64,000 nucleotides of DNA from Thermodesulfobacteriota bacterium (GTDB lineage: Bacteria > Desulfobacterota_D > UBA1144 > Nemesobacterales > JAJCZQ01). The translations under genes were made by a program, and so were the position numbers. Below, one piece after another: positions 1 through 64,000 of this stretch (the stretch's first letter is position 1; the number at the start of each line of letters is the position of its first letter). The notes beneath the pieces were generated by a model. It was not told where the DNA came from. It made no database searches and was given only the letters and a program-made list of their open reading frames with translations. The stretch covers positions 352,001 to 416,000 of the forward strand of contig OZ244044.1 of the NCBI GenBank assembly GCA_965215275.1, read 5' to 3'.

Positions 1-1
1 G

Positions 2-175
2 TGGAGAACCTATTTCACACATTCTCACAAAATGATGGGAAAAGAACCAACCTACGAACATATAAACATAGGTGGTGCATCAATATACAGAATAGTCGGA
101 AATAAGATCCTTGAAGTGTGGATCTACTGGGACAGACAGGATATAATGAAGCAGATCGGGGTTACCTACGGATAG
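2..175 (+). CDS. C-terminal part of a SnoaL-like ester cyclase family protein (5'-truncated by window edge)
   Basis: Manual translation of frame 2: WRTYFTHSHKMMGKEPTYEHINIGGASIYRIVGNKILEVWIYWDRQDIMKQIGVTYG*. Fits the THxG..GxxPT..I.G..IYR..DGKI.E.W...D...M.QLG pattern. Confidence 0.7.
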   Translation, partial: WRTYFTHSHKMMGKEPTYEHINIGGASIYRIVGNKILEVWIYWDRQDIMKQIGVTYG

Positions 176-395
176 CACGCACGCTCTTTATATTCTGAAC
201 TGATCGATCACCTAATTAGTTTTAATTACTCAACTGCACTTTCAAGCCTGATATTGTTTTTGATATCTCTACGCACTTCAAGTATCAGTGCCACTTTTCA
301 GTTCCTCTACTGCTTCTGATATCTGATACGAACCTTGTGCTCTTTTACCAAAACCATCTATAAGATATCAAACATATTCAGTTTACACCCACGAT

Positions 396-445
396 AAAAA
401 AACAGGGTTAACTGACCGCTAGTACAACGTTCAGTTAACCCTGTT
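396..445 (-). terminator. Rho-independent terminator downstream of the Cache lipoprotein gene
   Basis: Perfect 15-bp stem aacagggttaactga / tcagttaaccctgtt with an adjacent A-run (U-tail on the minus strand). Confidence 0.75.
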
Positions 446-538
446 CACATTCAATATATCACACAGTCATCTCTTGCTGACCACTTGAGAATGTATTCCT
501 CTGGGTCGCCAACATTAGTGCTGCGAGGTTTTATCTAA

Positions 539-1714
539 TCACTCAGGACGATTTTCCCAGACAAAGATGTATGAATCCGGGTTATCGTCGTTAGTGAAAT
601 AGTCTCTGTTGTCTTCAAGCGCATCTAACAATTCTTCCCCTTCCTTTCCTCTCAAGATATCAGCAGCCTCTCTGACCCTGTTTCTAATCTTTTCAAGCCT
701 AGTGAGGTTTTCGGGATCGACATTGGGATTATTTTCATCCAGATAGATCCCTGCTCCTACTACATATTGTCTACCATAGGCCTCAGCTATCCTGAAATAA
801 CTGACTTTAGGTGGGTCAGACAAAGTGCTACGCTGTCCAGGCTTTGGAAACGTGTATGCATTCCATACACCCTCGTCCCTTTCCGCTCGAGAATTCAGGC
901 TATTTAACTCATCTACCGCTTCTTCTCTAAATTCCCTTTTAGTATCATCCGTAAATTCGTAAATCAGCTGCGGAGAAGTCCCTATCAGTGTACCATCAGG
1001 ATGACATTTGACATCTACTGAAACTGAACCATCCGTTGAACTGTCCTCTAACTCTCCCAAAAACATGTAAAGTTCACCACTTTCATTCGAGATATTTGGT
1101 AATGTTTCAGTGTGACCCATGTTACTGTTACGATACCTGTTACACAACCTCGGAATGTTTTCTTCACTATAACTCCAGTACAGATTGTTTACATCATTGG
1201 TAACGGTATTAACCAACTTCCACAGATTTACAAATCTATCACCTGTGTCATTAGGTTTAAACAAGTTATGCCGATTTCCAAATCCAGTATCAAGAAGACA
1301 CATTCCTCCACCTACGAAACGGTTATCCGCCACTCTTTCTAAATACGAAAGCTTATAGCCTCCGTCACAATCCGTTTCAGAACCATCTTCCCATCTGTAA
1401 GTAACCCAACCTGAATTTTCGTCAGGACCTGCATCGGACAGAGCATCCATAAATTTGCCAAAAACAGGTATATCTTTTCTGTGCTCTCTCAAATCTGTTA
1501 CATCCTGCCCCACTAAAGTCTCGTCAGGATGGAAAATCAGTACATTCCGTACATCTTCGTACTTATCCTTTCCCTCTAAACCCGATACATCGTTTCCCCC
1601 CGAACTTGATACATCATTTCCTCCCGAACCCAGTATACCTTGTTCACCTCCACCACCACACGAAACAGTATAAAACGAAGTCAGCATCAACAATAGGACC
1701 AATATCTTCTTCAT
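539..1714 (-). CDS. Lipoprotein with Cache-like sensor domains
   Basis: Lipoprotein signal (MKK, hydrophobic stretch, TVSC) and Gly/Ser linker. Two sets of sCache_2-like motifs (HP..LVG, GWVTYRW, KLSY, VVGAGIY). Confidence 0.65.
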   Translation of the reverse strand: MKKILVLLLMLTSFYTVSCGGGGEQGILGSGGNDVSSSGGNDVSGLEGKDKYEDVRNVLIFHPDETLVGQDVTDLREHRKDIPVFGKFMDALSDAGPDENSGWVTYRWEDGSETDCDGGYKLSYLERVADNRFVGGGMCLLDTGFGNRHNLFKPNDTGDRFVNLWKLVNTVTNDVNNLYWSYSEENIPRLCNRYRNSNMGHTETLPNISNESGELYMFLGELEDSSTDGSVSVDVKCHPDGTLIGTSPQLIYEFTDDTKREFREEAVDELNSLNSRAERDEGVWNAYTFPKPGQRSTLSDPPKVSYFRIAEAYGRQYVVGAGIYLDENNPNVDPENLTRLEKIRNRVREAADILRGKEGEELLDALEDNRDYFTNDDNPDSYIFVWENRPE

Positions 1715-2087
1715 AGCTCTACTCTCTCTGTAGCATTTGCGATGTAATTATATAAAACGTTCTACTCTTGTCAATTTTTATATTACTTCAACAATACTAA
1801 TACCATCTATTAGCCGTTATTTACCTCACGATAACGTTATATGATTTTCTTTCTTTGTCATGAGGTAAATTCGTTAAGGTTCACAGAGTTCAGTTTTTTA
1901 CCTTTATGTATCCTTGGAGACACGGTAGTGCAACTCTCTTGTACGGTTTAACTTTACGTTTCAATCCACTACTGTGCTCCAAAACCAAATGCATACCTAT
2001 TATCTTTCATCTGTTACATAAAAGCGTATAAGCATATAATCCGTTTCCATACAGAACTCCCCCAGTAATTGATCTCTGATTATATGA

Positions 2088-3497
2088 TCATTCTGAAGGT
2101 TCCGTCATTGACCAGGGGTCAAGTACCCCGTTAAGTTGCTGTTCAGATAAAAGTCCCTTCTCCATAGTGATTTCTCTTACGGTTTTACCAGTGGCGTAAG
2201 CCTCTTTAGCGATCGCCGATGCTTTGTCATATCCTATGATCGGAGCCAGACTGGTACACATGGCAAGACTTTTCTCAATCATATTCTCACAGCGGTCTTT
2301 ATCAGCTTTGATACCATCAATGCATTTGTCCACAAATACCCTGGAGACATTTGAAAGCAGACGTATGGACTGCAGTATATTATAAACCATCATAGGCATC
2401 ATTACGTTCAGTTCAAAACTGCCTGATTGACCTCCTATAGTGATGGCCGCGTCATTTCCTATCACGTGTGCTGAAACCTGTGCCACGGATTCCCCTATTA
2501 CAGGATTCACCTTACCAGGCATAATTGATGACCCTGGCTGGATCGCCGGAAGGATTATCTCCCCTACTCCACATCTAGGACCGCTGCCAAGCAGTCTTAT
2601 ATCATTTGCAATCTTCATCAGACTGACCGCAATGGTCTTTAATGCTCCGCTTGTCTCCACTACAGCGTCTTTTGCAGCCTGGGCTTCAAAATGGTTCTCA
2701 GCTTCTTTAAATCTGACCCTTGTCATCTTACTGATCTTACCTGCAACTTTTGAACCGAATTTTTTATTTGTATTTATTCCAGTTCCAACTGCGGTACCAC
2801 CGATCGCGAGTTCAGAAAGGCTGGCAGCAACATTATCAAGTCTTCTTACTCCGTGAGAGATCATGCTTGCATAACCCCCGAATTCCTGTCCGAGCCTTAT
2901 TGGTGTTGCATCCATAAGGTGGGTTCTGCCTATTTTAAGTACCTTATCAAACTGCCTGGATTTTTTTAAAAGTGCTCTTTCAAGGTATTTTAAGGCAGGG
3001 ATCAGGTCTTTTTTAACGGACACAAGCGTGGACACATGCATTGCCGTTGGAAAAGTATCATTACTTGACTGTCCCATGTTCACATGGTCGTTAGGATGGA
3101 CGTTAACTTTATCTCCGGTTTTTCCACCAAGGATCTCATTAGCCCTGTTGGCGATCACTTCATTAACGTTCATATTAGTGGAAGTCCCTGAACCGGTCTG
3201 AAAGATATCAAGGACGAAATGCTCATCCAACTTCCTGTCTATTACCTCTTTTGCAGCTTTAACTATCGCATTGCCAGTTCTTTTCTTGAGAAGACCAAGC
3301 TCCATGTTCGTTTCAGCCGCAGCGAGCTTTATCATACCCATAGCACTTATGAAATCAGGTGGCAGCGTTATACCACTAACGGGAAAATTACTTATAGCTC
3401 TGGCGGTTTGAGCCCCATAGTAAGCGGACTGCGGAACTTCCATCTCCCCCATGGCATCAGTTTCGATCCTGTATCCTTTTTTTACCTTGCTGGACAT
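2088..3497 (-). CDS. fumC: Class II fumarate hydratase
   Basis: GSSIMPGKVNP signature, FQTGSGTSTNMN and KIGRTHLMDATP. Start moved to ATG 3497, which has a GAGGTG SD. Confidence 0.92.
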   Translation of the reverse strand: MSSKVKKGYRIETDAMGEMEVPQSAYYGAQTARAISNFPVSGITLPPDFISAMGMIKLAAAETNMELGLLKKRTGNAIVKAAKEVIDRKLDEHFVLDIFQTGSGTSTNMNVNEVIANRANEILGGKTGDKVNVHPNDHVNMGQSSNDTFPTAMHVSTLVSVKKDLIPALKYLERALLKKSRQFDKVLKIGRTHLMDATPIRLGQEFGGYASMISHGVRRLDNVAASLSELAIGGTAVGTGINTNKKFGSKVAGKISKMTRVRFKEAENHFEAQAAKDAVVETSGALKTIAVSLMKIANDIRLLGSGPRCGVGEIILPAIQPGSSIMPGKVNPVIGESVAQVSAHVIGNDAAITIGGQSGSFELNVMMPMMVYNILQSIRLLSNVSRVFVDKCIDGIKADKDRCENMIEKSLAMCTSLAPIIGYDKASAIAKEAYATGKTVREITMEKGLLSEQQLNGVLDPWSMTEPSE

Positions 3498-3744
3498 AAT
3501 AAACACCTCTTTAAATAGGAATATAGATTTATCAAACGAGACAGCAGAACAAAAAATATCAAAGATAGACCACAAGTCAAATCATAACACTTTGAAACTA
3601 TTATCTGTTCCACTACTCGCATAAGAGTTCTTATTTTATTATTTGACATATATTTAAAATTATGTATATTAAAACCAATAAAAATAAAAGTTTTTGAAGT
3701 TGCTATTGAAATATATTTCAGAATCAGGTAGGATTTAAGATATT

Positions 3745-3960
3745 ATGGAAAATAAAAAACAAAAATTTGAAAGATTGGCTAATGCAAGGGTCAACAAAGC
3801 ACTAAAAAAGCTGGATTTGATAGGTAATCTGGCCAATAAGAACATCTATGATTACTCTGAGAATGAGGTAAATCTGATTATTAACGCACTTGACGAAAAA
3901 GTAAAAGAAGTTAAAACCAGATTTTTCCTGGTGCTGGATAATAAACAATTCAAACTTTAG
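3745..3960 (+). CDS. Small conserved hypothetical protein of a type seen in mobile/defence regions
   Basis: F.RLA..R.NKAL..L.LIGNL.NK..YDY pattern. Upstream TTGACA (3643) N16 TATATT promoter. AT-rich context. Confidence 0.65.
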   Translation: MENKKQKFERLANARVNKALKKLDLIGNLANKNIYDYSENEVNLIINALDEKVKEVKTRFFLVLDNKQFKL

Positions 3961-4384
3961 GAAGTATTAACAATGAGTATATGTGCCTTAAAAATGGATG
4001 AAAAAAGAGATACAAGAAATCATCAAATCAAATCCTCTATTAAAAAACCGAGATAATTATTATACCTATGGAGGAAAGGATAAGTCCGTGTATTGATTGA
4101 AAAGATAACTAACTCGATTGATTCATTGTTATTAAAAGAATGAAAGATATAAATGATTATTTAGATGAGAATTTATAAACTAATCACTACCTTAGGTTTG
4201 TGTATGATATAGAACTGCCAGTATATCATACCGCTCTCCTTTTCCTGGGTAATGATTCTAAAGAGTTTTGACAGTTCTGATTTATTGCTGAGTTGACATA
4301 GATTATAAGAATTAGTGTTGAATTAGTTACTCTAAGCAGACAAGAATTCAACAGATTTATGTAAGGTAAAAAATATAAAACTAA

Positions 4385-4795
4385 TTGGATGGATACATTG
4401 TAGAATCTAACAGCATATTAGAAAAAATTATGATAGGAGAAATTATGGAAAAAGATAATAGAAATAAACACCATTCACTTGTTTTAAAAATGAATTCTGC
4501 TGAAAATTATAAAACAATACTTAAAGCAATAGGTTTGTATGAAAAGAAAATTAGTAGTGGTCATAGTCGTCTTAAACATGGAGATTATCCTAGTATAACC
4601 ACCACTCTTTCAAATGACTGGAGTCCTGGTATTAAAGAAAGTACTATTAAACAATTAGAAAAGTTAATTTATGATATAATCGAATTAGATAAAAAATACC
4701 CAGATAATATAAAAAATAGTGATTATCGTAATAATAAAGGAAAAAAATTACTTGATTTTTATAGAGATAAACAAGATAATGATATACAGGAATGA
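4385..4795 (+). CDS. Hypothetical protein (AT-rich islet)
   Basis: 136-aa ORF in very AT-rich DNA; the start may be at MEKD (GGAGA SD). Confidence 0.5.
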   Translation: MDGYIVESNSILEKIMIGEIMEKDNRNKHHSLVLKMNSAENYKTILKAIGLYEKKISSGHSRLKHGDYPSITTTLSNDWSPGIKESTIKQLEKLIYDIIELDKKYPDNIKNSDYRNNKGKKLLDFYRDKQDNDIQE

Positions 4796-4817
4796 GAGGA
4801 ATAATGGAGGGTATTAA

Positions 4818-5207
4818 ATGGAGAATATTAATTTAGAGAGTATAAATGAATTTGAGAGAAAACCTATTGAATCAGATATTAAACAAGAGTTTAAAAAAAA
4901 GTATGGATTAGATATTACAAAATATTTCAATAAAGGACATTTAGATTGGGGAAAAGACTTTAAATATCACGGTAAGTATAAAGGTAGGTATGAAATTTTT
5001 ACTTATTTTTGTACTTATAACGACAAACTTACAGCTTTATGTCCTGTGCTTGATCTGGATGCTTCAGAGAACCATATTGGTGGTAGAAAAGATGTTGATC
5101 TTTTAGTTGAACATTTAAAAGAACTTATAGATTTGGTTATTGCTGATATTAAACAAAGTGGTGGAGTATATCATAGTGCGTTTTCAGGTGAATATATAAG
5201 AGTTTAA
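4818..5207 (+). CDS. Hypothetical protein (AT-rich islet)
   Basis: 129-aa ORF with a GGAGG SD. Confidence 0.6.
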   Translation: MENINLESINEFERKPIESDIKQEFKKKYGLDITKYFNKGHLDWGKDFKYHGKYKGRYEIFTYFCTYNDKLTALCPVLDLDASENHIGGRKDVDLLVEHLKELIDLVIADIKQSGGVYHSAFSGEYIRV

Positions 5208-5308
5208 TTGATTTACAGTATTTTTGTATGTAATTCCTCAAAATACTTAAGTAATTGCAAAAGTTAGTGACGCTAAAAAGCCTTATGTAATAAACAGTCC
5301 AGTATCTT

Positions 5309-6499
5309 TTACACCTTTTCAACAACCATGGCAATCCCCATCCCTCCACCTATACACAGTGATACCATTCCATATCTGGCATTTTTATAACTACTTAGTT
5401 CATGAAGAAGTTTTACGAGCAATACAGCACCCGTAGCTCCCACTGGATGTCCAAGTGCGATCGCTCCGCCACTCACGTTCAATCTTTCCCTCGGAATAGG
5501 GAAATCTCTCAGCACGGCAAGGGACTGTGCAGCAAACGCTTCATTAAGTTCAAAAAAGTCTATTTCATCAATGATCAGCCCTGCTTTATCCAGTGCGGAC
5601 CGCATTGCCGGGACCGGACCGATACCCATGATCGAAGGATCAACCCCTGACACAGCGTAGCTTTTCACCCGTCCCACAGGAGTTAACCCTAATTCCTTAA
5701 CTTTTGACCCTGAAGCTACAAGCACTGCGGCAGCACCATCATTAATGCCTGATGAATTTCCGGCAGTTACCGTTCCGTTCTTTTTAAAGACAGGCTTTAG
5801 TTTATTCAGTTGCTCAGAGGTTACCGATGGACGAGGATGTTCATCTACCTTGAATTTCACCGGGTCATCCTTCCTCTGAGGAATAAGAACGGGAACGACC
5901 TGATCCGTAAATTTATTGTTCTTTATTGCCTCTCCAGCCTTCATCTGACTGTTGTAAGCGAACTCGTCCTGCTCTTCTCTGGATATCTCATATCTCTCGG
6001 CAAGATTTTCCGCCGTTACTCCCATATGATAATCATTGAATATATCCCACAGTCCATCGTAAACCATTCCATCTATAAGCTTGTCCGTCGGTGAGGACAT
6101 CCTGTATCCCCATCTTGCTTTCTTCAGATAGAAAGGAGCCTGGCTCATATTTTCAATTCCACCCGCTATGATGCAGTGGTAATCCCCCGACCTGATAGCC
6201 TGTGCAGCGTGTATAACGGACTGCAGTCCGGAGCCGCACATCCTGTTGATCGTAACTGCAGGGGTCTCGACCTTTAATCCTGAATTGATCGCCACCTGTC
6301 TTGAAGGGTTCTGCCCCAGTCCTGCACCCAGGATATTACCCATTACACAGTCGTCTATTTCTTCTGGATCAACGGCCGTTCCTTTTATGACCTCTTTAAC
6401 GACCGCAGTTCCCAGATCGACCGCGGAAATATCCTTTAAAGCCCCTCCGAAGGTGCCTATTGCTGTCCTGAGCGGATTGCAGATAAAAACTTTCTCCAT
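5309..6499 (-). CDS. atoB: Acetyl-CoA C-acetyltransferase (thiolase)
   Basis: INRMCGSG, NEAFAAQ, GGAIALGHP and LCIGGG motifs. Confidence 0.92.
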   Translation of the reverse strand: MEKVFICNPLRTAIGTFGGALKDISAVDLGTAVVKEVIKGTAVDPEEIDDCVMGNILGAGLGQNPSRQVAINSGLKVETPAVTINRMCGSGLQSVIHAAQAIRSGDYHCIIAGGIENMSQAPFYLKKARWGYRMSSPTDKLIDGMVYDGLWDIFNDYHMGVTAENLAERYEISREEQDEFAYNSQMKAGEAIKNNKFTDQVVPVLIPQRKDDPVKFKVDEHPRPSVTSEQLNKLKPVFKKNGTVTAGNSSGINDGAAAVLVASGSKVKELGLTPVGRVKSYAVSGVDPSIMGIGPVPAMRSALDKAGLIIDEIDFFELNEAFAAQSLAVLRDFPIPRERLNVSGGAIALGHPVGATGAVLLVKLLHELSSYKNARYGMVSLCIGGGMGIAMVVEKV

Positions 6500-6513
6500 A
6501 ATGCTCTCCCGTT

Positions 6514-7296
6514 TCAGCACCCCTGAAAGTTCGCTTTTCGTTTTTCAAGGAACGCACTCATTCCTTCCACTCTGTCCTCCGAATCAAAGCACTTAAGTCC
6601 GTTCTTCATTTCATAATCAAGCCCCTGTGCAATATCCATATCAGACCCGTTATTGATAACCTCCTTGGCAAAGCTGACAGCCAGAGGTGAATTGGACGCG
6701 ATCTGTTCTGCCATCTCAAGTGCTTCATCAAGGAGCTTTTCCTGCTCGACCACTTTATCAACAAGGCCTGTTTCAAGTGCTTCTTCGGCAGTGATCATTT
6801 TTCCGGTAAATATCAGTTCCTTGGCCTTTCCGATCCCTGTAATCCTGGTGATCCTCTGCGTCCCGCCCCAGCACGGAAAAAGTCCCAGCTTGGTTTCAGG
6901 AAAACCGACCTTTGCGTTGTCAGACGCTATGCGTATATCACACGCAACGGCAAGTTCACAACCTCCTCCCAGAGCATAACCATTAATCGCTGCAATAACG
7001 GGAAAAGGAGCCTGCTGTAAAGCGTTAAAGATGCCATGTGCCGCCTCGCAGTAACTTGTAAACCCATCCCTGGTCATTTCACGCATCTGCTCAATGTCCG
7101 CTCCAGCCACAAAGGCCTTTTTTCCGCTTCCTGTAATTATCAACGCTTTCAGGTTCTCATCAGGCATCTGATCGTCCGTGAACTTCTTAAGTTCCAGGAT
7201 CGTCTCCTGGCTCAGAACGTTAAATGACCTTGGCTTGTTGATCGTTAATATACCAACGCCGCTTTCCTTATTTTCAAACAGTATGTCCTTATACAT
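6514..7296 (-). CDS. crt: Enoyl-CoA hydratase / crotonase
   Basis: AFVAGADI and INGYALGGGCELA..CDIRIA motifs. Confidence 0.88.
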   Translation of the reverse strand: MYKDILFENKESGVGILTINKPRSFNVLSQETILELKKFTDDQMPDENLKALIITGSGKKAFVAGADIEQMREMTRDGFTSYCEAAHGIFNALQQAPFPVIAAINGYALGGGCELAVACDIRIASDNAKVGFPETKLGLFPCWGGTQRITRITGIGKAKELIFTGKMITAEEALETGLVDKVVEQEKLLDEALEMAEQIASNSPLAVSFAKEVINNGSDMDIAQGLDYEMKNGLKCFDSEDRVEGMSAFLEKRKANFQGC

Positions 7297-7365
7297 CAGT
7301 AAACACCTCCTTACACAACGTAGCGGTTAATGATACTTATCTCAGGTAAAAACATGCAGATTTAC

Positions 7366-8226
7366 TTAATTATACTCAAAGAAACCCCTTCCTGACTTCC
7401 TTCCCAGATAGTTCAGCCTTACCATCTCCTTTAAAAGCGGAGCAGGTCTGAACTTAGGGTCCCCAAACTCCTGATAAAGCACGTTCAGCACATCGAGAGT
7501 TACATCCAGTCCGATAAGGTCCGCAAGTGATAAAGGTCCCATGGGATGATTTGCTCCGAGCTTCATAGCCGTGTCAATATCTTTTGCAGAAGCTATCCCC
7601 TCATCCAATGCAAAGATCGCCTCGTTTATCATCGGCAGCAATATCCTGTTCACCACGAAACCTGCCCTGTCCTTAACGATGACCGGATGCTTTCCAAGAC
7701 CTTCCACGAACTCTATTGCCGATCCCATGGTCTCAGCAGAGGTCCTGTCAGTTTTAACTATCTCCGTCAGTTTCATTAGGGGAACGGGATTAAAGAAATG
7801 AATTCCCAGAACTCTCTCGGGTCTGCTGGTCTGCATGGCAAGTTCAGTAACGGGGAGCGTGGAAGTGTTAGTTGCAATAATGGAGCTTTCAGAAGTATCT
7901 TTTTCTATCTTTTCAAAGACCGACCTCTTTACGCTCAGATCTTCACTGACCGCCTCGATCACTATTTCAGTATCGTTCAGATCGGAGTATTTTTCCGTTG
8001 TGTGAATACTTGCAGCTATCTTATCGGCCTGCTCTTCCGTGATCCTCTTTTTTCTCACAAGCCTCTTCAGTTCTTTCTCTATCTTCTGTAAAGCAAGATC
8101 AGCCGTCTCCTTTTCCAGGTCCAGAAGGTATACCTGCATATCTTTTGAGGCGACCAGCTGAGCGATCCCGGAACCCATCGTTCCCGACCCCACAACACCG
8201 ACTTTATCTATGTTTAACTTTGTCAT
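7366..8226 (-). CDS. hbd: 3-hydroxybutyryl-CoA dehydrogenase
   Basis: GSGTMGSGIA, HFFNPVP and GANHPMGPL..AD.IGLD motifs. Confidence 0.92.
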   Translation of the reverse strand: MTKLNIDKVGVVGSGTMGSGIAQLVASKDMQVYLLDLEKETADLALQKIEKELKRLVRKKRITEEQADKIAASIHTTEKYSDLNDTEIVIEAVSEDLSVKRSVFEKIEKDTSESSIIATNTSTLPVTELAMQTSRPERVLGIHFFNPVPLMKLTEIVKTDRTSAETMGSAIEFVEGLGKHPVIVKDRAGFVVNRILLPMINEAIFALDEGIASAKDIDTAMKLGANHPMGPLSLADLIGLDVTLDVLNVLYQEFGDPKFRPAPLLKEMVRLNYLGRKSGRGFFEYN

Positions 8227-8239
8227 ATTATCATTCCTT

Positions 8240-9394
8240 TTACATAGGTTCAGAGAGCGTCTGTCTTGCGACCACGATCCTCTGTATTTCAGATGTACCC
8301 TCGTATATTTCAGTTATTTTGGCATCCCTGAAATAACGTTCCACGGGATAATCCGTTGTATATCCATTGCCTCCATGCACCTGAATGGCCTTAGTGGCCG
8401 ACCACATGGCGGTCTCCGAAGCATATAATTTGGACATAGCGGAATACTTAGTGTATTTCTCACCCCTGTCTTTCATCATTGCCGCCTTGTATGCAAGCAG
8501 CCGTGAGGCTTCCACCCTTGTTGCCATATCCGCAAGCACGAACTGTATACCCTGAAAGTTAGATATCGGCTCACCAAAAGCCTTTCTTTCACCTGAGTAT
8601 TCCACTGATGCGTCAAGTGAAGCCTGTGCTATTCCTACCGCCTGTGCCGCAACCCCTATCCTTCCTCCATCAAGCGTTTTCATCGCAACCTTAAATCCCT
8701 CACCTTCCTTACCGAGAACGGAACCTGCCGGCAGCCGACATCCCTCAAAGACAAGCTGCGTGGTGCTGGTACCCCTTATGCCGAGTTTATGCTCCGATTT
8801 GCCGAGAGAAACGCCCGGCGTTGCTTCCAGATCAACGATGAACGCAGTAAGTCCTCTGCTCCCTTTTGACCTATCGGTTTTTGCAAAAAGAATAACCACC
8901 CCTGCTTCGGCACCGTTAGTGATCCAGCTCTTTACCCCGTTTACAACATAATGATCACCTTCCCTTACTGCACTCGTTCTTATACTTGCTGCATCAGAAC
9001 CTGATTCCGACTCGCTCAAGGCAAAACACCCTATCACGCCGCCCCTGGAGAGTCCGGGAAGGTACTTTTTCTTCTGCTCCTCCGTACCAAAGTCCAGTAT
9101 CGGGGCACATCCCAGAGAGTTATGTGCCATAACGATCGTCCCGGTTGACGCACAGACCTTTGATATCTCTTCAACCGCGATTATATAGGACAGGTAGTCA
9201 AGTCCGCTGCCACCGTATCTTTCCGGTACGAAATGTCCCATGAACCCCAGATCAAAGAGCTTTTTAACAAGCTCTGCAGGGAACGTGGAGTTCCTGTCGG
9301 TCTCAGAGGCAAGCGGCCTGATCTCTTTCTCTGCAAAATCAGAGGCGAGGTCCTTTATCATCTTCTGTTCTTCTGTAAAACTTGAACTGAGCAT
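8240..9394 (-). CDS. Acyl-CoA (butyryl-CoA-type) dehydrogenase
   Basis: FALSE..SGSDA, NG.KSWITNG and [17 protein letters not shown] motifs. Likely start at MLSSSF. Confidence 0.9.
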
Positions 9395-9565
9395 TGTTTT
9401 ATAAACCTTTTTGCTTGGTGACCGGGTAGCTGGTGGATAAGGAAGATTATAATGCAATCCGGCAGGCAGGTAAAGCAAAAGTTCTTACAGGAAAAGGGAC
9501 TAAAGACCCTGAACTGGTCAGTAAAGAGGAATAAAACCCACTGACCACGAGACGGGACCGAGATC

Positions 9566-9955
9566 TTATGAACCTCGTTTAAGTTCAAACCCCTTGACGA
9601 CCGCGTAAGCGATCAGGGCAAAGACAAAGACGACCAGATACATCAGGACAATGCTCTGAAGCGTATCAATGATCGTACGGTATATCTCCAGCATCCATCT
9701 CTCGGAGTTCAGCACCAGGACCTCTATATCTTTATTCGGCAGGCTAATGTATTTTTCAAGCTGATAGATCCTGGTACCACCTGATATCCCGACAACAAAC
9801 GCTGCAAAGTTTATATATCTGCTCCACTCTCTGCTGATCTCGTCCTGTATGATCCTGTGAAGGATCGCAGCGATCGGTCTGTCAAAAAGTCTAATGACCC
9901 CGTAAGTAACCGCCGCCGATAGGAAAAGCTTTATGAACAGTAATGAAAAGAACAT
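9566..9955 (-). CDS. Small integral membrane protein
   Basis: About three hydrophobic segments; GGAG SD. Confidence 0.7.
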   Translation of the reverse strand: MFFSLLFIKLFLSAAVTYGVIRLFDRPIAAILHRIIQDEISREWSRYINFAAFVVGISGGTRIYQLEKYISLPNKDIEVLVLNSERWMLEIYRTIIDTLQSIVLMYLVVFVFALIAYAVVKGFELKRGS

Positions 9956-10036
9956 AATTACTCCTTTATGACATTATAATACTTACCACAACCGGCATGT
10001 AAAAGTAAACTGCCTTTCATTGCTTTTATCGATCAA

Positions 10037-11152
10037 TTATTTATTAGGTAAGGGAGTGGGAGCTTCTACCTGCTGCATCAGGTCGTTGTTCCACTTACCT
10101 CTAACTCTGACGTGTGCAACTGCACCTAACATGAAGGCCTCTATTAAGTTATGCGAAAGATAAGCATACAGGCCCGGCTGTCTGAACTTATAGGTAAATA
10201 CCCCGGCGGAACCGGCGGCGATCACCCAGCTCTCGATGTTTTTCTGCGGGGTATCCGCTATGTTGCCCCTTTCCCAGACGTAGTCCCCGTGCCCACCTAT
10301 CAGATGAGGGTAAGATTGCCTGTTGGCCTGAGAATGTACAAATAACACGGTTTCCCCTACTTCAGCGGTAAGAGCGTTCTTACCCGTTAACGCTCCTTTT
10401 TTCTCACCAAAGACGACGTGAGTTGGGATCAGGCCCTGCATTACCTGCAGGTCTTCCGCCAGAGAGGCTATGGGGTTCGGATACCTTTTGTAATTCCCGT
10501 TTTTATCTCTGGGAAGGTAATAATCCTGTTCACCAATATAATAAGCTCTGTCGTATCGTAGTAAATTGCCTTTATCGTCCTTTAAACCATCTCTTGGCAG
10601 TACTAAAACGGCTCCGTTCATGCCATGAACCACGTGCCAGGGAACCATTATCCCACCCGGAGCACAGTGATAGATAAAGGCACCGACCTTGGTTGCTTTC
10701 CAGCGCAGGACCACTTTTTCGCCCGGATTGACGAGAGTGAGCTCTCCACCACCCAAAGCACCCGTAGAGGCATGAAAATCTATATTGTGCGGGAGCATAT
10801 TGGTTTTTGGATTAACTAAGGTCAGTTCAATATAATCTCCTTCGTGAGCGACTATTATGGGACCCGGCACGCTTCCATTGTAGGTAAAGGCCCACATATA
10901 AACACCTGGTTCAACTTCGATCTCTTTTTCCTCTATGACCATTTCCACTTGTATGATCCTGGGTTTGCCTTGTGCAATCTGATCATGTTTTGGCAGAAAG
11001 GGAGGAGCTACTAGGTCCAGCTTTACTTTTTTCAATCCTTTAATATCGGCCTGCTGACCAACTTTATAGCCCTTTAGTCCACCTTCCGCGTTAACACATG
11101 AAGCAGATACTGTGAAGAATCCCAAAACAAGAAGCAAATAGATCATTTTCAT
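10037..11152 (-). CDS. nirK: Copper-containing nitrite reductase
   Basis: HNIDFHA, YHCAP..M...HV.HGM.G, HLIGGHGD and HNLIEA Cu-ligand motifs. Signal peptide; AGGAGG SD before ATG 11152. Confidence 0.95.
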   Translation of the reverse strand: MKMIYLLLVLGFFTVSASCVNAEGGLKGYKVGQQADIKGLKKVKLDLVAPPFLPKHDQIAQGKPRIIQVEMVIEEKEIEVEPGVYMWAFTYNGSVPGPIIVAHEGDYIELTLVNPKTNMLPHNIDFHASTGALGGGELTLVNPGEKVVLRWKATKVGAFIYHCAPGGIMVPWHVVHGMNGAVLVLPRDGLKDDKGNLLRYDRAYYIGEQDYYLPRDKNGNYKRYPNPIASLAEDLQVMQGLIPTHVVFGEKKGALTGKNALTAEVGETVLFVHSQANRQSYPHLIGGHGDYVWERGNIADTPQKNIESWVIAAGSAGVFTYKFRQPGLYAYLSHNLIEAFMLGAVAHVRVRGKWNNDLMQQVEAPTPLPNK

Positions 11153-11581
11153 GACAAAATCCTCCTTGAAAATAATAAAATTCAACTCAATCTCGGAAGT
11201 GAACGACTTAATCCCTTGTTAGGTAAGTCCAAAGGTAAGTTTTTTATAATACTACGTTCTTCTGTCAAATTTGAGATAAATATTGCTTGACGATCAAGGA
11301 GTTGGTACATGTAGGGAATTATAGTGCGGTTTGATCGGTAGGTAAAGAAAAATTGAAAAATTAACGCAGCAAGAAATTGTATTCCAAGATATGAAAAATG
11401 AAGTTAGGAAGGAAATGGATATCTTTTATATGATTTGTTATGTTATTTTTGATACATATCATCTGACCCGGAATGAACTGGGTTCACCTATGAGAATATT
11501 TAATTTATTCAATGGTAAACAACAATATCAACATACTCCAATTAATTTTGGCCAAAAAACTATACAAGTTAGGAAGTAACA

Positions 11582-14158
11582 ATGATAAAAATCAAACTTT
11601 TTTACAGTTATAACCATACAGATGAGAAACATAGAGACGAGCTAGAAAAACATCTTTCAACACTAAAAGATGAAGGAAAAATTGATCAGTGGCACGATAG
11701 GAAAATAACGGCGGGATCTAATATTCATCAAGCGATAGATGATAATATGGAAACCGCTCATATAATTTTGTTGCTACTTAGTGCTGATTTTATAAGTTCT
11801 CCTGAATGTCAAAAAGAAATTAAAAAGGCTTTTAAATTAAAAGAAGAAAAAAATATTACGCTAATTCCAATCATTGTAAGACCTTGTTCATGGAAAGATA
11901 TCAATGGCGGTAAACTTAAAAGACTTTTAGCACTCCCACGCGATGGAAAATCTGTAACAGAATGGGATGATAAAGACTCTGCTTGGCTAAATGTATATGA
12001 GGAATTAAAAAAAGTGATTGAAAAAGTGGAAAAGGAAATTAAACCAACCATTAAAGATGAGTTTAAAGTAAAAGAACTATTGTATAACCCAATCACACAA
12101 GACCCATTGGACAAATTATTTATTTATCCTGATCTTTCAGATTCAGAAAATGACAAGACTCTAAATATAGAAAACAATGAAGTTAGTTCTAAAGAATTAA
12201 ACAACTTAAATACTTTTAGTTCTCCTTATGTTCTTATTGATGGTGAAGAACAAAGCGGAAAAACCTCATTATGTAATATGCTGTTTTTGAATTACCTGGA
12301 CTCGGGATTTCATCCCATACTAATTAAGGGTAATAAAATTACTGGTAACGGAGACATTCCAAAAATTACTGATTTTAATTACAGAAATCAATATGATTCT
12401 AATAATAATTATAGTGACATAAGTCAAGAAAAAAGAATTTTATTTATTGATGATATTGATGAACATAAATTAAAAGATAAACATTTTAATGCTTTCATTT
12501 TATCAATTCACAAATATTTTGATAAGGCCATTATTTTTATTCACACACTATCCGACCTATGTAACAAAATCTCAAAGCACAATTATTTTTTCTATTTTAA
12601 ACATTTTTCTATTAAATCTTTTGGACACAAAAAAAGGGATGAACTTATTAAAAGGTGTATATCCATTGATGAAGGAATGGAATTTGACATTGAAAATCCT
12701 GAGCAACTGGAAAGGCGAGATAAAAACACTAAAAATGTCGATACTATTATTGGAACTAATATTGTCCCAAGTTACCCGTTTTTTATTATTACTATTTTTC
12801 ACACTTTTGAATCTGCAACAAACCAGAATTTATCACAAACATCCTACGGACATTGCTACTATGCAATGATAACAATGCAACTATGTAAATCTGGAATTAA
12901 ACCCAAAGATGTAGATTCATACTTTAATTTTCTTACAAGACTTGCCTACTTAATGTTTTATAAAGAATCAAAAACCATTTCTGAAAATGAGTTGGAAGAA
13001 TTTAGAGCAACTTATAGTGAAGAATTTGTTGCTTCGCAGAACTTTGTTAAAAAACTCGCGGAGGTAAACATCTTAAAAGTAAAAGAAGGCACGTATAGCT
13101 TCGGATATATATACATATATTACTATTTCGTTGCCAAATATATTGCAGGGAAAATTGCAAAAGATGATTTAATAAAGCAAAAGTTTCTATCTTTGATGTC
13201 TGACATTCATCTGAAAGATAACGCCAATATTGTCATTTTTGTTACTCATCATATAAAAGATAAAGATGTGCTGGACGATATTATATTGAGTGCTATGGAG
13301 ATATTTGATAAATTCCCTGAGGCAACACTCTCGGGTGATGAAAAGAATTTTATTGAAGAAATAAATAAAATGTTAAGACTTCATCAGCTACCTCCAACTA
13401 AACATGACCCAGAAAAAGAAAGAGATAAAACTCTAATAATTAAAGATAGTATAGAACCAATTGTTAATAAGCATAGAGAACAACAGGAATATAATGAAAA
13501 CAAGTCGTTAGTTGAAATTAGAAAAGCAGCAAAAAGCATAGAAATTATTGGTCAAATCTTGAAAAATCAATACGGTTCATTGGAAAAAAATACTCTAAAA
13601 TTTTTATTTTTAGAAGGACAAAATGTTGGTTTGAGATTGTTGAAAAGTTTTATGGAAATTATGTTACAAGAAAAAGATAAATTAGAAGAAATTGTTAGAT
13701 CTGACTTGGAAAAAACATATAAAAAAGAGAAGAATTTAACAAGTGAACAAATCAATCATAAATCTAAGAAAATTATCAATATGTTTTCTTATTTTGTTAT
13801 TTTTGGATGGTTACACAAAATCGTTAATTCTTTAGGATACAATGAACTTATTAAAATAGCTGATGAAGTCAATTCAGAAAACAAAACAGTTGCTTCTCAA
13901 CTAATTAATCTATATATCAATACTTGGTACACAAAGAAACTAAATTTCAAAAAAATAAAGTCTCTGCATGGAGATTTTAAAAAAGATAAGAACAATCAAG
14001 CTATATATATTCTCAAAGACATAGTTTCTCACTATATTTATATGCATCCAGTCAAATTTAGCGATAAGCAGAAAATTGCAGAACTTTTAGGATTCTCCGT
14101 GCAAAATCAAGTATCAAGACAACAAAAATTTGGATTAATACCAAAAAAGAATAGTTAA
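11582..14158 (+). CDS. TIR domain fused to a STAND-type P-loop NTPase (putative NLR-like anti-phage protein)
   Basis: N-terminal TIR (FYSY.H.D, LSADFISS.EC..E, IPII.RPC.W), Walker A GEEQSGKT, Walker B LFIDD, helical C-terminus. Low GC. Confidence 0.8.
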   Translation: MIKIKLFYSYNHTDEKHRDELEKHLSTLKDEGKIDQWHDRKITAGSNIHQAIDDNMETAHIILLLLSADFISSPECQKEIKKAFKLKEEKNITLIPIIVRPCSWKDINGGKLKRLLALPRDGKSVTEWDDKDSAWLNVYEELKKVIEKVEKEIKPTIKDEFKVKELLYNPITQDPLDKLFIYPDLSDSENDKTLNIENNEVSSKELNNLNTFSSPYVLIDGEEQSGKTSLCNMLFLNYLDSGFHPILIKGNKITGNGDIPKITDFNYRNQYDSNNNYSDISQEKRILFIDDIDEHKLKDKHFNAFILSIHKYFDKAIIFIHTLSDLCNKISKHNYFFYFKHFSIKSFGHKKRDELIKRCISIDEGMEFDIENPEQLERRDKNTKNVDTIIGTNIVPSYPFFIITIFHTFESATNQNLSQTSYGHCYYAMITMQLCKSGIKPKDVDSYFNFLTRLAYLMFYKESKTISENELEEFRATYSEEFVASQNFVKKLAEVNILKVKEGTYSFGYIYIYYYFVAKYIAGKIAKDDLIKQKFLSLMSDIHLKDNANIVIFVTHHIKDKDVLDDIILSAMEIFDKFPEATLSGDEKNFIEEINKMLRLHQLPPTKHDPEKERDKTLIIKDSIEPIVNKHREQQEYNENKSLVEIRKAAKSIEIIGQILKNQYGSLEKNTLKFLFLEGQNVGLRLLKSFMEIMLQEKDKLEEIVRSDLEKTYKKEKNLTSEQINHKSKKIINMFSYFVIFGWLHKIVNSLGYNELIKIADEVNSENKTVASQLINLYINTWYTKKLNFKKIKSLHGDFKKDKNNQAIYILKDIVSHYIYMHPVKFSDKQKIAELLGFSVQNQVSRQQKFGLIPKKNS

Positions 14159-14246
14159 ACTTACAGAAAAATTCATAATTAACAGAAAATTTTTCTACAG
14201 CCTAAGATGACCAATATATCAAATATTGTGGAATCAATCCGTAAGA

Positions 14247-14432
14247 TTAGACATAAAAACGATTGGAAACTGATGTAGAATCTGAGGTAGTAACTTCTAT
14301 ATTTTCAACTTTTCTCTTTGACAAATTGTATGACAAATCTATCAAACTTTTTAAGTTGGGAGACAAGTACTTTTCCATTTTGGCAAGCAGTTCCTCCAGT
14401 TGAAATTCTATATTCTTGTTCTTTTTATCCAT
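14247..14432 (-). CDS. Small hypothetical protein
   Basis: 61-aa ORF with an AGGGGG SD. Confidence 0.45.
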   Translation of the reverse strand: MDKKNKNIEFQLEELLAKMEKYLSPNLKSLIDLSYNLSKRKVENIEVTTSDSTSVSNRFYV

Positions 14433-14572
14433 GTTTATAACCCCCTAAAAGTAATTCATCTATTATATATTGCGTGTTAATCAAAATCTTTAAACATATA
14501 ACTTATAAAATATTCCTCGCTGAATGGTTTCACCAATAACTCTTATTCTTTCCATGAACTAATCAAGGGAAT

Positions 14573-15976
14573 TCATAAGCCAGCCATATACAAATCAGCA
14601 AAAGGTTTGGTTAGTTCCTGCTTAATAGCCGCTATTTTATCATTGAAATCCTGCCCTTCCATTTCTTCATTATCAATTGGAAATTTATTCAAGGCAAACA
14701 AACATTCATCATCAGGGTTTTTCTTTACACGTACCTCCAACCACTTGAGAATATCTGCACTATGAGTGGCAATAACAACGTTCACCCCTCCTTTTGCCAG
14801 TTCAAACAAAGTCTCAGCCATGATCACCTGCCAAGACGGGTGCAAGTGTGCTTCTGGTTCATCAATGAAAAGAAAAGAACCTTTATCTATGACTTTGCGT
14901 TCAATAAGTAAGGCAAGTATACCGAGATTAACAACTCCCATAGCAGCCAGATGCAACGAAAAACTGCGTCCATTTTCCTGAAAACTTAACTCACCAATTT
15001 CAGAAATTGTAAGTTTTCCACCTATAACTTCTTTTGAAGTTAATTTTTCATACAACTCAGAAAAAGCTACATCCCCAGAATATTCCTCTTTCAGTGCTTC
15101 CGCCAAATCGTAAAAGTAACCTGGCACTCCAGTTAATCTTTGCCTTTCTGAAGATGAATAATAAAAACGGGGATTTATTCTACTGTTTTCCAATGCGGAT
15201 TTTAACTTCCAATATATGGGCGATTCAAGATATATGACTTTGGAATAATCCTGGAGTTGCCTAAGTCCAGTCCTTTCAATATTACAACGAACAAGATCAC
15301 CGTTTTGAAACTCAAATGTGCCAACATTATCAATAACGATTTTGGAAGCATCTTCTTTCCGCATTCTCATAGATGAGAAACTCGCCACTTGAAAATTGTC
15401 GATTAAATTCCCATAGACCTTGTTTTGTATGCCGTTTATAACGAATTCCTCAGCATTTGTTTTTTGGATTTCTTCATATAGTCGACCCAATTCCCTCTCT
15501 AAATCCTCTATGTCTCTTTTTATAACATCATTTTGCTCTGATAAAGGCCGCCATTGAACATCTTCTTTAAATTTTTCACACAGCTTCTTCAAACTGACCA
15601 CAGAAGTGCGAATCTTGGGTAGCTGTTCGTCAATTTCCTCAAAATCATCAATGGAACATGACTTAATTAGTTCCTCCATCTTTTTTATCTCGTCATTGAA
15701 AACAGACAATGAAAAATCGTTGCTCTTGTTATTCCATGTTCCCAATCTATCCAGACTGTACCGCAAAGGAGCTACTAAATCGTTAAAACATACTAAAGCA
15801 TGATCAGCATTCATACCGTCAAACAGCGAATACAGTAATTTTGATATGGTACTTTTGCTCGTATTGTTTGGTCCTGCAAATACAGTAAACTGCCCGATAC
15901 GAATTTCTGCATCAGACAATTTACCAAAATTTTCCACTTTGAGATTGAATGGCATTTTTTCTAAAAACAGTCTCAA
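14573..15976 (-). CDS. AAA_15/AAA_21-type ABC-like ATPase (defence-associated family)
   Basis: FAGPNNTSKST (variant Walker A), IDEPEAHLHP.WQ and IATHS. The start may be ATG 15955. Confidence 0.82.
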   Translation of the reverse strand: MRLFLEKMPFNLKVENFGKLSDAEIRIGQFTVFAGPNNTSKSTISKLLYSLFDGMNADHALVCFNDLVAPLRYSLDRLGTWNNKSNDFSLSVFNDEIKKMEELIKSCSIDDFEEIDEQLPKIRTSVVSLKKLCEKFKEDVQWRPLSEQNDVIKRDIEDLERELGRLYEEIQKTNAEEFVINGIQNKVYGNLIDNFQVASFSSMRMRKEDASKIVIDNVGTFEFQNGDLVRCNIERTGLRQLQDYSKVIYLESPIYWKLKSALENSRINPRFYYSSSERQRLTGVPGYFYDLAEALKEEYSGDVAFSELYEKLTSKEVIGGKLTISEIGELSFQENGRSFSLHLAAMGVVNLGILALLIERKVIDKGSFLFIDEPEAHLHPSWQVIMAETLFELAKGGVNVVIATHSADILKWLEVRVKKNPDDECLFALNKFPIDNEEMEGQDFNDKIAAIKQELTKPFADLYMAGL

Positions 15977-16062
15977 TATAACGGTGTATTACGATAATGG
16001 GACTCTCTATACAAATTGGCAAAAATAAAGATATTAGAATCAACGCAGAAATGACCGTTCAT
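15973..16062 (-). pseudogene. Truncated PIN-domain (DUF4411-like) gene stub
   Basis: ATG overlaps the ImmA stop. Translates MNGHFCVDSNIFIFANLY..., matching PIN strand 1 (x-x-D-x-N-I-F-I); stop after 29 codons. Confidence 0.55.
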
Positions 16063-17192
16063 AACCTTTTTTCTAATTCTTTGACTTGAGGTACGAGCTT
16101 TAGATCAAAGGATTTGCACAATCTATGCAAACCTATCTCTTCGTTGTAGTAAGCCTGAAAAAGTGCCTTAGTATAAATTTGCCCAAATTGATCAAAAGCC
16201 TCTTTCGCTCTATCTCTCGACGGTCCGCTCTCTTTCTTCTTTAGCTGATCTTGCATATTCGAGTATTCTATTTTCAGTTCTTTCTCAAATTCCAAATACT
16301 CTTCCTGGCTGATAATTTGCAAAGTTTGCAATCTGACAAGACATGCATACTTGCTGACATGAAATTTGTCAGCAAGTTTTTTCATACCTCGAATGTCGCT
16401 TATTTGGCTACCGGTAACTTCTTTCAAAAAATTCTCTGCAGGCATCAACACTTCACCTGCAAATTGATCACACTCCTTTTCCACCTCTTCATCGTGGACA
16501 TTCCAACCATCTATCTCATTTTCCTTTCTAATCAAATGTCCTAATTCATGTAACAAGGTGAAAGAGTATGCCTTCTTTGCATCGGAACTATTTACGATAA
16601 TAATAGGAAGTGTTGGGTGGTATGTTGATAATCCACGAAACTCCTCTTTTGCAACATGCGACCAACCCTTGTATTTGCTGGTCATAAAAACAAAAATCCC
16701 TTTTTGTTCAAGTTTTTCTTTCCAATCTGGAAATTCAAGGTTTTTGTCAACTCCCAGCCAGCTCCTAATCTTTTCTGCGTATTCTTTGTCCTTAAGGTTT
16801 GTTAATGGTTCAGGGGGCAAAAACGGAGATACAGGTTCATCCAAGTCCATCTGTATCTCAAGTATCAGACTGCGAAAGCGTTCCACTCGTGCTACGAGAC
16901 CACGCACTTTCCAGTTGGAAAATCTTGCAGGTCGTTTTACAAATTTGCGAAATACCGGTACGGATTTAGCAAAATCATATTTTTCCGGCAGTTTCTCTGA
17001 AACAAAGACCCACCGTGGTACTTTATATAATTCAGATAAGGTATCCAGCTGCTTGAAAGTTGGGTACTTTTCTCCCGCTTCAATATCTTTTATAAGAGGT
17101 ACTTTTTTTTCAACATGGTCAATATCCAGTGCCATCTGCTCACGGCACCTACACAATATATCAATGTTGACATTTTTAACTCTTATACTCAT
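16059..17192 (-). CDS. XRE-HTH + ImmA/IrrE family metallopeptidase
   Basis: N-terminal HTH (IEAGEKYPTFKQL), FTLLHELGH zinc motif and E.ECDQFAGEVLMP. Confidence 0.88.
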   Translation of the reverse strand: MSIRVKNVNIDILCRCREQMALDIDHVEKKVPLIKDIEAGEKYPTFKQLDTLSELYKVPRWVFVSEKLPEKYDFAKSVPVFRKFVKRPARFSNWKVRGLVARVERFRSLILEIQMDLDEPVSPFLPPEPLTNLKDKEYAEKIRSWLGVDKNLEFPDWKEKLEQKGIFVFMTSKYKGWSHVAKEEFRGLSTYHPTLPIIIVNSSDAKKAYSFTLLHELGHLIRKENEIDGWNVHDEEVEKECDQFAGEVLMPAENFLKEVTGSQISDIRGMKKLADKFHVSKYACLVRLQTLQIISQEEYLEFEKELKIEYSNMQDQLKKKESGPSRDRAKEAFDQFGQIYTKALFQAYYNEEIGLHRLCKSFDLKLVPQVKELEKRL

Positions 17193-17462
17193 AAAACTAT
17201 TCTCACTCTCCTCGCTAGAGATATGATTTCATAAGAGAGATGAAGTGCATCTTTTATTGCTCAGTCATTTTGCAAGGTCTATCTTTTCGGTAATTCTATC
17301 TTTAAAAATTACACTGTCCGCCATGCATTTACGAATATCTTTGCCCAAGATATCTGGAAGTGATTCAGCTATGTCTAAATCAGTGGATAAATCATTGAAG
17401 GCGATCTTCAGTTTTGCATCTCTATATTGGTATGATCTAATACGTCACTCCAAAAAGACCTG

Positions 17463-17651
17463 CTACTTTATACAAATCGTGTTTGTTGTCAGTGGATTTT
17501 CCGGACTAGGGGGTGGAACTTCTACATAAACTTCACGTTGAAATATTGGTAACTTGTAGATCTCACTGACTTCCAAATATTGCTGATATAACTTTTTAAC
17601 TTCTTCCAGTGTTACCAGATAGTCATCCGAATTTTTCTGAACAGTTGACAT
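17463..17651 (-). CDS. Small hypothetical protein
   Basis: 62-aa ORF with a GAGGAGG SD. Confidence 0.5.
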   Translation of the reverse strand: MSTVQKNSDDYLVTLEEVKKLYQQYLEVSEIYKLPIFQREVYVEVPPPSPENPLTTNTICIK

Positions 17652-17835
17652 AACAACCTCCTCGGAACTATTTTAAAAACAAAACAATAATACTAATTTT
17701 AATCAATACATCTATATTAGCAATTACATCATTAACATTATTTGTCTAAGCCTATATGTACCATCTCGAGCTGAATTGACAACCCCTTAAAAAAGCTAAA
17801 TAATACTCAAAACCATCCCACACTGGAGAAAATAG

Positions 17836-19539
17836 TTGAGCAGGAAAAAAGAAGCTAACGATACGAACACCAGAAAATACTCCTCACTGGTCGTGGAAGG
17901 AGCAGATAAAGCTCCCAACAGGTCAATGTTAAGGGCGGTGGGTTTCAAAAAGGGGGATTTTAAAAAACCCGTTATTGGAATCGCCTCAACGTGGAGCATG
18001 GTCACCCCGTGCAATATGCACATAGACAAGCTTGCTCTTTATGCTTCAAAAGGTGCAGACAGAGCGGGTGGAAAGTCAATAATATTTAACACCATAACGG
18101 TATCGGACGGCATATCGATGGGAACTCCCGGAATGAGATATTCGCTCGTATCAAGGGAAGTAATAGCAGACTCTATCGAGACCGTTTCCGGAGCGGAAGG
18201 ATTTGACGGTCTGGTGGCGATCGGGGGATGTGATAAAAACATGCCGGGCTGTCTGATCGCACTTGCAAGGCTCAACAGACCTGCCGTTTTCGTTTACGGC
18301 GGAACGATAATGCCTGGGAATTATAATGGAAAGAACGTGGACATAGTATCGGTATTCGAAGCCGTAGGCTCCCATGCAAACAAAGAGATATCAGACGCAC
18401 AGCTGAACAAGATAGAGTCCTGTGCCATTCCAGGACCGGGATCATGTGGAGGGATGTACACGGCAAACACAATGGCTTCCGCCATTGAAGCCCTAGGCAT
18501 GAGCCTGCCGAACAGCTCGGCACAGGCGGCCATCTCGTCTGATAAGAAAGATGACTGCATAAGTGCTGGTAAAGCCGTGCTTAATTTACTGCAAAACAAC
18601 ATAAAGCCAAGGGATATAATGACCAGAAAAGCTTATGAGAACGCCATCACAGTCGTAATAGCGCTCGGAGGTTCAACAAATGCCGTTCTTCACCTGCTGG
18701 CAATGGCAAACGCCACTGGAGTAAAACTGACAATAGACGACTTTACACGAATTGGTAAAAAAACACCCGTTCTGGCCGACCTGAAACCAAGTGGCAGTTA
18801 CATGATGAGCGATTTCTGCAAGATCGGGGGACTGACCCCTCTTCTGAAGATACTTTTAAAGAACGGCCTTTTACATGGAGATTGCATGACCGTCACCGGA
18901 CGGACCGTGGCACAGAACCTCAAAAAGACCCGAAGCTATCCAAGGGGACAGAAAATCATCCAGGCATTTAATAAACCTGTAAAAAAAGACAGCCATATAG
19001 TTATCCTCAGAGGCAATCTTGCACCCCAAGGAGCGGTTGCAAAGATATCCGGACAGGAAGGCACGAAATTCAGTGGCAAAGCGATCGTTTTTAATTCAGA
19101 AGAAGCATCCCTCAAAGCTATCCTGAGCGGCAGGGTTAAAAAAGGACACATCATAGTTATAAGGTACGAGGGGCCAAAAGGAGGTCCGGGTATGAGAGAG
19201 ATGCTAAGCCCCACGTCCGCGGTCATGGGTAAAGGACTTGGTAACGACGTTGCCCTTATAACCGACGGCAGATTTTCAGGTGGTACGCACGGCTTTGTCG
19301 TCGGACACATAACTCCCGAGGCCTTTGAAGGAGGAGCAATTGCCCTCATAAAGAACGGAGACGAGATCACGATAGACTCGACAAAAAGAGAGATCAACCT
19401 GAACGTAACCGATAAAGAACTTTCCGAGAGAATGAAAAAATGGAACCCCCCGAAACCAAAGGAAACAAGAGGGGTCCTTGCCAAGTACGCAAGGCTCGTT
19501 TCCTCGGCGTCCGAAGGTGCGGTCACGGATCAGCATTGA
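17836..19539 (+). CDS. ilvD: Dihydroxy-acid dehydratase
   Basis: [27 protein letters not shown] and TDGRFSGG motifs. Confidence 0.95.
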
Positions 19540-19574
19540 AATTGAAATCCATCCTCCGGCATGTATCTTAAAAG

Positions 19575-20795
19575 ATGAGTTATCCGGAGTGTCAAGTGAG
19601 CACTATATCTGGTAAAAATGTAACGATAGGCGTTACGGGAAGCATAGCGGCGTATAAGTCATGTGAACTGGTCAGAAGCCTGATAAAAGAAGGCATATCG
19701 GTCCAGGTGGTCATGACAAAGAACGCCTGTAAGTTCATAACTCCCCTTACGCTGCAGTCCCTTTCCGGGAAAAAAGTGGCAGTAGACGCATTTGACCTGG
19801 AGTGGGAAGGAGATATCGGGCATATTCATTTAGCCGACAGTTCCGACCTTGTGGTGGTCGCCCCTGCGTCCGCTTCATTCATAGGTAAACTGGCAAACGG
19901 GATCACCGACGGACTTCTGTCAACCGTTATAACGGCGTCAACGTCCCCGGTGCTGATCTGTCCAGCGATGAACGTAAATATGTACAACAACCCTATGGTG
20001 AAGAGCAATATCAGAAAGCTGAAAAGATCCGGCATTAAGGTAATGGAACCCTATGAAGGTGACCTTGCGTGCGGATGGGAGGGACAAGGCAGACTTGCTG
20101 ACGTATCTGATATTTCAGATGAGGTCCTCAGAGCTCTGCACCCAAGTGACCTGCAGGACAAGAAAATACTCGTAACCGCCGGAGCGACCAGGGAATTCCT
20201 GGACCCGGTAAGGTTCATCTCGAACCCTTCAAGCGGCAAGATGGGCTACAGCATTGCCAGAGCTGCATGGCTCAGAGGCGCGGACGTCACCCTGATATCA
20301 GCCCATGCTGATATCCCGCACCCTTACGGCGTAAGGACCATAGAGGTCGAAAGCTCTGATGAAATGTATAAAAAAGTAATGACGAACCTGAAAAGCAGTG
20401 ATATTATCATAAAGGCGGCAGCAGTAAGTGATTATAAGCCAAAAAGCAGAAAGAACAGTAAAATAAAAAAATCCTCTGACAGCGTTTCAGTTGAGTTTAT
20501 CAGAACAAAAGACATATTAAAGGAAGTCGGGACACGGAAAAACGGTACACTTGTCGTTGGGTTTGCCGCAGAAACTGAAAATTTAGAAGCGAACTCGAAA
20601 AGAAAGCTCAGGAACAAAAAAGCCGACCTTATAGTTGCCAACGACGTCAGCCTGGATGGAGCGGGATTCGGGTCGGACACGAACACGGTGACCATAATAG
20701 ACAGTAAAGGTAAGGTAACGAAACTGCCATCAATGCTCAAAACCGACGCTGGACATAAAATACTGGATATTGTTGTAAAGAACAGCCCAGCTTGA
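19575..20795 (+). CDS. coaBC: Bifunctional phosphopantothenoylcysteine decarboxylase/ligase
   Basis: GVTGSIAAYK, PAMN..M, DPVRFISNPSSGKMG and VGFAAET motifs. Confidence 0.95.
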   Translation: MSYPECQVSTISGKNVTIGVTGSIAAYKSCELVRSLIKEGISVQVVMTKNACKFITPLTLQSLSGKKVAVDAFDLEWEGDIGHIHLADSSDLVVVAPASASFIGKLANGITDGLLSTVITASTSPVLICPAMNVNMYNNPMVKSNIRKLKRSGIKVMEPYEGDLACGWEGQGRLADVSDISDEVLRALHPSDLQDKKILVTAGATREFLDPVRFISNPSSGKMGYSIARAAWLRGADVTLISAHADIPHPYGVRTIEVESSDEMYKKVMTNLKSSDIIIKAAAVSDYKPKSRKNSKIKKSSDSVSVEFIRTKDILKEVGTRKNGTLVVGFAAETENLEANSKRKLRNKKADLIVANDVSLDGAGFGSDTNTVTIIDSKGKVTKLPSMLKTDAGHKILDIVVKNSPA

Positions 20796-20961
20796 AATCT
20801 TGATCACTTCTCACCTGGACACGGTATTTAACTCCCGTCAGTAAGGTCAAAGACGTTCTGCTCTATTTTTATGGAAGTTATATATTTAAATAAAAGGGAA
20901 TACTCCCTGCATCCTGAATATCATTATCATTGCAAGAAAGGAAGGAGAAAAAAGTTCATGC

Positions 20962-20990
20962 TTGACACTACAGTAAAGCAGAAGTAAAAT
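20962..20990 (+). promoter_or_regulatory. sigma70 promoter of S8-Ig copy 1
   Basis: TTGACA-N17-TAAAAT, 9 nt before ATG 21000; conserved in all four paralogs. Confidence 0.7.
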
Positions 20991-20999
20991 ATCAACGTT

Positions 21000-23900
21000 A
21001 TGAAAAGTTCAAACATAAAAACACGTAGTTCCATTACCCCCCCCCGTGTATACCTGACCTTTCAGCCTGGTATAAGTATTCTGTAAGAACAATGTTTAAG
21101 ATAATCCCCCCCCCCCATCTAAGTCATTACTAACCTTAGTCTTTATTCTACTGAGTATCATGGTCATAGCTGCAAAAGGGCAGAGCAGCCTGGAAGAAAC
21201 ATTATCTGAATGCAGAGATATCAGTGCAGGTCTGGAAGATCCGTTATACGGATGTCAGTGGCATCTGAATAACACTGGACAGTTAAGTATTTCCGGAAAG
21301 AGAATAACAGCAGGAGAAGATATTAACGCAGAGGGAGTATGGAACGAAGAGGTATATGGTACTGGAATTAACGTAGCAGTTGTAAGTAATGGAATAGACC
21401 TTTCACATGAGGACCTTTCTGCTAAGGTCCGTTCGGAACTGAACTACAACTTTTCTGGAAAAGATAATTCAGACAGTTCAGAGTTAAGTGGTACACGAGC
21501 GGCAGGAGTAACGGCAGCGGCTGGATATAACGGACTGGGAACAAGAGGAGTTGCACCTGGTGCGAGTATATACAGTAATAAGTTAACAGGAGATCTCAGG
21601 GAATCAGACGCAATGGAAGCAGGGGAAGCAATGGTGCGTAATAAAGAAATAACTGCAGTATCCGTCAGCGACCGGGGATCTGAGGACGGAGTTTTTCTTC
21701 AGGGTGCTTCGGCTGAGTGGGAAGAGGGAGTGGAAGAGGGTATAAGGGAAGGGTTTTACGGCAGGGGAATATTTTACGTCCTGGGAGCAGGGGACGGACA
21801 TGAGAGCGGAGATCAGGCTAATTTTTCTGAATATTCCAATTACTACGGGGTAACAGCGGTGTGTTCAACGGACGGTTCTGGAAAGAAGAGCTTGTTTTCA
21901 GAAGAGGGAGTGAATCTGTGGGTATGTGCGCCTGGTCCTGATATAGCGACCACTGATAGCGACGACGATCACGCCGTGACGTCCGGAACTGTCCTTTCAG
22001 TTTCACGGGTCGCAGGTGTGGCGGCACTGCTGAGAGAGGTAAACGAAGACCTGAGCTGGAGGGATATAAAGCTTATACTTGCGGGTTCGGCACGGCAGAA
22101 CGACGTTCCTGACATTAGCTGGGAGACTGGAGCGGTAAAATACGGTTCCGACGTGGAAAGATACAGATACAGTTCGAAATACGGTTTTGGCGTGGTGGAC
22201 GCGGAGGCGGCCGCAGAGCTTGCCGGAAGCTGGAAAGGAGTGGGAGAAATGAGGACCGTTACAGCTTCCTCGGATAATGAACTGACGATCCCTGATGGAG
22301 AAGGAGAGGCGGACGGGGTCCTTACCTCCAGACTTATGATTTCGGACCTGGAGGAAATATTTACGGAGTTCGTTGAGGTAGAACTCGTTCTCTCGTGTGA
22401 CTGCCTGCAGGACCTCAATATACGGATAACCTCTCCTTCCGGGACAGTATCGGAACTTGTGCGGGAGTCTGCCAGTGAGTTTGTAAGGGGATCTTCGAAT
22501 GAAGAAAACGACTGCGTCAGTTACCTGGGGAAAAAACATCGTTTCGGTTCGGCAAGACACCTCGGGGAAGACCCTTCCGGAGAATGGACCCTTAAGATAT
22601 ATAATACTGCTTCCGGAGATGAAGAAGATACAGAAAATACCGTTACCCTGCACTCATGGAGCATCAGGGTATACGGGCACGGGAAGGGGGATGTTTTAAC
22701 GGAACCCGGCAGTGAGATCACTGCCAAGGCTTTAACTTTGGGTAATGTTCCTGGTGGTAGGCTGACCTGGACGCAACATAAGCTGGTAAACGCAAGGTTA
22801 TTCGAGGCAGCCGGAGGCAGGCCGCCGTATACTTACAGTTTAGCTCCTTTACCTCCTGGATTGAATTTTAACGGAACCACCAGAATTATAAACGGGAGAC
22901 CGACCGCTGCAGGTGACACCGACGTTCAGTATACGGCAAGAGACGCAAATAACGATACGGCACGGAGTGACTTCGTTATAAGGATAACGGCGAACGCCGC
23001 GCCGGTTTTTGGCAGCAAGACGGTTGCTGCTCAGGTGTACACGGCAAGGAAAGCAATAGAACCATTGGAACTTCCCGAGGCAACGGGAGGGGATAGAACT
23101 TTAACTTACAATATAAGTGGTAACGTCAGGGGTATAGGGTTGAACTTTAACCGTAACACAAGGATACTGAGCGGAACGCCCACCAGTGTTACGCCTGGTA
23201 TTACAGCCGTTTATACCGCCACTGACGCAGATGGAGATACTGCCGAACTGAGGTTCAATATACGGGTAAGACATCTGAACGACATACCGACCTTCGGCAG
23301 CCAGATGGTAGATGATCAGAATTGGGTTAACGGCAGCGCGGTAAGGCTAACGCTGCCTCGCGCAAGAAACGGGAATGGAACGTTAACCTACGGTATAACC
23401 CCTGCTTTGCCTGATGGACTGGACTTTGATCCTGGTACCAGAGTGCTGAGCGGAACACCGACCGCTGCGGCACCTGAGAACACTTACACGTATACGGTAA
23501 CGGACAGTGATAACGATATTCATGAAAGTGATTCTGACAGTCTGACCTTCAGGATCACTGTATCAGCGGACGCAATGCCGACCTTTAGCGGTGAGACGAC
23601 GGATGATAAGGAGTACATAGCAGGAAGTCAGATAACGCCGGTAACGCTGCCCGTGGCAACATCAGGAAATACCCCATTAACTTACGATATAACCCCTGCT
23701 TTACCGGATGGACTGGACTTTGATGAAAACACCCGAGTGCTGAGCGGAACACCGACTGCTGCAGCACCTGAGAATACTTACACGTATACGGTAACGGACA
23801 GAGACGGTGATACTGACAGTTTGACTTTCAGGATCACGGTGTCAGCGGACGCAATGCCGAGTTTTGGCAGTGCGACGATAGAAGACAAGGTGACCGTTAA

Positions 23901-24596
23901 CGGCGTTACGGCAGTAATGGAAACACTGCCTCTTGCAACAGGAGGGAACGGAACGCTGACTTACAGTTTAACTGATGCCGGTTCAAATGCTTTGAATTTA
24001 TTTGCCGGACTGGACTGGGATGACAACACCCGGGTGCTGAGCGGAACACCCAATATCGGTTCAGCGCTGCTTCATCTGCTTCCTCGAACCGAGACTTACA
24101 CGTGGACGGTAACGGACGAAGATGGAGACACGGACGATCTGACGTTCAGTATAATTATAGAAGCAGACAGCGATCCGGATTTTGGCAATGAGATGATAGC
24201 AGATCAGGAGTACATAACAGGAAGTCCAATAACGCCAGTAACCCTGCCTGAGGCAACGGGAGGTAATCCACCGTTAAGATACAGTATAACGCTCGTCTGC
24301 CAGCTGGATTGAGGTTTAACAGTAGCACCCGGGTTATAAGAGGCACGCCCGAGAGCGCGTCACCCGAAACTGATTACACGTACACGGTAACGGACAGCAA
24401 TGAAGACACGAACGATTTGACTTTCAGGCTCAGAGTAGCAGTTCCTTCTGCCAGTGGTTCAGGAGGGGGAGGAGGATGTGCGGTCTCGGATCAGAGCAGC
24501 GTCGTTCCTGATATTTTTGGAGCAGTGGCATGTCTGATACTTATACCCGTGTCAGCAGTGATCAGAAGGAAGAGAAGATCTCATATAAAGACGTAG
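21000..24596 (+). CDS. Copy 1: inactive S8 (kexin-like) + P-domain + Ig-like repeat surface protein with polyGly-Cys C-terminal sorting tail; out of frame at poly-C tracts and at ~24292
   Basis: ORFs 21160..24312 and 24309..24596 join across a 1-nt frameshift. The signal peptide frame begins at the C11 tract (21106-21116); C9 tract at 21037-21045. Motifs DPLY..QWHL, WRD...IL, YGFG.VDA, LPxGL.F...TR.ISGTPT repeats and GGGGGGCAV..RRKRR. Confidence 0.8.
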
Positions 24597-24729
24597 TAAG
24601 GAGGTCTCTTTCCAGAAACATTGAACGGAGTGAAATTTCCCAAATAAATATTCTTCAGAACAGTATGCTTTTTATTTAAGTATATAAGTCCGGTCTTTAT
24701 ATCTGACAGAATATCATCTGCGACCAGTA

Positions 24730-25920
24730 TCAGCGTATCTGATCTTTATCAGGCTGCTTCGGAAGTCCGAAGACAAGCCACAGTACAAGGACGATCAGAG
24801 ATATAACTGACGGATAGGCGGGACCCACGCTGTACAGAAATCCGGAGATCATGCCTCCCAGTGAAGCCCCGAAAAAATTCGCCAGGTTATAAACGCCCGA
24901 AGAGGAACCCCTGTTCCCTGAAGATATCCTCTGGGTTAAGAACGTTGGAAGCAGTGACTGATATATGGTGTGTCCCAGAAAGAACAGCATTCCTGAAACT
25001 ATCAGGATCAGTTTAACCTTGTCGACCGTCAGGTGGGTTACAAGGTATAAGGCCAGGTAAGCCACGAACGACAGGGTCAGAAGGACAAATCCCAGCCCGA
25101 GTGCAGCTCCCATGTTCCCTTTTCTTTCTGAACGTTTTATATATGGATATACAAAAAGTCCGCTGGGCAGCAGGACCAGAAGATAGATGATCCAGAACCT
25201 GTTAACCGGCACCTGAATGTCCTCCCAGCTGAGCGGGTATACGAACAAAAACAGGTTTAAGCAGAACGAGATCACGAACGCACCAATAAGAAGGGATTTT
25301 ATATTACCGTCCGTTACGATGCTCAGCAGGCTCTCTCTTATTTCAAGGTCCCCGTCAGGTTCTATTTTAGGAAAGAACATCAGCGTTATTGCGATCCCGA
25401 ACAGTCCCAGAACCGCCAGGATGTAAAAAAGCGAACTAAAGCCGATCTTATAGGCAAGGAGCGGACCGATGATTATAGATATGACAAAGGCTACACCTAT
25501 GACTATCCCGTTTATGGTAAACGCCTGCGACCTTAACTTCGGTCTGACCAGGTCCCCTAGGGAAGCGATCGCAACGGCCCCTACTGCGCCACTTCCCTGT
25601 AACGCCCTTGCTGCAATAAGTTCATAGACGTTATCGGCCATAGCACACACGAGGCTGCCGAACGAAAAAAGAGCAAGTCCGAAGATCAGGACCCTCTTTC
25701 TGCCGAACTTGTCACTTGCCCATCCGAACGGGACCTGAAGCATGCTCTGCACCAGCGGGTAAATACCAAATGCTATGCTGGCAAGCGTTAAAGTTGCCCC
25801 GGGATACATCTTTGCGTAAATACTGAATACCGGAAGTATTAAAAATATTCCCAGCAATCTCGTGGAAACGATCACGGAAATGGTAAAGGTGGACCTTTTC
25901 TCTTCAGAACTTAACTTCAT
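24730..25920 (-). CDS. MFS transporter (YajR-like)
   Basis: About 12 TM segments; FGWASDKFGRK motif A. Confidence 0.88.
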   Translation of the reverse strand: MKLSSEEKRSTFTISVIVSTRLLGIFLILPVFSIYAKMYPGATLTLASIAFGIYPLVQSMLQVPFGWASDKFGRKRVLIFGLALFSFGSLVCAMADNVYELIAARALQGSGAVGAVAIASLGDLVRPKLRSQAFTINGIVIGVAFVISIIIGPLLAYKIGFSSLFYILAVLGLFGIAITLMFFPKIEPDGDLEIRESLLSIVTDGNIKSLLIGAFVISFCLNLFLFVYPLSWEDIQVPVNRFWIIYLLVLLPSGLFVYPYIKRSERKGNMGAALGLGFVLLTLSFVAYLALYLVTHLTVDKVKLILIVSGMLFFLGHTIYQSLLPTFLTQRISSGNRGSSSGVYNLANFFGASLGGMISGFLYSVGPAYPSVISLIVLVLWLVFGLPKQPDKDQIR

Positions 25921-26053
25921 TATCAAAGCCAATGTGGAAAAATCAGGTTTTTTAGTTTATCATAGTTAAGATCTAATTTTTAATATTTTATTCCGGGGAA
26001 CACCTGTAAGATCCGTTCCGAACATATATAGTTACAGATCTTTAATTATCGCT

Positions 26054-27145
26054 ATGAGACCGACCTGGGCAGAGATCAACTTAAACTCCATTAAAAGGAA
26101 CTTAGGCACGGTAAGGTCGCTGGTCGGAGATACCGTGTCCATCATGGCAGTTGTGAAAGCCGACGCCTACGGCCACGGTGCAGTAAGGACAAGCAAGGCA
26201 CTTACGGGGTCAGGCGCCGATTCACTGGCGGTCGCCACTCTTGAGGAAGGTCTTGAACTGAGAGGAGCAGGAATTAAACACCCCGTGATGATACTCGGGT
26301 CCATACAGGAAAGCGAGGTCCCGTCCATCATAAAGAACGAACTGACCCCCGCCGTTTACAACGTGGAGATCCTGAAAAGCCTCTCTGAAGAGATGGAAAA
26401 AAGCGGTAAATACCTTGATATTCATCTAAGGATGGACACGGGTATGAACCGGCTGGGTATAAGTACCGAAGATATCCCCGGCTTTATAAATGAATACAGA
26501 AAGCACGCTCGTTTGAAGTTAAAGGGGGTTTTTACGCACCTTGCTTCAGCGGACGATACGACAAGCAGCTTTACCGATGAGCAGATAACCGGATTTTACA
26601 GCTCACTGGACCTTATAAGGTCCCTTGACGTAGACCCCGGGTACTTTCATCTGGCCAACAGTGCGGCCATACAGAACTACCCAGGCTCACATGGGAACCT
26701 GGTCAGACCAGGGATCATGCTTTACGGTGCAGGGGAGCAAGGCCGCACCGGGCTCCATCCCGCAATGAAGCTAAAGAGCAGGATCATCCAGCTAAGGAAC
26801 CTCGGCAAGGGAACGCCCGTCAGCTACGGCGGTACCTACGTTACCAAAAGGAAGTCCGTTATAGCTACCGTGCCCATAGGATACGCCGATGGATACTTCA
26901 GAAAACTGTCCAACAGGGCTTACGTGTCCATTAAAGGTGAAAAAGCCAGAGTAGTGGGTAGAGTATGTATGGATTTTATCATGATAGACGTAACGGACCA
27001 CCCGCAGGAGATAAGGACCGGCAACGAGGTCACCCTGTTTGGTGACGGGCTCGTTACGGTAGGTGATATTTCCGCCTGGGCGGAAACCTCGCCTTACGAG
27101 GTTATGGCACTCGTTGGAAAAAGGGTTCAGAGAATATACGTATGA
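26054..27145 (+). CDS. alr: Alanine racemase
   Basis: AVVKADAYGHG, DTGMNRLG, IGYADGY and GRVCMD motifs. Confidence 0.95.
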   Translation: MRPTWAEINLNSIKRNLGTVRSLVGDTVSIMAVVKADAYGHGAVRTSKALTGSGADSLAVATLEEGLELRGAGIKHPVMILGSIQESEVPSIIKNELTPAVYNVEILKSLSEEMEKSGKYLDIHLRMDTGMNRLGISTEDIPGFINEYRKHARLKLKGVFTHLASADDTTSSFTDEQITGFYSSLDLIRSLDVDPGYFHLANSAAIQNYPGSHGNLVRPGIMLYGAGEQGRTGLHPAMKLKSRIIQLRNLGKGTPVSYGGTYVTKRKSVIATVPIGYADGYFRKLSNRAYVSIKGEKARVVGRVCMDFIMIDVTDHPQEIRTGNEVTLFGDGLVTVGDISAWAETSPYEVMALVGKRVQRIYV

Positions 27146-28587
27146 TCACAGACCGCTGCAGTTTAATGTTTTTTCTGATCCTGTTCCTTGGGATTTTCCT
27201 TCCAGACACGGACGCCTTGGCAATAAACCTCGGTCCGCTCTATCATCCCGTGAAGAACTCCAAGTACGAAAAAGAGTTCACGGCACTGGGTCCTTTTATA
27301 ACCTATAAAAGAAGTAAAGAGCACTCGGAGTTCGGTCTCAGACCCCTTTATTACAAAAAAACAGTGAAAAATGAAAAGACCAAAGAGATGGAGTTCCTTT
27401 ACCCCCTGGCGTCGTACAAAAAGGTAAAGGACCGTTCATGGCTGCAGGCCATGCTTTTTTTACTGACCTATGAAACACGGAAGGACGTCTCCGGCTACAA
27501 GAACAGGGAGTTCAACCTGTTCCCTTTTATCTTTTACAATGACGAGAAAGGTCCCGACAACGACCATTTTGCCTTTTTTCCCTTTTACGGAAATATAAAG
27601 AACAAGTTTGCCAAGGACCATATAAAGTTCTTTCTCTTCCCTCTGTACCTCAGGACCGAATCAGATGGAGAGATCACAAAGAGCATGATCTGGCCATTTA
27701 TCAGCGGGTACGAGGGGAAGCACAGCGGAGGCAGGCTCTTTCCCGTCGCCGGAAAAAGAACGAGCGAGAAAAAAGGTATCAACGACAGGTTCCTTCTCTG
27801 GCCGCTTTACGTGGAGAGGGAAAAGGTATCCTATGATGGCAAGAAGTCGTACTTCAAGTCCATCTTTCCCCTGTATTCAAGGTTTCACTCCCACGGGATC
27901 TCGAACACGGGATACGTCTGGCCGTTCATACAGCACACGGTAAATCATAAAAAAGACAGTGAGAGATGGGACGTTCCGTGGCCCTTTGTCAACGTTACAA
28001 AAGGAAAGAGCATCGACCGTGTAAGTATTTTCCCGCTTTACTCCAGATCAAGGAAGAACAAGAACGATGAAAACGGGTATATAATGTTCCCCCTTTACAG
28101 CTACAAGAACGTCACTCTGTCGAGTTACAGAAGGCACAAGAGGTCCTTTCTTCTGTTCTTGTACAAGGACACGAGGGACGAGCCCATAGTAGACGGAGTA
28201 AAGCCCAGAAGAAAGATAGACCTCTGGCCCATCTTTACGTACAGAAAGGACCCCTCAGGACGTGCGAACCTGCACCTGTTCACGATCTTCGAGCCGTTCA
28301 TACATTCAAATGACAGACTTTACAGGAACTACGCACCGCTGTGGAGGATATTCACCTGGGAAAGGTCGCCCGATAACATAGTACGGTCATCGTTCCTGTG
28401 GAACCTTATAAGCGTATACAAGGACGAGAAAACGTTCTCGCTCGATATAAGGCCCATCATGCCGCTGTTCAGCTACTCCAGTGGCACGGTCGGCAGGTCA
28501 TGGAACGTACTGGGAGGATTTATCGGTTACAGTTCAGAAAGCGGAAGAAGGACGGTAAAGTTCCTCTATATACCGATAAGGACCTGA
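27142..28587 (+). CDS. Exported repetitive aromatic-rich hypothetical protein
   Basis: Signal peptide; many (F/L/W)P(F/L)(Y/F) repeats; overlaps the alr stop. Confidence 0.7.
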   Translation: MITDRCSLMFFLILFLGIFLPDTDALAINLGPLYHPVKNSKYEKEFTALGPFITYKRSKEHSEFGLRPLYYKKTVKNEKTKEMEFLYPLASYKKVKDRSWLQAMLFLLTYETRKDVSGYKNREFNLFPFIFYNDEKGPDNDHFAFFPFYGNIKNKFAKDHIKFFLFPLYLRTESDGEITKSMIWPFISGYEGKHSGGRLFPVAGKRTSEKKGINDRFLLWPLYVEREKVSYDGKKSYFKSIFPLYSRFHSHGISNTGYVWPFIQHTVNHKKDSERWDVPWPFVNVTKGKSIDRVSIFPLYSRSRKNKNDENGYIMFPLYSYKNVTLSSYRRHKRSFLLFLYKDTRDEPIVDGVKPRRKIDLWPIFTYRKDPSGRANLHLFTIFEPFIHSNDRLYRNYAPLWRIFTWERSPDNIVRSSFLWNLISVYKDEKTFSLDIRPIMPLFSYSSGTVGRSWNVLGGFIGYSSESGRRTVKFLYIPIRT

Positions 28588-28608
28588 AAATGATATCATC
28601 TTAATACA

Positions 28609-29367
28609 ATGTCGGCATTATTTACAAACGCGGGTGGAATATTAAAACTCCTTTTTCAAAGCATCTACTGGTGCAAGGACATAGGCTGGAACCTGGACAA
28701 GATATTCTATCAGATAAACGAGATCGGCAATAACACCTTTCCCGTTGCGGTGCTGATCGCTTTTTGCAGCGGGGCCGTACTGTCCCTGCAGTCCGGCCCC
28801 ATACTTGCAGGCTTCGGACTGGAGGGGAACCTCGGGATCATCGTCGGTCTGTCAATGGCCAAGGAAATAGGTCCCGTTATGGCCTCGATACTTGTCGCGG
28901 GAAGAGTGGGGTCCTCAATGGCGGCAGAAATAAGCTCAATGAGCGTGTATAACGAGATCGACGCGTTAAAGACGATGAACATCAACCCGGTCCGGTTCCT
29001 GGTAATGCCGAGGTTCCTGGCCACTACCCTTTCTCTGCCGGTACTGGTTATTTTCATGGACGTGATCGGCTGGTTCGGAGGGGCCGTCGTTGCCGCGGTC
29101 AACCAGGAGATAGACCTGTCAATGCAGATATACTTCAGGAACCTTGCAGATTTCGTAACGATCAAGGCAGTGATGAACGGTATGGTCAAGGCACTTGTCT
29201 TTGGTGTGATCATCTCGATCGTACCCTGCTACGTCGGTCTGGGAATAAAAGGCGGACCAAAGGAGATAGGCAGATCGGTAACAAAGGCAGTTGTACTGTC
29301 GTTCGTACTCGTGCTCGTCTCCGACTACTTTATATCAAGAACGCTGCAGATGGTAAACCTTTACTGA
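28609..29367 (+). CDS. mlaE: MlaE-family ABC permease
   Basis: EIGPV..ILVAGRVGS..AAEI..M...EIDAL..M.INP..FLV.PR motif. Confidence 0.88.
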   Translation: MSALFTNAGGILKLLFQSIYWCKDIGWNLDKIFYQINEIGNNTFPVAVLIAFCSGAVLSLQSGPILAGFGLEGNLGIIVGLSMAKEIGPVMASILVAGRVGSSMAAEISSMSVYNEIDALKTMNINPVRFLVMPRFLATTLSLPVLVIFMDVIGWFGGAVVAAVNQEIDLSMQIYFRNLADFVTIKAVMNGMVKALVFGVIISIVPCYVGLGIKGGPKEIGRSVTKAVVLSFVLVLVSDYFISRTLQMVNLY

Positions 29368-29369
29368 TC

Positions 29370-30146
29370 ATGAAAAAGAAAAACTCTATCCTTTCAGATT
29401 TAAGTTATACGAAAAGTAACCCCGTTTCGCTCAAAGTAGCGGGACTTCGCAAGAGCTTTGGCGAAAACGAGGTATTAAAGGGAATAGATTTTCAGGTGGA
29501 ACGGTCGCAGACGCACGTTATTTTAGGTAAAAGCGGTTCTGGCAAGTCGGTATTCCTGAAATGTATCGTCGGACTGGAGGAGCACGACAGCGGAGACGTC
29601 TATATAGACGGCCTTCCCGTCAGTGTTGCCGAGGATATATCGCGGTACAGGATAGGGTTCGTCTTTCAGTCCTCCGCTCTGCTCGGTTCAATGACTGTCG
29701 GTGACAACGTTGGCATTTATCTTAAAGAGCACAGAGTGGTGGATAACGAAGAAGCGTACAGGGACCTTGTCTCCGGTGCTCTTGAACTGGTCGGACTGAA
29801 AGGGAAAGAGGACCTCTACCCTTCGGAGATCAGCGGCGGGATGCAGAAAAGGGTCGCAATTGCAAGATCTATCATAATGAACCCCGATATGATATTCCTT
29901 GATGAACCCACGACGGGTCTCGACCCTTTGATGACGCAGACGATCGGAGACCTTATCCTGATCCTGAAGAACAGGATCAATACCACGCAGATAGTCGTAA
30001 CTCACGATATAGACCTGGGAATTTATATCGCCGACAGGATATCCATTATAAATAATGGTAAAATGATAGATGTGGGACCACCTGAAAATTTAAAAAACAC
30101 GGATAATGAAGAAGTGAAAAACTTTATTTCTGCAAAGTTCAAGTAA
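29370..30146 (+). CDS. mlaF: MlaF-family ABC ATPase
   Basis: GKSGSGKS, ISGGMQKRVAIAR and DEPTTGLDP motifs. Confidence 0.88.
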   Translation: MKKKNSILSDLSYTKSNPVSLKVAGLRKSFGENEVLKGIDFQVERSQTHVILGKSGSGKSVFLKCIVGLEEHDSGDVYIDGLPVSVAEDISRYRIGFVFQSSALLGSMTVGDNVGIYLKEHRVVDNEEAYRDLVSGALELVGLKGKEDLYPSEISGGMQKRVAIARSIIMNPDMIFLDEPTTGLDPLMTQTIGDLILILKNRINTTQIVVTHDIDLGIYIADRISIINNGKMIDVGPPENLKNTDNEEVKNFISAKFK

Positions 30147-30157
30147 AGGAGGCAGTT

Positions 30158-31048
30158 ATGAAAAACGAATACAGAATAGGACTGTTCTTTATGTTCGGGG
30201 TACTGGCACTGGTACTCGTCATGGATTTCCTTGGCGACATACCGTTTAATTCAAATACCAAGAACGTCCATACCTATTTTGACTCGGTGGGTGAGTTAAA
30301 AGAGGGAAATATGGTGAAATTAAAAGGGTTCGTCATAGGCAAGGTCTCGTCCATAGAGCTTGATAACAAAAGACTGAAAGTAACGATGAGCGTACAGAAG
30401 GACGCACCGGTGAAAAACGATTCAACTGCGTCCATTCAGCTCAGCAGCCTGCTTGGAGAAAGCTACATAAACCTGACCTTCGGGTCCGATAGAGAGGTTT
30501 TAAGTAACGGTACCTACCCTCTTCCAAGTACAGACCCCACGGACCTGAACAAGATCCTGACAAAGCTCGACTCCGCGGTCGATTCCATGGACGCTGCACT
30601 TGCAGGACTGAGCACGCTAAGCGACAATAAGGACAGGCTGAACAGTATCTTCACGAACCTTGACACGTTCATGGAGAACCTTGCACTGGGTAAAGGAACC
30701 CTCGGAAAGCTCGTTAACGACGATCAGCTTTATATACAGGTGAGCGAAGCGTCCACGCAGCTGAACGGTATACTTGCAAAGGTCAACGGCGGGCAGGGAA
30801 CCCTCGGAAGGCTCGTTAACGACGATCAGCTTTATATACAGGTGAGCGAAGCATCCACGCATCTGAACGGTATACTTAAAAAGGTCAACAGCGGGCAGGG
30901 AACCCTCGGAAAGCTCGTTAACGACGATTCGCTTTACTATGACGCCAAGAACATGACCCTGAAAATCGAAAAAGGCGTTGATACACTTGAGGACCTTGCA
31001 CCGCTTAACACGATCGGTTCCATGTTCGGGGTATTGACCTTGATGTAA
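30158..31048 (+). CDS. mlaD: MlaD/MCE family protein with helical tandem repeats
   Basis: N-terminal TM, MCE motifs (G..V...G..IG.V, LLGE.YI) and GxGTLGKLVND repeats. Confidence 0.85.
   Translation: MKNEYRIGLFFMFGVLALVLVMDFLGDIPFNSNTKNVHTYFDSVGELKEGNMVKLKGFVIGKVSSIELDNKRLKVTMSVQKDAPVKNDSTASIQLSSLLGESYINLTFGSDREVLSNGTYPLPSTDPTDLNKILTKLDSAVDSMDAALAGLSTLSDNKDRLNSIFTNLDTFMENLALGKGTLGKLVNDDQLYIQVSEASTQLNGILAKVNGGQGTLGRLVNDDQLYIQVSEASTHLNGILKKVNSGQGTLGKLVNDDSLYYDAKNMTLKIEKGVDTLEDLAPLNTIGSMFGVLTLM
30689..30930 (+). repeat. About 2.4 copies of a 102-bp (34-aa) intragenic tandem repeat in mlaD
   Basis: ggaaccctcggaaagctcgttaacgacgat recurs at 102-bp spacing with near-identical DNA. Confidence 0.8.
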
Positions 31049-31086
31049 CAACCCGTTCTCAGGGCATTTAAGGAGAAGAACATTTA

Positions 31087-31536
31087 TTGAGAGCAGTTGT
31101 TCAAAGGGTAAGTTCCGCCAAGGTCGAGGCCGAAAATAAAACTTCAGGCGAAATAGGTCATGGACTACTGATACTTCTGGGAATATCTGGCAGTGACGAC
31201 GAACGGGACGCCACATACCTTGCCGGCAAGATACTGAAGCTGAGGATATTTGACGACGGACGAGGCAGGATGAACTTAAGCGTTCTGGATACTGAAGGAG
31301 ATATACTGCTTGTATCGCAGTTCACGCTCTACGGCGACTGCAGAAAAGGCAGCAGACCTTCCTATGACGAAGCGGCAGACACGGATAAAGCAAGGGAACT
31401 TTATAAGGTATTTCTGAACAAACTAAAAAACAGCGGATTAAAAGTGGAAGAAGGTATTTTCGGTGCTTTTATGAACGTAACACTGTCAAACTCAGGACCA
31501 GTTACTATCCTCGTTGACAGTAAAAAACAGTTCTGA
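31087..31536 (+). CDS. dtd: D-aminoacyl-tRNA deacylase
   Basis: MRAVVQRV, VSQFTL and N.GPVT motifs. Confidence 0.95.
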   Translation: MRAVVQRVSSAKVEAENKTSGEIGHGLLILLGISGSDDERDATYLAGKILKLRIFDDGRGRMNLSVLDTEGDILLVSQFTLYGDCRKGSRPSYDEAADTDKARELYKVFLNKLKNSGLKVEEGIFGAFMNVTLSNSGPVTILVDSKKQF

Positions 31537-31656
31537 TAAACGTACCCACTTACAACGCCACAGGCCGCAAAGACGGACCACGGACCATCCCGGTCCATAG
31601 CCGCTCTTTGCCTAAAACTGCTTGTTTAATCGATCATCGGTATTATATTAAAACAA

Positions 31657-32106
31657 ATGAAGATCGTAAGCAGACATCCCACCGCACACAGGGACTACAT
31701 ATTTGAAGAGAAGTTCGAAGCAGGACTGGTTTTAAAAGGGTCAGAGGTCAAGTCCCTTCGCAGCGGCAGTGCGAGTATAAAAGAGAGTTTCGGATTGATG
31801 CGCGACGGAGAAGTGTTCCTGCTTAACAGCTATATAGCACCTTACACCGCTGCCAACAGGTTCAATCACGAAACAAAAAGAGAGAGGAAACTGCTTTTAA
31901 AAAAAAGAGAGATAAATAAACTTATAGGAAAAATAAACGTTCGCGGTTATACTTTAGTGCCTACGAAGATATATTTTGTTAACGGAAAGGCGAAACTGGA
32001 ACTGGCGCTGGCAAAAGGTAAGAAGAAGCACGATAAACGAGAAGATATAAAGAGAAAAGAAGCAAAACGAGAAATAGAAAAAGCAGTAAAAATAAGCAGA
32101 AAATAG
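31657..32106 (+). CDS. smpB: SsrA-binding protein
   Basis: EAGLVL.GSEVKSLR, RKLLL.K.EI and GKK.HDKRE motifs; adjacent to tmRNA. Confidence 0.95.
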   Translation: MKIVSRHPTAHRDYIFEEKFEAGLVLKGSEVKSLRSGSASIKESFGLMRDGEVFLLNSYIAPYTAANRFNHETKRERKLLLKKREINKLIGKINVRGYTLVPTKIYFVNGKAKLELALAKGKKKHDKREDIKRKEAKREIEKAVKISRK

Positions 32107-32120
32107 ATCTTTGAAAAAAT

Positions 32121-32473
32121 GGGGGCGAAATGGCTTCGACGGTAAATGAGACAACTTATGCTGCATGTCGAGCTTATTAACTCGTAAAACTGATTGTGCA
32201 CAATAAGTGCCGAACCAATTAATGCTCTCGCAGCTTAAAAAAAGGCTGTGACGTCTCATAAGACTATGCCCGTGAGTTTTATTGAGGCGCAATTTAACGG
32301 GCTTGTCAGTTTACTTCGCTTGGTTGATAAGCTGGTGAAATTTTAAACTGAGCTTGCAAGGTTAGACCCGCCTGTTGGTATTGGCTTTGTGAAATTTAAT
32401 AAGCAGGATAAACATGTAGATGCTGAGTGATGCTTTTTAGCGGACCTGGGTTCGATTCCCAGCGCCTCCACCA
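32121..32473 (+). ncRNA. ssrA: tmRNA; tag peptide AEPINALAA
   Basis: 5' GGGGGCGAAATGGCTTCGAC, 3' GGTTCGATTCCCAGCGCCTCCACCA. Resume codon GCC at 32209 after ATAAGT; stop at 32236-32238. Confidence 0.95.
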
Positions 32474-32538
32474 CTTTGAGTAAGAAAGAGATTTATAATA
32501 GATAAAATGAAATATATTTCTTCTTGAGAAAATTATTC

Positions 32539-32603
32539 TTGACATTCAGTTAAGAAAAAGTATAATAGTACGACAATGAAAGTTTCTGCTACCCCCCCCC
32601 CCC
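32539..32603 (+). promoter_or_regulatory. Consensus sigma70 promoter, ATG-AAA and C12 tract upstream of the defence operon
   Basis: TTGACA-N16-TATAAT, ATG at 32576, C12 at 32592-32603. Confidence 0.65.
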
Positions 32604-32937
32604 GCAAAAATCCTGTAGCAAACACGACTCCCTTAACTGGGATAACAGAGTTTTATTTCACTGGTATAGCTTAAAATCTTTACGAGCAATAATCAGTAAT
32701 AGCGTAAATTCAACAGCAATATATCCACCATTTAATAACAACCGGGGATTTTATACTACACTAGGTATAGCTTCTGGAGTGAAGTTTCAGAATAGAAGTT
32801 TTTGGAATGGTTATGTTCATAAGCATGTGTCAAGTTATTTATGTATTTGTTAGAAAAAGAAGGTTACTTCATAAAAAACAAAATTTAAGCAAGTTATTCA
32901 GTGGAAAAATTTTTATAAATAAACAGGAGAACAAAGA

Positions 32938-33087
32938 ATGGATAAATCAAAATTATTAGACAATCTTTTCGCGCAAAAGATATTTAGAGTCCCAGATTAT
33001 CAGAGAGGTTATAAATGGCAGATAAATAAACCTAAAAATTTATGGGAAGATTTGATAAACCTTTCAGATCAACTTACTGAGAACTAA
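32938..33087 (+). pseudogene. Truncated DUF262 (GmrS-like) gene
   Basis: MDKSKLLDNLFAQKIFRVPDYQRGYKWQ...LWEDL matches the DUF262 N-terminal P.YQR.Y.W motif. AGGAGA SD; stops after 49 aa. Confidence 0.75.
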
Positions 33088-33090
33088 GCT

Positions 33091-34326
33091 ATGCCTTCAA
33101 TCTTATCTTGGATCGATCATAACTCGGAAGATAGAGAACGTACGCTTCGTATCCTTTCCTTTTTTCAGGAAAAAGAAAGCCGTGACGAACTCGGACTTGG
33201 TTCTGTGCGAGATAGCTTCGCCGACCAACTATTTCCCGGCACAAGCACTTTGCAAACGCGCCTTCGCTATATGCTTTTTGTGCCATGGATATACCGCTCC
33301 CTAGAAGAGAAAAAAATACCTGCAGATAAGTTTGCTACCGAAGCTGGTAAAACAGAAAGAGACCTGATTCAGCCCCTGATAGATTCCAATGACCAGACAG
33401 TTGGAGTATTTGGCAAAACATCAGGAAAGGGGGTTAAACGATTACCTAGTTCCGTTTACTGGACAGGTCTTGGCATATGGGAAATACGGCTTACGCCGTT
33501 CTCACAGCATGAATATCACAAACGTATAGATGAAATATACCGTAGTCGAAATGCTTTAAAAACTCGCGAGAAAGAAGCTAAGTCGAGAGGAGATGATATT
33601 GACTTTGAGCAGAGAAAGAATGAGATTAGTTGGCATCCGAAATTGCCTCAACCTCCAAAAAACTTTCCTTCAGAGGCGGACTTTACCTTATCTCAAGAAG
33701 AAGCAGAGTTTATAAAAGACCGCATCCAGTGTGCTTGCCCCAATAGTTTACTATCTGTTTTAGCGTTGTCCTGTAAACCTGTTAATACTAATGCTCCGTG
33801 GAAACATCCGGATTACAGCAGCTTTTCCAAGGAACACAAAGAACTCTTGACCCATGCACGACTCTTCTCCGAGGTTATGCACGGGGCAGCACTCTCCTAT
33901 AATTTTCAGTTAGCCAAACTTCTACCTCATGATGATCTTGTCTCCAAACATCAGGCAAGTTTCAATAATTGGGCAAAAAACCTCCCCTTGAGGGAAATTG
34001 AAAATTGGGATATTGATCGTCTATGGAAATTGACCCAGGGACACAAACACAAAATTACTCCACGAACTACAAAATTTGTTGAGCAGTGGGTTAACTATGT
34101 TCAGAAAGACTCAAAAAATCTTCTTATAAACACCGGTGCGTTGAACTTGATTGAGAAGAGAGAAATGAAACTCAAAGGTACTCACTCTCGATTCAAAAAT
34201 CGGAGAGCACTTGAACAGTGGAGTGGATATTCGGGTCTCAGAAAATTCGATTACCGTTGGTCGAATGTAAAAGTGCTTTTGAACGACTTGTGCCAAGTTT
34301 CAAGTATAAATTGCGAGGAAAAATAA
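33091..34326 (+). CDS. DUF6361-like protein (Azaca ZacA-like)
   Basis: W.D....R, SRDELGLG.VRD.FAD.LFPGTST.QTRLRY.LFVPW and LPS.VYW.GL motifs; first gene of a DUF6361-PLD-helicase trio. Confidence 0.75.
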   Translation: MPSILSWIDHNSEDRERTLRILSFFQEKESRDELGLGSVRDSFADQLFPGTSTLQTRLRYMLFVPWIYRSLEEKKIPADKFATEAGKTERDLIQPLIDSNDQTVGVFGKTSGKGVKRLPSSVYWTGLGIWEIRLTPFSQHEYHKRIDEIYRSRNALKTREKEAKSRGDDIDFEQRKNEISWHPKLPQPPKNFPSEADFTLSQEEAEFIKDRIQCACPNSLLSVLALSCKPVNTNAPWKHPDYSSFSKEHKELLTHARLFSEVMHGAALSYNFQLAKLLPHDDLVSKHQASFNNWAKNLPLREIENWDIDRLWKLTQGHKHKITPRTTKFVEQWVNYVQKDSKNLLINTGALNLIEKREMKLKGTHSRFKNRRALEQWSGYSGLRKFDYRWSNVKVLLNDLCQVSSINCEEK

Positions 34327-36134
34327 TGCTGAATCCAAACTCCCGAAGTCTTTATACATCTGCATTGACCCCTCCACCGGGAATGGTCTTACGCAAAGCT
34401 ATTGCAACAACTTTTTCAATGGACCCAACTTTACTGCTTGAGGTTCCCGTCTACTTGGCTTTAATAGCAGCAGATAATCAAACAGATAATAAGGACCTGT
34501 CTATTCTTGAAGCCATACGTAGATACTCTAAGCATATTACTGTCTATGTAGAAAAGGGAAGGATTAAAGTACCCAATACCACAAACCCCTTGTTTGGTTT
34601 TCTCGAAGAAATGGTAGTAGAAGTAACAGCTCCTAGGGGAGGTGTTTTTCATCCAAAAGTCTGGGCAATCCATTTTGTAAACCCCAGTCAAGAGAGTTCA
34701 ATATATCGCCTAGTGGTGCTAACCAGAAATATGACCACAGATAAATCCTGGGACCTGTCGCTTCAACTCGAAGGCACAATTAAAAACCAAAAGTTTAAAA
34801 CAAATAAACCCTTGGCACATTTATTCGAACTACTTCCTCGTATGGCTACAAGACCAATAGATACGCACAGGAAAGAGCAAACACTTAAATTCGCAGAGGA
34901 ACTACACAGAGTTAAATGGGAACTCCCCAACGGCTTTGATGAAATGACCTTTTATCTTCCGGGAACAGAAGATTTTGATTGGAAACCTCCCAAGGCAAAA
35001 CGAGTGGCCGTTATTTCCCCTTTCTGCTCTGACGATGCCTTACAAATGTTGGTAAAACAAACCGAGGCCATTGATGATGTGCTGGTTTCACGACCAGAGG
35101 CATTATCTGCTCTTAGAGAAGAAACACTCACGCTCTTCTCGAAATGTTGTCATTTGGATGAAGCAGCAGAAACCGAAGATGGCGAGGAACACGACGCCAC
35201 TAATCAACCATTTGCGGTCGGTCTCCATGCAAAAGCTTACCTGTTTGAGAGCAAATATTATTCTAACTACACTCATTTGGTTATGGGGTCCGCAAATGCA
35301 ACTAATCCAGCATTGAAAACTTCGAAGAATATTGAGATTCTTGTAGGACTGGTTGGAAAGAAAAACAAAATCGGAGGCATCGACGAGTTGATTAGCACTG
35401 ATGGTTTGGGCGAATATCTTGTCGATTTCGACAGAATTAATAATCAAGTTACAATTGATGAAACACGGCAGGGGGCTGAAAAATTTATTGAGGAGGCACG
35501 ATCATGTTTAGCTAACATACACCTGCTCATATGGTGTAGCCCTGGATCGAATGATGACTTGTGGACTTTGGTACTGATAGGAGAAATCCCATCCCTTAAT
35601 GGAATTGTCAGTGCTTATACATGGCCTATAACAGTCCCTCAAAAAAATCATGCGGTGAACATATTAGACAATAATACTCATGACAAGATTAGACTTGGAG
35701 AAGTTTCTACTTCTTCTGTAACAGGCCTTATGGCTTTTGAACTTAAGACCAAGCATCCAGATGTTACCATTAGATTCGTGCTGAATATTCCTATTGAAGG
35801 CGTTCCAAAGGAACGCAACTCTGCCATCTTACAAACCGTGGTTACGAATCGGGAGGAATTCTTTCGTTACCTGATACTCTTACTGGGTGATGATGATATG
35901 GTATCCGGATTCAATCATAGCAACAGCAGCCCAAAATTGATCAACTTGTTCTACCGATTAGCTGACGGTGAAGATATTCCATTACTAGAAGAGTTAACTC
36001 GCACTTACAGTCGACACCCTGAGAGACTGAAAGAAGTATCAGAATTGATTCGTGATTTGTCTCAGGGAAAACAGAACAAAATTATCCCCCAGAAGTTTCT
36101 AGATCTCTGGAAAGTTTTTGAAGATGCTATATAG
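34326..36134 (+). CDS. Phospholipase D-like nuclease-domain protein (Azaca ZacB-like)
   Basis: Two HxK motifs (FHPKVW, LHAKAY) and GSANAT. ATG 34326 overlaps the upstream stop (TAATG). Confidence 0.75.
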   Translation: MLNPNSRSLYTSALTPPPGMVLRKAIATTFSMDPTLLLEVPVYLALIAADNQTDNKDLSILEAIRRYSKHITVYVEKGRIKVPNTTNPLFGFLEEMVVEVTAPRGGVFHPKVWAIHFVNPSQESSIYRLVVLTRNMTTDKSWDLSLQLEGTIKNQKFKTNKPLAHLFELLPRMATRPIDTHRKEQTLKFAEELHRVKWELPNGFDEMTFYLPGTEDFDWKPPKAKRVAVISPFCSDDALQMLVKQTEAIDDVLVSRPEALSALREETLTLFSKCCHLDEAAETEDGEEHDATNQPFAVGLHAKAYLFESKYYSNYTHLVMGSANATNPALKTSKNIEILVGLVGKKNKIGGIDELISTDGLGEYLVDFDRINNQVTIDETRQGAEKFIEEARSCLANIHLLIWCSPGSNDDLWTLVLIGEIPSLNGIVSAYTWPITVPQKNHAVNILDNNTHDKIRLGEVSTSSVTGLMAFELKTKHPDVTIRFVLNIPIEGVPKERNSAILQTVVTNREEFFRYLILLLGDDDMVSGFNHSNSSPKLINLFYRLADGEDIPLLEELTRTYSRHPERLKEVSELIRDLSQGKQNKIIPQKFLDLWKVFEDAI

Positions 36135-36139
36135 GAAAC

Positions 36140-39100
36140 GTGATGCATAACACCCGCTTTTCATCAAAGCCTGCTTTAGACGGTCTAAAAGACTTCCAGA
36201 AAAGAACCGTTGAATATGTTTTTAAGCGACTCTATGGCAATGACTCGACTTCCCGTTTTTTAGTCGCTGATGAAGTTGGGCTTGGAAAAACACTCGTTGC
36301 CAGAGGAATCATCGCCAAGACCTTGGAACATCTGCAAGATAAAGTAAAACGGATAGATGTCGTCTACATCTGTTCCAATGCCGCAATTGCGGCCCAGAAC
36401 ATCAACCGGCTTAACGTCGATAACACCAATAGTTTTTCAATATCCACACGATTGACTTACCTGCCAAGAGAGGTACAGAATCTGCGAAAAAACAAGGTAA
36501 ATTTCATCAGTTTCACACCTAGTACCACTTTTGACCATATTCGTAGTCGAGGTGGGCATGCTGATGAGCGTGCCATTCTGTATAGGATGCTGCACGATTT
36601 GCTCCTGTCGCAGAATAACAAACAAAAACACTTGCACATAGGTCTGCTTAACATCCTTCAGGCAAAAGTAAGTAAAGATAACTGGCGAGCTAAGGCCAAA
36701 AATCTTTCTGCAAAGGATTTGGATTTGGACCTTTCCAAGGACTTCTGTAAAGCAGTCCGCGGAGATACGGAACTGTTTGAGTCCTTGAAGGAAGGCTGCA
36801 AACGTTTTGCTCGCTACCGAGATTACAGCAAACTTCCTCCGGAAGATTCTGAGTTTCGCTACAACTTAATCGGCAAGCTCAGAAGTACTCTGGCTTCAGT
36901 ATGTATGAACGCACTTGAACCAGATTTGGTTATCCTTGATGAGTTTCAAAGATTCAAGCATATACTGGATGGCGATAACGAAGCCTGTATACTGGCATCA
37001 AAACTCTTCAAATATACCGATGTTCGCGTTCTTCTGCTTTCTGCAACACCCTACAAGATGCTAACACTTGACCAAGAACCTGACGAGGACCACTATCCAG
37101 ATTTCATCAGAACGCTAAAATTCCTGTTTAATAACCCCTGCAAAGTAGATGAGGTTAAAAAACTCTTATCGGAAGATCGAGCTACACTTTCTGACCACCC
37201 TAATAATTCGAAAAAAGCTGAAATACAACAAGTTCTCCTCAAGGTAATGTGTAGAACAGAACGGGTTGCTACGACTCAAGATTACAACTCAATGCTCGTA
37301 GAAATTAACAGTTCGGCCCCCCTTAAACCAGCAGACCTTCATCATGCTAAGACTGTTGATACGATTGCTCGCAATATCGGAGCTGATGAACCGATCGAAT
37401 ACTGGAAGTCCGCACCATATCTGATTAATTTTCTGAAACATTATGAGTTGAGACATAAACTGGATACCCAGTTGAATAACCCTTCACCTAATCTTCGAAA
37501 GATTCTTTCATCAGCAAACAAACAGTTGCTGACAAAGGATCAATTTGAAGAATATAAATATTTCGACCCTGCCAATCCAAGGATGCGTGTACTTTTTGGA
37601 GACACGATCGATAAGGGTATGTGGCAACTCTTATGGATGCCACCGTCTATGCCATATATCAAGCCTAGTGGTCCATACCAAGATAAAGATAATTTGACAA
37701 AAGCACTTATATTTTCCTCGTGGAGCGTGGTCCCAGACGCAATTGCATCAATCTGCTCCTACGAAGCCGAACGGAATATGATCACCCAAAACAAGAGTTT
37801 GGTTTCACACAGTGAACTCTATGACAAGATTAAACCACTGCTGCGGTTTGGGGTGGACGCTAAAGATGATCGCCGCCGCTTAACAGGAATGCCTATCATT
37901 GCCTGGTTACTGCCGTCACCGACTCTCGCCACCAAGATTGACCCACTTAAAATTACACTGAACCATGAAGGCAAACCAATGAACACCCAAGAATTGAAAG
38001 ATGAGGTCAAGACTATCTGCCGCAGTTTAATTAAAAATCTGCCTGATGCTAAAGTAGATACACGTGCCGATGAAAGATGGTACTGGGCGGCCCCAATCCT
38101 TCTTGATTCCCATAATGGTTTACTAGACTGGTGTACGGAATGGAGTTCCACTACGCCAGACCATATATCAGACAATCTTTTTAAGGAGCACATCAACCTG
38201 CTAATCAACATGGCAGAGGGTAATGTTGATCCTCCTCTTGGTCCACAACCTGACGATCTCGTAGATGTGCTTTGCGATCTTGCTCTAGCCGGCCCGGGTA
38301 TATGTGCATTGCGAGCACTTCGTCGTATAGGTGACAAACTCGACGCATCTAATCATAATATACTGTCAGCTGCCGCTAAAATAGCATCTGGTTTCCGGTC
38401 TCTCTTCAATATGCCAGAGACAATTGCTATGCTGCGAGGCTACTATGGTGATGGTACCTATTGGCGATTAACTCTTCAGTATGGTATCCACGGAAATATC
38501 CAATCTGTGCTTGATGAATATGTACATATCCTTCAAGAATCGTTGGGGCTTCAAAAATATTCACAAGAAGATCAAGTAACCAAAATTGCTGATTACATTA
38601 AATCTGTGTTATCACTGCAAACCGCACAGATTAAAATCGACGAGATTAAAAAATCAGGAAATGGTTTTATTGTTAATAATTTCAACACCCGATGCCGTTT
38701 CGCACTCCGATTCGGTGATATTCGAAATGATAATAATAAAATTCTTGTTCGTGCCAATTTAGTAAGAGACGCTTTCAATTCTCCTTTTAGGCCTTTTATC
38801 CTTGCTTCAACTTCAATAGGCCAGGAAGGACTGGATTTCCACACATGGTGCCATGCTGTAATGCATTGGAACTTGCCCCCTAATCCAGTAGACCTTGAAC
38901 AACGAGAAGGTAGGGTTCATCGATATAAAGGACATGCAGTCAGAAAGAATATTGCGAAACGATATGGCTTGAGAACGCTATCTAAGTCATATAAATACAA
39001 CCAAGGTGACCCATGGAAGATTCTCTTTCAAACCGCGTCGCAGAATAAATCCAGTGGCCACTCCGATCTAATCCCGTACTGGATTTTTGAAGAAGTAGAA

Positions 39101-39307
39101 AATCCTGCCAAAGTAGAGCGACGCATCCCGCTTCCCCCTTACAGCAAAGAAGAAGGAAGGCTCAAACGCCTAAAGAAGGGATTAGCCTTATACAGGAGGG
39201 TCTTTGGTCAGCCACGACAGGAAGATCTACTTTTCATCCTAAGCCAAAATAGTAATAAAGGGGCGGCAAATTTAGCAGATTATATAATTTCCCTTCAACC
39301 TCCATGA
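36140..39307 (+). CDS. SF2 helicase (Azaca ZacC-like)
   Basis: ADEVGLGKT, DEFQRF, LLLSATPY, GQEGLDFH and EQREGRVHRY motifs. Confidence 0.82.
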   Translation: MMHNTRFSSKPALDGLKDFQKRTVEYVFKRLYGNDSTSRFLVADEVGLGKTLVARGIIAKTLEHLQDKVKRIDVVYICSNAAIAAQNINRLNVDNTNSFSISTRLTYLPREVQNLRKNKVNFISFTPSTTFDHIRSRGGHADERAILYRMLHDLLLSQNNKQKHLHIGLLNILQAKVSKDNWRAKAKNLSAKDLDLDLSKDFCKAVRGDTELFESLKEGCKRFARYRDYSKLPPEDSEFRYNLIGKLRSTLASVCMNALEPDLVILDEFQRFKHILDGDNEACILASKLFKYTDVRVLLLSATPYKMLTLDQEPDEDHYPDFIRTLKFLFNNPCKVDEVKKLLSEDRATLSDHPNNSKKAEIQQVLLKVMCRTERVATTQDYNSMLVEINSSAPLKPADLHHAKTVDTIARNIGADEPIEYWKSAPYLINFLKHYELRHKLDTQLNNPSPNLRKILSSANKQLLTKDQFEEYKYFDPANPRMRVLFGDTIDKGMWQLLWMPPSMPYIKPSGPYQDKDNLTKALIFSSWSVVPDAIASICSYEAERNMITQNKSLVSHSELYDKIKPLLRFGVDAKDDRRRLTGMPIIAWLLPSPTLATKIDPLKITLNHEGKPMNTQELKDEVKTICRSLIKNLPDAKVDTRADERWYWAAPILLDSHNGLLDWCTEWSSTTPDHISDNLFKEHINLLINMAEGNVDPPLGPQPDDLVDVLCDLALAGPGICALRALRRIGDKLDASNHNILSAAAKIASGFRSLFNMPETIAMLRGYYGDGTYWRLTLQYGIHGNIQSVLDEYVHILQESLGLQKYSQEDQVTKIADYIKSVLSLQTAQIKIDEIKKSGNGFIVNNFNTRCRFALRFGDIRNDNNKILVRANLVRDAFNSPFRPFILASTSIGQEGLDFHTWCHAVMHWNLPPNPVDLEQREGRVHRYKGHAVRKNIAKRYGLRTLSKSYKYNQGDPWKILFQTASQNKSSGHSDLIPYWIFEEVENPAKVERRIPLPPYSKEEGRLKRLKKGLALYRRVFGQPRQEDLLFILSQNSNKGAANLADYIISLQPP

Positions 39308-39514
39308 TTTGGATAAGGATTATTTGGAATCCGGTTTAGCATAGGAAACATCCTCTTAACAAGTTTTGCTCAATATCATTGATTAAAATCAGACTGCCTT
39401 TTCTCCGCTTTTGAAGCCATGTAATAGAATATTAGAAATCCTCTAGCACTAATTCTTAAGCATATATTTCAAACAATCCTGAAAATCCCATTTGACAATT
39501 CAACTTTATAACGT

Positions 39515-39868
39515 TATTTTAAAAAAAAAGATAATTTAAATTAAAAAAACTTTCTATTTTAAAAAAAAAGATAATTTAAATTAAAAAAACTTTCTATTTT
39601 AAAAAAAAAGATAATTTAAATTAAAAAAACTTTCTATTTTAAAAAAAAAGATAATTTAAATTAAAAAAACTTTCTATTTTAAAAAAAAAGATAATTTAAA
39701 TTAAAAAAACTTTCTATTTTAAAAAAAAAGATAATTTAAATTAAAAAAACTTTCTATTTTAAAAAAAAAGATAATTTAAATTAAAAAAACTTTCTATTTT
39801 AAAAAAAAAGATAATTTAAATTAAAAAAACTTTCTATTTTAAAAAAAAAGATAATTTAAATTAAAAAA
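39515..39868. repeat. Perfect 40-bp tandem repeat, about 8.8 copies, upstream of fic
   Basis: Unit aaaaaaaaagataatttaaattaaaaaaactttctatttt with no spacers. Confidence 0.95.
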
Positions 39869-39881
39869 GTAAAATAAGAAC

Positions 39882-41048
39882 ATGAACCGAAAACTGCAAG
39901 GTCGTTATATTACCACTTCGACAGCTGGAGAAAACGTGAATGCCTTTATTCCGGTACCATTACCACCGGTACCACCTATTGAGTGGTCATCAGAACTCAG
40001 AGAAAAATTTAATAAGGCTATGTGGGCACTTGGCCGGCTTGACAGCGGATCGGAACCACTTCCGGATACCTCGCTCTTCCTTTATATGTATGTACGTAAG
40101 GAGGCCGTTCTTTCTTCAATGATAGAAGGGACCCAATCTTCACTTTCCGACCTGCTCCTGTTTGAACTTGAGCATCAGCCGGGAGTTCCTCTGGATGATG
40201 TTCAGGAGGTTAGTAATTACGTGTCAGCACTTAATCATGGTTTAAAACGGCTTGAGGAGAATTTTCCACTTTCGCTTCGATTGTTGAAAGAAATTCACAG
40301 TATCCTGCTCTCAAAAGGGCGTGGCGAAAAGCGTAACCCCGGTGAATTTAGAGAAAGTCAGAACTGGATCGGTGGAAGTCGTCCCGGTACTGCTGTATTC
40401 GTTCCCCCTCCTCCGAAATACGTTCAGGAATGTATGGGCAAGCTTGAATTATTTCTGCATGATAGGCCAGAAAAAACACCCGTACTGATCAAGGCAGCAC
40501 TGGCACATGTACAGTTTGAAACCATTCATCCATTTCTTGATGGTAACGGCCGTCTCGGTCGTTTGATCATTACCCTGCTTCTTTGCCATGAAAAGGTACT
40601 TAACAAGCCAATGCTCTATCTGAGTTTATATTTCAAGACGCATCGCCAGCGTTACTATGAACTGCTGAACGAAGTCCGCCTGACCGGTGACTGGGAAGCA
40701 TGGCTTGATTTTTTTGCAGATGCAGTGATCTATACATCGACCCAGGCAGTGAAAACGGCACGGCAACTGATGAAACTGTCAGCCAAAGACGAACAACGGA
40801 TCAACAACCTGAAAAGGATCTCCGGTTCGGCACACCTCATCCACAAAGCAATGCTGGAACGCCCTATAGCTTCTCCAAACTGGGTACAGAAAAAAACACA
40901 ACTTTCGCCAGCTACCGTTAATGCCTGTCTGCGAAAACTGGAACTATCAGGGATAGTCAAAGAGATCACGGGAAGGAAGCGGAACCGCATCTATTCCTAT
41001 GTGGAATATATACAAATCATGAACAAAGGAACAGAACTGAACCCTTGA
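39882..41048 (+). CDS. Fic family protein (Fic_N + Fic + C-terminal wHTH)
   Basis: HPFLDGNGRLGR motif, EAVLSS.IEGT inhibitory helix and G.KRNRIYSY C-terminus. Confidence 0.92.
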   Translation: MNRKLQGRYITTSTAGENVNAFIPVPLPPVPPIEWSSELREKFNKAMWALGRLDSGSEPLPDTSLFLYMYVRKEAVLSSMIEGTQSSLSDLLLFELEHQPGVPLDDVQEVSNYVSALNHGLKRLEENFPLSLRLLKEIHSILLSKGRGEKRNPGEFRESQNWIGGSRPGTAVFVPPPPKYVQECMGKLELFLHDRPEKTPVLIKAALAHVQFETIHPFLDGNGRLGRLIITLLLCHEKVLNKPMLYLSLYFKTHRQRYYELLNEVRLTGDWEAWLDFFADAVIYTSTQAVKTARQLMKLSAKDEQRINNLKRISGSAHLIHKAMLERPIASPNWVQKKTQLSPATVNACLRKLELSGIVKEITGRKRNRIYSYVEYIQIMNKGTELNP

Positions 41049-41076
41049 AACACTACCTCATCTGTTCTTGGAACGG

Positions 41077-41115
41077 TGGTGGACTGCTTATCTACATTGA
41101 TAAAGCAGTCCACCA
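41077..41115. terminator. Hairpin between convergent fic and TonB-dependent receptor genes
   Basis: tggtggactgctt ... aagcagtccacca 13-bp perfect stem. Confidence 0.65.
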
Positions 41116-41138
41116 TAAAATTCTTTTTTAATTCACTC

Positions 41139-43907
41139 TTACAGACTTCTTTCAAAGGACACGTAGTAAAATCCACCGTTGAACCCAAATGGAGCAGATC
41201 GCCTTGAGTACGTGAAAACCCCCGGGGAAGATATGATCACGTTGCCCTCCCGGTCTATTATAGTTCCTCCCCTGGCTTGACCTATCTCATTCTCGTCCGG
41301 TGTTACGTCGAACAGATTGTTGCTGCCTACCTTCAGTACCCCTAACCTCCCCATATCAAAGCTGATCTGAGCATCTGTAATATACTCAGGTCCATACTCC
41401 TGTCTGCCTCCGTCCTCTACGGAATATTCACCGTAACGGGAAACTGCCAGATAGAACGACAATCTGTCTACCTGATAATCGGCCGAGAGAGTAAACTGAC
41501 TATCTGGCTGCCATTCCTCTAATATGGAACGGTCCATAGCCGTATAAAGTGAACCGGGAAGCTCTGCAGGAAGGTTCACCGACGTGATCTTCGTCTCCGA
41601 TATGGTTCCGGCAAGTTTTAGAATAAAACTGCCTCTCGGAATGGATAATCTCCAGGTGGAAACTATGTCCATACCTTTTGTTTTTGTATCCGCTGCGTTC
41701 ATGAAGAACTGAGCACTTGAAACTCCCTCATTGTCAAGAGTATCTATAACGCTATCTGAAAGGTCCGTCCTGGCGTCAGGATCATTAGGGTCAGGTCTTT
41801 TTAACTGCCCGCTCAGGATGATCCTGTCATCCACGGTTATATAGTAAAAATCCGTGGCAATGGAAAAATTAGGGGTGGGTTTAAATACAAAACCACCGCT
41901 CCAGTTTATTGAGGTCTCTTCATCAAGTTCGGGTATCCCTATTGCCTTGGCTATTGCACTGTCGTTCCTGAAAGTTCCGACCTCAAAAGGAGTTTGTGTG
42001 CCCCCTACGTCACGAAACTGAGTGCTTGTATTATTGAAATAAAGCTGCTGCATTGAAGGTGCCCTGAACCCGGTACTGAACGAACCTCTGAAAGTGATCA
42101 GATCGGCAAAGTCCAGTTTGGACGAAACCTTACCGTTCAGGGTGTTCCCGAAATCACTGTACCTCTCGTAGCGAACTGCAGGACTTATTACTAAAGTCTC
42201 AAGAGGCCAGATACTTGCTTCCGTGTAAAAGGAGAAGGCATGTCTTGATTCGTCCACCTCGTTCTCGGGCTTAAAACCAGGAAAGACCTGTATTCCAGCA
42301 GACCCGCCTCCATCTATTATGCCGTCATAATCAGCATACGAGTAAAGCTCTCCAGCTTTGAGCTTATAGTTGTCCCTTTTGTATTCCGCTCCCCATGCCA
42401 GACTTGCAGAGTAAAACATATCCAGTTGAGGAATTACAAAATCCAGATTGACGGTAGTAAGATACAGCTCAAGATCTCCCGCATCCGCGGTGGTCTGAGG
42501 TGAACCGGAAAAATCCACTTCTGAATACGGATCACCGCCACTTTCAAACATAAAATCATCGTTGAGACTGCGATAGACCCAGGAAGCGTTATGGGAGTTT
42601 GCCACCGTGAAGTTAAAGGTGTTCCCTCCGTGCGTTACTCCAAGGTCTGCTTCAAGCCCGCTGTCAAATTCATAAGTTATCCCCGTGCTCAGGGAAAAAT
42701 CCCACACGGTGGTCTCAATGAGCGGAAGGAATCCATCCGGATAGGTTGACCCGGCAGGGTTCCTGTCAAGCTGGTTCGCTCTTCTGTAAAAACCTCCACT
42801 TGTATTCTCCCTTCTTGAAAGAGAACCAAAGGAGTATATTCCCCCGCTGACACCCATGGGCTTTTCAAAATTGAACGCACCGCTTATCTGCTTTGACTCG
42901 GCGTCACCAATGCGGAAGTTCTGACGGTTAAAGTTCCTTTCCTTATCGTCCGGGTCGGTCAGCAGGACAGTGGTACCTCCATCAAATCCCTGACCAAGAA
43001 GTTCCGTGTTCAGAGCACTGTCAAAATCTGTGTCGGCAATACATTCTGCGTATTTTTCGTTGGTAAGTTCGGTAGAATCACATAGAGAAAAACTCTCTGA
43101 GTCCGGATACTGTATCTCTCCTGACAGTCCGGCACGGTTAGTCCTGTCCCTGTAACGAAACTCCGATGCCAGGTGAAGTACTCCGTCTGATCCCACGCTG
43201 AACCCCTTGTTGAACCTGGCTATGAACTGATCCCCGTCCCCTTCGTAGGTCTTTCCGTATGAAGTTGAAACCGCTCCTTCATAATCGCTTTTCAAGATTA
43301 TATTGATAACGCCGGATATGGCATCTGAACCGTAAAGAGCTGACGCGCCGTCCCTCAGCACCTCCACGCGGTCAACTGCGCTTATAGGTATCGAGTTGAT
43401 ATCGTAGCCTGCCGTGCCTCGCCCTACCGACGTGTTCACGTGTATCAAAGCACTGCCGTGACGACGTTTCCCGTTCACAAGGAGGAGTACCTGATCCGGT
43501 CCCATGCCCCTGAGGGTTGCAGGACGAACGGAGTCGGTCCCGTCACTTATCGTGGAACTTGAAAAATTGAATGCCGGTATTGCGACCTGGATGGCCCTGC
43601 CGAGTTCGTTCTGCCCGGTCTTGACCAGTTCCTCGTTCTTTATCGTATCGACCGGCACGGGTGAAGTAGTAATGTCAGTAATGGTCCTGCTGCCGGTTAC
43701 TACCACGGTCTCAAGGTCCTTCAGTGCTTCTCTGGAAGAAGCAGCTGAAGTACTGTATCCTTCATAGCTCTTTTGCATCCGCTCTGAAGGGGTTTCTGAT
43801 GCTTTATCTTTTTCCACGCTGCGTTTTGGCTGACCTGAAAACGCCACTGAAGCAGACATAGTAATAAAAAGTGCAAGACAAGCTAATACCACTAAATAAA
43901 CTCTCAT
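41139..43907 (-). CDS. TonB-dependent receptor
   Basis: Signal peptide, ETVVVTGSR TonB box, plug motifs (LRG.GPDQ.L.LVNGKR, VEVLRDGASALYGSDAI.GVINI) and beta-barrel C-terminus. Confidence 0.92.
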   Translation of the reverse strand: MRVYLVVLACLALFITMSASVAFSGQPKRSVEKDKASETPSERMQKSYEGYSTSAASSREALKDLETVVVTGSRTITDITTSPVPVDTIKNEELVKTGQNELGRAIQVAIPAFNFSSSTISDGTDSVRPATLRGMGPDQVLLLVNGKRRHGSALIHVNTSVGRGTAGYDINSIPISAVDRVEVLRDGASALYGSDAISGVINIILKSDYEGAVSTSYGKTYEGDGDQFIARFNKGFSVGSDGVLHLASEFRYRDRTNRAGLSGEIQYPDSESFSLCDSTELTNEKYAECIADTDFDSALNTELLGQGFDGGTTVLLTDPDDKERNFNRQNFRIGDAESKQISGAFNFEKPMGVSGGIYSFGSLSRRENTSGGFYRRANQLDRNPAGSTYPDGFLPLIETTVWDFSLSTGITYEFDSGLEADLGVTHGGNTFNFTVANSHNASWVYRSLNDDFMFESGGDPYSEVDFSGSPQTTADAGDLELYLTTVNLDFVIPQLDMFYSASLAWGAEYKRDNYKLKAGELYSYADYDGIIDGGGSAGIQVFPGFKPENEVDESRHAFSFYTEASIWPLETLVISPAVRYERYSDFGNTLNGKVSSKLDFADLITFRGSFSTGFRAPSMQQLYFNNTSTQFRDVGGTQTPFEVGTFRNDSAIAKAIGIPELDEETSINWSGGFVFKPTPNFSIATDFYYITVDDRIILSGQLKRPDPNDPDARTDLSDSVIDTLDNEGVSSAQFFMNAADTKTKGMDIVSTWRLSIPRGSFILKLAGTISETKITSVNLPAELPGSLYTAMDRSILEEWQPDSQFTLSADYQVDRLSFYLAVSRYGEYSVEDGGRQEYGPEYITDAQISFDMGRLGVLKVGSNNLFDVTPDENEIGQARGGTIIDREGNVIISSPGVFTYSRRSAPFGFNGGFYYVSFERSL

Positions 43908-44322
43908 AAAATAATCCTCCTTAAAAACCTTTCTTTCTTTTTAACGTCCCTGGTGTACCATCACTTAACCCGAAGACGTCGTGATCAGTATACGTATGAC
44001 CGCAAGGTCCTATAGCCGCCCTGCTCAACTTGTATCCACCATTATCTTTACATTTTTTAGGGAATAATATACTTTAGCAAACGGGATATTCAGAAATTAC
44101 ACATACTCATAATGCTTTTTGTTACATCTCTTGTTGTCTCAGTTATTTTTCCGCAGTAATGGACTTCTCAGTTCAGAGGTCGTTTATCCCGTTTTTTCAA
44201 CTCGTTCAGAATATAAAAACGGGAATTATATACAATAGTGACGAAGTCTCCAATAAATAGTTGACAAACTATAGATTTGTCATTATTACAGGTAAGAAAG
44301 TTAAATAACTGGAGGAAGTTAT

Positions 44323-45264
44323 ATGTCAAAGAAAGCACCTGGGAAATCATACAGGAAAGGGATATCGTTAGTAAAGTTATTCAGGAAATTCCCTGACGAT
44401 GCTGCTGCAGAGGAGTGGTTTGTAAAACGGAGGTGGGGAAAGGAACCCGTATGTCCGTATTGCGGGACAAAAAACGTTCAAACAGGGACTGGTCATAAGA
44501 CGATGCCGTACAGGTGCAGGGAAAAAGGATGTTCGAAATGGTTCAGTGTAAGGAGCAGGACCGTTATGCAGTCTTCTAATATCAAGTATCAGGCTTGGGC
44601 AGTGGCAATATATCTATTTGCCACGTCATTAAAGGGAGTATCAAGTATGAAGCTGCATAGAGATCTGGATATTACGCATAGGTCAGCATGGCATTTATCG
44701 CATCGTATCAGAGAGGCATGGAACAGAGAAGAACTGAAAGTATTTACAGGTTCAGTGGAGGCAGATGAGACGTTCATAGGTGGAAAAGAGAGAAACAAGC
44801 ATAGCGACAAGCGTAGTCATACACGAGGACCTGGAGGGAAGTCCATTGTTGCAGGAATGAAGAACAGAGAGACAAACAGAGTAATAGCACAACCGGTTTC
44901 TGAACGTAGTAAAGAGGAAATACAGGGTTTTATAGTTAAGAACGTAGGTAGTGGAGTAAAAATATATACCGATGATCATAAAAGCTATACAGGGTTGCCT
45001 TATGAGCATGAGAGCGTGAATCATAGTGTAAGGGAGTACGTTAAAGAGCAGGCATATGTAAACGGAGTGGTATCATTCTGGGCAATGTTAAAAAGAGGAT
45101 ATACCGGCACGTACCACAGAATGAGTAAAAAGCATTTAAATCGTTATGTAAATGAGTTTGCGGGGAGGCATAATATAAGAAGACTGGACACGGAAGATCA
45201 GATGGGAACAATAGCAAGGGCAATGTATGGAAAGACCTTGCCTTATAAAGAACTGATAAGGTAA
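44323..45264 (+). CDS. IS1595-family transposase
   Basis: Zn ribbon CPYC..C...C, VEADETFIGG, IYTDD, VNHS..EYV and HL.RYV.EF..R.N.R motifs. Confidence 0.92.
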   Translation: MSKKAPGKSYRKGISLVKLFRKFPDDAAAEEWFVKRRWGKEPVCPYCGTKNVQTGTGHKTMPYRCREKGCSKWFSVRSRTVMQSSNIKYQAWAVAIYLFATSLKGVSSMKLHRDLDITHRSAWHLSHRIREAWNREELKVFTGSVEADETFIGGKERNKHSDKRSHTRGPGGKSIVAGMKNRETNRVIAQPVSERSKEEIQGFIVKNVGSGVKIYTDDHKSYTGLPYEHESVNHSVREYVKEQAYVNGVVSFWAMLKRGYTGTYHRMSKKHLNRYVNEFAGRHNIRRLDTEDQMGTIARAMYGKTLPYKELIR

Positions 45265-45316
45265 TATGAATAATGTTACAGGATAAAAAACAGACCAAAA
45301 AACAAAGAAACTTACA

Positions 45317-45505
45317 ATGACGAACAGGAAAAAAACAATAGAGATCTTACCAGACAGTTATGAACCAACAGAAGAAGAGAAAGAGCATCCGTTTGCTATT
45401 GATACAACTCCGCAAAAGTTAGCAAAAGCTATCCTCCAGCCTGTCAACGTTAAAAAGAAGGATGTAAACAAACATGTTGCTGAACGTTCAAAAAACAAGA
45501 AATAA
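45317..45505 (+). CDS. Small passenger protein within the IS
   Basis: 62-aa ORF ending just inside the right TIR. Confidence 0.55.
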   Translation: MTNRKKTIEILPDSYEPTEEEKEHPFAIDTTPQKLAKAILQPVNVKKKDVNKHVAERSKNKK

Positions 45506-45703
45506 TCCATGCTTCGTCACTATTGTATATAATTCCCATAAAGACAGTTCAACGCACGGTAATACACCCGTTCTTTTCAACGAACTGATATTTGCCGTCA
45601 ATAAGGGTGTATACATCTTTTTCATTGAAAGCATAAACTACGGGCACGACGTCAGGAACCTACAGATATCCAGATGGAAAATTCCGGTTCGTCAGGTGCC
45701 TTG

Positions 45704-47584
45704 GAAAGGACCTCATTGCTATGCATTTATCCGAGATCTTCTTTTCCTTCTGATAACTACTGACACGGGTATAAGCATCAGACATGCCACTGCTCCGAAA
45801 ATATCAGAAGCAGCGCTGCTCTGATCCGAGACGGCACATCCTCCTCCACCTCCGCCATTACCTGACGTTGGTGGTGGAACCGTTACACTGAGCATGAAAC
45901 TCACATCATCTGTATCTCCATTCCTGTCCGTTACCGTATACATGTAAGTTCTTGTTGATGCACTCCTGGGTGTGCCACTTATCCTTCCGGTGGTTTCGTT
46001 CAATCTCAATTCAGGAGGTAAGGGAGGCATTATACTGTATCTTAACGGTGCATTCCCTCCCGTTGCAGCAGGAAGCCTTATTGGACTCCCACTGTACACA
46101 TGAACTTCTATCATATCACTGCCAAATTCCGGTCTGCTGTCCTCTTCCACTGTTATACTGAACGTTAACCCTTCCATTTCATTATCCTCGTCAGCAGCGC
46201 TCCATGTATGATCAGTCTCAGACGTTGCAGCAGTCGGTGTCCCGCTTATAGTTCTGGTGGTTTCGTTAAAATCCAGTCCATCAGGTAAACCAGGCGTTAA
46301 ACTGTAAGTTAAGTTTCCATTCCCTCCCGTTGCCTCAGGCAGCACGAACGGTGTTATCGGAATTCCTGCTATGTATTCCTTATCCTCTATCATCTCACCG
46401 CCGAAACTCGGTATTGTGTTGGGTTCATTTCTTACAGTGATATGGAACATCAAAGTTCGAGCAGGTCCACCTGCACCGGTAGTAGCAGTATACGTATAGG
46501 TCCTCGCATTCTGTGTAGCAGTCGGTGTTCCGCTTATAACCCGGGTAGCAGGATCAAAACTCAATCCAATAGAAGATAAAACAGGAGTTAAACTGTACGT
46601 TACCGTTCCATTATGTCCAGTTGCCTCAGGCAGCGTTTCCATTACTGCCGTCCCGACCGTATACACCTTGCCTTGTATCTCAACGCCTGAAAAGTGTGCT
46701 CTTACGGCAAGATCGAACATCACCTCCACCGCAGTTCCGTTACCGTCTGTAACGGTATACGTATAGGTCTTCAAAGGCGTTGCAGCAGTCGGTGTTCCGC
46801 TTATAACCCGGGTGGTTCTGTCAAAGGTCAATCCGGCAGGTGGGGCAGGGGTCAGACTGTAGGTATACGGAGCAGTACCTCCCGTAGCAGCAGGCAGCGT
46901 TAATGGTGTTACTGGTCTTTCTGCCAGGTACAAAACAGGAGAAGATACCTGCCCGTCAAAGGACAGGGCCGTTATCGTAATAGAGAAGGTGCGAGTACCC
47001 GTGTCCAGATCATCGTCCATTGCCCTATACGTGTAAGTTCGACCAGGAGCAGCTATGGTCTCGGTTGGTGTTCCGCTTATAACCCGGGTGTTTTCATCAA
47101 AGTCCAGTCCGGCTGGTAAACGAACAGGGGTCAGGCTGTAGCTTACCGTTCCATTACCTCCCGTTGCCTCAGGCAGCGTTACCGGAAGGTTTGCCGATGT
47201 CCCTTGAACATATGTCTGATCAGGGATAGTCTCGCTGAAACTCGGCACTGAATTAGCTTCTATCGTATAAGAGAAGGTCAGAGTATCAGAATCACCGTCA
47301 TCAGTATCCGAGTCAGAGTCAGTTACCTTGTAGGTATAGGTTTCAGTCAGAGGCAGCATATTTGGAGCAACGTTCAATGTCCCGCTTATCTGTCGGTTGT
47401 TGCTGGTAAAGGTCAATCCAGCAGGCAAGGCAGGAGTTATACTGTAATTTAAATTTCCATTCCCGCCATCTGCCACAGGCATTCCCAGCCTTATTGGTCT
47501 GCCGTTACCAAACGTCTGATCCCTCACCTGCGTATCGCCGAAGTCCGGAACGTCAGCTGCAGCTCTTATCCTTATCCTGAACTC
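45704..47584. repeat. Arm A of a 1,881-bp inverted repeat (3' part of copy 2)
   Basis: Reverse complement of 54716..56596; only three amino-acid differences seen. Confidence 0.9.
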
Positions 47585-49600
47585 TATATCAGCCACATCA
47601 TTGGTTTCTAAATCTGTAGCTCTAATCGTATACTCAGTCTCCTCCAACGCTTCCATAGGTGTGCCAGTCATTCTCCAACGGGGAATACTGATGCTCAATC
47701 CACGAGGAAGAACAGTAGGAATTACACGGTAACTTCTTCTCCCAGACCCTCCTGTTAGAGGAGGTAAATCTAATGGTGTTATCTGAACTCCTTCTGTATA
47801 AACCTGATTAGGGATCGTTGCACCGCTAAAGGTTAGATCATGATGTTTAGGACCTGTCTCACTGCCAAGGGATGTAAAAATATCCCCCTTCCCGTGCCCG
47901 TAGACCTTAATGCTCCAGGAGTGTAAGGTAAAAGTATTTTCTTCATCTGCTTCATCTCCGGAAGCAGTATCGGATATATCAAGGGTCCATTCTCCGGAAG
48001 GGTCTTCTCCGAGGTGTTTAGCCGACCCGAAACGATGTGTTCTTCTTACATAACTGATCTCAGCGTCTTCTTCCTCACCTGAAAATTCCCGGACAAGTTC
48101 AGAAACTGTACCGGAAGGAGAGGTTATCCGTATATTGAGGTCCTGTAAGCAGTCACACGAGAGAACGAGTTCTACCTCAACGAATTCCGTAAATATTTCC
48201 TCCAGGTCCGAAATCATAAGTGTGGAGACAAGGACCCCGTCCGCTTCTCCTTCTCCATCAGGGATCGTCAGTTCATTATCTGAAGAAGCTGTAACGGTCC
48301 TCATTTCACCAACGCCTTTCCAGCTTCCGGCAAGCTCTGCGGCTGCTTCTGCGTCTACCACGCCAAAACCATACCTGGGACTATAATTATATCTTTCCAC
48401 GTCAGAACCGTATTTAACGGCTCCTGTCTCCCAGCTCGGATCAGAAACGTCGTTCTGCCGTGCTGAACCCGCAAGTATGAGCTTTATATCCCTCCAGCTC
48501 AGCTGTCCGTTTATCTCTCTCAGCAGTGCCGCCACCCCTGCAACCTGTGCTGCTGAAAGGAACGTTCCGGAAGTTACAACGTAATCGTCGTTGTTATCAG
48601 TGGTTACAATATCAGAACCAGGTGCACATACCCATAGATTTACTCCCTCTTCTGAAAAAATACTCTTCTTTCCAAAGCCGTCCGTTGAACAAACGGCCGT
48701 TACTCCGTAATAGCTGGAATATTCAGAAAAATTAGCCTGATCTCCGCTCTCATGCCCGTCCCCTGCTCCCCGGACATAAAATATTCCCCTGCCGTAAAAC
48801 CCTTCCCTTATACCCTCTTCCACTCCCTCTTCCACTCCCTCTTCCCACTCAGCTGAAGCACTCTGAAGAAAAACTCCGTCCTCCCGTCCCCGGTCGCTGA
48901 CGGACACTGCCGTTATTTCATTGTTGCGGACCATTGCGTCCGCTTCCCCGGGATCACCGGATAACCTGTAACTGCATACATTCGCACCGGGTGCAACTCC
49001 CCTTGCTCCCGATCCGTTGTATCCAGTTGCTGCAATTACTCCTGCCGCTCGTGTTCCGGTAAAGGATGAACCGTCAGACAGATCAACGCTTTCTGAACTG
49101 TTTTCTTCAGAACTGTTTTTTCCAGAAAGATCATAGTTCAGTCCGGAACGGACGTTTGCAGAAAGGTCCTCATGTGAAAGGTCCTCATGTGAAAGGTCCT
49201 CATGTGAAAGGTCCTCATGTGAAAGGTCCTCATGTGAAAGGTCCATACCGTCACTTACTATTGCTACATTAATTCCGGAACCGTATACGCCATCGTTCCA
49301 CACTCCCTCTGCGTTTATATCCTCTCCTGCAGTTATTTCCTTTCCTGAATAAATAAACTGCCCAGTGTTCTTCAGATGCCACTGACATCCGTATAACGGA
49401 TCTTCTGTGTCTGCACTGTTACCTCTGCATCCGGAGAACGGGTCCTTTATGCTGCCCTGTCCCCTTGTATCAACGGATATAAAACACAGAAGAAAAAAGA
49501 CAAAGAAAAGTATGAACCGTCTGCCGTTCCGGCGGGAACTGCCCGTTAAACTACGACGTTGATGGGGGGGGGGATAGAACTCATCATGTTTTTCATACAT
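45719..49600 (-). CDS. Copy 2: inactive S8 + P-domain + Ig-like repeat surface protein with polyGly-Cys sorting tail
   Basis: Full 1293-aa ORF. C10 tract (G10 at 49564-49573) before the signal peptide; promoter TTGACA-N17-TAGAAT at 49635..49607. Confidence 0.85.
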   Translation of the reverse strand: MYEKHDEFYPPPHQRRSLTGSSRRNGRRFILFFVFFLLCFISVDTRGQGSIKDPFSGCRGNSADTEDPLYGCQWHLKNTGQFIYSGKEITAGEDINAEGVWNDGVYGSGINVAIVSDGMDLSHEDLSHEDLSHEDLSHEDLSHEDLSANVRSGLNYDLSGKNSSEENSSESVDLSDGSSFTGTRAAGVIAATGYNGSGARGVAPGANVCSYRLSGDPGEADAMVRNNEITAVSVSDRGREDGVFLQSASAEWEEGVEEGVEEGIREGFYGRGIFYVRGAGDGHESGDQANFSEYSSYYGVTAVCSTDGFGKKSIFSEEGVNLWVCAPGSDIVTTDNNDDYVVTSGTFLSAAQVAGVAALLREINGQLSWRDIKLILAGSARQNDVSDPSWETGAVKYGSDVERYNYSPRYGFGVVDAEAAAELAGSWKGVGEMRTVTASSDNELTIPDGEGEADGVLVSTLMISDLEEIFTEFVEVELVLSCDCLQDLNIRITSPSGTVSELVREFSGEEEDAEISYVRRTHRFGSAKHLGEDPSGEWTLDISDTASGDEADEENTFTLHSWSIKVYGHGKGDIFTSLGSETGPKHHDLTFSGATIPNQVYTEGVQITPLDLPPLTGGSGRRSYRVIPTVLPRGLSISIPRWRMTGTPMEALEETEYTIRATDLETNDVADIEFRIRIRAAADVPDFGDTQVRDQTFGNGRPIRLGMPVADGGNGNLNYSITPALPAGLTFTSNNRQISGTLNVAPNMLPLTETYTYKVTDSDSDTDDGDSDTLTFSYTIEANSVPSFSETIPDQTYVQGTSANLPVTLPEATGGNGTVSYSLTPVRLPAGLDFDENTRVISGTPTETIAAPGRTYTYRAMDDDLDTGTRTFSITITALSFDGQVSSPVLYLAERPVTPLTLPAATGGTAPYTYSLTPAPPAGLTFDRTTRVISGTPTAATPLKTYTYTVTDGNGTAVEVMFDLAVRAHFSGVEIQGKVYTVGTAVMETLPEATGHNGTVTYSLTPVLSSIGLSFDPATRVISGTPTATQNARTYTYTATTGAGGPARTLMFHITVRNEPNTIPSFGGEMIEDKEYIAGIPITPFVLPEATGGNGNLTYSLTPGLPDGLDFNETTRTISGTPTAATSETDHTWSAADEDNEMEGLTFSITVEEDSRPEFGSDMIEVHVYSGSPIRLPAATGGNAPLRYSIMPPLPPELRLNETTGRISGTPRSASTRTYMYTVTDRNGDTDDVSFMLSVTVPPPTSGNGGGGGGCAVSDQSSAASDIFGAVACLMLIPVSVVIRRKRRSRINA
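49161..49244. repeat. 15-bp tandem repeat x5.6 encoding (DLSHE)n in copy 2
   Basis: gaaaggtcctcatgt repeated; a single unit in the other three paralogs. Confidence 0.92.
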
Positions 49601-49821
49601 TCTTGTATTCTACTTCCGTTCTGATGTAATGTCAAGTATGAACTTCTTTTTCTTTTCTTTCCTGCAATGATAAAAATATTCAGGATGTACGGATCATTCC
49701 CTTTTTTATCCCGTTCACTGTAATTGACGGTATTCAGTTTCCACTGATAATAATAAAGGGTAAAATACAGCCTGTAAACCGTTCAGGGTAATACCCATTT
49801 TTCAGAGGAGGTTCATAATAA

Positions 49822-50268
49822 ATGAGTTTGAACGTATATCTTGCCGGTGAGGTCCATTCCGAATGGAGGGACAGGGTTATTGAAGGTGCGAAAGGGGAAG
49901 GGCTTAACGTTGTTTTTACCTCTCCCGTTACCGACCACGAAGCAAGTGATATGTGCGGGGTAAATATACTAGGCGACGAGAGCGACCCTTTCTGGCGGGA
50001 CAGGAAAGGAGCAGGTCTGAACGCTATCAGAAGATCTATAATTATCAGGAACGCGGACATTGTCGTGGTACGGTTCGGTCCTAAATACAGACAGTGGAAC
50101 GCTGCTTTTGACGCCGGTTATGCTTCGGCGATCGGTAAATCTATCATATCGCTGCACGAGCAAGAACACGACCACGCTTTAAAGGAGGTCGACGCTGCTT
50201 CGGACGCTACTGCCAGAACTCCCGAACAGGTGGTCGAAATACTGAAGTACGTACTTTCCGGTCCATGA
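49822..50268 (+). CDS. YtoQ family protein (nucleoside deoxyribosyltransferase-like fold)
   Basis: VYLAGEVHSEWR, HEASD.CG and KYRQWNAAFDAGYA motifs. Confidence 0.85.
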   Translation: MSLNVYLAGEVHSEWRDRVIEGAKGEGLNVVFTSPVTDHEASDMCGVNILGDESDPFWRDRKGAGLNAIRRSIIIRNADIVVVRFGPKYRQWNAAFDAGYASAIGKSIISLHEQEHDHALKEVDAASDATARTPEQVVEILKYVLSGP

Positions 50269-50981
50269 GCTATAAGAACGTAAAGGCGGTTTCCTTTGAC
50301 GCGGCAGACACTCTTTTTTATATCAAGGACGGGCTGGAAAATACCTACGCTGAAGTGGCAGGCAGGTACGGGATCAGTCCCTCTCCCGTGGAAATTAAGA
50401 ACTCGTTCTCAAGGCATTTTTCCAAAGCCCCGCCCCTGGATACCAATACCGACGATCAGGAGGAGAGAAAGACCCTTGAGAAGGACTGGTGGTACGACGT
50501 GGTGCACAACGTCTACAAGGACGTCGGGATGTTCGAGAGTTTCGATGAGTATTTCAATGATCTTTTTGAGGTTTTCAGGACCCGGGCCTGGAAGATATTT
50601 CCGGAAACGAAAAAGGTGCTTTCTGAGCTGAAGAACAGGGGATATAAGACCATAATAGTATCGAACTTTGATTCAAGGGTCTATGACGTCTGTCGCAGCC
50701 TTGGGATAATCCAGTACTTCGATGACCTTGTTATATCGAGCGAGACGGGTTACGCCAAACCTGCCGTTGAGATATTTCAAATCACTCTGGAAAGAAAGAA
50801 CCTCAGGCCTGGTCAGTGCGTTCATATCGGTGATGATTTCACGAACGACTATATCTGTCCGACGTCAATCGGAATGAACGCGCTTTTTCTTGACAGGGAA
50901 GACACAAGTAACTACGGCGGAAGGAATAAAATAAGCGACCTTAACAAGGTCATACAAAAACTTGAAGGTAAAGGTGCATGA
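50265..50981 (+). CDS. HAD-IA family hydrolase
   Basis: FDAADTL, VSNFD, KP..EIF and HIGD...D motifs. Confidence 0.88.
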   Translation: MSYKNVKAVSFDAADTLFYIKDGLENTYAEVAGRYGISPSPVEIKNSFSRHFSKAPPLDTNTDDQEERKTLEKDWWYDVVHNVYKDVGMFESFDEYFNDLFEVFRTRAWKIFPETKKVLSELKNRGYKTIIVSNFDSRVYDVCRSLGIIQYFDDLVISSETGYAKPAVEIFQITLERKNLRPGQCVHIGDDFTNDYICPTSIGMNALFLDREDTSNYGGRNKISDLNKVIQKLEGKGA

Positions 50982-51088
50982 ACGGGCCCGTGGACGACCC
51001 GACCGCTTTAAAAGAGTTCCGGTATGATCTTTGTTGTTTCAGATGTACAGTACTGATAAGTACGGGAGAAAGGGCAGTTGACCGGTCG

Positions 51089-51412
51089 TTACAGCTTGTC
51101 AATGTCCATCAAAGCATCTTCAAATTCATCTGCCATTCCCGGATGACCATGTCTTTTTGCCGCGTGGATCCCTTTCTTATATGCTTCCTTTGCCAGCTCC
51201 GTTTTTCCGGTCTCCATATAGGATTCTGCCAAAAGCCTGTATCCTGCTCCTTCGTCGCTGTATGAACTTAGATAATATAAAAGCTGTTTTATGGCATTTT
51301 CATAATCGCTGAACTTGAAGTATTCGTTTGCAATTGAATACCTTATCAGGGAATTCCCGGGATTTTTTTCCAGCATCCTTTTAAACTGTTCAAGCCTGTT
51401 TTGCTTATTCAT
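51089..51412 (-). CDS. Small TPR protein
   Basis: R.EQF..ML..NP...L.RY..A.EY and AY.KGI.AA..HG motifs. Confidence 0.8.
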   Translation of the reverse strand: MNKQNRLEQFKRMLEKNPGNSLIRYSIANEYFKFSDYENAIKQLLYYLSSYSDEGAGYRLLAESYMETGKTELAKEAYKKGIHAAKRHGHPGMADEFEDALMDIDKL

Positions 51413-52420
51413 TGGTGAATATACTTTACCATAAGAAGGTATTTACAGAAAAGGAACTGTTGTTATATGTAGGTCTATCTGCTGGCAACCGTTGTCGGTC
51501 CGTATTTTTTTAGTTTTATCAAGTTTTCAGATTTGTATTATTTACAGTTACAGGTTATCATATAAAGCTAACTAAACGTAAAAAGGTGTATACGTATAGA
51601 TTAAAAAAGGGAATTATATAAAATAGTAAACAAGGTATCAACAGGAACAGGATAATGTATAGAGATAATTAAGGTTTTCACTTGATAAACCGGCAGTTTG
51701 AGTTCATGGGGATGTTCCCTGGCAAGAGGTCAGCGGAAAAACGGTTTGAAAGGCCGTTATGTAGAGACGGGAGATATTGGCGTCAGTGTCCGAAGTGGCA
51801 GTATAACGGCAACGGGTAATATATCGTTTCAGGAAAAGGTTATTGGCAGTATACCTGACAACCGCAGGTTTGAAGGTATTGTCCGGTCGTAAAACGGGAA
51901 GGTATACGGGAACTGTGCAGAAAACGGGTCGGTTTTTTCCGCACGGGACAGGAAAGGGTCTGAAGAGCAGTCTGATTATCATTTAAAGTAACAGAAGGAA
52001 CACGGGGAGGAAGCAGAAAGGCAAAGTCATCAGGAACAGACGGGAGGGTCATGGTAAAGGCAACTAAAACCATAAAAAGTGAGGCATCATAAGGTATGAC
52101 GGACGGAAGTGCATGTCCATACAAAGGGACAGAAAGTTTCCGGTCTGCGTTGCAAGAGGTTTTGCAGGAATGTATCACAAGACGTCAGGGAAACATTTAC
52201 AAAGATGTACAGATGAGCATGCAGGAAGGCGTAACAACGGAGCATTGCCGACCGTGGATCAGGTCGAAGACATGATCAGGGGGTCGCGTGGCAATAGAGA
52301 TCAAATACTGTTGATGAATGATCCCTACATCCTGAATTATTTTTATCATTGCAAGAAAGGTAAAGAAAAAGAAATTCATACTTGACATTCGTTCATAATA
52401 CAAAGTAAAATATCAATGTT

Positions 52421-55400
52421 ATGAAAAGATCAAATATAAAAAAGCGTATCTCCATTACCCCCCCCCCCGTGTATACCAGACCTTTCAGTTGTACACGGGT
52501 ATCCTGCAATGACAATGCCTGAGCTTATCCCCCCCCCCATCAACGTCATAGTTTAACGGGCAGTTCCCGCCGGAACGGCAGACGGTTCATACTTTCCCTT
52601 GTCCTTTTTCTTCTGTGTTTTATATCCGTTGATACAAGGGGACAGGGCAGCATAAAGGACCCGTTCTCCGGATGCAGGGGCGTCAGTGCAGATACGGAAG
52701 ATCCGCTGTACGGGTGTCAGTGGCATCTGAAGAACACGGGGCAGCTTGGTTTTTCCGGAAAAGCAGTAACAGCAGGAGAAGATATAAACATAGAGGGAGT
52801 GTGGAACGAAGACGTATATGGTTCTGGAATTAACGTAGCAGTAGTAAGTAATGGAATAGACCTTTCACATGAGGACCTTTCTGCAAACGTCCGTTCCGGA
52901 CTGAACTGGAGTTATTCCGAAGAAAACAGTTCTGAAAGCGGTGACCTGTCTGATATTTCATCCTTTACCGGAACACGAGCGGCAGGTGTAATAGCAGCTT
53001 CTGGATATAACGGACTGGGAGTAAGAGGAACTGCACCTGGTGCGAGTATATACAGTTATAAGTTAACTGATGATATCAGGGAAGCGGACGCAATGGATGC
53101 AAGGGATGCAATGGTCCGTAATAAGGAAATAACTGCAGTATCGGTTAACGACTGGGGACCGGAAGATAAATATTCTCTTCATCAGGCATCATCTGTCTGG
53201 GAAGAAGGAGTGGAACTTGGAATAAAGAAAGGGTTTTATGGGAAAGGAGTGTTTTACGTCCGGGGAGCAGGGGACGGGCACGAGAATAACGATCAGGCTA
53301 ATTTTTCTGAATATTCTAATTACTACGGAGTAACTGCCGTTTGTTCAACGGACGGCTTTGGAAAAAAGAGTGTATTTTCAGAAGAGGGAGTAAATCTATG
53401 GGTATGTGCACCTGGTTCTGATATTGTAACCACTGATAACAACAACGAATACGTTGTAACTTCCGGAACATTTCTTTCAGCTTCACAGGTTGCAGGGGTG
53501 GCAGCACTGCTGAGAGAGGTTAATGGAGAACTGAGCTGGAGGGATATAAAGCTTATACTTGCGGGTTCAGCACGGCAGAACGACGTTTCTGATATTAGCT
53601 GGGAGACTGGAGCTGTTAAATACGGCTCTGACACGGAAAGATATAAATATAATCCTAAGTATGGTTTTGGCGTGGTAGACGCGGAAGCAGCTGTAGAACT
53701 TGCCAGAAGCTGGAAAGGCGTTGGTGAAATGAGAACCATTACAGCTTCTTCCGATAATGAACTGACAATTCCTGATGGAGAAGGAGAAGCAGATGGGGTC
53801 CTTGTCTCCAGACTTATGATACCGGACATGGAAGAAATATTTACGGAATTCGTTGAGGTTGAACTTGTTTTTTCTCATGACCGATTACCGGACCTTAACA
53901 TACAGATAACCTCTCCTTCCGGGACAGTATCGGAACTTGTAAGGGAGTTTTCAGTTGAGGAAGAAGACGCTGAGATCAGTTACCTGAGAAGAACACATCG
54001 TTTCGGGTCGGCTAAGCACCTCGGAGAAGACCCTTCCGGAGAATGGACCTTAAAGATATCTGATACTGCTTCCGGAGATGGAGAAGATGGGACCTTACAC
54101 TCCTGGAGCATTAAGGTATACGGGCATAAGAAGGGGGATACCGCTGCAGACCTTGCTAAGGAGATAACTACTAAAGCTTTAAATTGGGGCGGACAGACAG
54201 TTCAGGATCAGGTGTACAGAGTAGGAACTCAGATAGCACCGTTACAGCTGCCTGAGGCGACCGGGGCAGAAGGAATAACGTACAGTATAAAGCCTGGTTT
54301 ACCTGCTGGGCTGGAGTTTAACGATACCACCAGAGTTATAAGCGGAACCCCAACTAAATCGCAGTCTAATGAACGTTATCAAATTGTTGCCAGAGACGCA
54401 GACGGGAACGTGAAGGGTTTAGCGTTCCATATAAGGATAAGGTTCCGTAACTCCACGGTACCGAGTTTCAGCGATACCATCCCGGATCAGAACTATGTAA
54501 CGGGGAGATCAATAACGCCACTGGTGTTCCCTCGTGCAACGGGAGGGGATGGTCAGTTAAGGTACACTTTTGACGGCACTTTAACTAACTTACCAAATGG
54601 ATTGAGCCTTTCCAGGAATCCGTTCAGGATAATTGGAACACCAGGTAGTGGTAGTGCGGGGACAAGTACCTGGCAATATACCGCTACTGACACAGACGGG
54701 GATACTGCTACACTTGAGTTCAGGATAAGGATAAGAGCTGCAGCTGACGTTCCGGACTTCGGCGATACGCAGGTGAGGGATCAGACGTTTGGTAACGGCA
54801 GACCAATAAGGCTGGGAATGCCTGTGGCAGATGGCGGGAATGGAAATTTAAATTACAGTATAACTCCTGCCTTGCCTGCTGGATTGACCTTTACCAGCAA
54901 CAACCGACAGATAAGCGGGACATTGAACGTTGCTCCAAATATGCTGCCTCTGACTGAAACCTATACCTACAAGGTAACTGACTCTGACTTGGATATTGAT
55001 GACGGTGATTCTGATACTCTGACCTTCTCTTATACGATAGAAGCTAATTCAGTGCCGAGTTTCAGCGAGACTATCCCTGATCAGACATATGTTCAAGGGA
55101 CATCGGCAAACCTTCCGGTAACGCTGCCTGAGGCAACGGGAGGTAATGGAACGGTAAGCTACAGCCTGACCCCTGTTCGTTTACCAGCCGGACTGGACTT
55201 TGATGAAAACACCCGGGTTATAAGCGGAACACCAACCGAGACCATAGCTGCTCCTGGTCGAACTTACACGTATAGGGCAAGGGACGATGATCTGGACACG
55301 GGTACTCGCACCTTCTCTATTACGATAACGGCCCTGTCCTTTGACGGGCAGGTATCTTCTCCTGTTTTGTACCTGGCAGAAAGACCAGTAACACCATTAA

Positions 55401-56581
55401 CGCTGCCTGCTGCTACGGGAGGTACTGCTCCGTATACCTACAGTCTGACCCCTGCCCCACCTGCCGGATTGACCTTTGACAGAACCACCCGGGTTATAAG
55501 CGGAACACCGACTGCTGCAACGCCTTTGAAGACCTATACGTATACCGTTACAGACGGTAACGGAACTGCGGTGGAGGTGATGTTCGATCTTGCCGTAAGA
55601 GCACACTTTTCAGGCGTTGAGATACAAGGCAAGGTGTATACGGTCGGGACGGCAGTAATGGAAACGCTGCCTGAGGCAACTGGACATAATGGAACGGTAA
55701 CGTACAGTTTAACTCCTGTTTTATCTTCTATTGGATTGAGTTTTGATCCTGCTACCCGGGTTATAAGCGGAACACCGACTGCTACACAGAATGCGAGGAC
55801 CTATACGTATACTGCTACTACCGGTGCAGGTGGACCTGCTCGAACTTTGATGTTCCATATCACTGTAAGAAATGAACCCAACACAATACCGAGTTTCGGC
55901 GGTGAGATGATAGAGGATAAGGAATACATAGCAGGAATTCCGATAACACCGTTCGTGCTGCCTGAGGCAACGGGAGGGAATGGAAACTTAACTTACAGTT
56001 TAACGCCTGGTTTACCTGATGGACTGGATTTTAACGAAACCACCAGAACTATAAGCGGGACACCGACTGCTGCAACGTCTGAGACTGATCATACATGGAG
56101 CGCTGCTGACGAGGATAATGAAATGGAAGGGTTAACGTTCAGTATAACAGTGGAAGAGGACAGCAGACCGGAATTTGGCAGTGATATGATAGAAGTTCAT
56201 GTGTACAGTGGGAGTCCAATAAGGCTTCCTGCTGCAACGGGAGGGAATGCACCGTTAAGATACAGTATAATGCCTCCCTTACCTCCTGAATTGAGATTGA
56301 ACGAAACCACCGGAAGGATAAGTGGCACACCCAGGAGTGCATCAACAAGAACTTACATGTATACGGTAACGGACAGGAATGGAGATACAGATGATGTGAG
56401 TTTCATGCTCAGTGTAACGGTTCCACCACCAACGTCAGGTAATGGCGGAGGTGGAGGAGGATGTGCCGTCTCGGATCAGAGCAGCGCTGCTTCTGATATT
56501 TTCGGAGCAGTGGCATGTCTGATGCTTATACCCGTGTCAGTAGTTATCAGAAGGAAAAGAAGATCTCGGATAAATGCATAG
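52421..56581 (+). CDS. Copy 3: inactive S8 + P-domain + Ig-like repeat surface protein; out of frame at poly-C tracts
   Basis: The main frame is open from 52523 (ORF track starts at 52799) and includes the signal peptide. C11 at 52458-52468, C10 at 52529-52538; promoter TTGACA-N18-TAAAAT at 52382-52411. Confidence 0.82.
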
Positions 56582-56596
56582 CAATGAGGTCCTTTC
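54716..56596. repeat. Arm B of the 1,881-bp inverted repeat (3' part of copy 3)
   Basis: Reverse complement of 45704..47584. Confidence 0.9.
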
Positions 56597-57114
56597 AGGG
56601 ACGTTCATGAGAGAGGACCGCGTAATGGTCCTCCCCTGTACCCGTTCGCTTAACGTAAAGGCAGCGTTACCGCGCACTGGACCGTCCCTGTATTCTGATG
56701 AGACGACAGGATAAGCAGAGGAAGGCATCAGCACGGGTGATCTTCCGAACGTTCCGTTTACTGAGGTATACCGTTCCCCGTTATAATCCCGTTGTCAGCG
56801 TTCCCGGCAGGATACCTTTACAGGGAAAGGGAGCAGGTAGATATAAAGGCAGGTACATGTCCGGGGATCAGTCCTGAAGGTCTGAAAAGGTTCCGTATCG
56901 TGTAATTTCAGCCACGGGGAGGCGTTCACGGTTCCTGGAACGGGAGGACTTCAACGTCCTGGACACGCGGACGTCCCGACGTCAGGGAAAGAGGTCGGAC
57001 CTGACCGCCCGTTGTCTGCAAGAGGACCCCGTCAGGTCAGCAAAAAAAGTGCAGAGACGCCGAAGGGGTTCCCGGAAAACGCCTAGGACAGGGATGAACG
57101 TCCCTGAAAGGAAC

Positions 57115-60100
57115 TCATTGCCAGGTCCTTATCCGAGCTCTTTCCTTCCTTCTGATCAATACCGACACGGGTATAAGTATCAGACATGCCATTACTCCAG
57201 GAATATCATAAGCAACACTGCTCTGATCTGATACAGCACATCCTCCTCCACCTCCGCCTGGATCACTACCTGACGTTCTTGTTGGTCCTGGTCCTGGAGT
57301 AGAAGGAACCTCTGCACTGAACCTGAAGGTCAACTCTTTCATGTCTCCATTCCTGTCCGTTACCGTGTACGTGTAGGTCCTCTCAGACGACGCACTCGCG
57401 GGCGTCCCGCTTATTATCCCTGTGTTTCTGTCCAATCTCAACCCAGGAGGTAAGGGAGGCGTTATACTGTATACTAACGGTGCATTCCCTCCCGTTGCTA
57501 CCGGCAACCTTATTGATCTCCCCATGTACACCTGATCTTCTATCGTCGTCACGCTGAAGTCCGGTTCGCTGTCTTCTTCCACTGTAATACTGAACTCCAG
57601 TTCATCTGTATCATTATCTGCGTCCGTTACTGTATACGTGTAATCAGTCTCAGACGTTGCAGTAGTCGGTGTTCCGCTTATAACTTGTGTAGCAGGGGTA
57701 AAATCCAATCCGGCAGGTAAGGCAGGAGTTAAACTGTAAGTTAATGGTGCATTCCCTGACGTTGCCACAGGCAGTGTTTTTTCCATTACTGCTTCTCCGT
57801 TTATATACACCTTGTTATCTATAGTTTCACTCCCGAAGCTTGGTTCTGTGTCAGGTTCTGCTCTTACTGTGATATTGAACGTCTTTGAGTTCTTAAATCC
57901 ATCTGTGTCAGTTACCGTATAAGTATAAGTGCTTCTGGAAGTTGCAGTATCTGGAGTTCCACTTATCTCTCGGGTGGCAGGGGTAAAATCCAGTCCGGAA
58001 GGTAAATTGGGAGTTAAACTGTACGTTAACGTTCCATTATGTCCATCTGCTGCAGGCAGCACTTCTGTTACTTCTGTACCGGTTAAATACACCTTATCAT
58101 TTATCACAGCACTTGTGAAGAGTGCTCTTACAGCAATATCGAACATCAATTCAGCCGTATGTCCGTTATTGTCAGTAACGGTATACGTATAGGTAGTCCT
58201 GGGCGTTGCAGTAGTTGGTGTCCCGCGTATAGCTCTGTCATTAGAGTTATACGCTAATCCGGCTGGTAATACAGGAGTAACACTGTATATATATGGAGGA
58301 GTACCTCCCGTTGCAGCAGGCAACGAATTACTCGTTAGAGTGGGTATTGATGATAATGCATTTGCTATTAATGTATAAAAATCAGTAAAAGACCCACCGT
58401 CAAAGGCCAGGTCCGTTATAGTAATAGAGAAAGTAATACTGTCAGAATCACCGTCATCATCAGTTACCTTGTAGGTATAAGTTTGAGTTACAGGTAATCC
58501 ACTTGGAGAAACGTCGAGCGTTCCACTTAACGTTCTGGTGTTTTCGTTATAATCCAATCCATTAATTTTAATTGGATCACCTATACTATTAGTTAAACTG
58601 TAATTTAAAGTTCCATCCCCTCCCGTTGCAGCAGGCAGGGTTAACGTTACTGCTCTGCCGTTACTCCACACCTGATCTTCTACCGTCTCACTGCCGAAGC
58701 TTGGTCCAGTGTAAGCTGTTATCGTTATATGGAATTGACGGGTGCGGAAAAAACCCTGGGGACTTGAATCTGTTGCCACATATACAACATTGGTCACACC
58801 CACAGTAGTTGGTACCCCACTTAACACTCTGGTGTCACGATCAAATTCCAATCCATTAGGTAGAGGGTGAGTAAAAGCAAATCTATAATTATATGGAGCG
58901 GTCCCTCCCGTTGCTTCAGGCATCACTTCACTTACTAGTCTACCTTGTTCGTAGACCTTGTCACTAATAAGTGGCAAGGTTGTTATTTTAGTAGTTATCT
59001 CCTTGCCACGGTCTGATAAAAAAACATGCCCGTAGACCCTGATGCTCCATGAGTGTAAGGTCCCGGTATTTTCTGAATTTTCTGCTTCTCCATCTCCGGA
59101 AGCAGTATCGGATATTTTAAGGGTCCATTCTCCGGAAGGGTCTTCTCCGAGGTGTTTAGCCGACCCGAAACGATGTGTTCTTCTCAGGTAACTGATCTCA
59201 GCGCCTTCTTCCTCCCCTGAAAACTCCCTTACAAGTTCCGATACTGTCCCGGAAGGAGAGGTTATCTGTATATTGAGGTCCTGTAAGCGGTCATGAGAAA
59301 AAACAAGTTCTACCTCAACGAATTCCGTAAATATTTCCTCCAGGTCCGGTATCACAAGTCCGGAGGTAAGTACCCCGTCCGCTTCTCCATCTCCATTTTC
59401 TTCTCCATCAGGGATCGTCAGTTCATTATCTGAAGAAGCTGTAACGGTCCTCATCTCTCCAACGCCTTTCCAGTTTCTGGCAAGTTCTGCGGCTGCTTCC
59501 GCGTCTACCACGCCAAAACCATACCTGGGACTATATTTATATCTTTCCACGTCAGAACCGTATTTAACAGCTCCGGTCTCCCAGCTCATGTCAAAAAAAT
59601 CGTTCTGCCGTGCTGAACCCGCAAGTATAAGCTTTATATCCCTCCAGCTCAGCTGCCCGTTTATCTCTCTCAGCAGTGCTGCCACTCCTGCAACCTGTGA
59701 AGCTGACAGGAACGTTCCGGAAGTTACGGTGTAGCCACCACCGTTATCCGTGGTCACGATATCAGAACCAGGTGCACATACCCATAGATTTACTCCCTCT
59801 TCTGAAAAAATACTCTTCTTTCCAAAACCGTCAGTTGAACAAACGGCCGTTACTCCGTAATAGCTGGAATATTCATTAAAATTAGCCTGATCTCCGCTCT
59901 CATGCCCGTCCCCTGCTCCCCGGACGTAAAACACTCCTTTCCCGTAAAACCCTTTACTTATTCCAAGTTCCAATCCTTCTTCCCAGGAAGATGAAGCCTC
60001 CTGAAAAAAAGCTCCGTCCTCAGATCCCCGGCCGTTAACAGATACTGCGGTTATTTCTTTATTACGGACCACCGCGTCCGCTTCACTGAGATCACCGGAT

Positions 60101-60736
60101 AACCTGTAACTGTATATACTCGCACCGGGTGCTACTCCTCTTGTTCCCAGTCCGTTATATCCAGTAGCTGCAATTACACCTGCCGCTCGTGTTCCGGTAA
60201 AGGATGAACCGTCAGAAAGATCAACGCTTTCTGAACTGCTTTCTTCAGAACTGTTTTTTTCAGAATAACTCCAGTTCAGACCGGAACGGACGTTCGCAGA
60301 AAGGTCCTCATGTGAAAGGTCCATTCCATTACTTACAACTGCTATATTAATCCCGGAACCGTATACGTCATCGTTCCACACTCCCTCTATATTTATATCT
60401 TCTCCTGCAGTTATTTCCTTTCCTGAATAACTTAACTGCCCAGTGTTCTTCAGATGCCACTGACATCCGTATAACGGATCTTCCGTTTCTGTACTGATAC
60501 CTCTGCATTCAGATAACGTTTCTTCTAAGCTGCTCTGCCCTTTTGCAGCTATTACCAGTATAAACAGAAGAAATAAGACTAAAGAAAGGATTGACTTAGA
60601 TGGGGGGGGGTATTATCTTAAACATTTTTCTTATAAAATACTTATACCAGACTGAAAGTTCACGTATACACGGGGGGGGGGTAATGGAACTGCGTGTTTT
60701 TGTTTTTATGTTTGGATTTTTCATGAAATTTTTCAT
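57115..60736 (-). CDS. Copy 4: inactive S8 + P-domain + Ig-like repeat surface protein; out of frame at the second poly-C tract
   Basis: The main frame is open from 60612 (ORF track starts at 60381). G9 at 60602-60610, G10 at 60672-60681; promoter TTGACA-N18-TAAAAT at 60775..60746. Confidence 0.82.
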
Positions 60737-61061
60737 AACACTGATATTTTACTTCGTATTATGAACGAATGTCAAGTGTAATTTCCTTTTCTTTCCTTTC
60801 CTGCAATGACAATGATATTCAGGATGCACGGATCATTCCCTTTTTTTTCCCGTTCACTGTAACTTGCGGTATTCAGTTCCCACTGATAATAATAAAGGGT
60901 AAAATACAGCCTGTCAACCGTTCAGGGTAATCCAAAAAATATGTATAAGAATGAATAAAGAAAACAATACCAGGACCTCCGATCAATGTAGAGTTTGGCC
61001 GCCGTACCTGCAATACCGACCGGTAGATCATCAAAGGGCCTGAAAGTAAACAAAAGCAAGA

Positions 61062-62558
61062 TCAGAACCTGATCGTAAGATCGACCGTGTAGATCACTTT
61101 TGTGTTATCATCAGAGGTCCCCTTCAGTGGAAAGCTGAACGAAAATCCCGGGGAGAACCTTTTTCCCAGCCTCATTCCGCCCCCAAGGAAAATATCGGTC
61201 TTTTTGAACGTGTCGGCAGTAACGGTGGTTATCCCGTTGAACTCGCCGAATATCACTGTACTGGCAGGACCGTAGGGAAGGGAAACACCAGCTGCCGAGT
61301 TGTAAGCAAGCCTCGTTTCGATACCGTCGCCTTCAAGTCCTCTGGCACGAGTGACCATCTGCACGCCAAAGTTGTTATGAACGCTCAGCCATTTATGATG
61401 GTGCAAGGTCGATACATAGGGTGTAAACGTCAAGGCCTTTCTGAGATAAAGCGGAAAATCCCTCTTGCTGCTGTCAACGATGGCCTTCAGTCTGCCAACG
61501 TTATCCTTGTAAGCCAGCGGCAGTACCGCGTCCATACCAACGGTATAGACCGAGCTGTTCATCTCGTATACTACCGTCTTGCCCCCAATGGTCATATTAG
61601 CCAGTTCAAACCCGTTATGAATATCCTGTTCAGCGACGTTAAGGTCGTTGACCCCCACATGTGAAAACCTGACGTAAGCACTGTATAAATTACTTTCAGA
61701 GGGAAATTCCGCTTTTGTATGATAAAAAATAAACTCTGCGTTATTCAGGTCCCTGTTCAGATCGGCAACTTCCATGAACGCACGGAAATACCCCATCGGT
61801 AACGCCGGTTCAAACAGGACCGGATAACCGTACCTAACGGACCTCTGCCTGGACCTTGAGAGCACGGACTGGAAAGTCCCGCTGAACTCGTACTGGCCCG
61901 TAAGCGGGTTAAAGAGAACGACCTTTCTGTTGTCAACGAAGTTCCTCATGGGATTGAGTATATGGGCGGCAACCTTTGCAGCTCTGCCGTCTTTGTTGTA
62001 AAACCAGTCAGATATCCGTTCCAGTCCATACCCCAATGGTACCCCCAGCAAAGGGGTTGCTATAAGATCGGACATGGACGGGGTTTCGACCAGCCCCTCC
62101 ACGGTGTATTCAAAGAGCGTGCTCTGTACCGCTGAACCCAGCGCCGCAACCCACAGTTCATGCTCCATCTGACGGTAATATAAAAAGGACACCAGTCCGG
62201 CAAACGGATGCACCATATAGTTGGTAAAGAACGGATCACCATCGTCCGAGACCGGCTGGCGGCTTATGCTATCCCTCCACTTGGATAATGAAGTATCAAT
62301 TATCCTCGCGTCCTTGTTGCGTACGTAAAAGAACCTGAACGCCCATATGGCCGAGTAGTAGATCGCCGTGTCCCTGATAAAGTCCCTTATTCCAAGGGCA
62401 CCTTCTTCACCCGCGTCATACAGCAGATCAGATGAATAGTGATCAAATTCGTGTCCGTCCGTGTTACGGTCTGAAGGAAGGATCTCCCGTGCATGAAGCC
62501 CGGACAAACCGGAACAGGTTATAACAACGACTAATAAAAGCAGGATAAGGCGGTTCAT
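61062..62558 (-). CDS. DUF3943-like domain exported/membrane protein
   Basis: D.DPFFTNY..HPFAG...Y, S.LFEY..E...E.PS..DLI.TP..G..LG motifs. Likely start at MNRLILL. Confidence 0.7.
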   Translation of the reverse strand: MNRLILLLLVVVITCSGLSGLHAREILPSDRNTDGHEFDHYSSDLLYDAGEEGALGIRDFIRDTAIYYSAIWAFRFFYVRNKDARIIDTSLSKWRDSISRQPVSDDGDPFFTNYMVHPFAGLVSFLYYRQMEHELWVAALGSAVQSTLFEYTVEGLVETPSMSDLIATPLLGVPLGYGLERISDWFYNKDGRAAKVAAHILNPMRNFVDNRKVVLFNPLTGQYEFSGTFQSVLSRSRQRSVRYGYPVLFEPALPMGYFRAFMEVADLNRDLNNAEFIFYHTKAEFPSESNLYSAYVRFSHVGVNDLNVAEQDIHNGFELANMTIGGKTVVYEMNSSVYTVGMDAVLPLAYKDNVGRLKAIVDSSKRDFPLYLRKALTFTPYVSTLHHHKWLSVHNNFGVQMVTRARGLEGDGIETRLAYNSAAGVSLPYGPASTVIFGEFNGITTVTADTFKKTDIFLGGGMRLGKRFSPGFSFSFPLKGTSDDNTKVIYTVDLTIRF

Positions 62559-62639
62559 ATCGCAGGTCCGTTCCGTTATTGGTATAGTATGGGTATTGGC
62601 GGTTTTAAAAAACTCTGCAAAGTATAGTGAAAAACTCAA

Positions 62640-63782
62640 TTAATTCAATTCAAAGATCTTTTTTACACGAGCTTCCCACGTGTAGCTGAGCACTTCCGAT
62701 AAGGCGTTCTCGGACAGCTTCCTGGAATAATCCCGGTCGGTCAGGACCAGGTCCAGCTTCCTGCAGAAAGAATCAAGGTCGCCTGCCTCGAAAAGGGACG
62801 CCGTTCTTCCATCTTCAAGCACTTCGGTTATGGTGGGCAGCGCACTTGAGACAATGGGCCTGCCTGCCGCCATGTATTCAAAGAGCTTCATCGGAGAGGT
62901 GAATTCAGCGGCTTTCGTTCCACCCTTTATGGTCACGTCAGAAGAATAAGGAATGACCAGCACGTCCGATGCCTTCAGGTACTTCGGGACTTCCGTATGG
63001 GGAACAAAGCCCTTTACAAGGAAATTATCCGCACCTTTTTCCCTGGATATCGCTGCGTACCCGTCGTTATCGACCTCCCTTCCGCCCACGACCAGAAAAA
63101 CAAGGTCTTTAAACCTCAGGGCGGCGTCTATCAGCATTTCGACCCCCCTGCCGCTGTACGTGTTACCGCAGTAGCAGACTATCCTTGCATCAGCGGGCAG
63201 TCCGAGCGATCTCCTGAGCTGGAAAAGCGGCTCGTCCATATTATATCTTTCAACCTCAACTCCGTTGTGAGAAACGACCAGTTTTTCCTCGTTCAGTCCT
63301 TCCTTGAGATAAATGCTTGCAAGCCCTCTGGAATTAGACGCAAGCTTAAGCAGATTGTCAGAATCCTTGAAACTCTGGAACATCTTTCGTGCGGCAACGT
63401 TAACCGGTGGATGGTGCGCGTCGTATATGGTAGGAATACCGAACAGCCTGGTCGCCAGGCAGGTAAAGATGATATTCGTGGTAAGTACCAGATCGAACCT
63501 GTTCTTCCTGATCCGGCAGTAGACCGCACTTGCAACGCCGTGAAGTACCTGACGACCTATCAGGTTCGTGTATGGAACGGCAGTGATCTTGAATCTCTCG
63601 GTAATACCATAGTAATCAAAAATATCCCTGCTGCTGTCGTAACCCGGAAAGATCAGCTCGATATCAAAACCCAGGTTCTTCATTGCCTGGCACATCTTCA
63701 TAATATATATTGAACTTGCACCCTTGGAAAAAAGCTCTGGACTTCCAACGTAAAATACCCTTGGTCTTTTCATATCAATCAA
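62640..63782 (-). CDS. Glycosyltransferase family 4
   Basis: HNGV, SDVLVIP and SPMKLFEYMAAGRPIV motifs. Confidence 0.9.
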   Translation of the reverse strand: MIDMKRPRVFYVGSPELFSKGASSIYIMKMCQAMKNLGFDIELIFPGYDSSRDIFDYYGITERFKITAVPYTNLIGRQVLHGVASAVYCRIRKNRFDLVLTTNIIFTCLATRLFGIPTIYDAHHPPVNVAARKMFQSFKDSDNLLKLASNSRGLASIYLKEGLNEEKLVVSHNGVEVERYNMDEPLFQLRRSLGLPADARIVCYCGNTYSGRGVEMLIDAALRFKDLVFLVVGGREVDNDGYAAISREKGADNFLVKGFVPHTEVPKYLKASDVLVIPYSSDVTIKGGTKAAEFTSPMKLFEYMAAGRPIVSSALPTITEVLEDGRTASLFEAGDLDSFCRKLDLVLTDRDYSRKLSENALSEVLSYTWEARVKKIFELN

Positions 63783-63867
63783 ACAGGGAGTGGAGAAATT
63801 GTATTGGTTTGTTCATCAACAATATAATAAACTATAGTGGTGTTTTTAAAAAACTAAAAAGCTGAAA

Positions 63868-63928
63868 AGTATCAATGAGTATCAATGAGTATCAATGAGT
63901 ATCAATGAGTATCAATGAATATCAATGA
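63868..63928 (+). repeat. 10-bp tandem repeat (atcaatgagt) x6 containing the hisS start codon
   Basis: Four perfect units plus atcaatgaat and atcaatgaaa. Confidence 0.9.
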
Positions 63929-64000
63929 AATTTAAATCTATCAGAGGATTTCACGACGTTCTGCCCGAGCAGGTTAAAAGATGGCAGTATATAGAAGGAT
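63925..64000 (+). CDS. hisS: Histidyl-tRNA synthetase, N-terminal fragment (cut by window edge)
   Basis: MKFKSIRGFHDVLPEQVKRWQYIEG matches the HisRS N-terminal RG..D.LP....W..IE motif. Confidence 0.8.
   Translation, partial: MKFKSIRGFHDVLPEQVKRWQYIEG

Follow-up and report, generated by a model that had tools for sequence, protein, structure and literature searches.

Subtilases that have lost catalysis are, to our knowledge, known as one or two genes per genome. CspC and CspA of Clostridioides difficile are pseudoproteases of the subtilisin type that have non-catalytic roles and whose pseudo-active sites are conserved (CspC Thr170, Gly485; PMC7200643), NalP of Neisseria meningitidis is a surface protease switched by a poly-C run, with 7, 10 or 13 C giving the ON state (PMC3723659), the Opa proteins of Neisseria number 11 per strain (PMC5320596), and the kexins of Pneumocystis carinii form a species-specific expansion of 39 copies against 0-1 in its kin, many of them predicted to be surface-anchored (PMC4764891). 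Aeromonas ASP is, by the title of its reference, propeptide-deficient (PMC5638518), and the MYXO-, Synerg- and JDVT-CTERM systems combine a tripartite tail containing an invariant Cys with a CPBP protease (bioRxiv 10.1101/2023.06.07.544157).

The window, i.e., the whole 64,000-nucleotide stretch of DNA analysed here, carries four genes that are built alike: a signal peptide is followed by S8 and P-domains, He_PIG repeats and a membrane tail that is rich in Gly and contains a Cys. In all four, the Pfam S8, P-domain and He_PIG models score above their cut-offs. We consider it reasonably probable that they belong to a phase-variable repertoire of kexin-fold surface proteins that are non-catalytic and stand on Ig-like stalks; the bacterium is probably a symbiont of a sponge. 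Their features are given below in window coordinates; positions labelled G000 refer to the whole genome.

20962..20990, forward strand: gene 1, sigma70-type promoter match TTGACA-17-TAAAAT (sequence pattern)
21000, forward strand: gene 1, distal ATG
21037..21045, forward strand: gene 1, upstream C9 tract; the ORF from ATG 21000 ends 8 nt before the proximal ATG 21092
21100..24312, forward strand: gene 1, open frame (signal peptide, dead S8, P-domain, He_PIG stalk), exiting its frame near 24285-24295
21106..21116, forward strand: gene 1, C11 tract that sets the frame, within the n-region of the signal peptide; ATG 21092 out of frame (OFF)
~21238-22230 and 22369-22668, forward strand: gene 1, dead S8 domain and P-domain
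21385..21993, forward strand: gene 1, pseudo-active site, with Ser 21385-87, Ser 21487-89, Asp 21793-95 and Val 21991-93 replacing D/H/N/S
21664..21717, forward strand: gene 1, strand and loop of the former substrate-binding site (VSDRGSEDG...); variability within the dead class peaks here
24462..24596, forward strand: gene 1, Gly5-Cys / TM / basic tail in a frame differing from that of the head (assembly sequence only)
45719..49600, reverse strand: gene 2, 1293 aa, in frame (ON); signal peptide, dead S8 (S/T/D/F), P-domain, He_PIG stalk, tail
49253-55, 49058-60, 48758-60 and 48560-62, reverse strand: gene 2, codons for Ser, Thr, Asp and Phe at the D/H/N/S positions
49564..49573, reverse strand: gene 2, C10 tract (coding strand), the same in four runs from three studies
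49607..49635, reverse strand: gene 2, promoter match TTGACA-17-TAGAAT, lying 6 nt upstream of the ATG
52382..52411, forward strand: gene 3, promoter match TTGACA-18-TAAAAT
52458..52468, forward strand: gene 3, upstream C11 tract, with a +C variant in a single X3 contig (weak)
52523..56581, forward strand: gene 3, open frame; dead S8 (S/T/D/F), P-domain, stalk, tail
52529..52538, forward strand: gene 3, frame-setting tract, C10 in the window and run X2, C11 in run X3
52847-49, 52967-69, 53273-75 and 53471-73, forward strand: gene 3, codons for Ser, Thr, Asp and Phe at the same positions
57115..60612, reverse strand: gene 4, open frame, OFF; dead S8 (S/T/D/F), P-domain, stalk, tail
60331-33, 60196-98, 59908-10 and 59710-12, reverse strand: gene 4, codons for Ser, Thr, Asp and Phe at the same positions
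60602..60681, reverse strand: gene 4, tracts C10 (60672-81) and C9 (60602-10)
60746..60775, reverse strand: gene 4, promoter match TTGACA-18-TAAAAT

Several further observations concern these genes and their neighbourhood. The head and stalk of gene 1 are split from its tail by a frameshift at ~24285-24295 that is either real or an assembly error, and its S8 plus P-domain protein is 100% identical to that of the copy at G000:1102330. The S8 domain of gene 2 contains LSHED five times in tandem and a duplicated EEGV (~49165-49240, reverse strand). An inverted pair of 1863-bp segments, 99.8% identical, links genes 2 and 3 (45722-47584 vs. 54716-56578), and recombination between these repeats could flip the intervening 7 kb and thereby swap the heads. 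Beside the 3' end of gene 2 lies an IS1595-family transposase (44323-45264), and a Fic protein is encoded at 39882-41048. A C12 run (32592-32603) precedes a defence-like operon (33091-39307: DUF6361, an unassigned protein and a helicase), and 11582-17192, with an AT-rich TIR plus STAND-NTPase gene, an AAA_15 ATPase and an IrrE-like protein, is a likely defence island.

A first, sequence-only reading of this DNA had proposed that all four S8 domains lost their catalytic residues and preserved the fold, and both parts hold. Alignment with Kex2, followed to the codons, places VSNG against VDDG, SGTRAAG against HGTRCAG, GDG against GNG and GTVLSVS against GTSAAAP; Asp, His, Ser and the oxyanion Asn are gone in 4/4 domains, the D/H/N/S positions of the four genes reading Ser, Ser/Thr, Asp and Val/Phe. 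An AlphaFold2 model of the S8 and P-domains of gene 1 (pLDDT 78, pTM 0.86) matches furin and Kex2 with a TM-score of ~0.81. Given that D/H/N/S is kept in 137 of 147 S8 domains from other organisms, the loss in the window genes is not a matter of chance; the exceptions are scattered single cases or truncations, and a second search of outside domains (75/95 intact, 13 truncated) left the picture unchanged. With the triad and the oxyanion Asn missing, the window proteins are, judged from their sequences, non-peptidase homologues of kexin-like S8 proteins. No His has been gained, since the conserved His residues of the dead S8 domains are also present in active relatives. The Glu/Asp richness noted earlier is an enrichment, but a modest one only (a fraction of 0.168 for gene 1 and of 0.159 across the dead class vs. 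0.128-0.129 in the comparison sets of active domains and long ORFs).

The view of these genes as four pseudo-enzymes was correct as to the lost residues but too narrow, as the family has 57 copies genome-wide. In the genome, a single 1.99-Mb contig of 99.9% completeness, the 57 S8 plus P-domain paralogs occupy 175 kb (8.8% of the DNA), and at least 51 of them are open through to the tail. The triad is kept in 7/57, at least one residue is missing in 50/57, and 29/57 are fully dead in the manner of the window genes; named by their residues at the D/H/N/S positions, the classes are 6 DHNS, 1 DHDS, 1 GHDS, 10 DRDS, 5 DRDA, 2 DRNA, 1 N-DA, 1 SHDA, 29 fully dead and 1 truncated. In a quick IQ-TREE phylogeny of 84 rows (56 G000 copies, leaving out one N-terminally truncated copy, and 28 chosen outside domains; midpoint root, recombination ignored), the paralogs form one clade (SH-aLRT 100) with the active copies basal, a 53-row clade opens with the change of His to Arg (SH-aLRT 98) and the fully dead class is nested deepest (100). 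Catalysis was lost stepwise along this tree, in the order N>D, H>R, S>A and D>S, ending in S(S/T)D(F/V). The ten DRDS paralogs (e.g., G000 1336543-1339041), in which His is replaced by Arg, Asp and Ser are kept and the cleft strand is invariant, possibly have a separate binding function or an unusual chemistry.

The lack of a prodomain pointed out in the same reading is real but is not a mark of the dead copies. The N-terminal propeptide of kexin-like S8 proteins is absent in the dead copies, and the active paralogs have a PPC-like domain, i.e., an extra N-terminal domain of 120 aa found in 7/7 triad-intact and 10/10 DRDS copies and in 0/29 fully dead ones (Atlas support for the PPC-like assignment scores <0.9 and is a lead only). 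We rejected this domain as a candidate prodomain, as its profile matches the PPC region of outside relatives. Given that active paralogs carry it and that ASP too is propeptide-deficient, a classical prodomain was not lost together with catalysis. Two further proteins combine the family leader and tail with PPC-like domains only and no S8 (G000 627284-628603 and 1649106-1650047), and a leader stands without a gene behind it at G000 633539.

No close relatives were matched in 119 other genomes of the same class, a set that includes four of the same family, one of them an 80%-complete congener in 190 contigs. The nearest outside domains are 38-47% identical and come from genomes titled Dehalococcoidia, Binatia, Poriferisodalis and Spongiisociaceae, which we take to be sponge symbionts; going by these record titles, the host of the bacterium is probably a sponge. 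Among the sequences searched, dead classes recur solely in other assemblies nested within the same clade, and a metagenome scan returned four distant loci. Three outside proteins (L021, P0037 and L037) have a tandem S8 pair with a degenerate first member (S/R/-/S, D/H/N/A and D/H/G/S), the His-to-Arg change having arisen independently in L021.

The dead copies appear to be selected pseudo-enzymes, as had been suggested: pairwise dN/dS among 28 of them (leaving out the truncated copy and one broken copy) is 0.29 for the S8 and 0.26 for the P-domain, no His was gained, and all pairs with dS >0.02 have dN/dS <1 (378 pairs in all). The active copies show 0.37 (S8) and 0.44 (P). What such a domain does is another matter. 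The suggestion that it binds substrates or inhibitors without cutting them can be developed into a decoy or trap, in which the dead head holds host substrates or protease inhibitors uncut in the old cleft and so shields the active paralogs. The preserved fold speaks for this, as do the acidic residues aligned with Kex2 Asp/Glu, presumably near S1, kept in 25-29 of the 29 dead copies, and the ten-copy D/R/D/S subclade, which keeps its Ser and shows 0 amino-acid changes and 5 silent ones in the cleft segment. For the window subclass, however, the suggestion is not supported: the Ser-Trp-Gly substrate-binding strand, whose Trp is kept in 4/29 and Ser in 0/29 fully dead copies, reads Gly/Asp-Arg/Leu/Trp-Gly in the window subclass, the nucleophile position is Phe (21 copies) or Val (8), and conservation is lowest in this strand. 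The stretch 21664-21717 is the top 18-codon window for amino-acid change in the dead class, with a dN/dS of 1.32 pairwise and 0.84 by minimum-change count, near that of the P-domain loops. Positive selection on the cleft loop, a candidate we considered, fails this stricter count, and we regard the segment as relaxed, possibly diversifying. The substrate-binding strand has been remodelled, which weakens the inhibitor-trap idea, and we consider a decoy unlikely.

The missing in-frame starts of genes 1, 3 and 4 are explained by a poly-C run that separates the ATG from the core of the signal peptide. Such a leader run is present in 50/51 altered copies vs. 0/6 DHNS copies (Fisher p 2e-7, with paralogs not independent); two DHNS copies have C9 and C17 runs that are internal and in frame, and a G13 run splits the GHDS copy. 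The reading frame is set by the leader run in 49 copies, 11 of which are in frame from the proximal ATG and 38 out (7/49 in frame if the distal ATG is obligatory); the automatic frame call of 40 OFF, 9 ON and 8 without a tract was hand-corrected at three loci. Genome-wide there are 139 C/G runs of at least 8, 78 of them at S8 starts, and run lengths are distributed as 78 runs of 6, none of exactly 7 (~8 expected) and 68 of 9. Runs of at least 9 number 133 in this genome vs. 21, 3, 0 and 0 in four genomes of the same family; MutS and MutL are present, which counts against a phase-variable repertoire. The promoter pattern TTGACA-17/18-TA(A/G)A(A/G)T has 55 matches genome-wide, 48 of them just upstream of S8 paralogs; by a separate count, 47 of the 57 copies have a match of their own. 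Among the 27 leaders with two runs, the upstream ORF is fused to the frame of the proximal ATG in 8, ends within 8 nt of the proximal ATG in 15 and ~40 nt before it in 4, an arrangement suggestive of translational coupling. Poly-C/G runs also mark the 5' ends of methyltransferase-like genes, lie within TPR-like genes and precede lipoprotein-like genes, as labelled by motif (G000 828763, 834720, 1001504, 1048699, 1814702 and others).

Tract length was compared between samples across 49380-52640, where three tracts have distinct flanks, using contigs (which drop rare alleles) and not raw reads. At 52529, the gene 3 tract is C10 in run X2 (sample S1) and C11 in run X3 (sample S2) in contigs that are otherwise identical, the C11 contig carrying all the depth there in X3; C11 puts the ATGs at 52509 and 52515 in frame, and C10 leaves both out. 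Both runs come from one study, with X2 perhaps being the source sample. In X2, X3, X5 and X6 (four runs, three studies) the gene 2 tract stays at C10, and one His-to-Arg DRDS copy is in frame in G000 and two other assemblies, so some states are stable. Taken together, one of the three locus-specific tracts varies clearly between samples, one weakly, and one is unchanged. Tract-length variation between samples is thus clearly seen at one locus, and switching within a lineage may be reversible. Contigs of the gene 1 leader had indels only at the two tracts; they were discarded as evidence of switching, as paralogs share these flanks.

The stable ON states could also mean that most copies are silent donors, a recombination reservoir for a few stably expressed loci, with tract switching rare. 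That just 11/49 are in frame agrees with this, as does the mosaicism of heads and stalks (the two share their best partner in 5/37 copies, and four near-identical stretches of 1.2-1.9 kb link paralogs). We nevertheless find it very unlikely, given that most copies have their own promoter match and remain open to the tail, and that a copy out of frame here is in frame in another sample. Less credible still is decay or artefact, i.e., that amplified genes are pseudogenising or that the frameshifts are homopolymer assembly errors: 38/49 copies are indeed out of frame, some have downstream breaks (gene 1 included) and homopolymers are error-prone, but dN/dS is 0.26-0.29, the out-of-frame breaks concentrate at one conserved position, X2 contigs repeat C10 (X2 may be the source sample), gene calls in other assemblies likewise begin at an internal Met, and the related genomes have 0-21 runs of at least 9 against 133. 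We give least credence to the dead copies being regulators that assist the 6-7 active paralogs, themselves without a prodomain, as their chaperones or partners, for which subtilase pseudoproteases acting as regulators (CspC/CspA) and the external chaperone of ASP (ORF2) are precedents, because active relatives elsewhere have no such dead class in the searches made and 50 dispersed switchable copies on long stalks would be needless. A dead-versus-active complex prediction (score 0.04) is given no weight here.

Surface anchoring of the family proteins is predicted from their tails. We counted 59 Cys tail motifs (signature Cys, TM helix, basic tail), none above the cut-off of a named Cys-type CTERM HMM (Synerg-CTERM, 15.6-15.8 bits vs. 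22.5). The genome has one CPBP protease, directly upstream of a paralog and below the myxosortase cut-offs (65 vs. 100 for Mrt_core); GspD scores above its cut-off, and rhombosortase (TIGR03902) has no match in the 99.9% complete genome.

Returning to the phase-variable repertoire, the reading that we favour, the catalytically dead kexin-fold domain would serve as a non-cutting head on an Ig-like stalk, maintained by purifying selection, and slippage of the poly-C run in the signal-peptide coding region would switch each copy on or off, reversibly within a lineage. In 27 copies, a second tract further upstream would determine whether a short ORF runs into the gene or ends beside or well before the proximal ATG, and may thereby tune translation. 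The product would be exported by Sec and type II secretion, its Cys tail cleaved and anchored by the only CPBP protease of the genome, and the resulting variable coat or adhesin could alter recognition by the host (probably a sponge) or by phage. More tentatively, we postulate that in a sponge symbiont a kexin protease became an antigenic-variation system in which ~50 inactive heads recognise different host ligands through remodelled clefts. Each head would be under one or two poly-C switches, acquired while catalysis was being lost, and a second subfamily (Arg in place of His, Ser retained, an unchanging cleft) would have a distinct binding job; this larger scenario is possible rather than probable.

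One genome thus spans the path from active enzyme through intermediates to dead scaffold, and pseudoenzyme evolution becomes testable protein by protein. Phase variation in the style of pathogens, at such a scale and in a likely invertebrate symbiont, would imply strong selection on surface identity without adaptive immunity. Precedent exists for each ingredient; the combination and its scale had no description in the open-access literature searched. What is new is the count of 57 copies, the stepwise decay of the active site, the association of tracts with lost catalysis, and the between-sample switch.

The described systems each resemble a part of this one. CTERM/myxosortase systems share the layout of tail plus CPBP protease, but here tail and protease fall below all curated cut-offs. 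The P. carinii kexin expansion differs in being fungal and GPI-anchored, and the accessible part of its description (PMC4764891) mentions neither catalytic loss nor repeat switching. Kexin/furin and Aeromonas ASP share the S8 plus P-domain fold (TM 0.78-0.82) and ASP also the propeptide deficiency, whereas the window family is without the triad and oxyanion Asn and has a He_PIG stalk and a Cys tail. CspC and CspA are likewise subtilisin-like pseudoproteases but are soluble spore proteins that keep their prodomain, and the CspC pseudoprotease model NF040808 gives the window family 15-33 bits against a cut-off of 675. NalP, itself a subtilase, is a single active autotransporter; in the present family switching concerns inactive copies, and leader tracts are missing from the intact ones. 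Closest in organisation are the Neisseria Opa proteins, dispersed surface-protein paralogs each frame-switched by its own repeat, which sits in the signal peptide; there, however, the repeats are CTTCT pentamers and the proteins beta-barrels, and here poly-C runs, often two in tandem, precede ~50 pseudoproteases.

Follow-up and report, generated by a model that had tools for sequence, protein, structure and literature searches.

In 28 members of a family of furin-like S8 paralogs, two serial poly-C tracts lie upstream of the predicted signal peptide, and the DNA between them is, as judged from its sequence, an eroded second promoter-ATG-tract cassette and a copy of the first. We put the chances at about even that these stacked cassettes together form an AND gate controlling full expression and that an internal start codon (A2) serves as a low-level bypass. 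Directly observed were the frame logic of the tracts, the homology of the cassettes, a catalytic triad that has been lost, and a tract 2 whose length differs by one base from one public run to another. The window, i.e., the whole stretch of DNA that was analyzed (64,000 nt), represents positions 352001-416000 of an assembly that consists of a single 1,990,023-nt contig with a completeness of 99.87%. Among its SmpB relatives that carry a name, most belong to Ca. Dadabacteria or Thermodesulfobacteriota (67-77% identity), and the organism is accordingly called Dadabacteria-like here. The leaders of the four family copies in the window, together with a stand-alone cassette, were found to be organized as follows (A1, first start codon; P1, promoter upstream of A1; P2, its relic between the tracts):

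52382..52411, plus strand: P1 of copy 3, TTGACA-18 nt-TAAAAT, sigma-70-type, 11/12 consensus, predicted from sequence
52421..52457, plus strand: A1 of copy 3, followed by 12 codons to tract 1
52458..52468, plus strand: tract 1 of copy 3, C11; the linker-frame length is C10
52469..52528, plus strand: linker of copy 3, one frame open and two closed, with homology to the promoter-ATG cassette
52477..52505, plus strand: P2 relic of copy 3, CAGACC-17 nt-TATCCT, 7/12
52509..52522, plus strand: stop/start junction of copy 3, where the ATG at 52509 overlaps the TGA at 52510; a further TGA at 52520
52515-52517, plus strand: A2, internal start of copy 3
52529..52538, plus strand: tract 2 of copy 3, C10; in frame at C11 or C8
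52539..52642, plus strand: remainder of the predicted signal peptide of copy 3 (from translation), basic stretch and hydrophobic core (52586-52630)
52643..56581, plus strand: gene body of copy 3, S8 domain without the triad, P-domain, 8 He_PIG repeats, and tail
20962..21116, plus strand: leader of copy 1, P1, A1 (21000), C9, linker, A2 (21092), and C11
within 20962..21116, plus strand: P2 relic of copy 1, CTGACC/TATTCT
60602..60775, minus strand: leader of copy 4, P1, A1 (60736), C10, linker, A2 (60625), and C9
within 60602..60775, minus strand: P2 relic of copy 4, GTGAAC/TATTTT
49564..49636, minus strand: leader of copy 2, a single promoter-ATG-C10 cassette
32542..32603, plus strand: stand-alone cassette, TTGACA-16 nt-TATAAT-9 nt-ATG-C12, before an unrelated short frame

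The preliminary description had reported two C-tracts about 60 nt apart in copies 1, 3, and 4, and these were found at the lengths given: C9 and C11 in copy 1 (21037-21045 and 21106-21116), C11 and C10 in copy 3 (52458-52468 and 52529-52538), and C10 and C9 in copy 4 (60681-60672 and 60610-60602, minus strand), with gaps of 60, 60, and 61 nt, respectively. The lengths that it had called for from the first ATG were also reproduced (C10 for tract 1; C9/C12 in copy 1 and C8/C11 in copies 3 and 4 for tract 2), as was the OFF state of all three copies, each being out of frame from the first ATG. In copy 3 the tract lengths add up to the ON sum (11 + 10 versus 10 + 11), yet the TGA at 52520-52522 shuts the compensating frame, again as described. 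P1 was conserved as TTGACA-17/18-TAnnnT-9-ATG in 28/28 double-tract paralogs. The A1 codon of copy 3 lies 9 nt past the -10 box, is devoid of a Shine-Dalgarno sequence, and may serve as a near-leaderless start. An extra ATG at 52416, 5 nt before 52421, opens 2 codons only.

The runs of C/G were counted across the genome. A total of 139 runs of at least 8 nt were detected, and the counts by length were 787 (5 nt), 78 (6 nt), 0 (7 nt), 6 (8 nt), 68 (9 nt), 32 (10 nt), 18 (11 nt), and 15 (more than 11 nt), unlike the genome-wide A/T runs, whose counts dropped smoothly with length. Because no C/G run of 7 nt was present compared with 68 of 9 nt, the long C tracts are beyond chance expectation. Over half of the 139 long runs (77) sit in the leaders of the S8 paralog family, and each of the 28 tract pairs spaced 45-75 nt apart in the genome was found in an S8 leader. 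Closely spaced pairs were absent from 18 of 20 relatives; the other two gave 5 and 1 matches, which were mostly low-complexity contig ends. Two relatives were rich in C9 (288 and 207 overlapping matches versus 274 here), and a search of these two for closely spaced tract pairs returned 0. Loss of mismatch repair was rejected as the cause of the long tracts, since open frames for MutS (868 aa) and MutL (617 aa) are both present. In this the genome is unlike C. jejuni, which is not known to have MutS/MutL mismatch repair.

Public runs were then used as an independent view of tract length, through a comparison of assembled contigs in which X1 to X4 derive from one study and the variation was seen at tract 2 of copy 3. 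This tract was C11, the in-frame length, in run X1 and C10 in X2 and X3; since the C11 and C10 forms differ between runs with near-identical flanks, the tract-length variation is considered real. The X1 contig with C11 had a depth of 587, within the range of its single-copy neighbors (494-720), and a neighboring contig of 2166 nt matched the window without a single difference in X1, X2, and X4. Over 11.6 kb, four indels were detected: (i) the copy-3 tract 2; (ii) two 3-nt insertions; and (iii) a 1-nt loss from an A-run on a multi-copy contig. The X2 contig carrying C11 + C10 had a depth of 177 compared with 419-557 for its neighbors, a drop that hints at mixed tract lengths; no such drop was seen in X3 (96 versus 104-110). 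For tract 1, a single contig of depth 4 with two additional C residues was found in X5, and this contig is possibly a paralog.

It is very unlikely, in our judgment, that these patterns stem from homopolymer sequencing error or from simple decay, by which the genes would be either in frame or pseudogenes and no switching would occur. An assembly that resolves many repeats into one contig points to the use of long reads, the platform of the public runs is unrecorded, and the C-terminal tail described below is absent from 5/57 paralogs, copy 1 included, each of which would fit error or decay; against them stand the gap at 7 nt in the C/G run lengths, the completeness of the assembly, and the 52/57 gene bodies that are open as far as the tail. 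Furthermore, the C11 + C10 state of copy 3 in the window was repeated in X2 and X3 and the C10 of copy 2 in X4 and X6, each in independent contigs. Control runs pointed the same way, as frame-break-like junctions were found at only 4/272 A/T runs of at least 8 nt and 0/78 C/G runs of 6 nt. Within intact frames of at least 200 codons were 22/139 long C/G runs, 154/272 long A/T runs, and 62/78 C6/G6 runs. Sequencing error is thus an unlikely source of the tract lengths. An early in-frame homopolymer of about 8 nt or more sets the reading frame in these genes, as in SSR translational phase variation; the definition of phase variation also includes reversibility at a high rate, according to the accessible text of PMC11868660.

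The frame logic was examined with the ATG 9 nt past the -10 box (A1) as the start and with tract lengths of 9 to 11, giving nine combinations. The frame from the first ATG was open in exactly one of the nine combinations in 28/28 double-tract genes, because both wrong frames hit a stop before tract 2 in all 28. Shuffled linkers reproduced this pattern at 16% per gene, and the 28 genes do not represent 28 independent cases because the paralogs are related and exchange leaders. The open frame of the linker had no stops in 24 distinct 57-nt sequences joined by 106 substitutions, whereas about 7 sequences with stops were expected by simulation (P = 0.005 for the zero-stop outcome). Purifying selection on the linker peptide was looked for and not found, as synonymous changes were not in excess (10 versus 17.6 simulated); the linker is stop-free yet without this excess, and we therefore describe its frame as kept open and its peptide as not conserved. 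The A1 segment was also stop-free up to tract 1 in 28/28 genes, and its length differences were mostly multiples of 3 (insertions of 6, 12, and 18 nt), with one 1-nt exception. In single-tract paralogs such as G000:652586, this segment joins the signal peptide directly and no internal ATG is present; thus, A1 must be the start in such genes. These sequence patterns support translation from A1 through both tracts. With one of nine combinations in frame, the pair is likely a two-key random switch that leaves most copies off.

In the present assembly 1 of the 28 double-tract genes is ON, 7 have tract 1 alone at the right length, 4 have tract 2 alone, and 16 have neither. When expected counts were taken from the lengths of 62 other tracts, the observed values of 8 for tract 1, 5 for tract 2, and 1 for both compared with 8.1, 9.5, and 2.7, respectively, and 9.3 ON genes would be expected at one third. 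Single-tract genes were ON in 4/21 cases (Fisher p = 0.15 versus the doubles), or in 6/21 (p = 0.03) if the ATG 6 nt after the -10 box is used, as for copy 2 and one sister. The earlier proposal that double tracts lower the ON frequency is therefore consistent with 1/28 against 2.7 expected, but the separation from single-tract genes is weak.

The assignment of the inter-tract DNA to a second cassette was based on its promoter-like and start elements. When the P2 and P1 spacers were compared, the mean score was 10.7 versus 6.4 ± 0.4 in 200 shuffles, of which the highest reached 7.4 (12 distinct spacers). The -35-like hexamer of P2 (n = 28) was CTGACC in 11 genes, CTGAAC in 7, TTGACC in 3, and other sequences in 7; the -10-like hexamer (n = 28) was TAnnnT in 22, TGTTTT in 5, and CACAAT in 1, with its A missing in 5/28. 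A consensus promoter scan of copy 3 called P1 and did not call P2. The A2 codon was found 9 nt past the -10-like hexamer in 28/28 genes, the same distance as for A1, and the internal ATG that the preliminary description had noted between the tracts was retained and in the open frame in all 28. Part of this invariance comes from the method, since A2 served as the anchor of the alignment (17/57 columns are invariant). The first wrong-frame stop was within 8 nt of A2 in 28/28 genes, lying 2-8 nt before A2 in 27 and 5 nt after the first base of A2 in one; copy 3 has the stops of both its wrong frames no more than 5 nt from A2, one of them as an ATGA overlap. Since A2 is kept in all 28 genes with a wrong-frame stop within 8 nt, the gate may leak and give off, low, and high states. 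The claim that each tract must be right on its own thus holds for translation from the first ATG (28/28), whereas a strict binary AND was not established because A2 is cassette-derived, is retained throughout, and has a stop adjoining it.

A strict AND, in which P2 and A2 are non-functional remnants, A1 is the start for all protein, and any wrong tract yields none, was considered doubtful. The intact P1 in 28/28 genes alongside an eroded P2 and the open frame of the linker agree with such a gate, as does a GAC-to-GAA change in 7/24 linker sequences that damages the -35 of P2 yet is a conservative Asp-to-Glu substitution. The lack of a Shine-Dalgarno sequence at A2 points in the same direction; the genome uses Shine-Dalgarno sites 5-11 nt from starts, A1 is also without one, and small peaks of -10 boxes were found genome-wide 6 and 9 nt before starts. 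It is less easily reconciled with the retention of A2 in 28/28 genes though neighboring codons vary, with the final T of the P2 -10, which falls at a third codon position and is invariant, or with the stops that adjoin A2 in all leader subtypes. In addition, tract 2 was in frame in 3/5 genes with TGTTTT as the P2 -10 compared with 2/23 others, as if an in-frame tract 2 mattered where P2 is intact; this comparison is post hoc and weak (p = 0.027).

The converse, which we regard as unlikely, is that translation starts mainly at A2 and tract 2 alone switches the gene on or off, with tract 1 only tuning the level, either within an upstream mini-gene or above the P2 -35, by coupling or by promoter geometry in a sabA-like manner. 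With A2 as the start, the signal peptide would have an ordinary length, while initiation at A1 puts the hydrophobic core no earlier than residue 52 (residue 52 in the sole natural ON double) compared with residues 3-30 in the single-tract and tract-less paralogs. The distance from the end of tract 1 to the P2 -35 position is 8-12 nt, the commonest state of tract 1 (16/28) is the one that stops beside A2, and P2 scores 9-10/12 in three paralogs, all in favor of A2 as the main start. Left unexplained, however, are the stop-free linker in the A2 frame (the P = 0.005 above) and the single-tract paralogs with A1 only. The rheostat of sabA, moreover, is a T-tract that alters DNA structure, as far as the available part of PMC4081817 describes it, whereas the tracts here are C-tracts; of the two features of a sabA-type rheostat, the leaders have a tract just above the -35 position and do not have a T/A-tract beside an active promoter.

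As both starts are supported, we infer that full output depends on an AND gate and that a low-level bypass probably exists beside it. According to this preferred reading, a strong P1 would produce a near-leaderless mRNA that is read from A1, and slipped-strand changes in both tracts would set the frame. A tract 1 of the wrong length would stop translation ahead of tract 2, which would therefore be unable to compensate. When tract 2 is right and tract 1 wrong, ribosomes that stop 2-8 nt from A2 may yield some protein. In E. coli, coupling without a Shine-Dalgarno sequence occurs across UAAUG and AUGA junctions and across gaps of a few nucleotides, as presented in the accessible portion of PMC9955659; the stop and start here similarly overlap or lie a few nucleotides apart with no Shine-Dalgarno sequence, and unlike the coupling described there, the stop position would be set by a slipping tract. 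A weak P2 transcript could be an alternative source of the bypass, and output would be off, low, or high. Stacking would leave about one tenth rather than about one third of the copies fully ON and make the ON state short-lived. Out of about 50 non-catalytic surface proteins with a membrane anchor, each cell may then display a small and shifting selection, which could serve as bet-hedging against host, predators, or phages. The possibility that the linker forms an RNA hairpin or acts as a frameshift stimulator was considered and rejected, as no conserved RNA structure was found (mean folding z +0.24 for 28 linkers; the consensus is a 4-pair stem). In the five leaders tested, A2 accessibility was unaltered by tract-1 length.

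The family comprises 57 genes (58 tblastn matches) that divide by leader into 28 double-tract, 21 single-tract, and 8 tract-less paralogs. The four window copies share a domain order of S8, P-domain, and 4-8 He_PIG repeats, with 8 of these Ig-like repeats in copy 3, and were without a Pfam match to an autotransporter barrel. Furin was the best match among solved structures (E = 2e-40), and furin and kexin were closest. Like the S8B proteases furin and kexin, the paralogs pair an S8 domain with a P-domain; unlike these, all three triad residues are replaced in 24/27 scorable doubles, and He_PIG repeats and an anchor-like tail follow. The sites of the catalytic Asp, His, and Ser are occupied by Ser, Thr, and Phe in copy 3. 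The catalytic His was found in 0/27 scorable doubles and 2/21 singles, and the full Asp-His-Ser triad in 1/21 singles, 6/8 tract-less paralogs, and 7/7 aligned outside relatives. Because of this triad loss, the switched genes encode mostly pseudo-proteases, and their products are likely to be surface-anchored binding proteins or decoys. Subtilases include the non-catalytic CspC of C. difficile as well as the subtilisin-like NalP; the match to a CspC pseudoprotease model was weak and far under the cut-off. A C-terminal tail with a Gly-rich-Cys segment, a hydrophobic segment, and a basic segment was detected in 52/57 paralogs, and its match to sorting-signal models of the Synerg-CTERM and MYXO-CTERM type was weak (for Synerg-CTERM, E = 0.09 and 12.8 bits, where the cut-off is 22.5). 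An N-terminal hydrophobic segment was identified by hydrophobicity scan; the signal peptide is predicted only. Gene callers may mis-start such genes and label non-catalytic proteins as proteases.

A quick tree was built from 55 paralogs and 3 outgroups, with 3 hits left out. Most tract-less genes were near the base, one clade grouped 24 doubles with 6 singles, and 3 doubles fell among singles. This suggests that cassettes were lost and swapped, although gene conversion may blur the tree. Beyond this genome, distant matches to the family were found in 6 of 20 relatives (1-2 each, 27-33% identity), 25 family loci (42-53% identity) were identified by a genome scan, and 4 distant loci (42-46% identity) by a scan of JGI metagenome proteins; the leader motif gave 0 matches in JGI metagenomes. 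When ON-state leaders were sought in other assemblies, 22 of the 23 matches were to the present genome and no natural ON leader was found elsewhere, the sole non-self match (protein P0140) beginning downstream of the tracts.

In repeat-driven phase variation a gene usually has a single tract, about a third of whose lengths are ON, and the stacked poly-C gate is a variation on this known process. A close coding example is nalP of Neisseria meningitidis, whose poly-C is ON at lengths of 7, 10, and 13, i.e., in steps of three (PMC3723659, available text). Within the same source, nalP and mspA resemble the present genes in having poly-C inside the coding sequence of a secreted protein and differ in having one tract per gene, compared with two serial tracts, intervening stops, and 57 paralogs here; NalP is an autotransporter and an active protease, whereas no autotransporter domain and no triad were found here. 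The poly-G/C tracts of C. jejuni have a modal length of 9 in the accessible part of PMC3401435, as here, and the Campylobacter loci are likewise many per genome and mostly translational switches (PMC3401435 and PMC6321876, as accessible). The portions of these two papers that were available contained no serial double gates. Between 5 and 81 putative phase-variable genes per Campylobacter genome are given in the available text of PMC6321876, compared with 139 tracts of at least 8 nt here, although the counting rules differ. Helicobacter pylori sabA also carries two repeats on one surface-protein gene, one promoter-adjacent and one coding, with graded and on/off effects (accessible sections of PMC4081817 and PMC2715451). 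Its upstream intergenic T-tract tunes transcription, whereas both repeats here are C-runs in the frame of the first ATG, and the present pair arose, by our reading, through the stacking of one promoter-start cassette on another. Two short tracts also occur in a gonococcal gene (PMC1097732, accessible text), which was rejected as a precedent because its design is different. A search of the open-access literature, supplements aside, turned up neither a description of in-frame tracts arranged in series and separated by stops nor one of phase variation in the present lineage. What is new here, on the evidence of the alignments, is the recognition of the inter-tract DNA as an eroded second promoter-ATG-tract cassette.

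With an ON share of about 1/3 per gene, a large family can be expressed only so sparsely. Placing two tracts in series, separated by stops, would bring this share to about a ninth, double the switch-off rate, and make the deep-OFF states long-lived, thereby offering a simple route to antigenic-variation-like display that needs no special machinery. With the gate, the known range of pathogen-style contingency genomes would also come to include an uncultured phylum that has been little studied, and the 28 copies, with single-tract and tract-less sisters in one genome, make the logic and origin of the gate testable with reporters. More tentatively, it is possible, though not probable, that a portable promoter-ATG-poly-C cassette stacked on itself forms a two-input, three-level dial on the 28 paralogs. 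On such a dial, tract 2 would set whether any protein can be made, and tract 1 would set the level, i.e., high by read-through, low by a stop beside A2 followed by reinitiation, and off by early abort. Recombination between C-runs would gain, lose, and swap cassettes, and the outcome would be a sparse, combinatorial display of pseudo-proteases that requires neither a recombinase nor a mutual-exclusion regulator. The poly-C loci would in this case outnumber the Campylobacter maximum cited in the available text, with the same caveat that the counting rules differ. The stand-alone cassette at 32542-32603 was judged by eye to resemble the inter-tract cassette, and similar cassettes were found in front of other genes.

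Loss of the catalytic triad (Asp, His and Ser) was found to follow tract number across the S8 paralogs of the whole chromosome. The triad was intact in most of the tract-less paralogs; in those with a single tract, the His position was mostly occupied by Arg; and most of the double-tract paralogs had lost all three residues. The nearest S8-domain relatives outside the host genome (L031-L054) were mostly from Dehalococcoidia genomes, at 42-53% identity, and the full triad was retained in all seven of those that were aligned.

The long tracts (C/G runs of at least 8) and the S8 paralogs were also examined for strand. The + strand was the C strand for 109 of the 139 long tracts on the chromosome and carried 43 of the 57 S8 paralogs, including all nine (9/9) within 0.86-1.21 Mb of the contig (G000:C1), where GC skew suggests that the + strand is mostly the lagging strand.

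In copy 2 (window 49590-49600, -) and one sister (G000:C1:1533605-1533644), two ATGs lie 4 nt apart in differing frames, 6 and 10 nt downstream of the -10 element, with one ATG in frame with the current tract length and the other out of frame. Because the two ATGs are in different frames, two of the three tract lengths could be ON in these genes. The copy 2 tract was also C10 in the matching public contigs of sequencing runs X4 and X6. In copy 1, a second frameshift was detected within the gene body at a site without a C-run (window 24270-24312, +); the frame ends ahead of the final Ig repeats and of the anchor tail, both of which resume in a different frame.

Long tracts were also detected in other positions and families, as follows:

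Window 32542-32850, +: stand-alone promoter-ATG-C12 cassette, immediately downstream of tmRNA and ahead of an 82-codon frame
G000:C1:19539, 20737, 31545, 1068992, 1899949, 1901573, 1914729, 1964984: mid-gene tracts of a second paralog family
G000:C1:518332, 605571, 668426: tracts within the bodies of S8 genes (on the coding strand, G13, C9 and C17, respectively)

The 82-codon frame resembles by eye the N-terminus of a tract-gated methyltransferase-like gene (G000:C1:1814694), and a DUF6361/helicase island lies downstream. Tracts of the second family are C9-C11 and mostly about 80-100 codons past the ATG. The S8 body tracts may toggle C-terminal parts on or off.

Among relatives, overlapping C9 matches numbered 288, 207 and 108 in three genomes of the host's order (G005, G011 and G007, respectively), and C9 runs were absent from several other relatives; on this distribution, putatively contingency-rich genomes are recurrent within the order.

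Defence-like and mobile genes were found close to the S8 paralogs:

Window 11582-17192 and 44323-45264: TIR-STAND NTPase gene, AAA/AbiEii-like and IrrE-like genes, and IS1595-family transposase

In addition, a 40-nt A/T-rich tandem repeat (window 39510-39850; nine copies, each with an A9 run) is followed immediately downstream by a Fic-domain gene.
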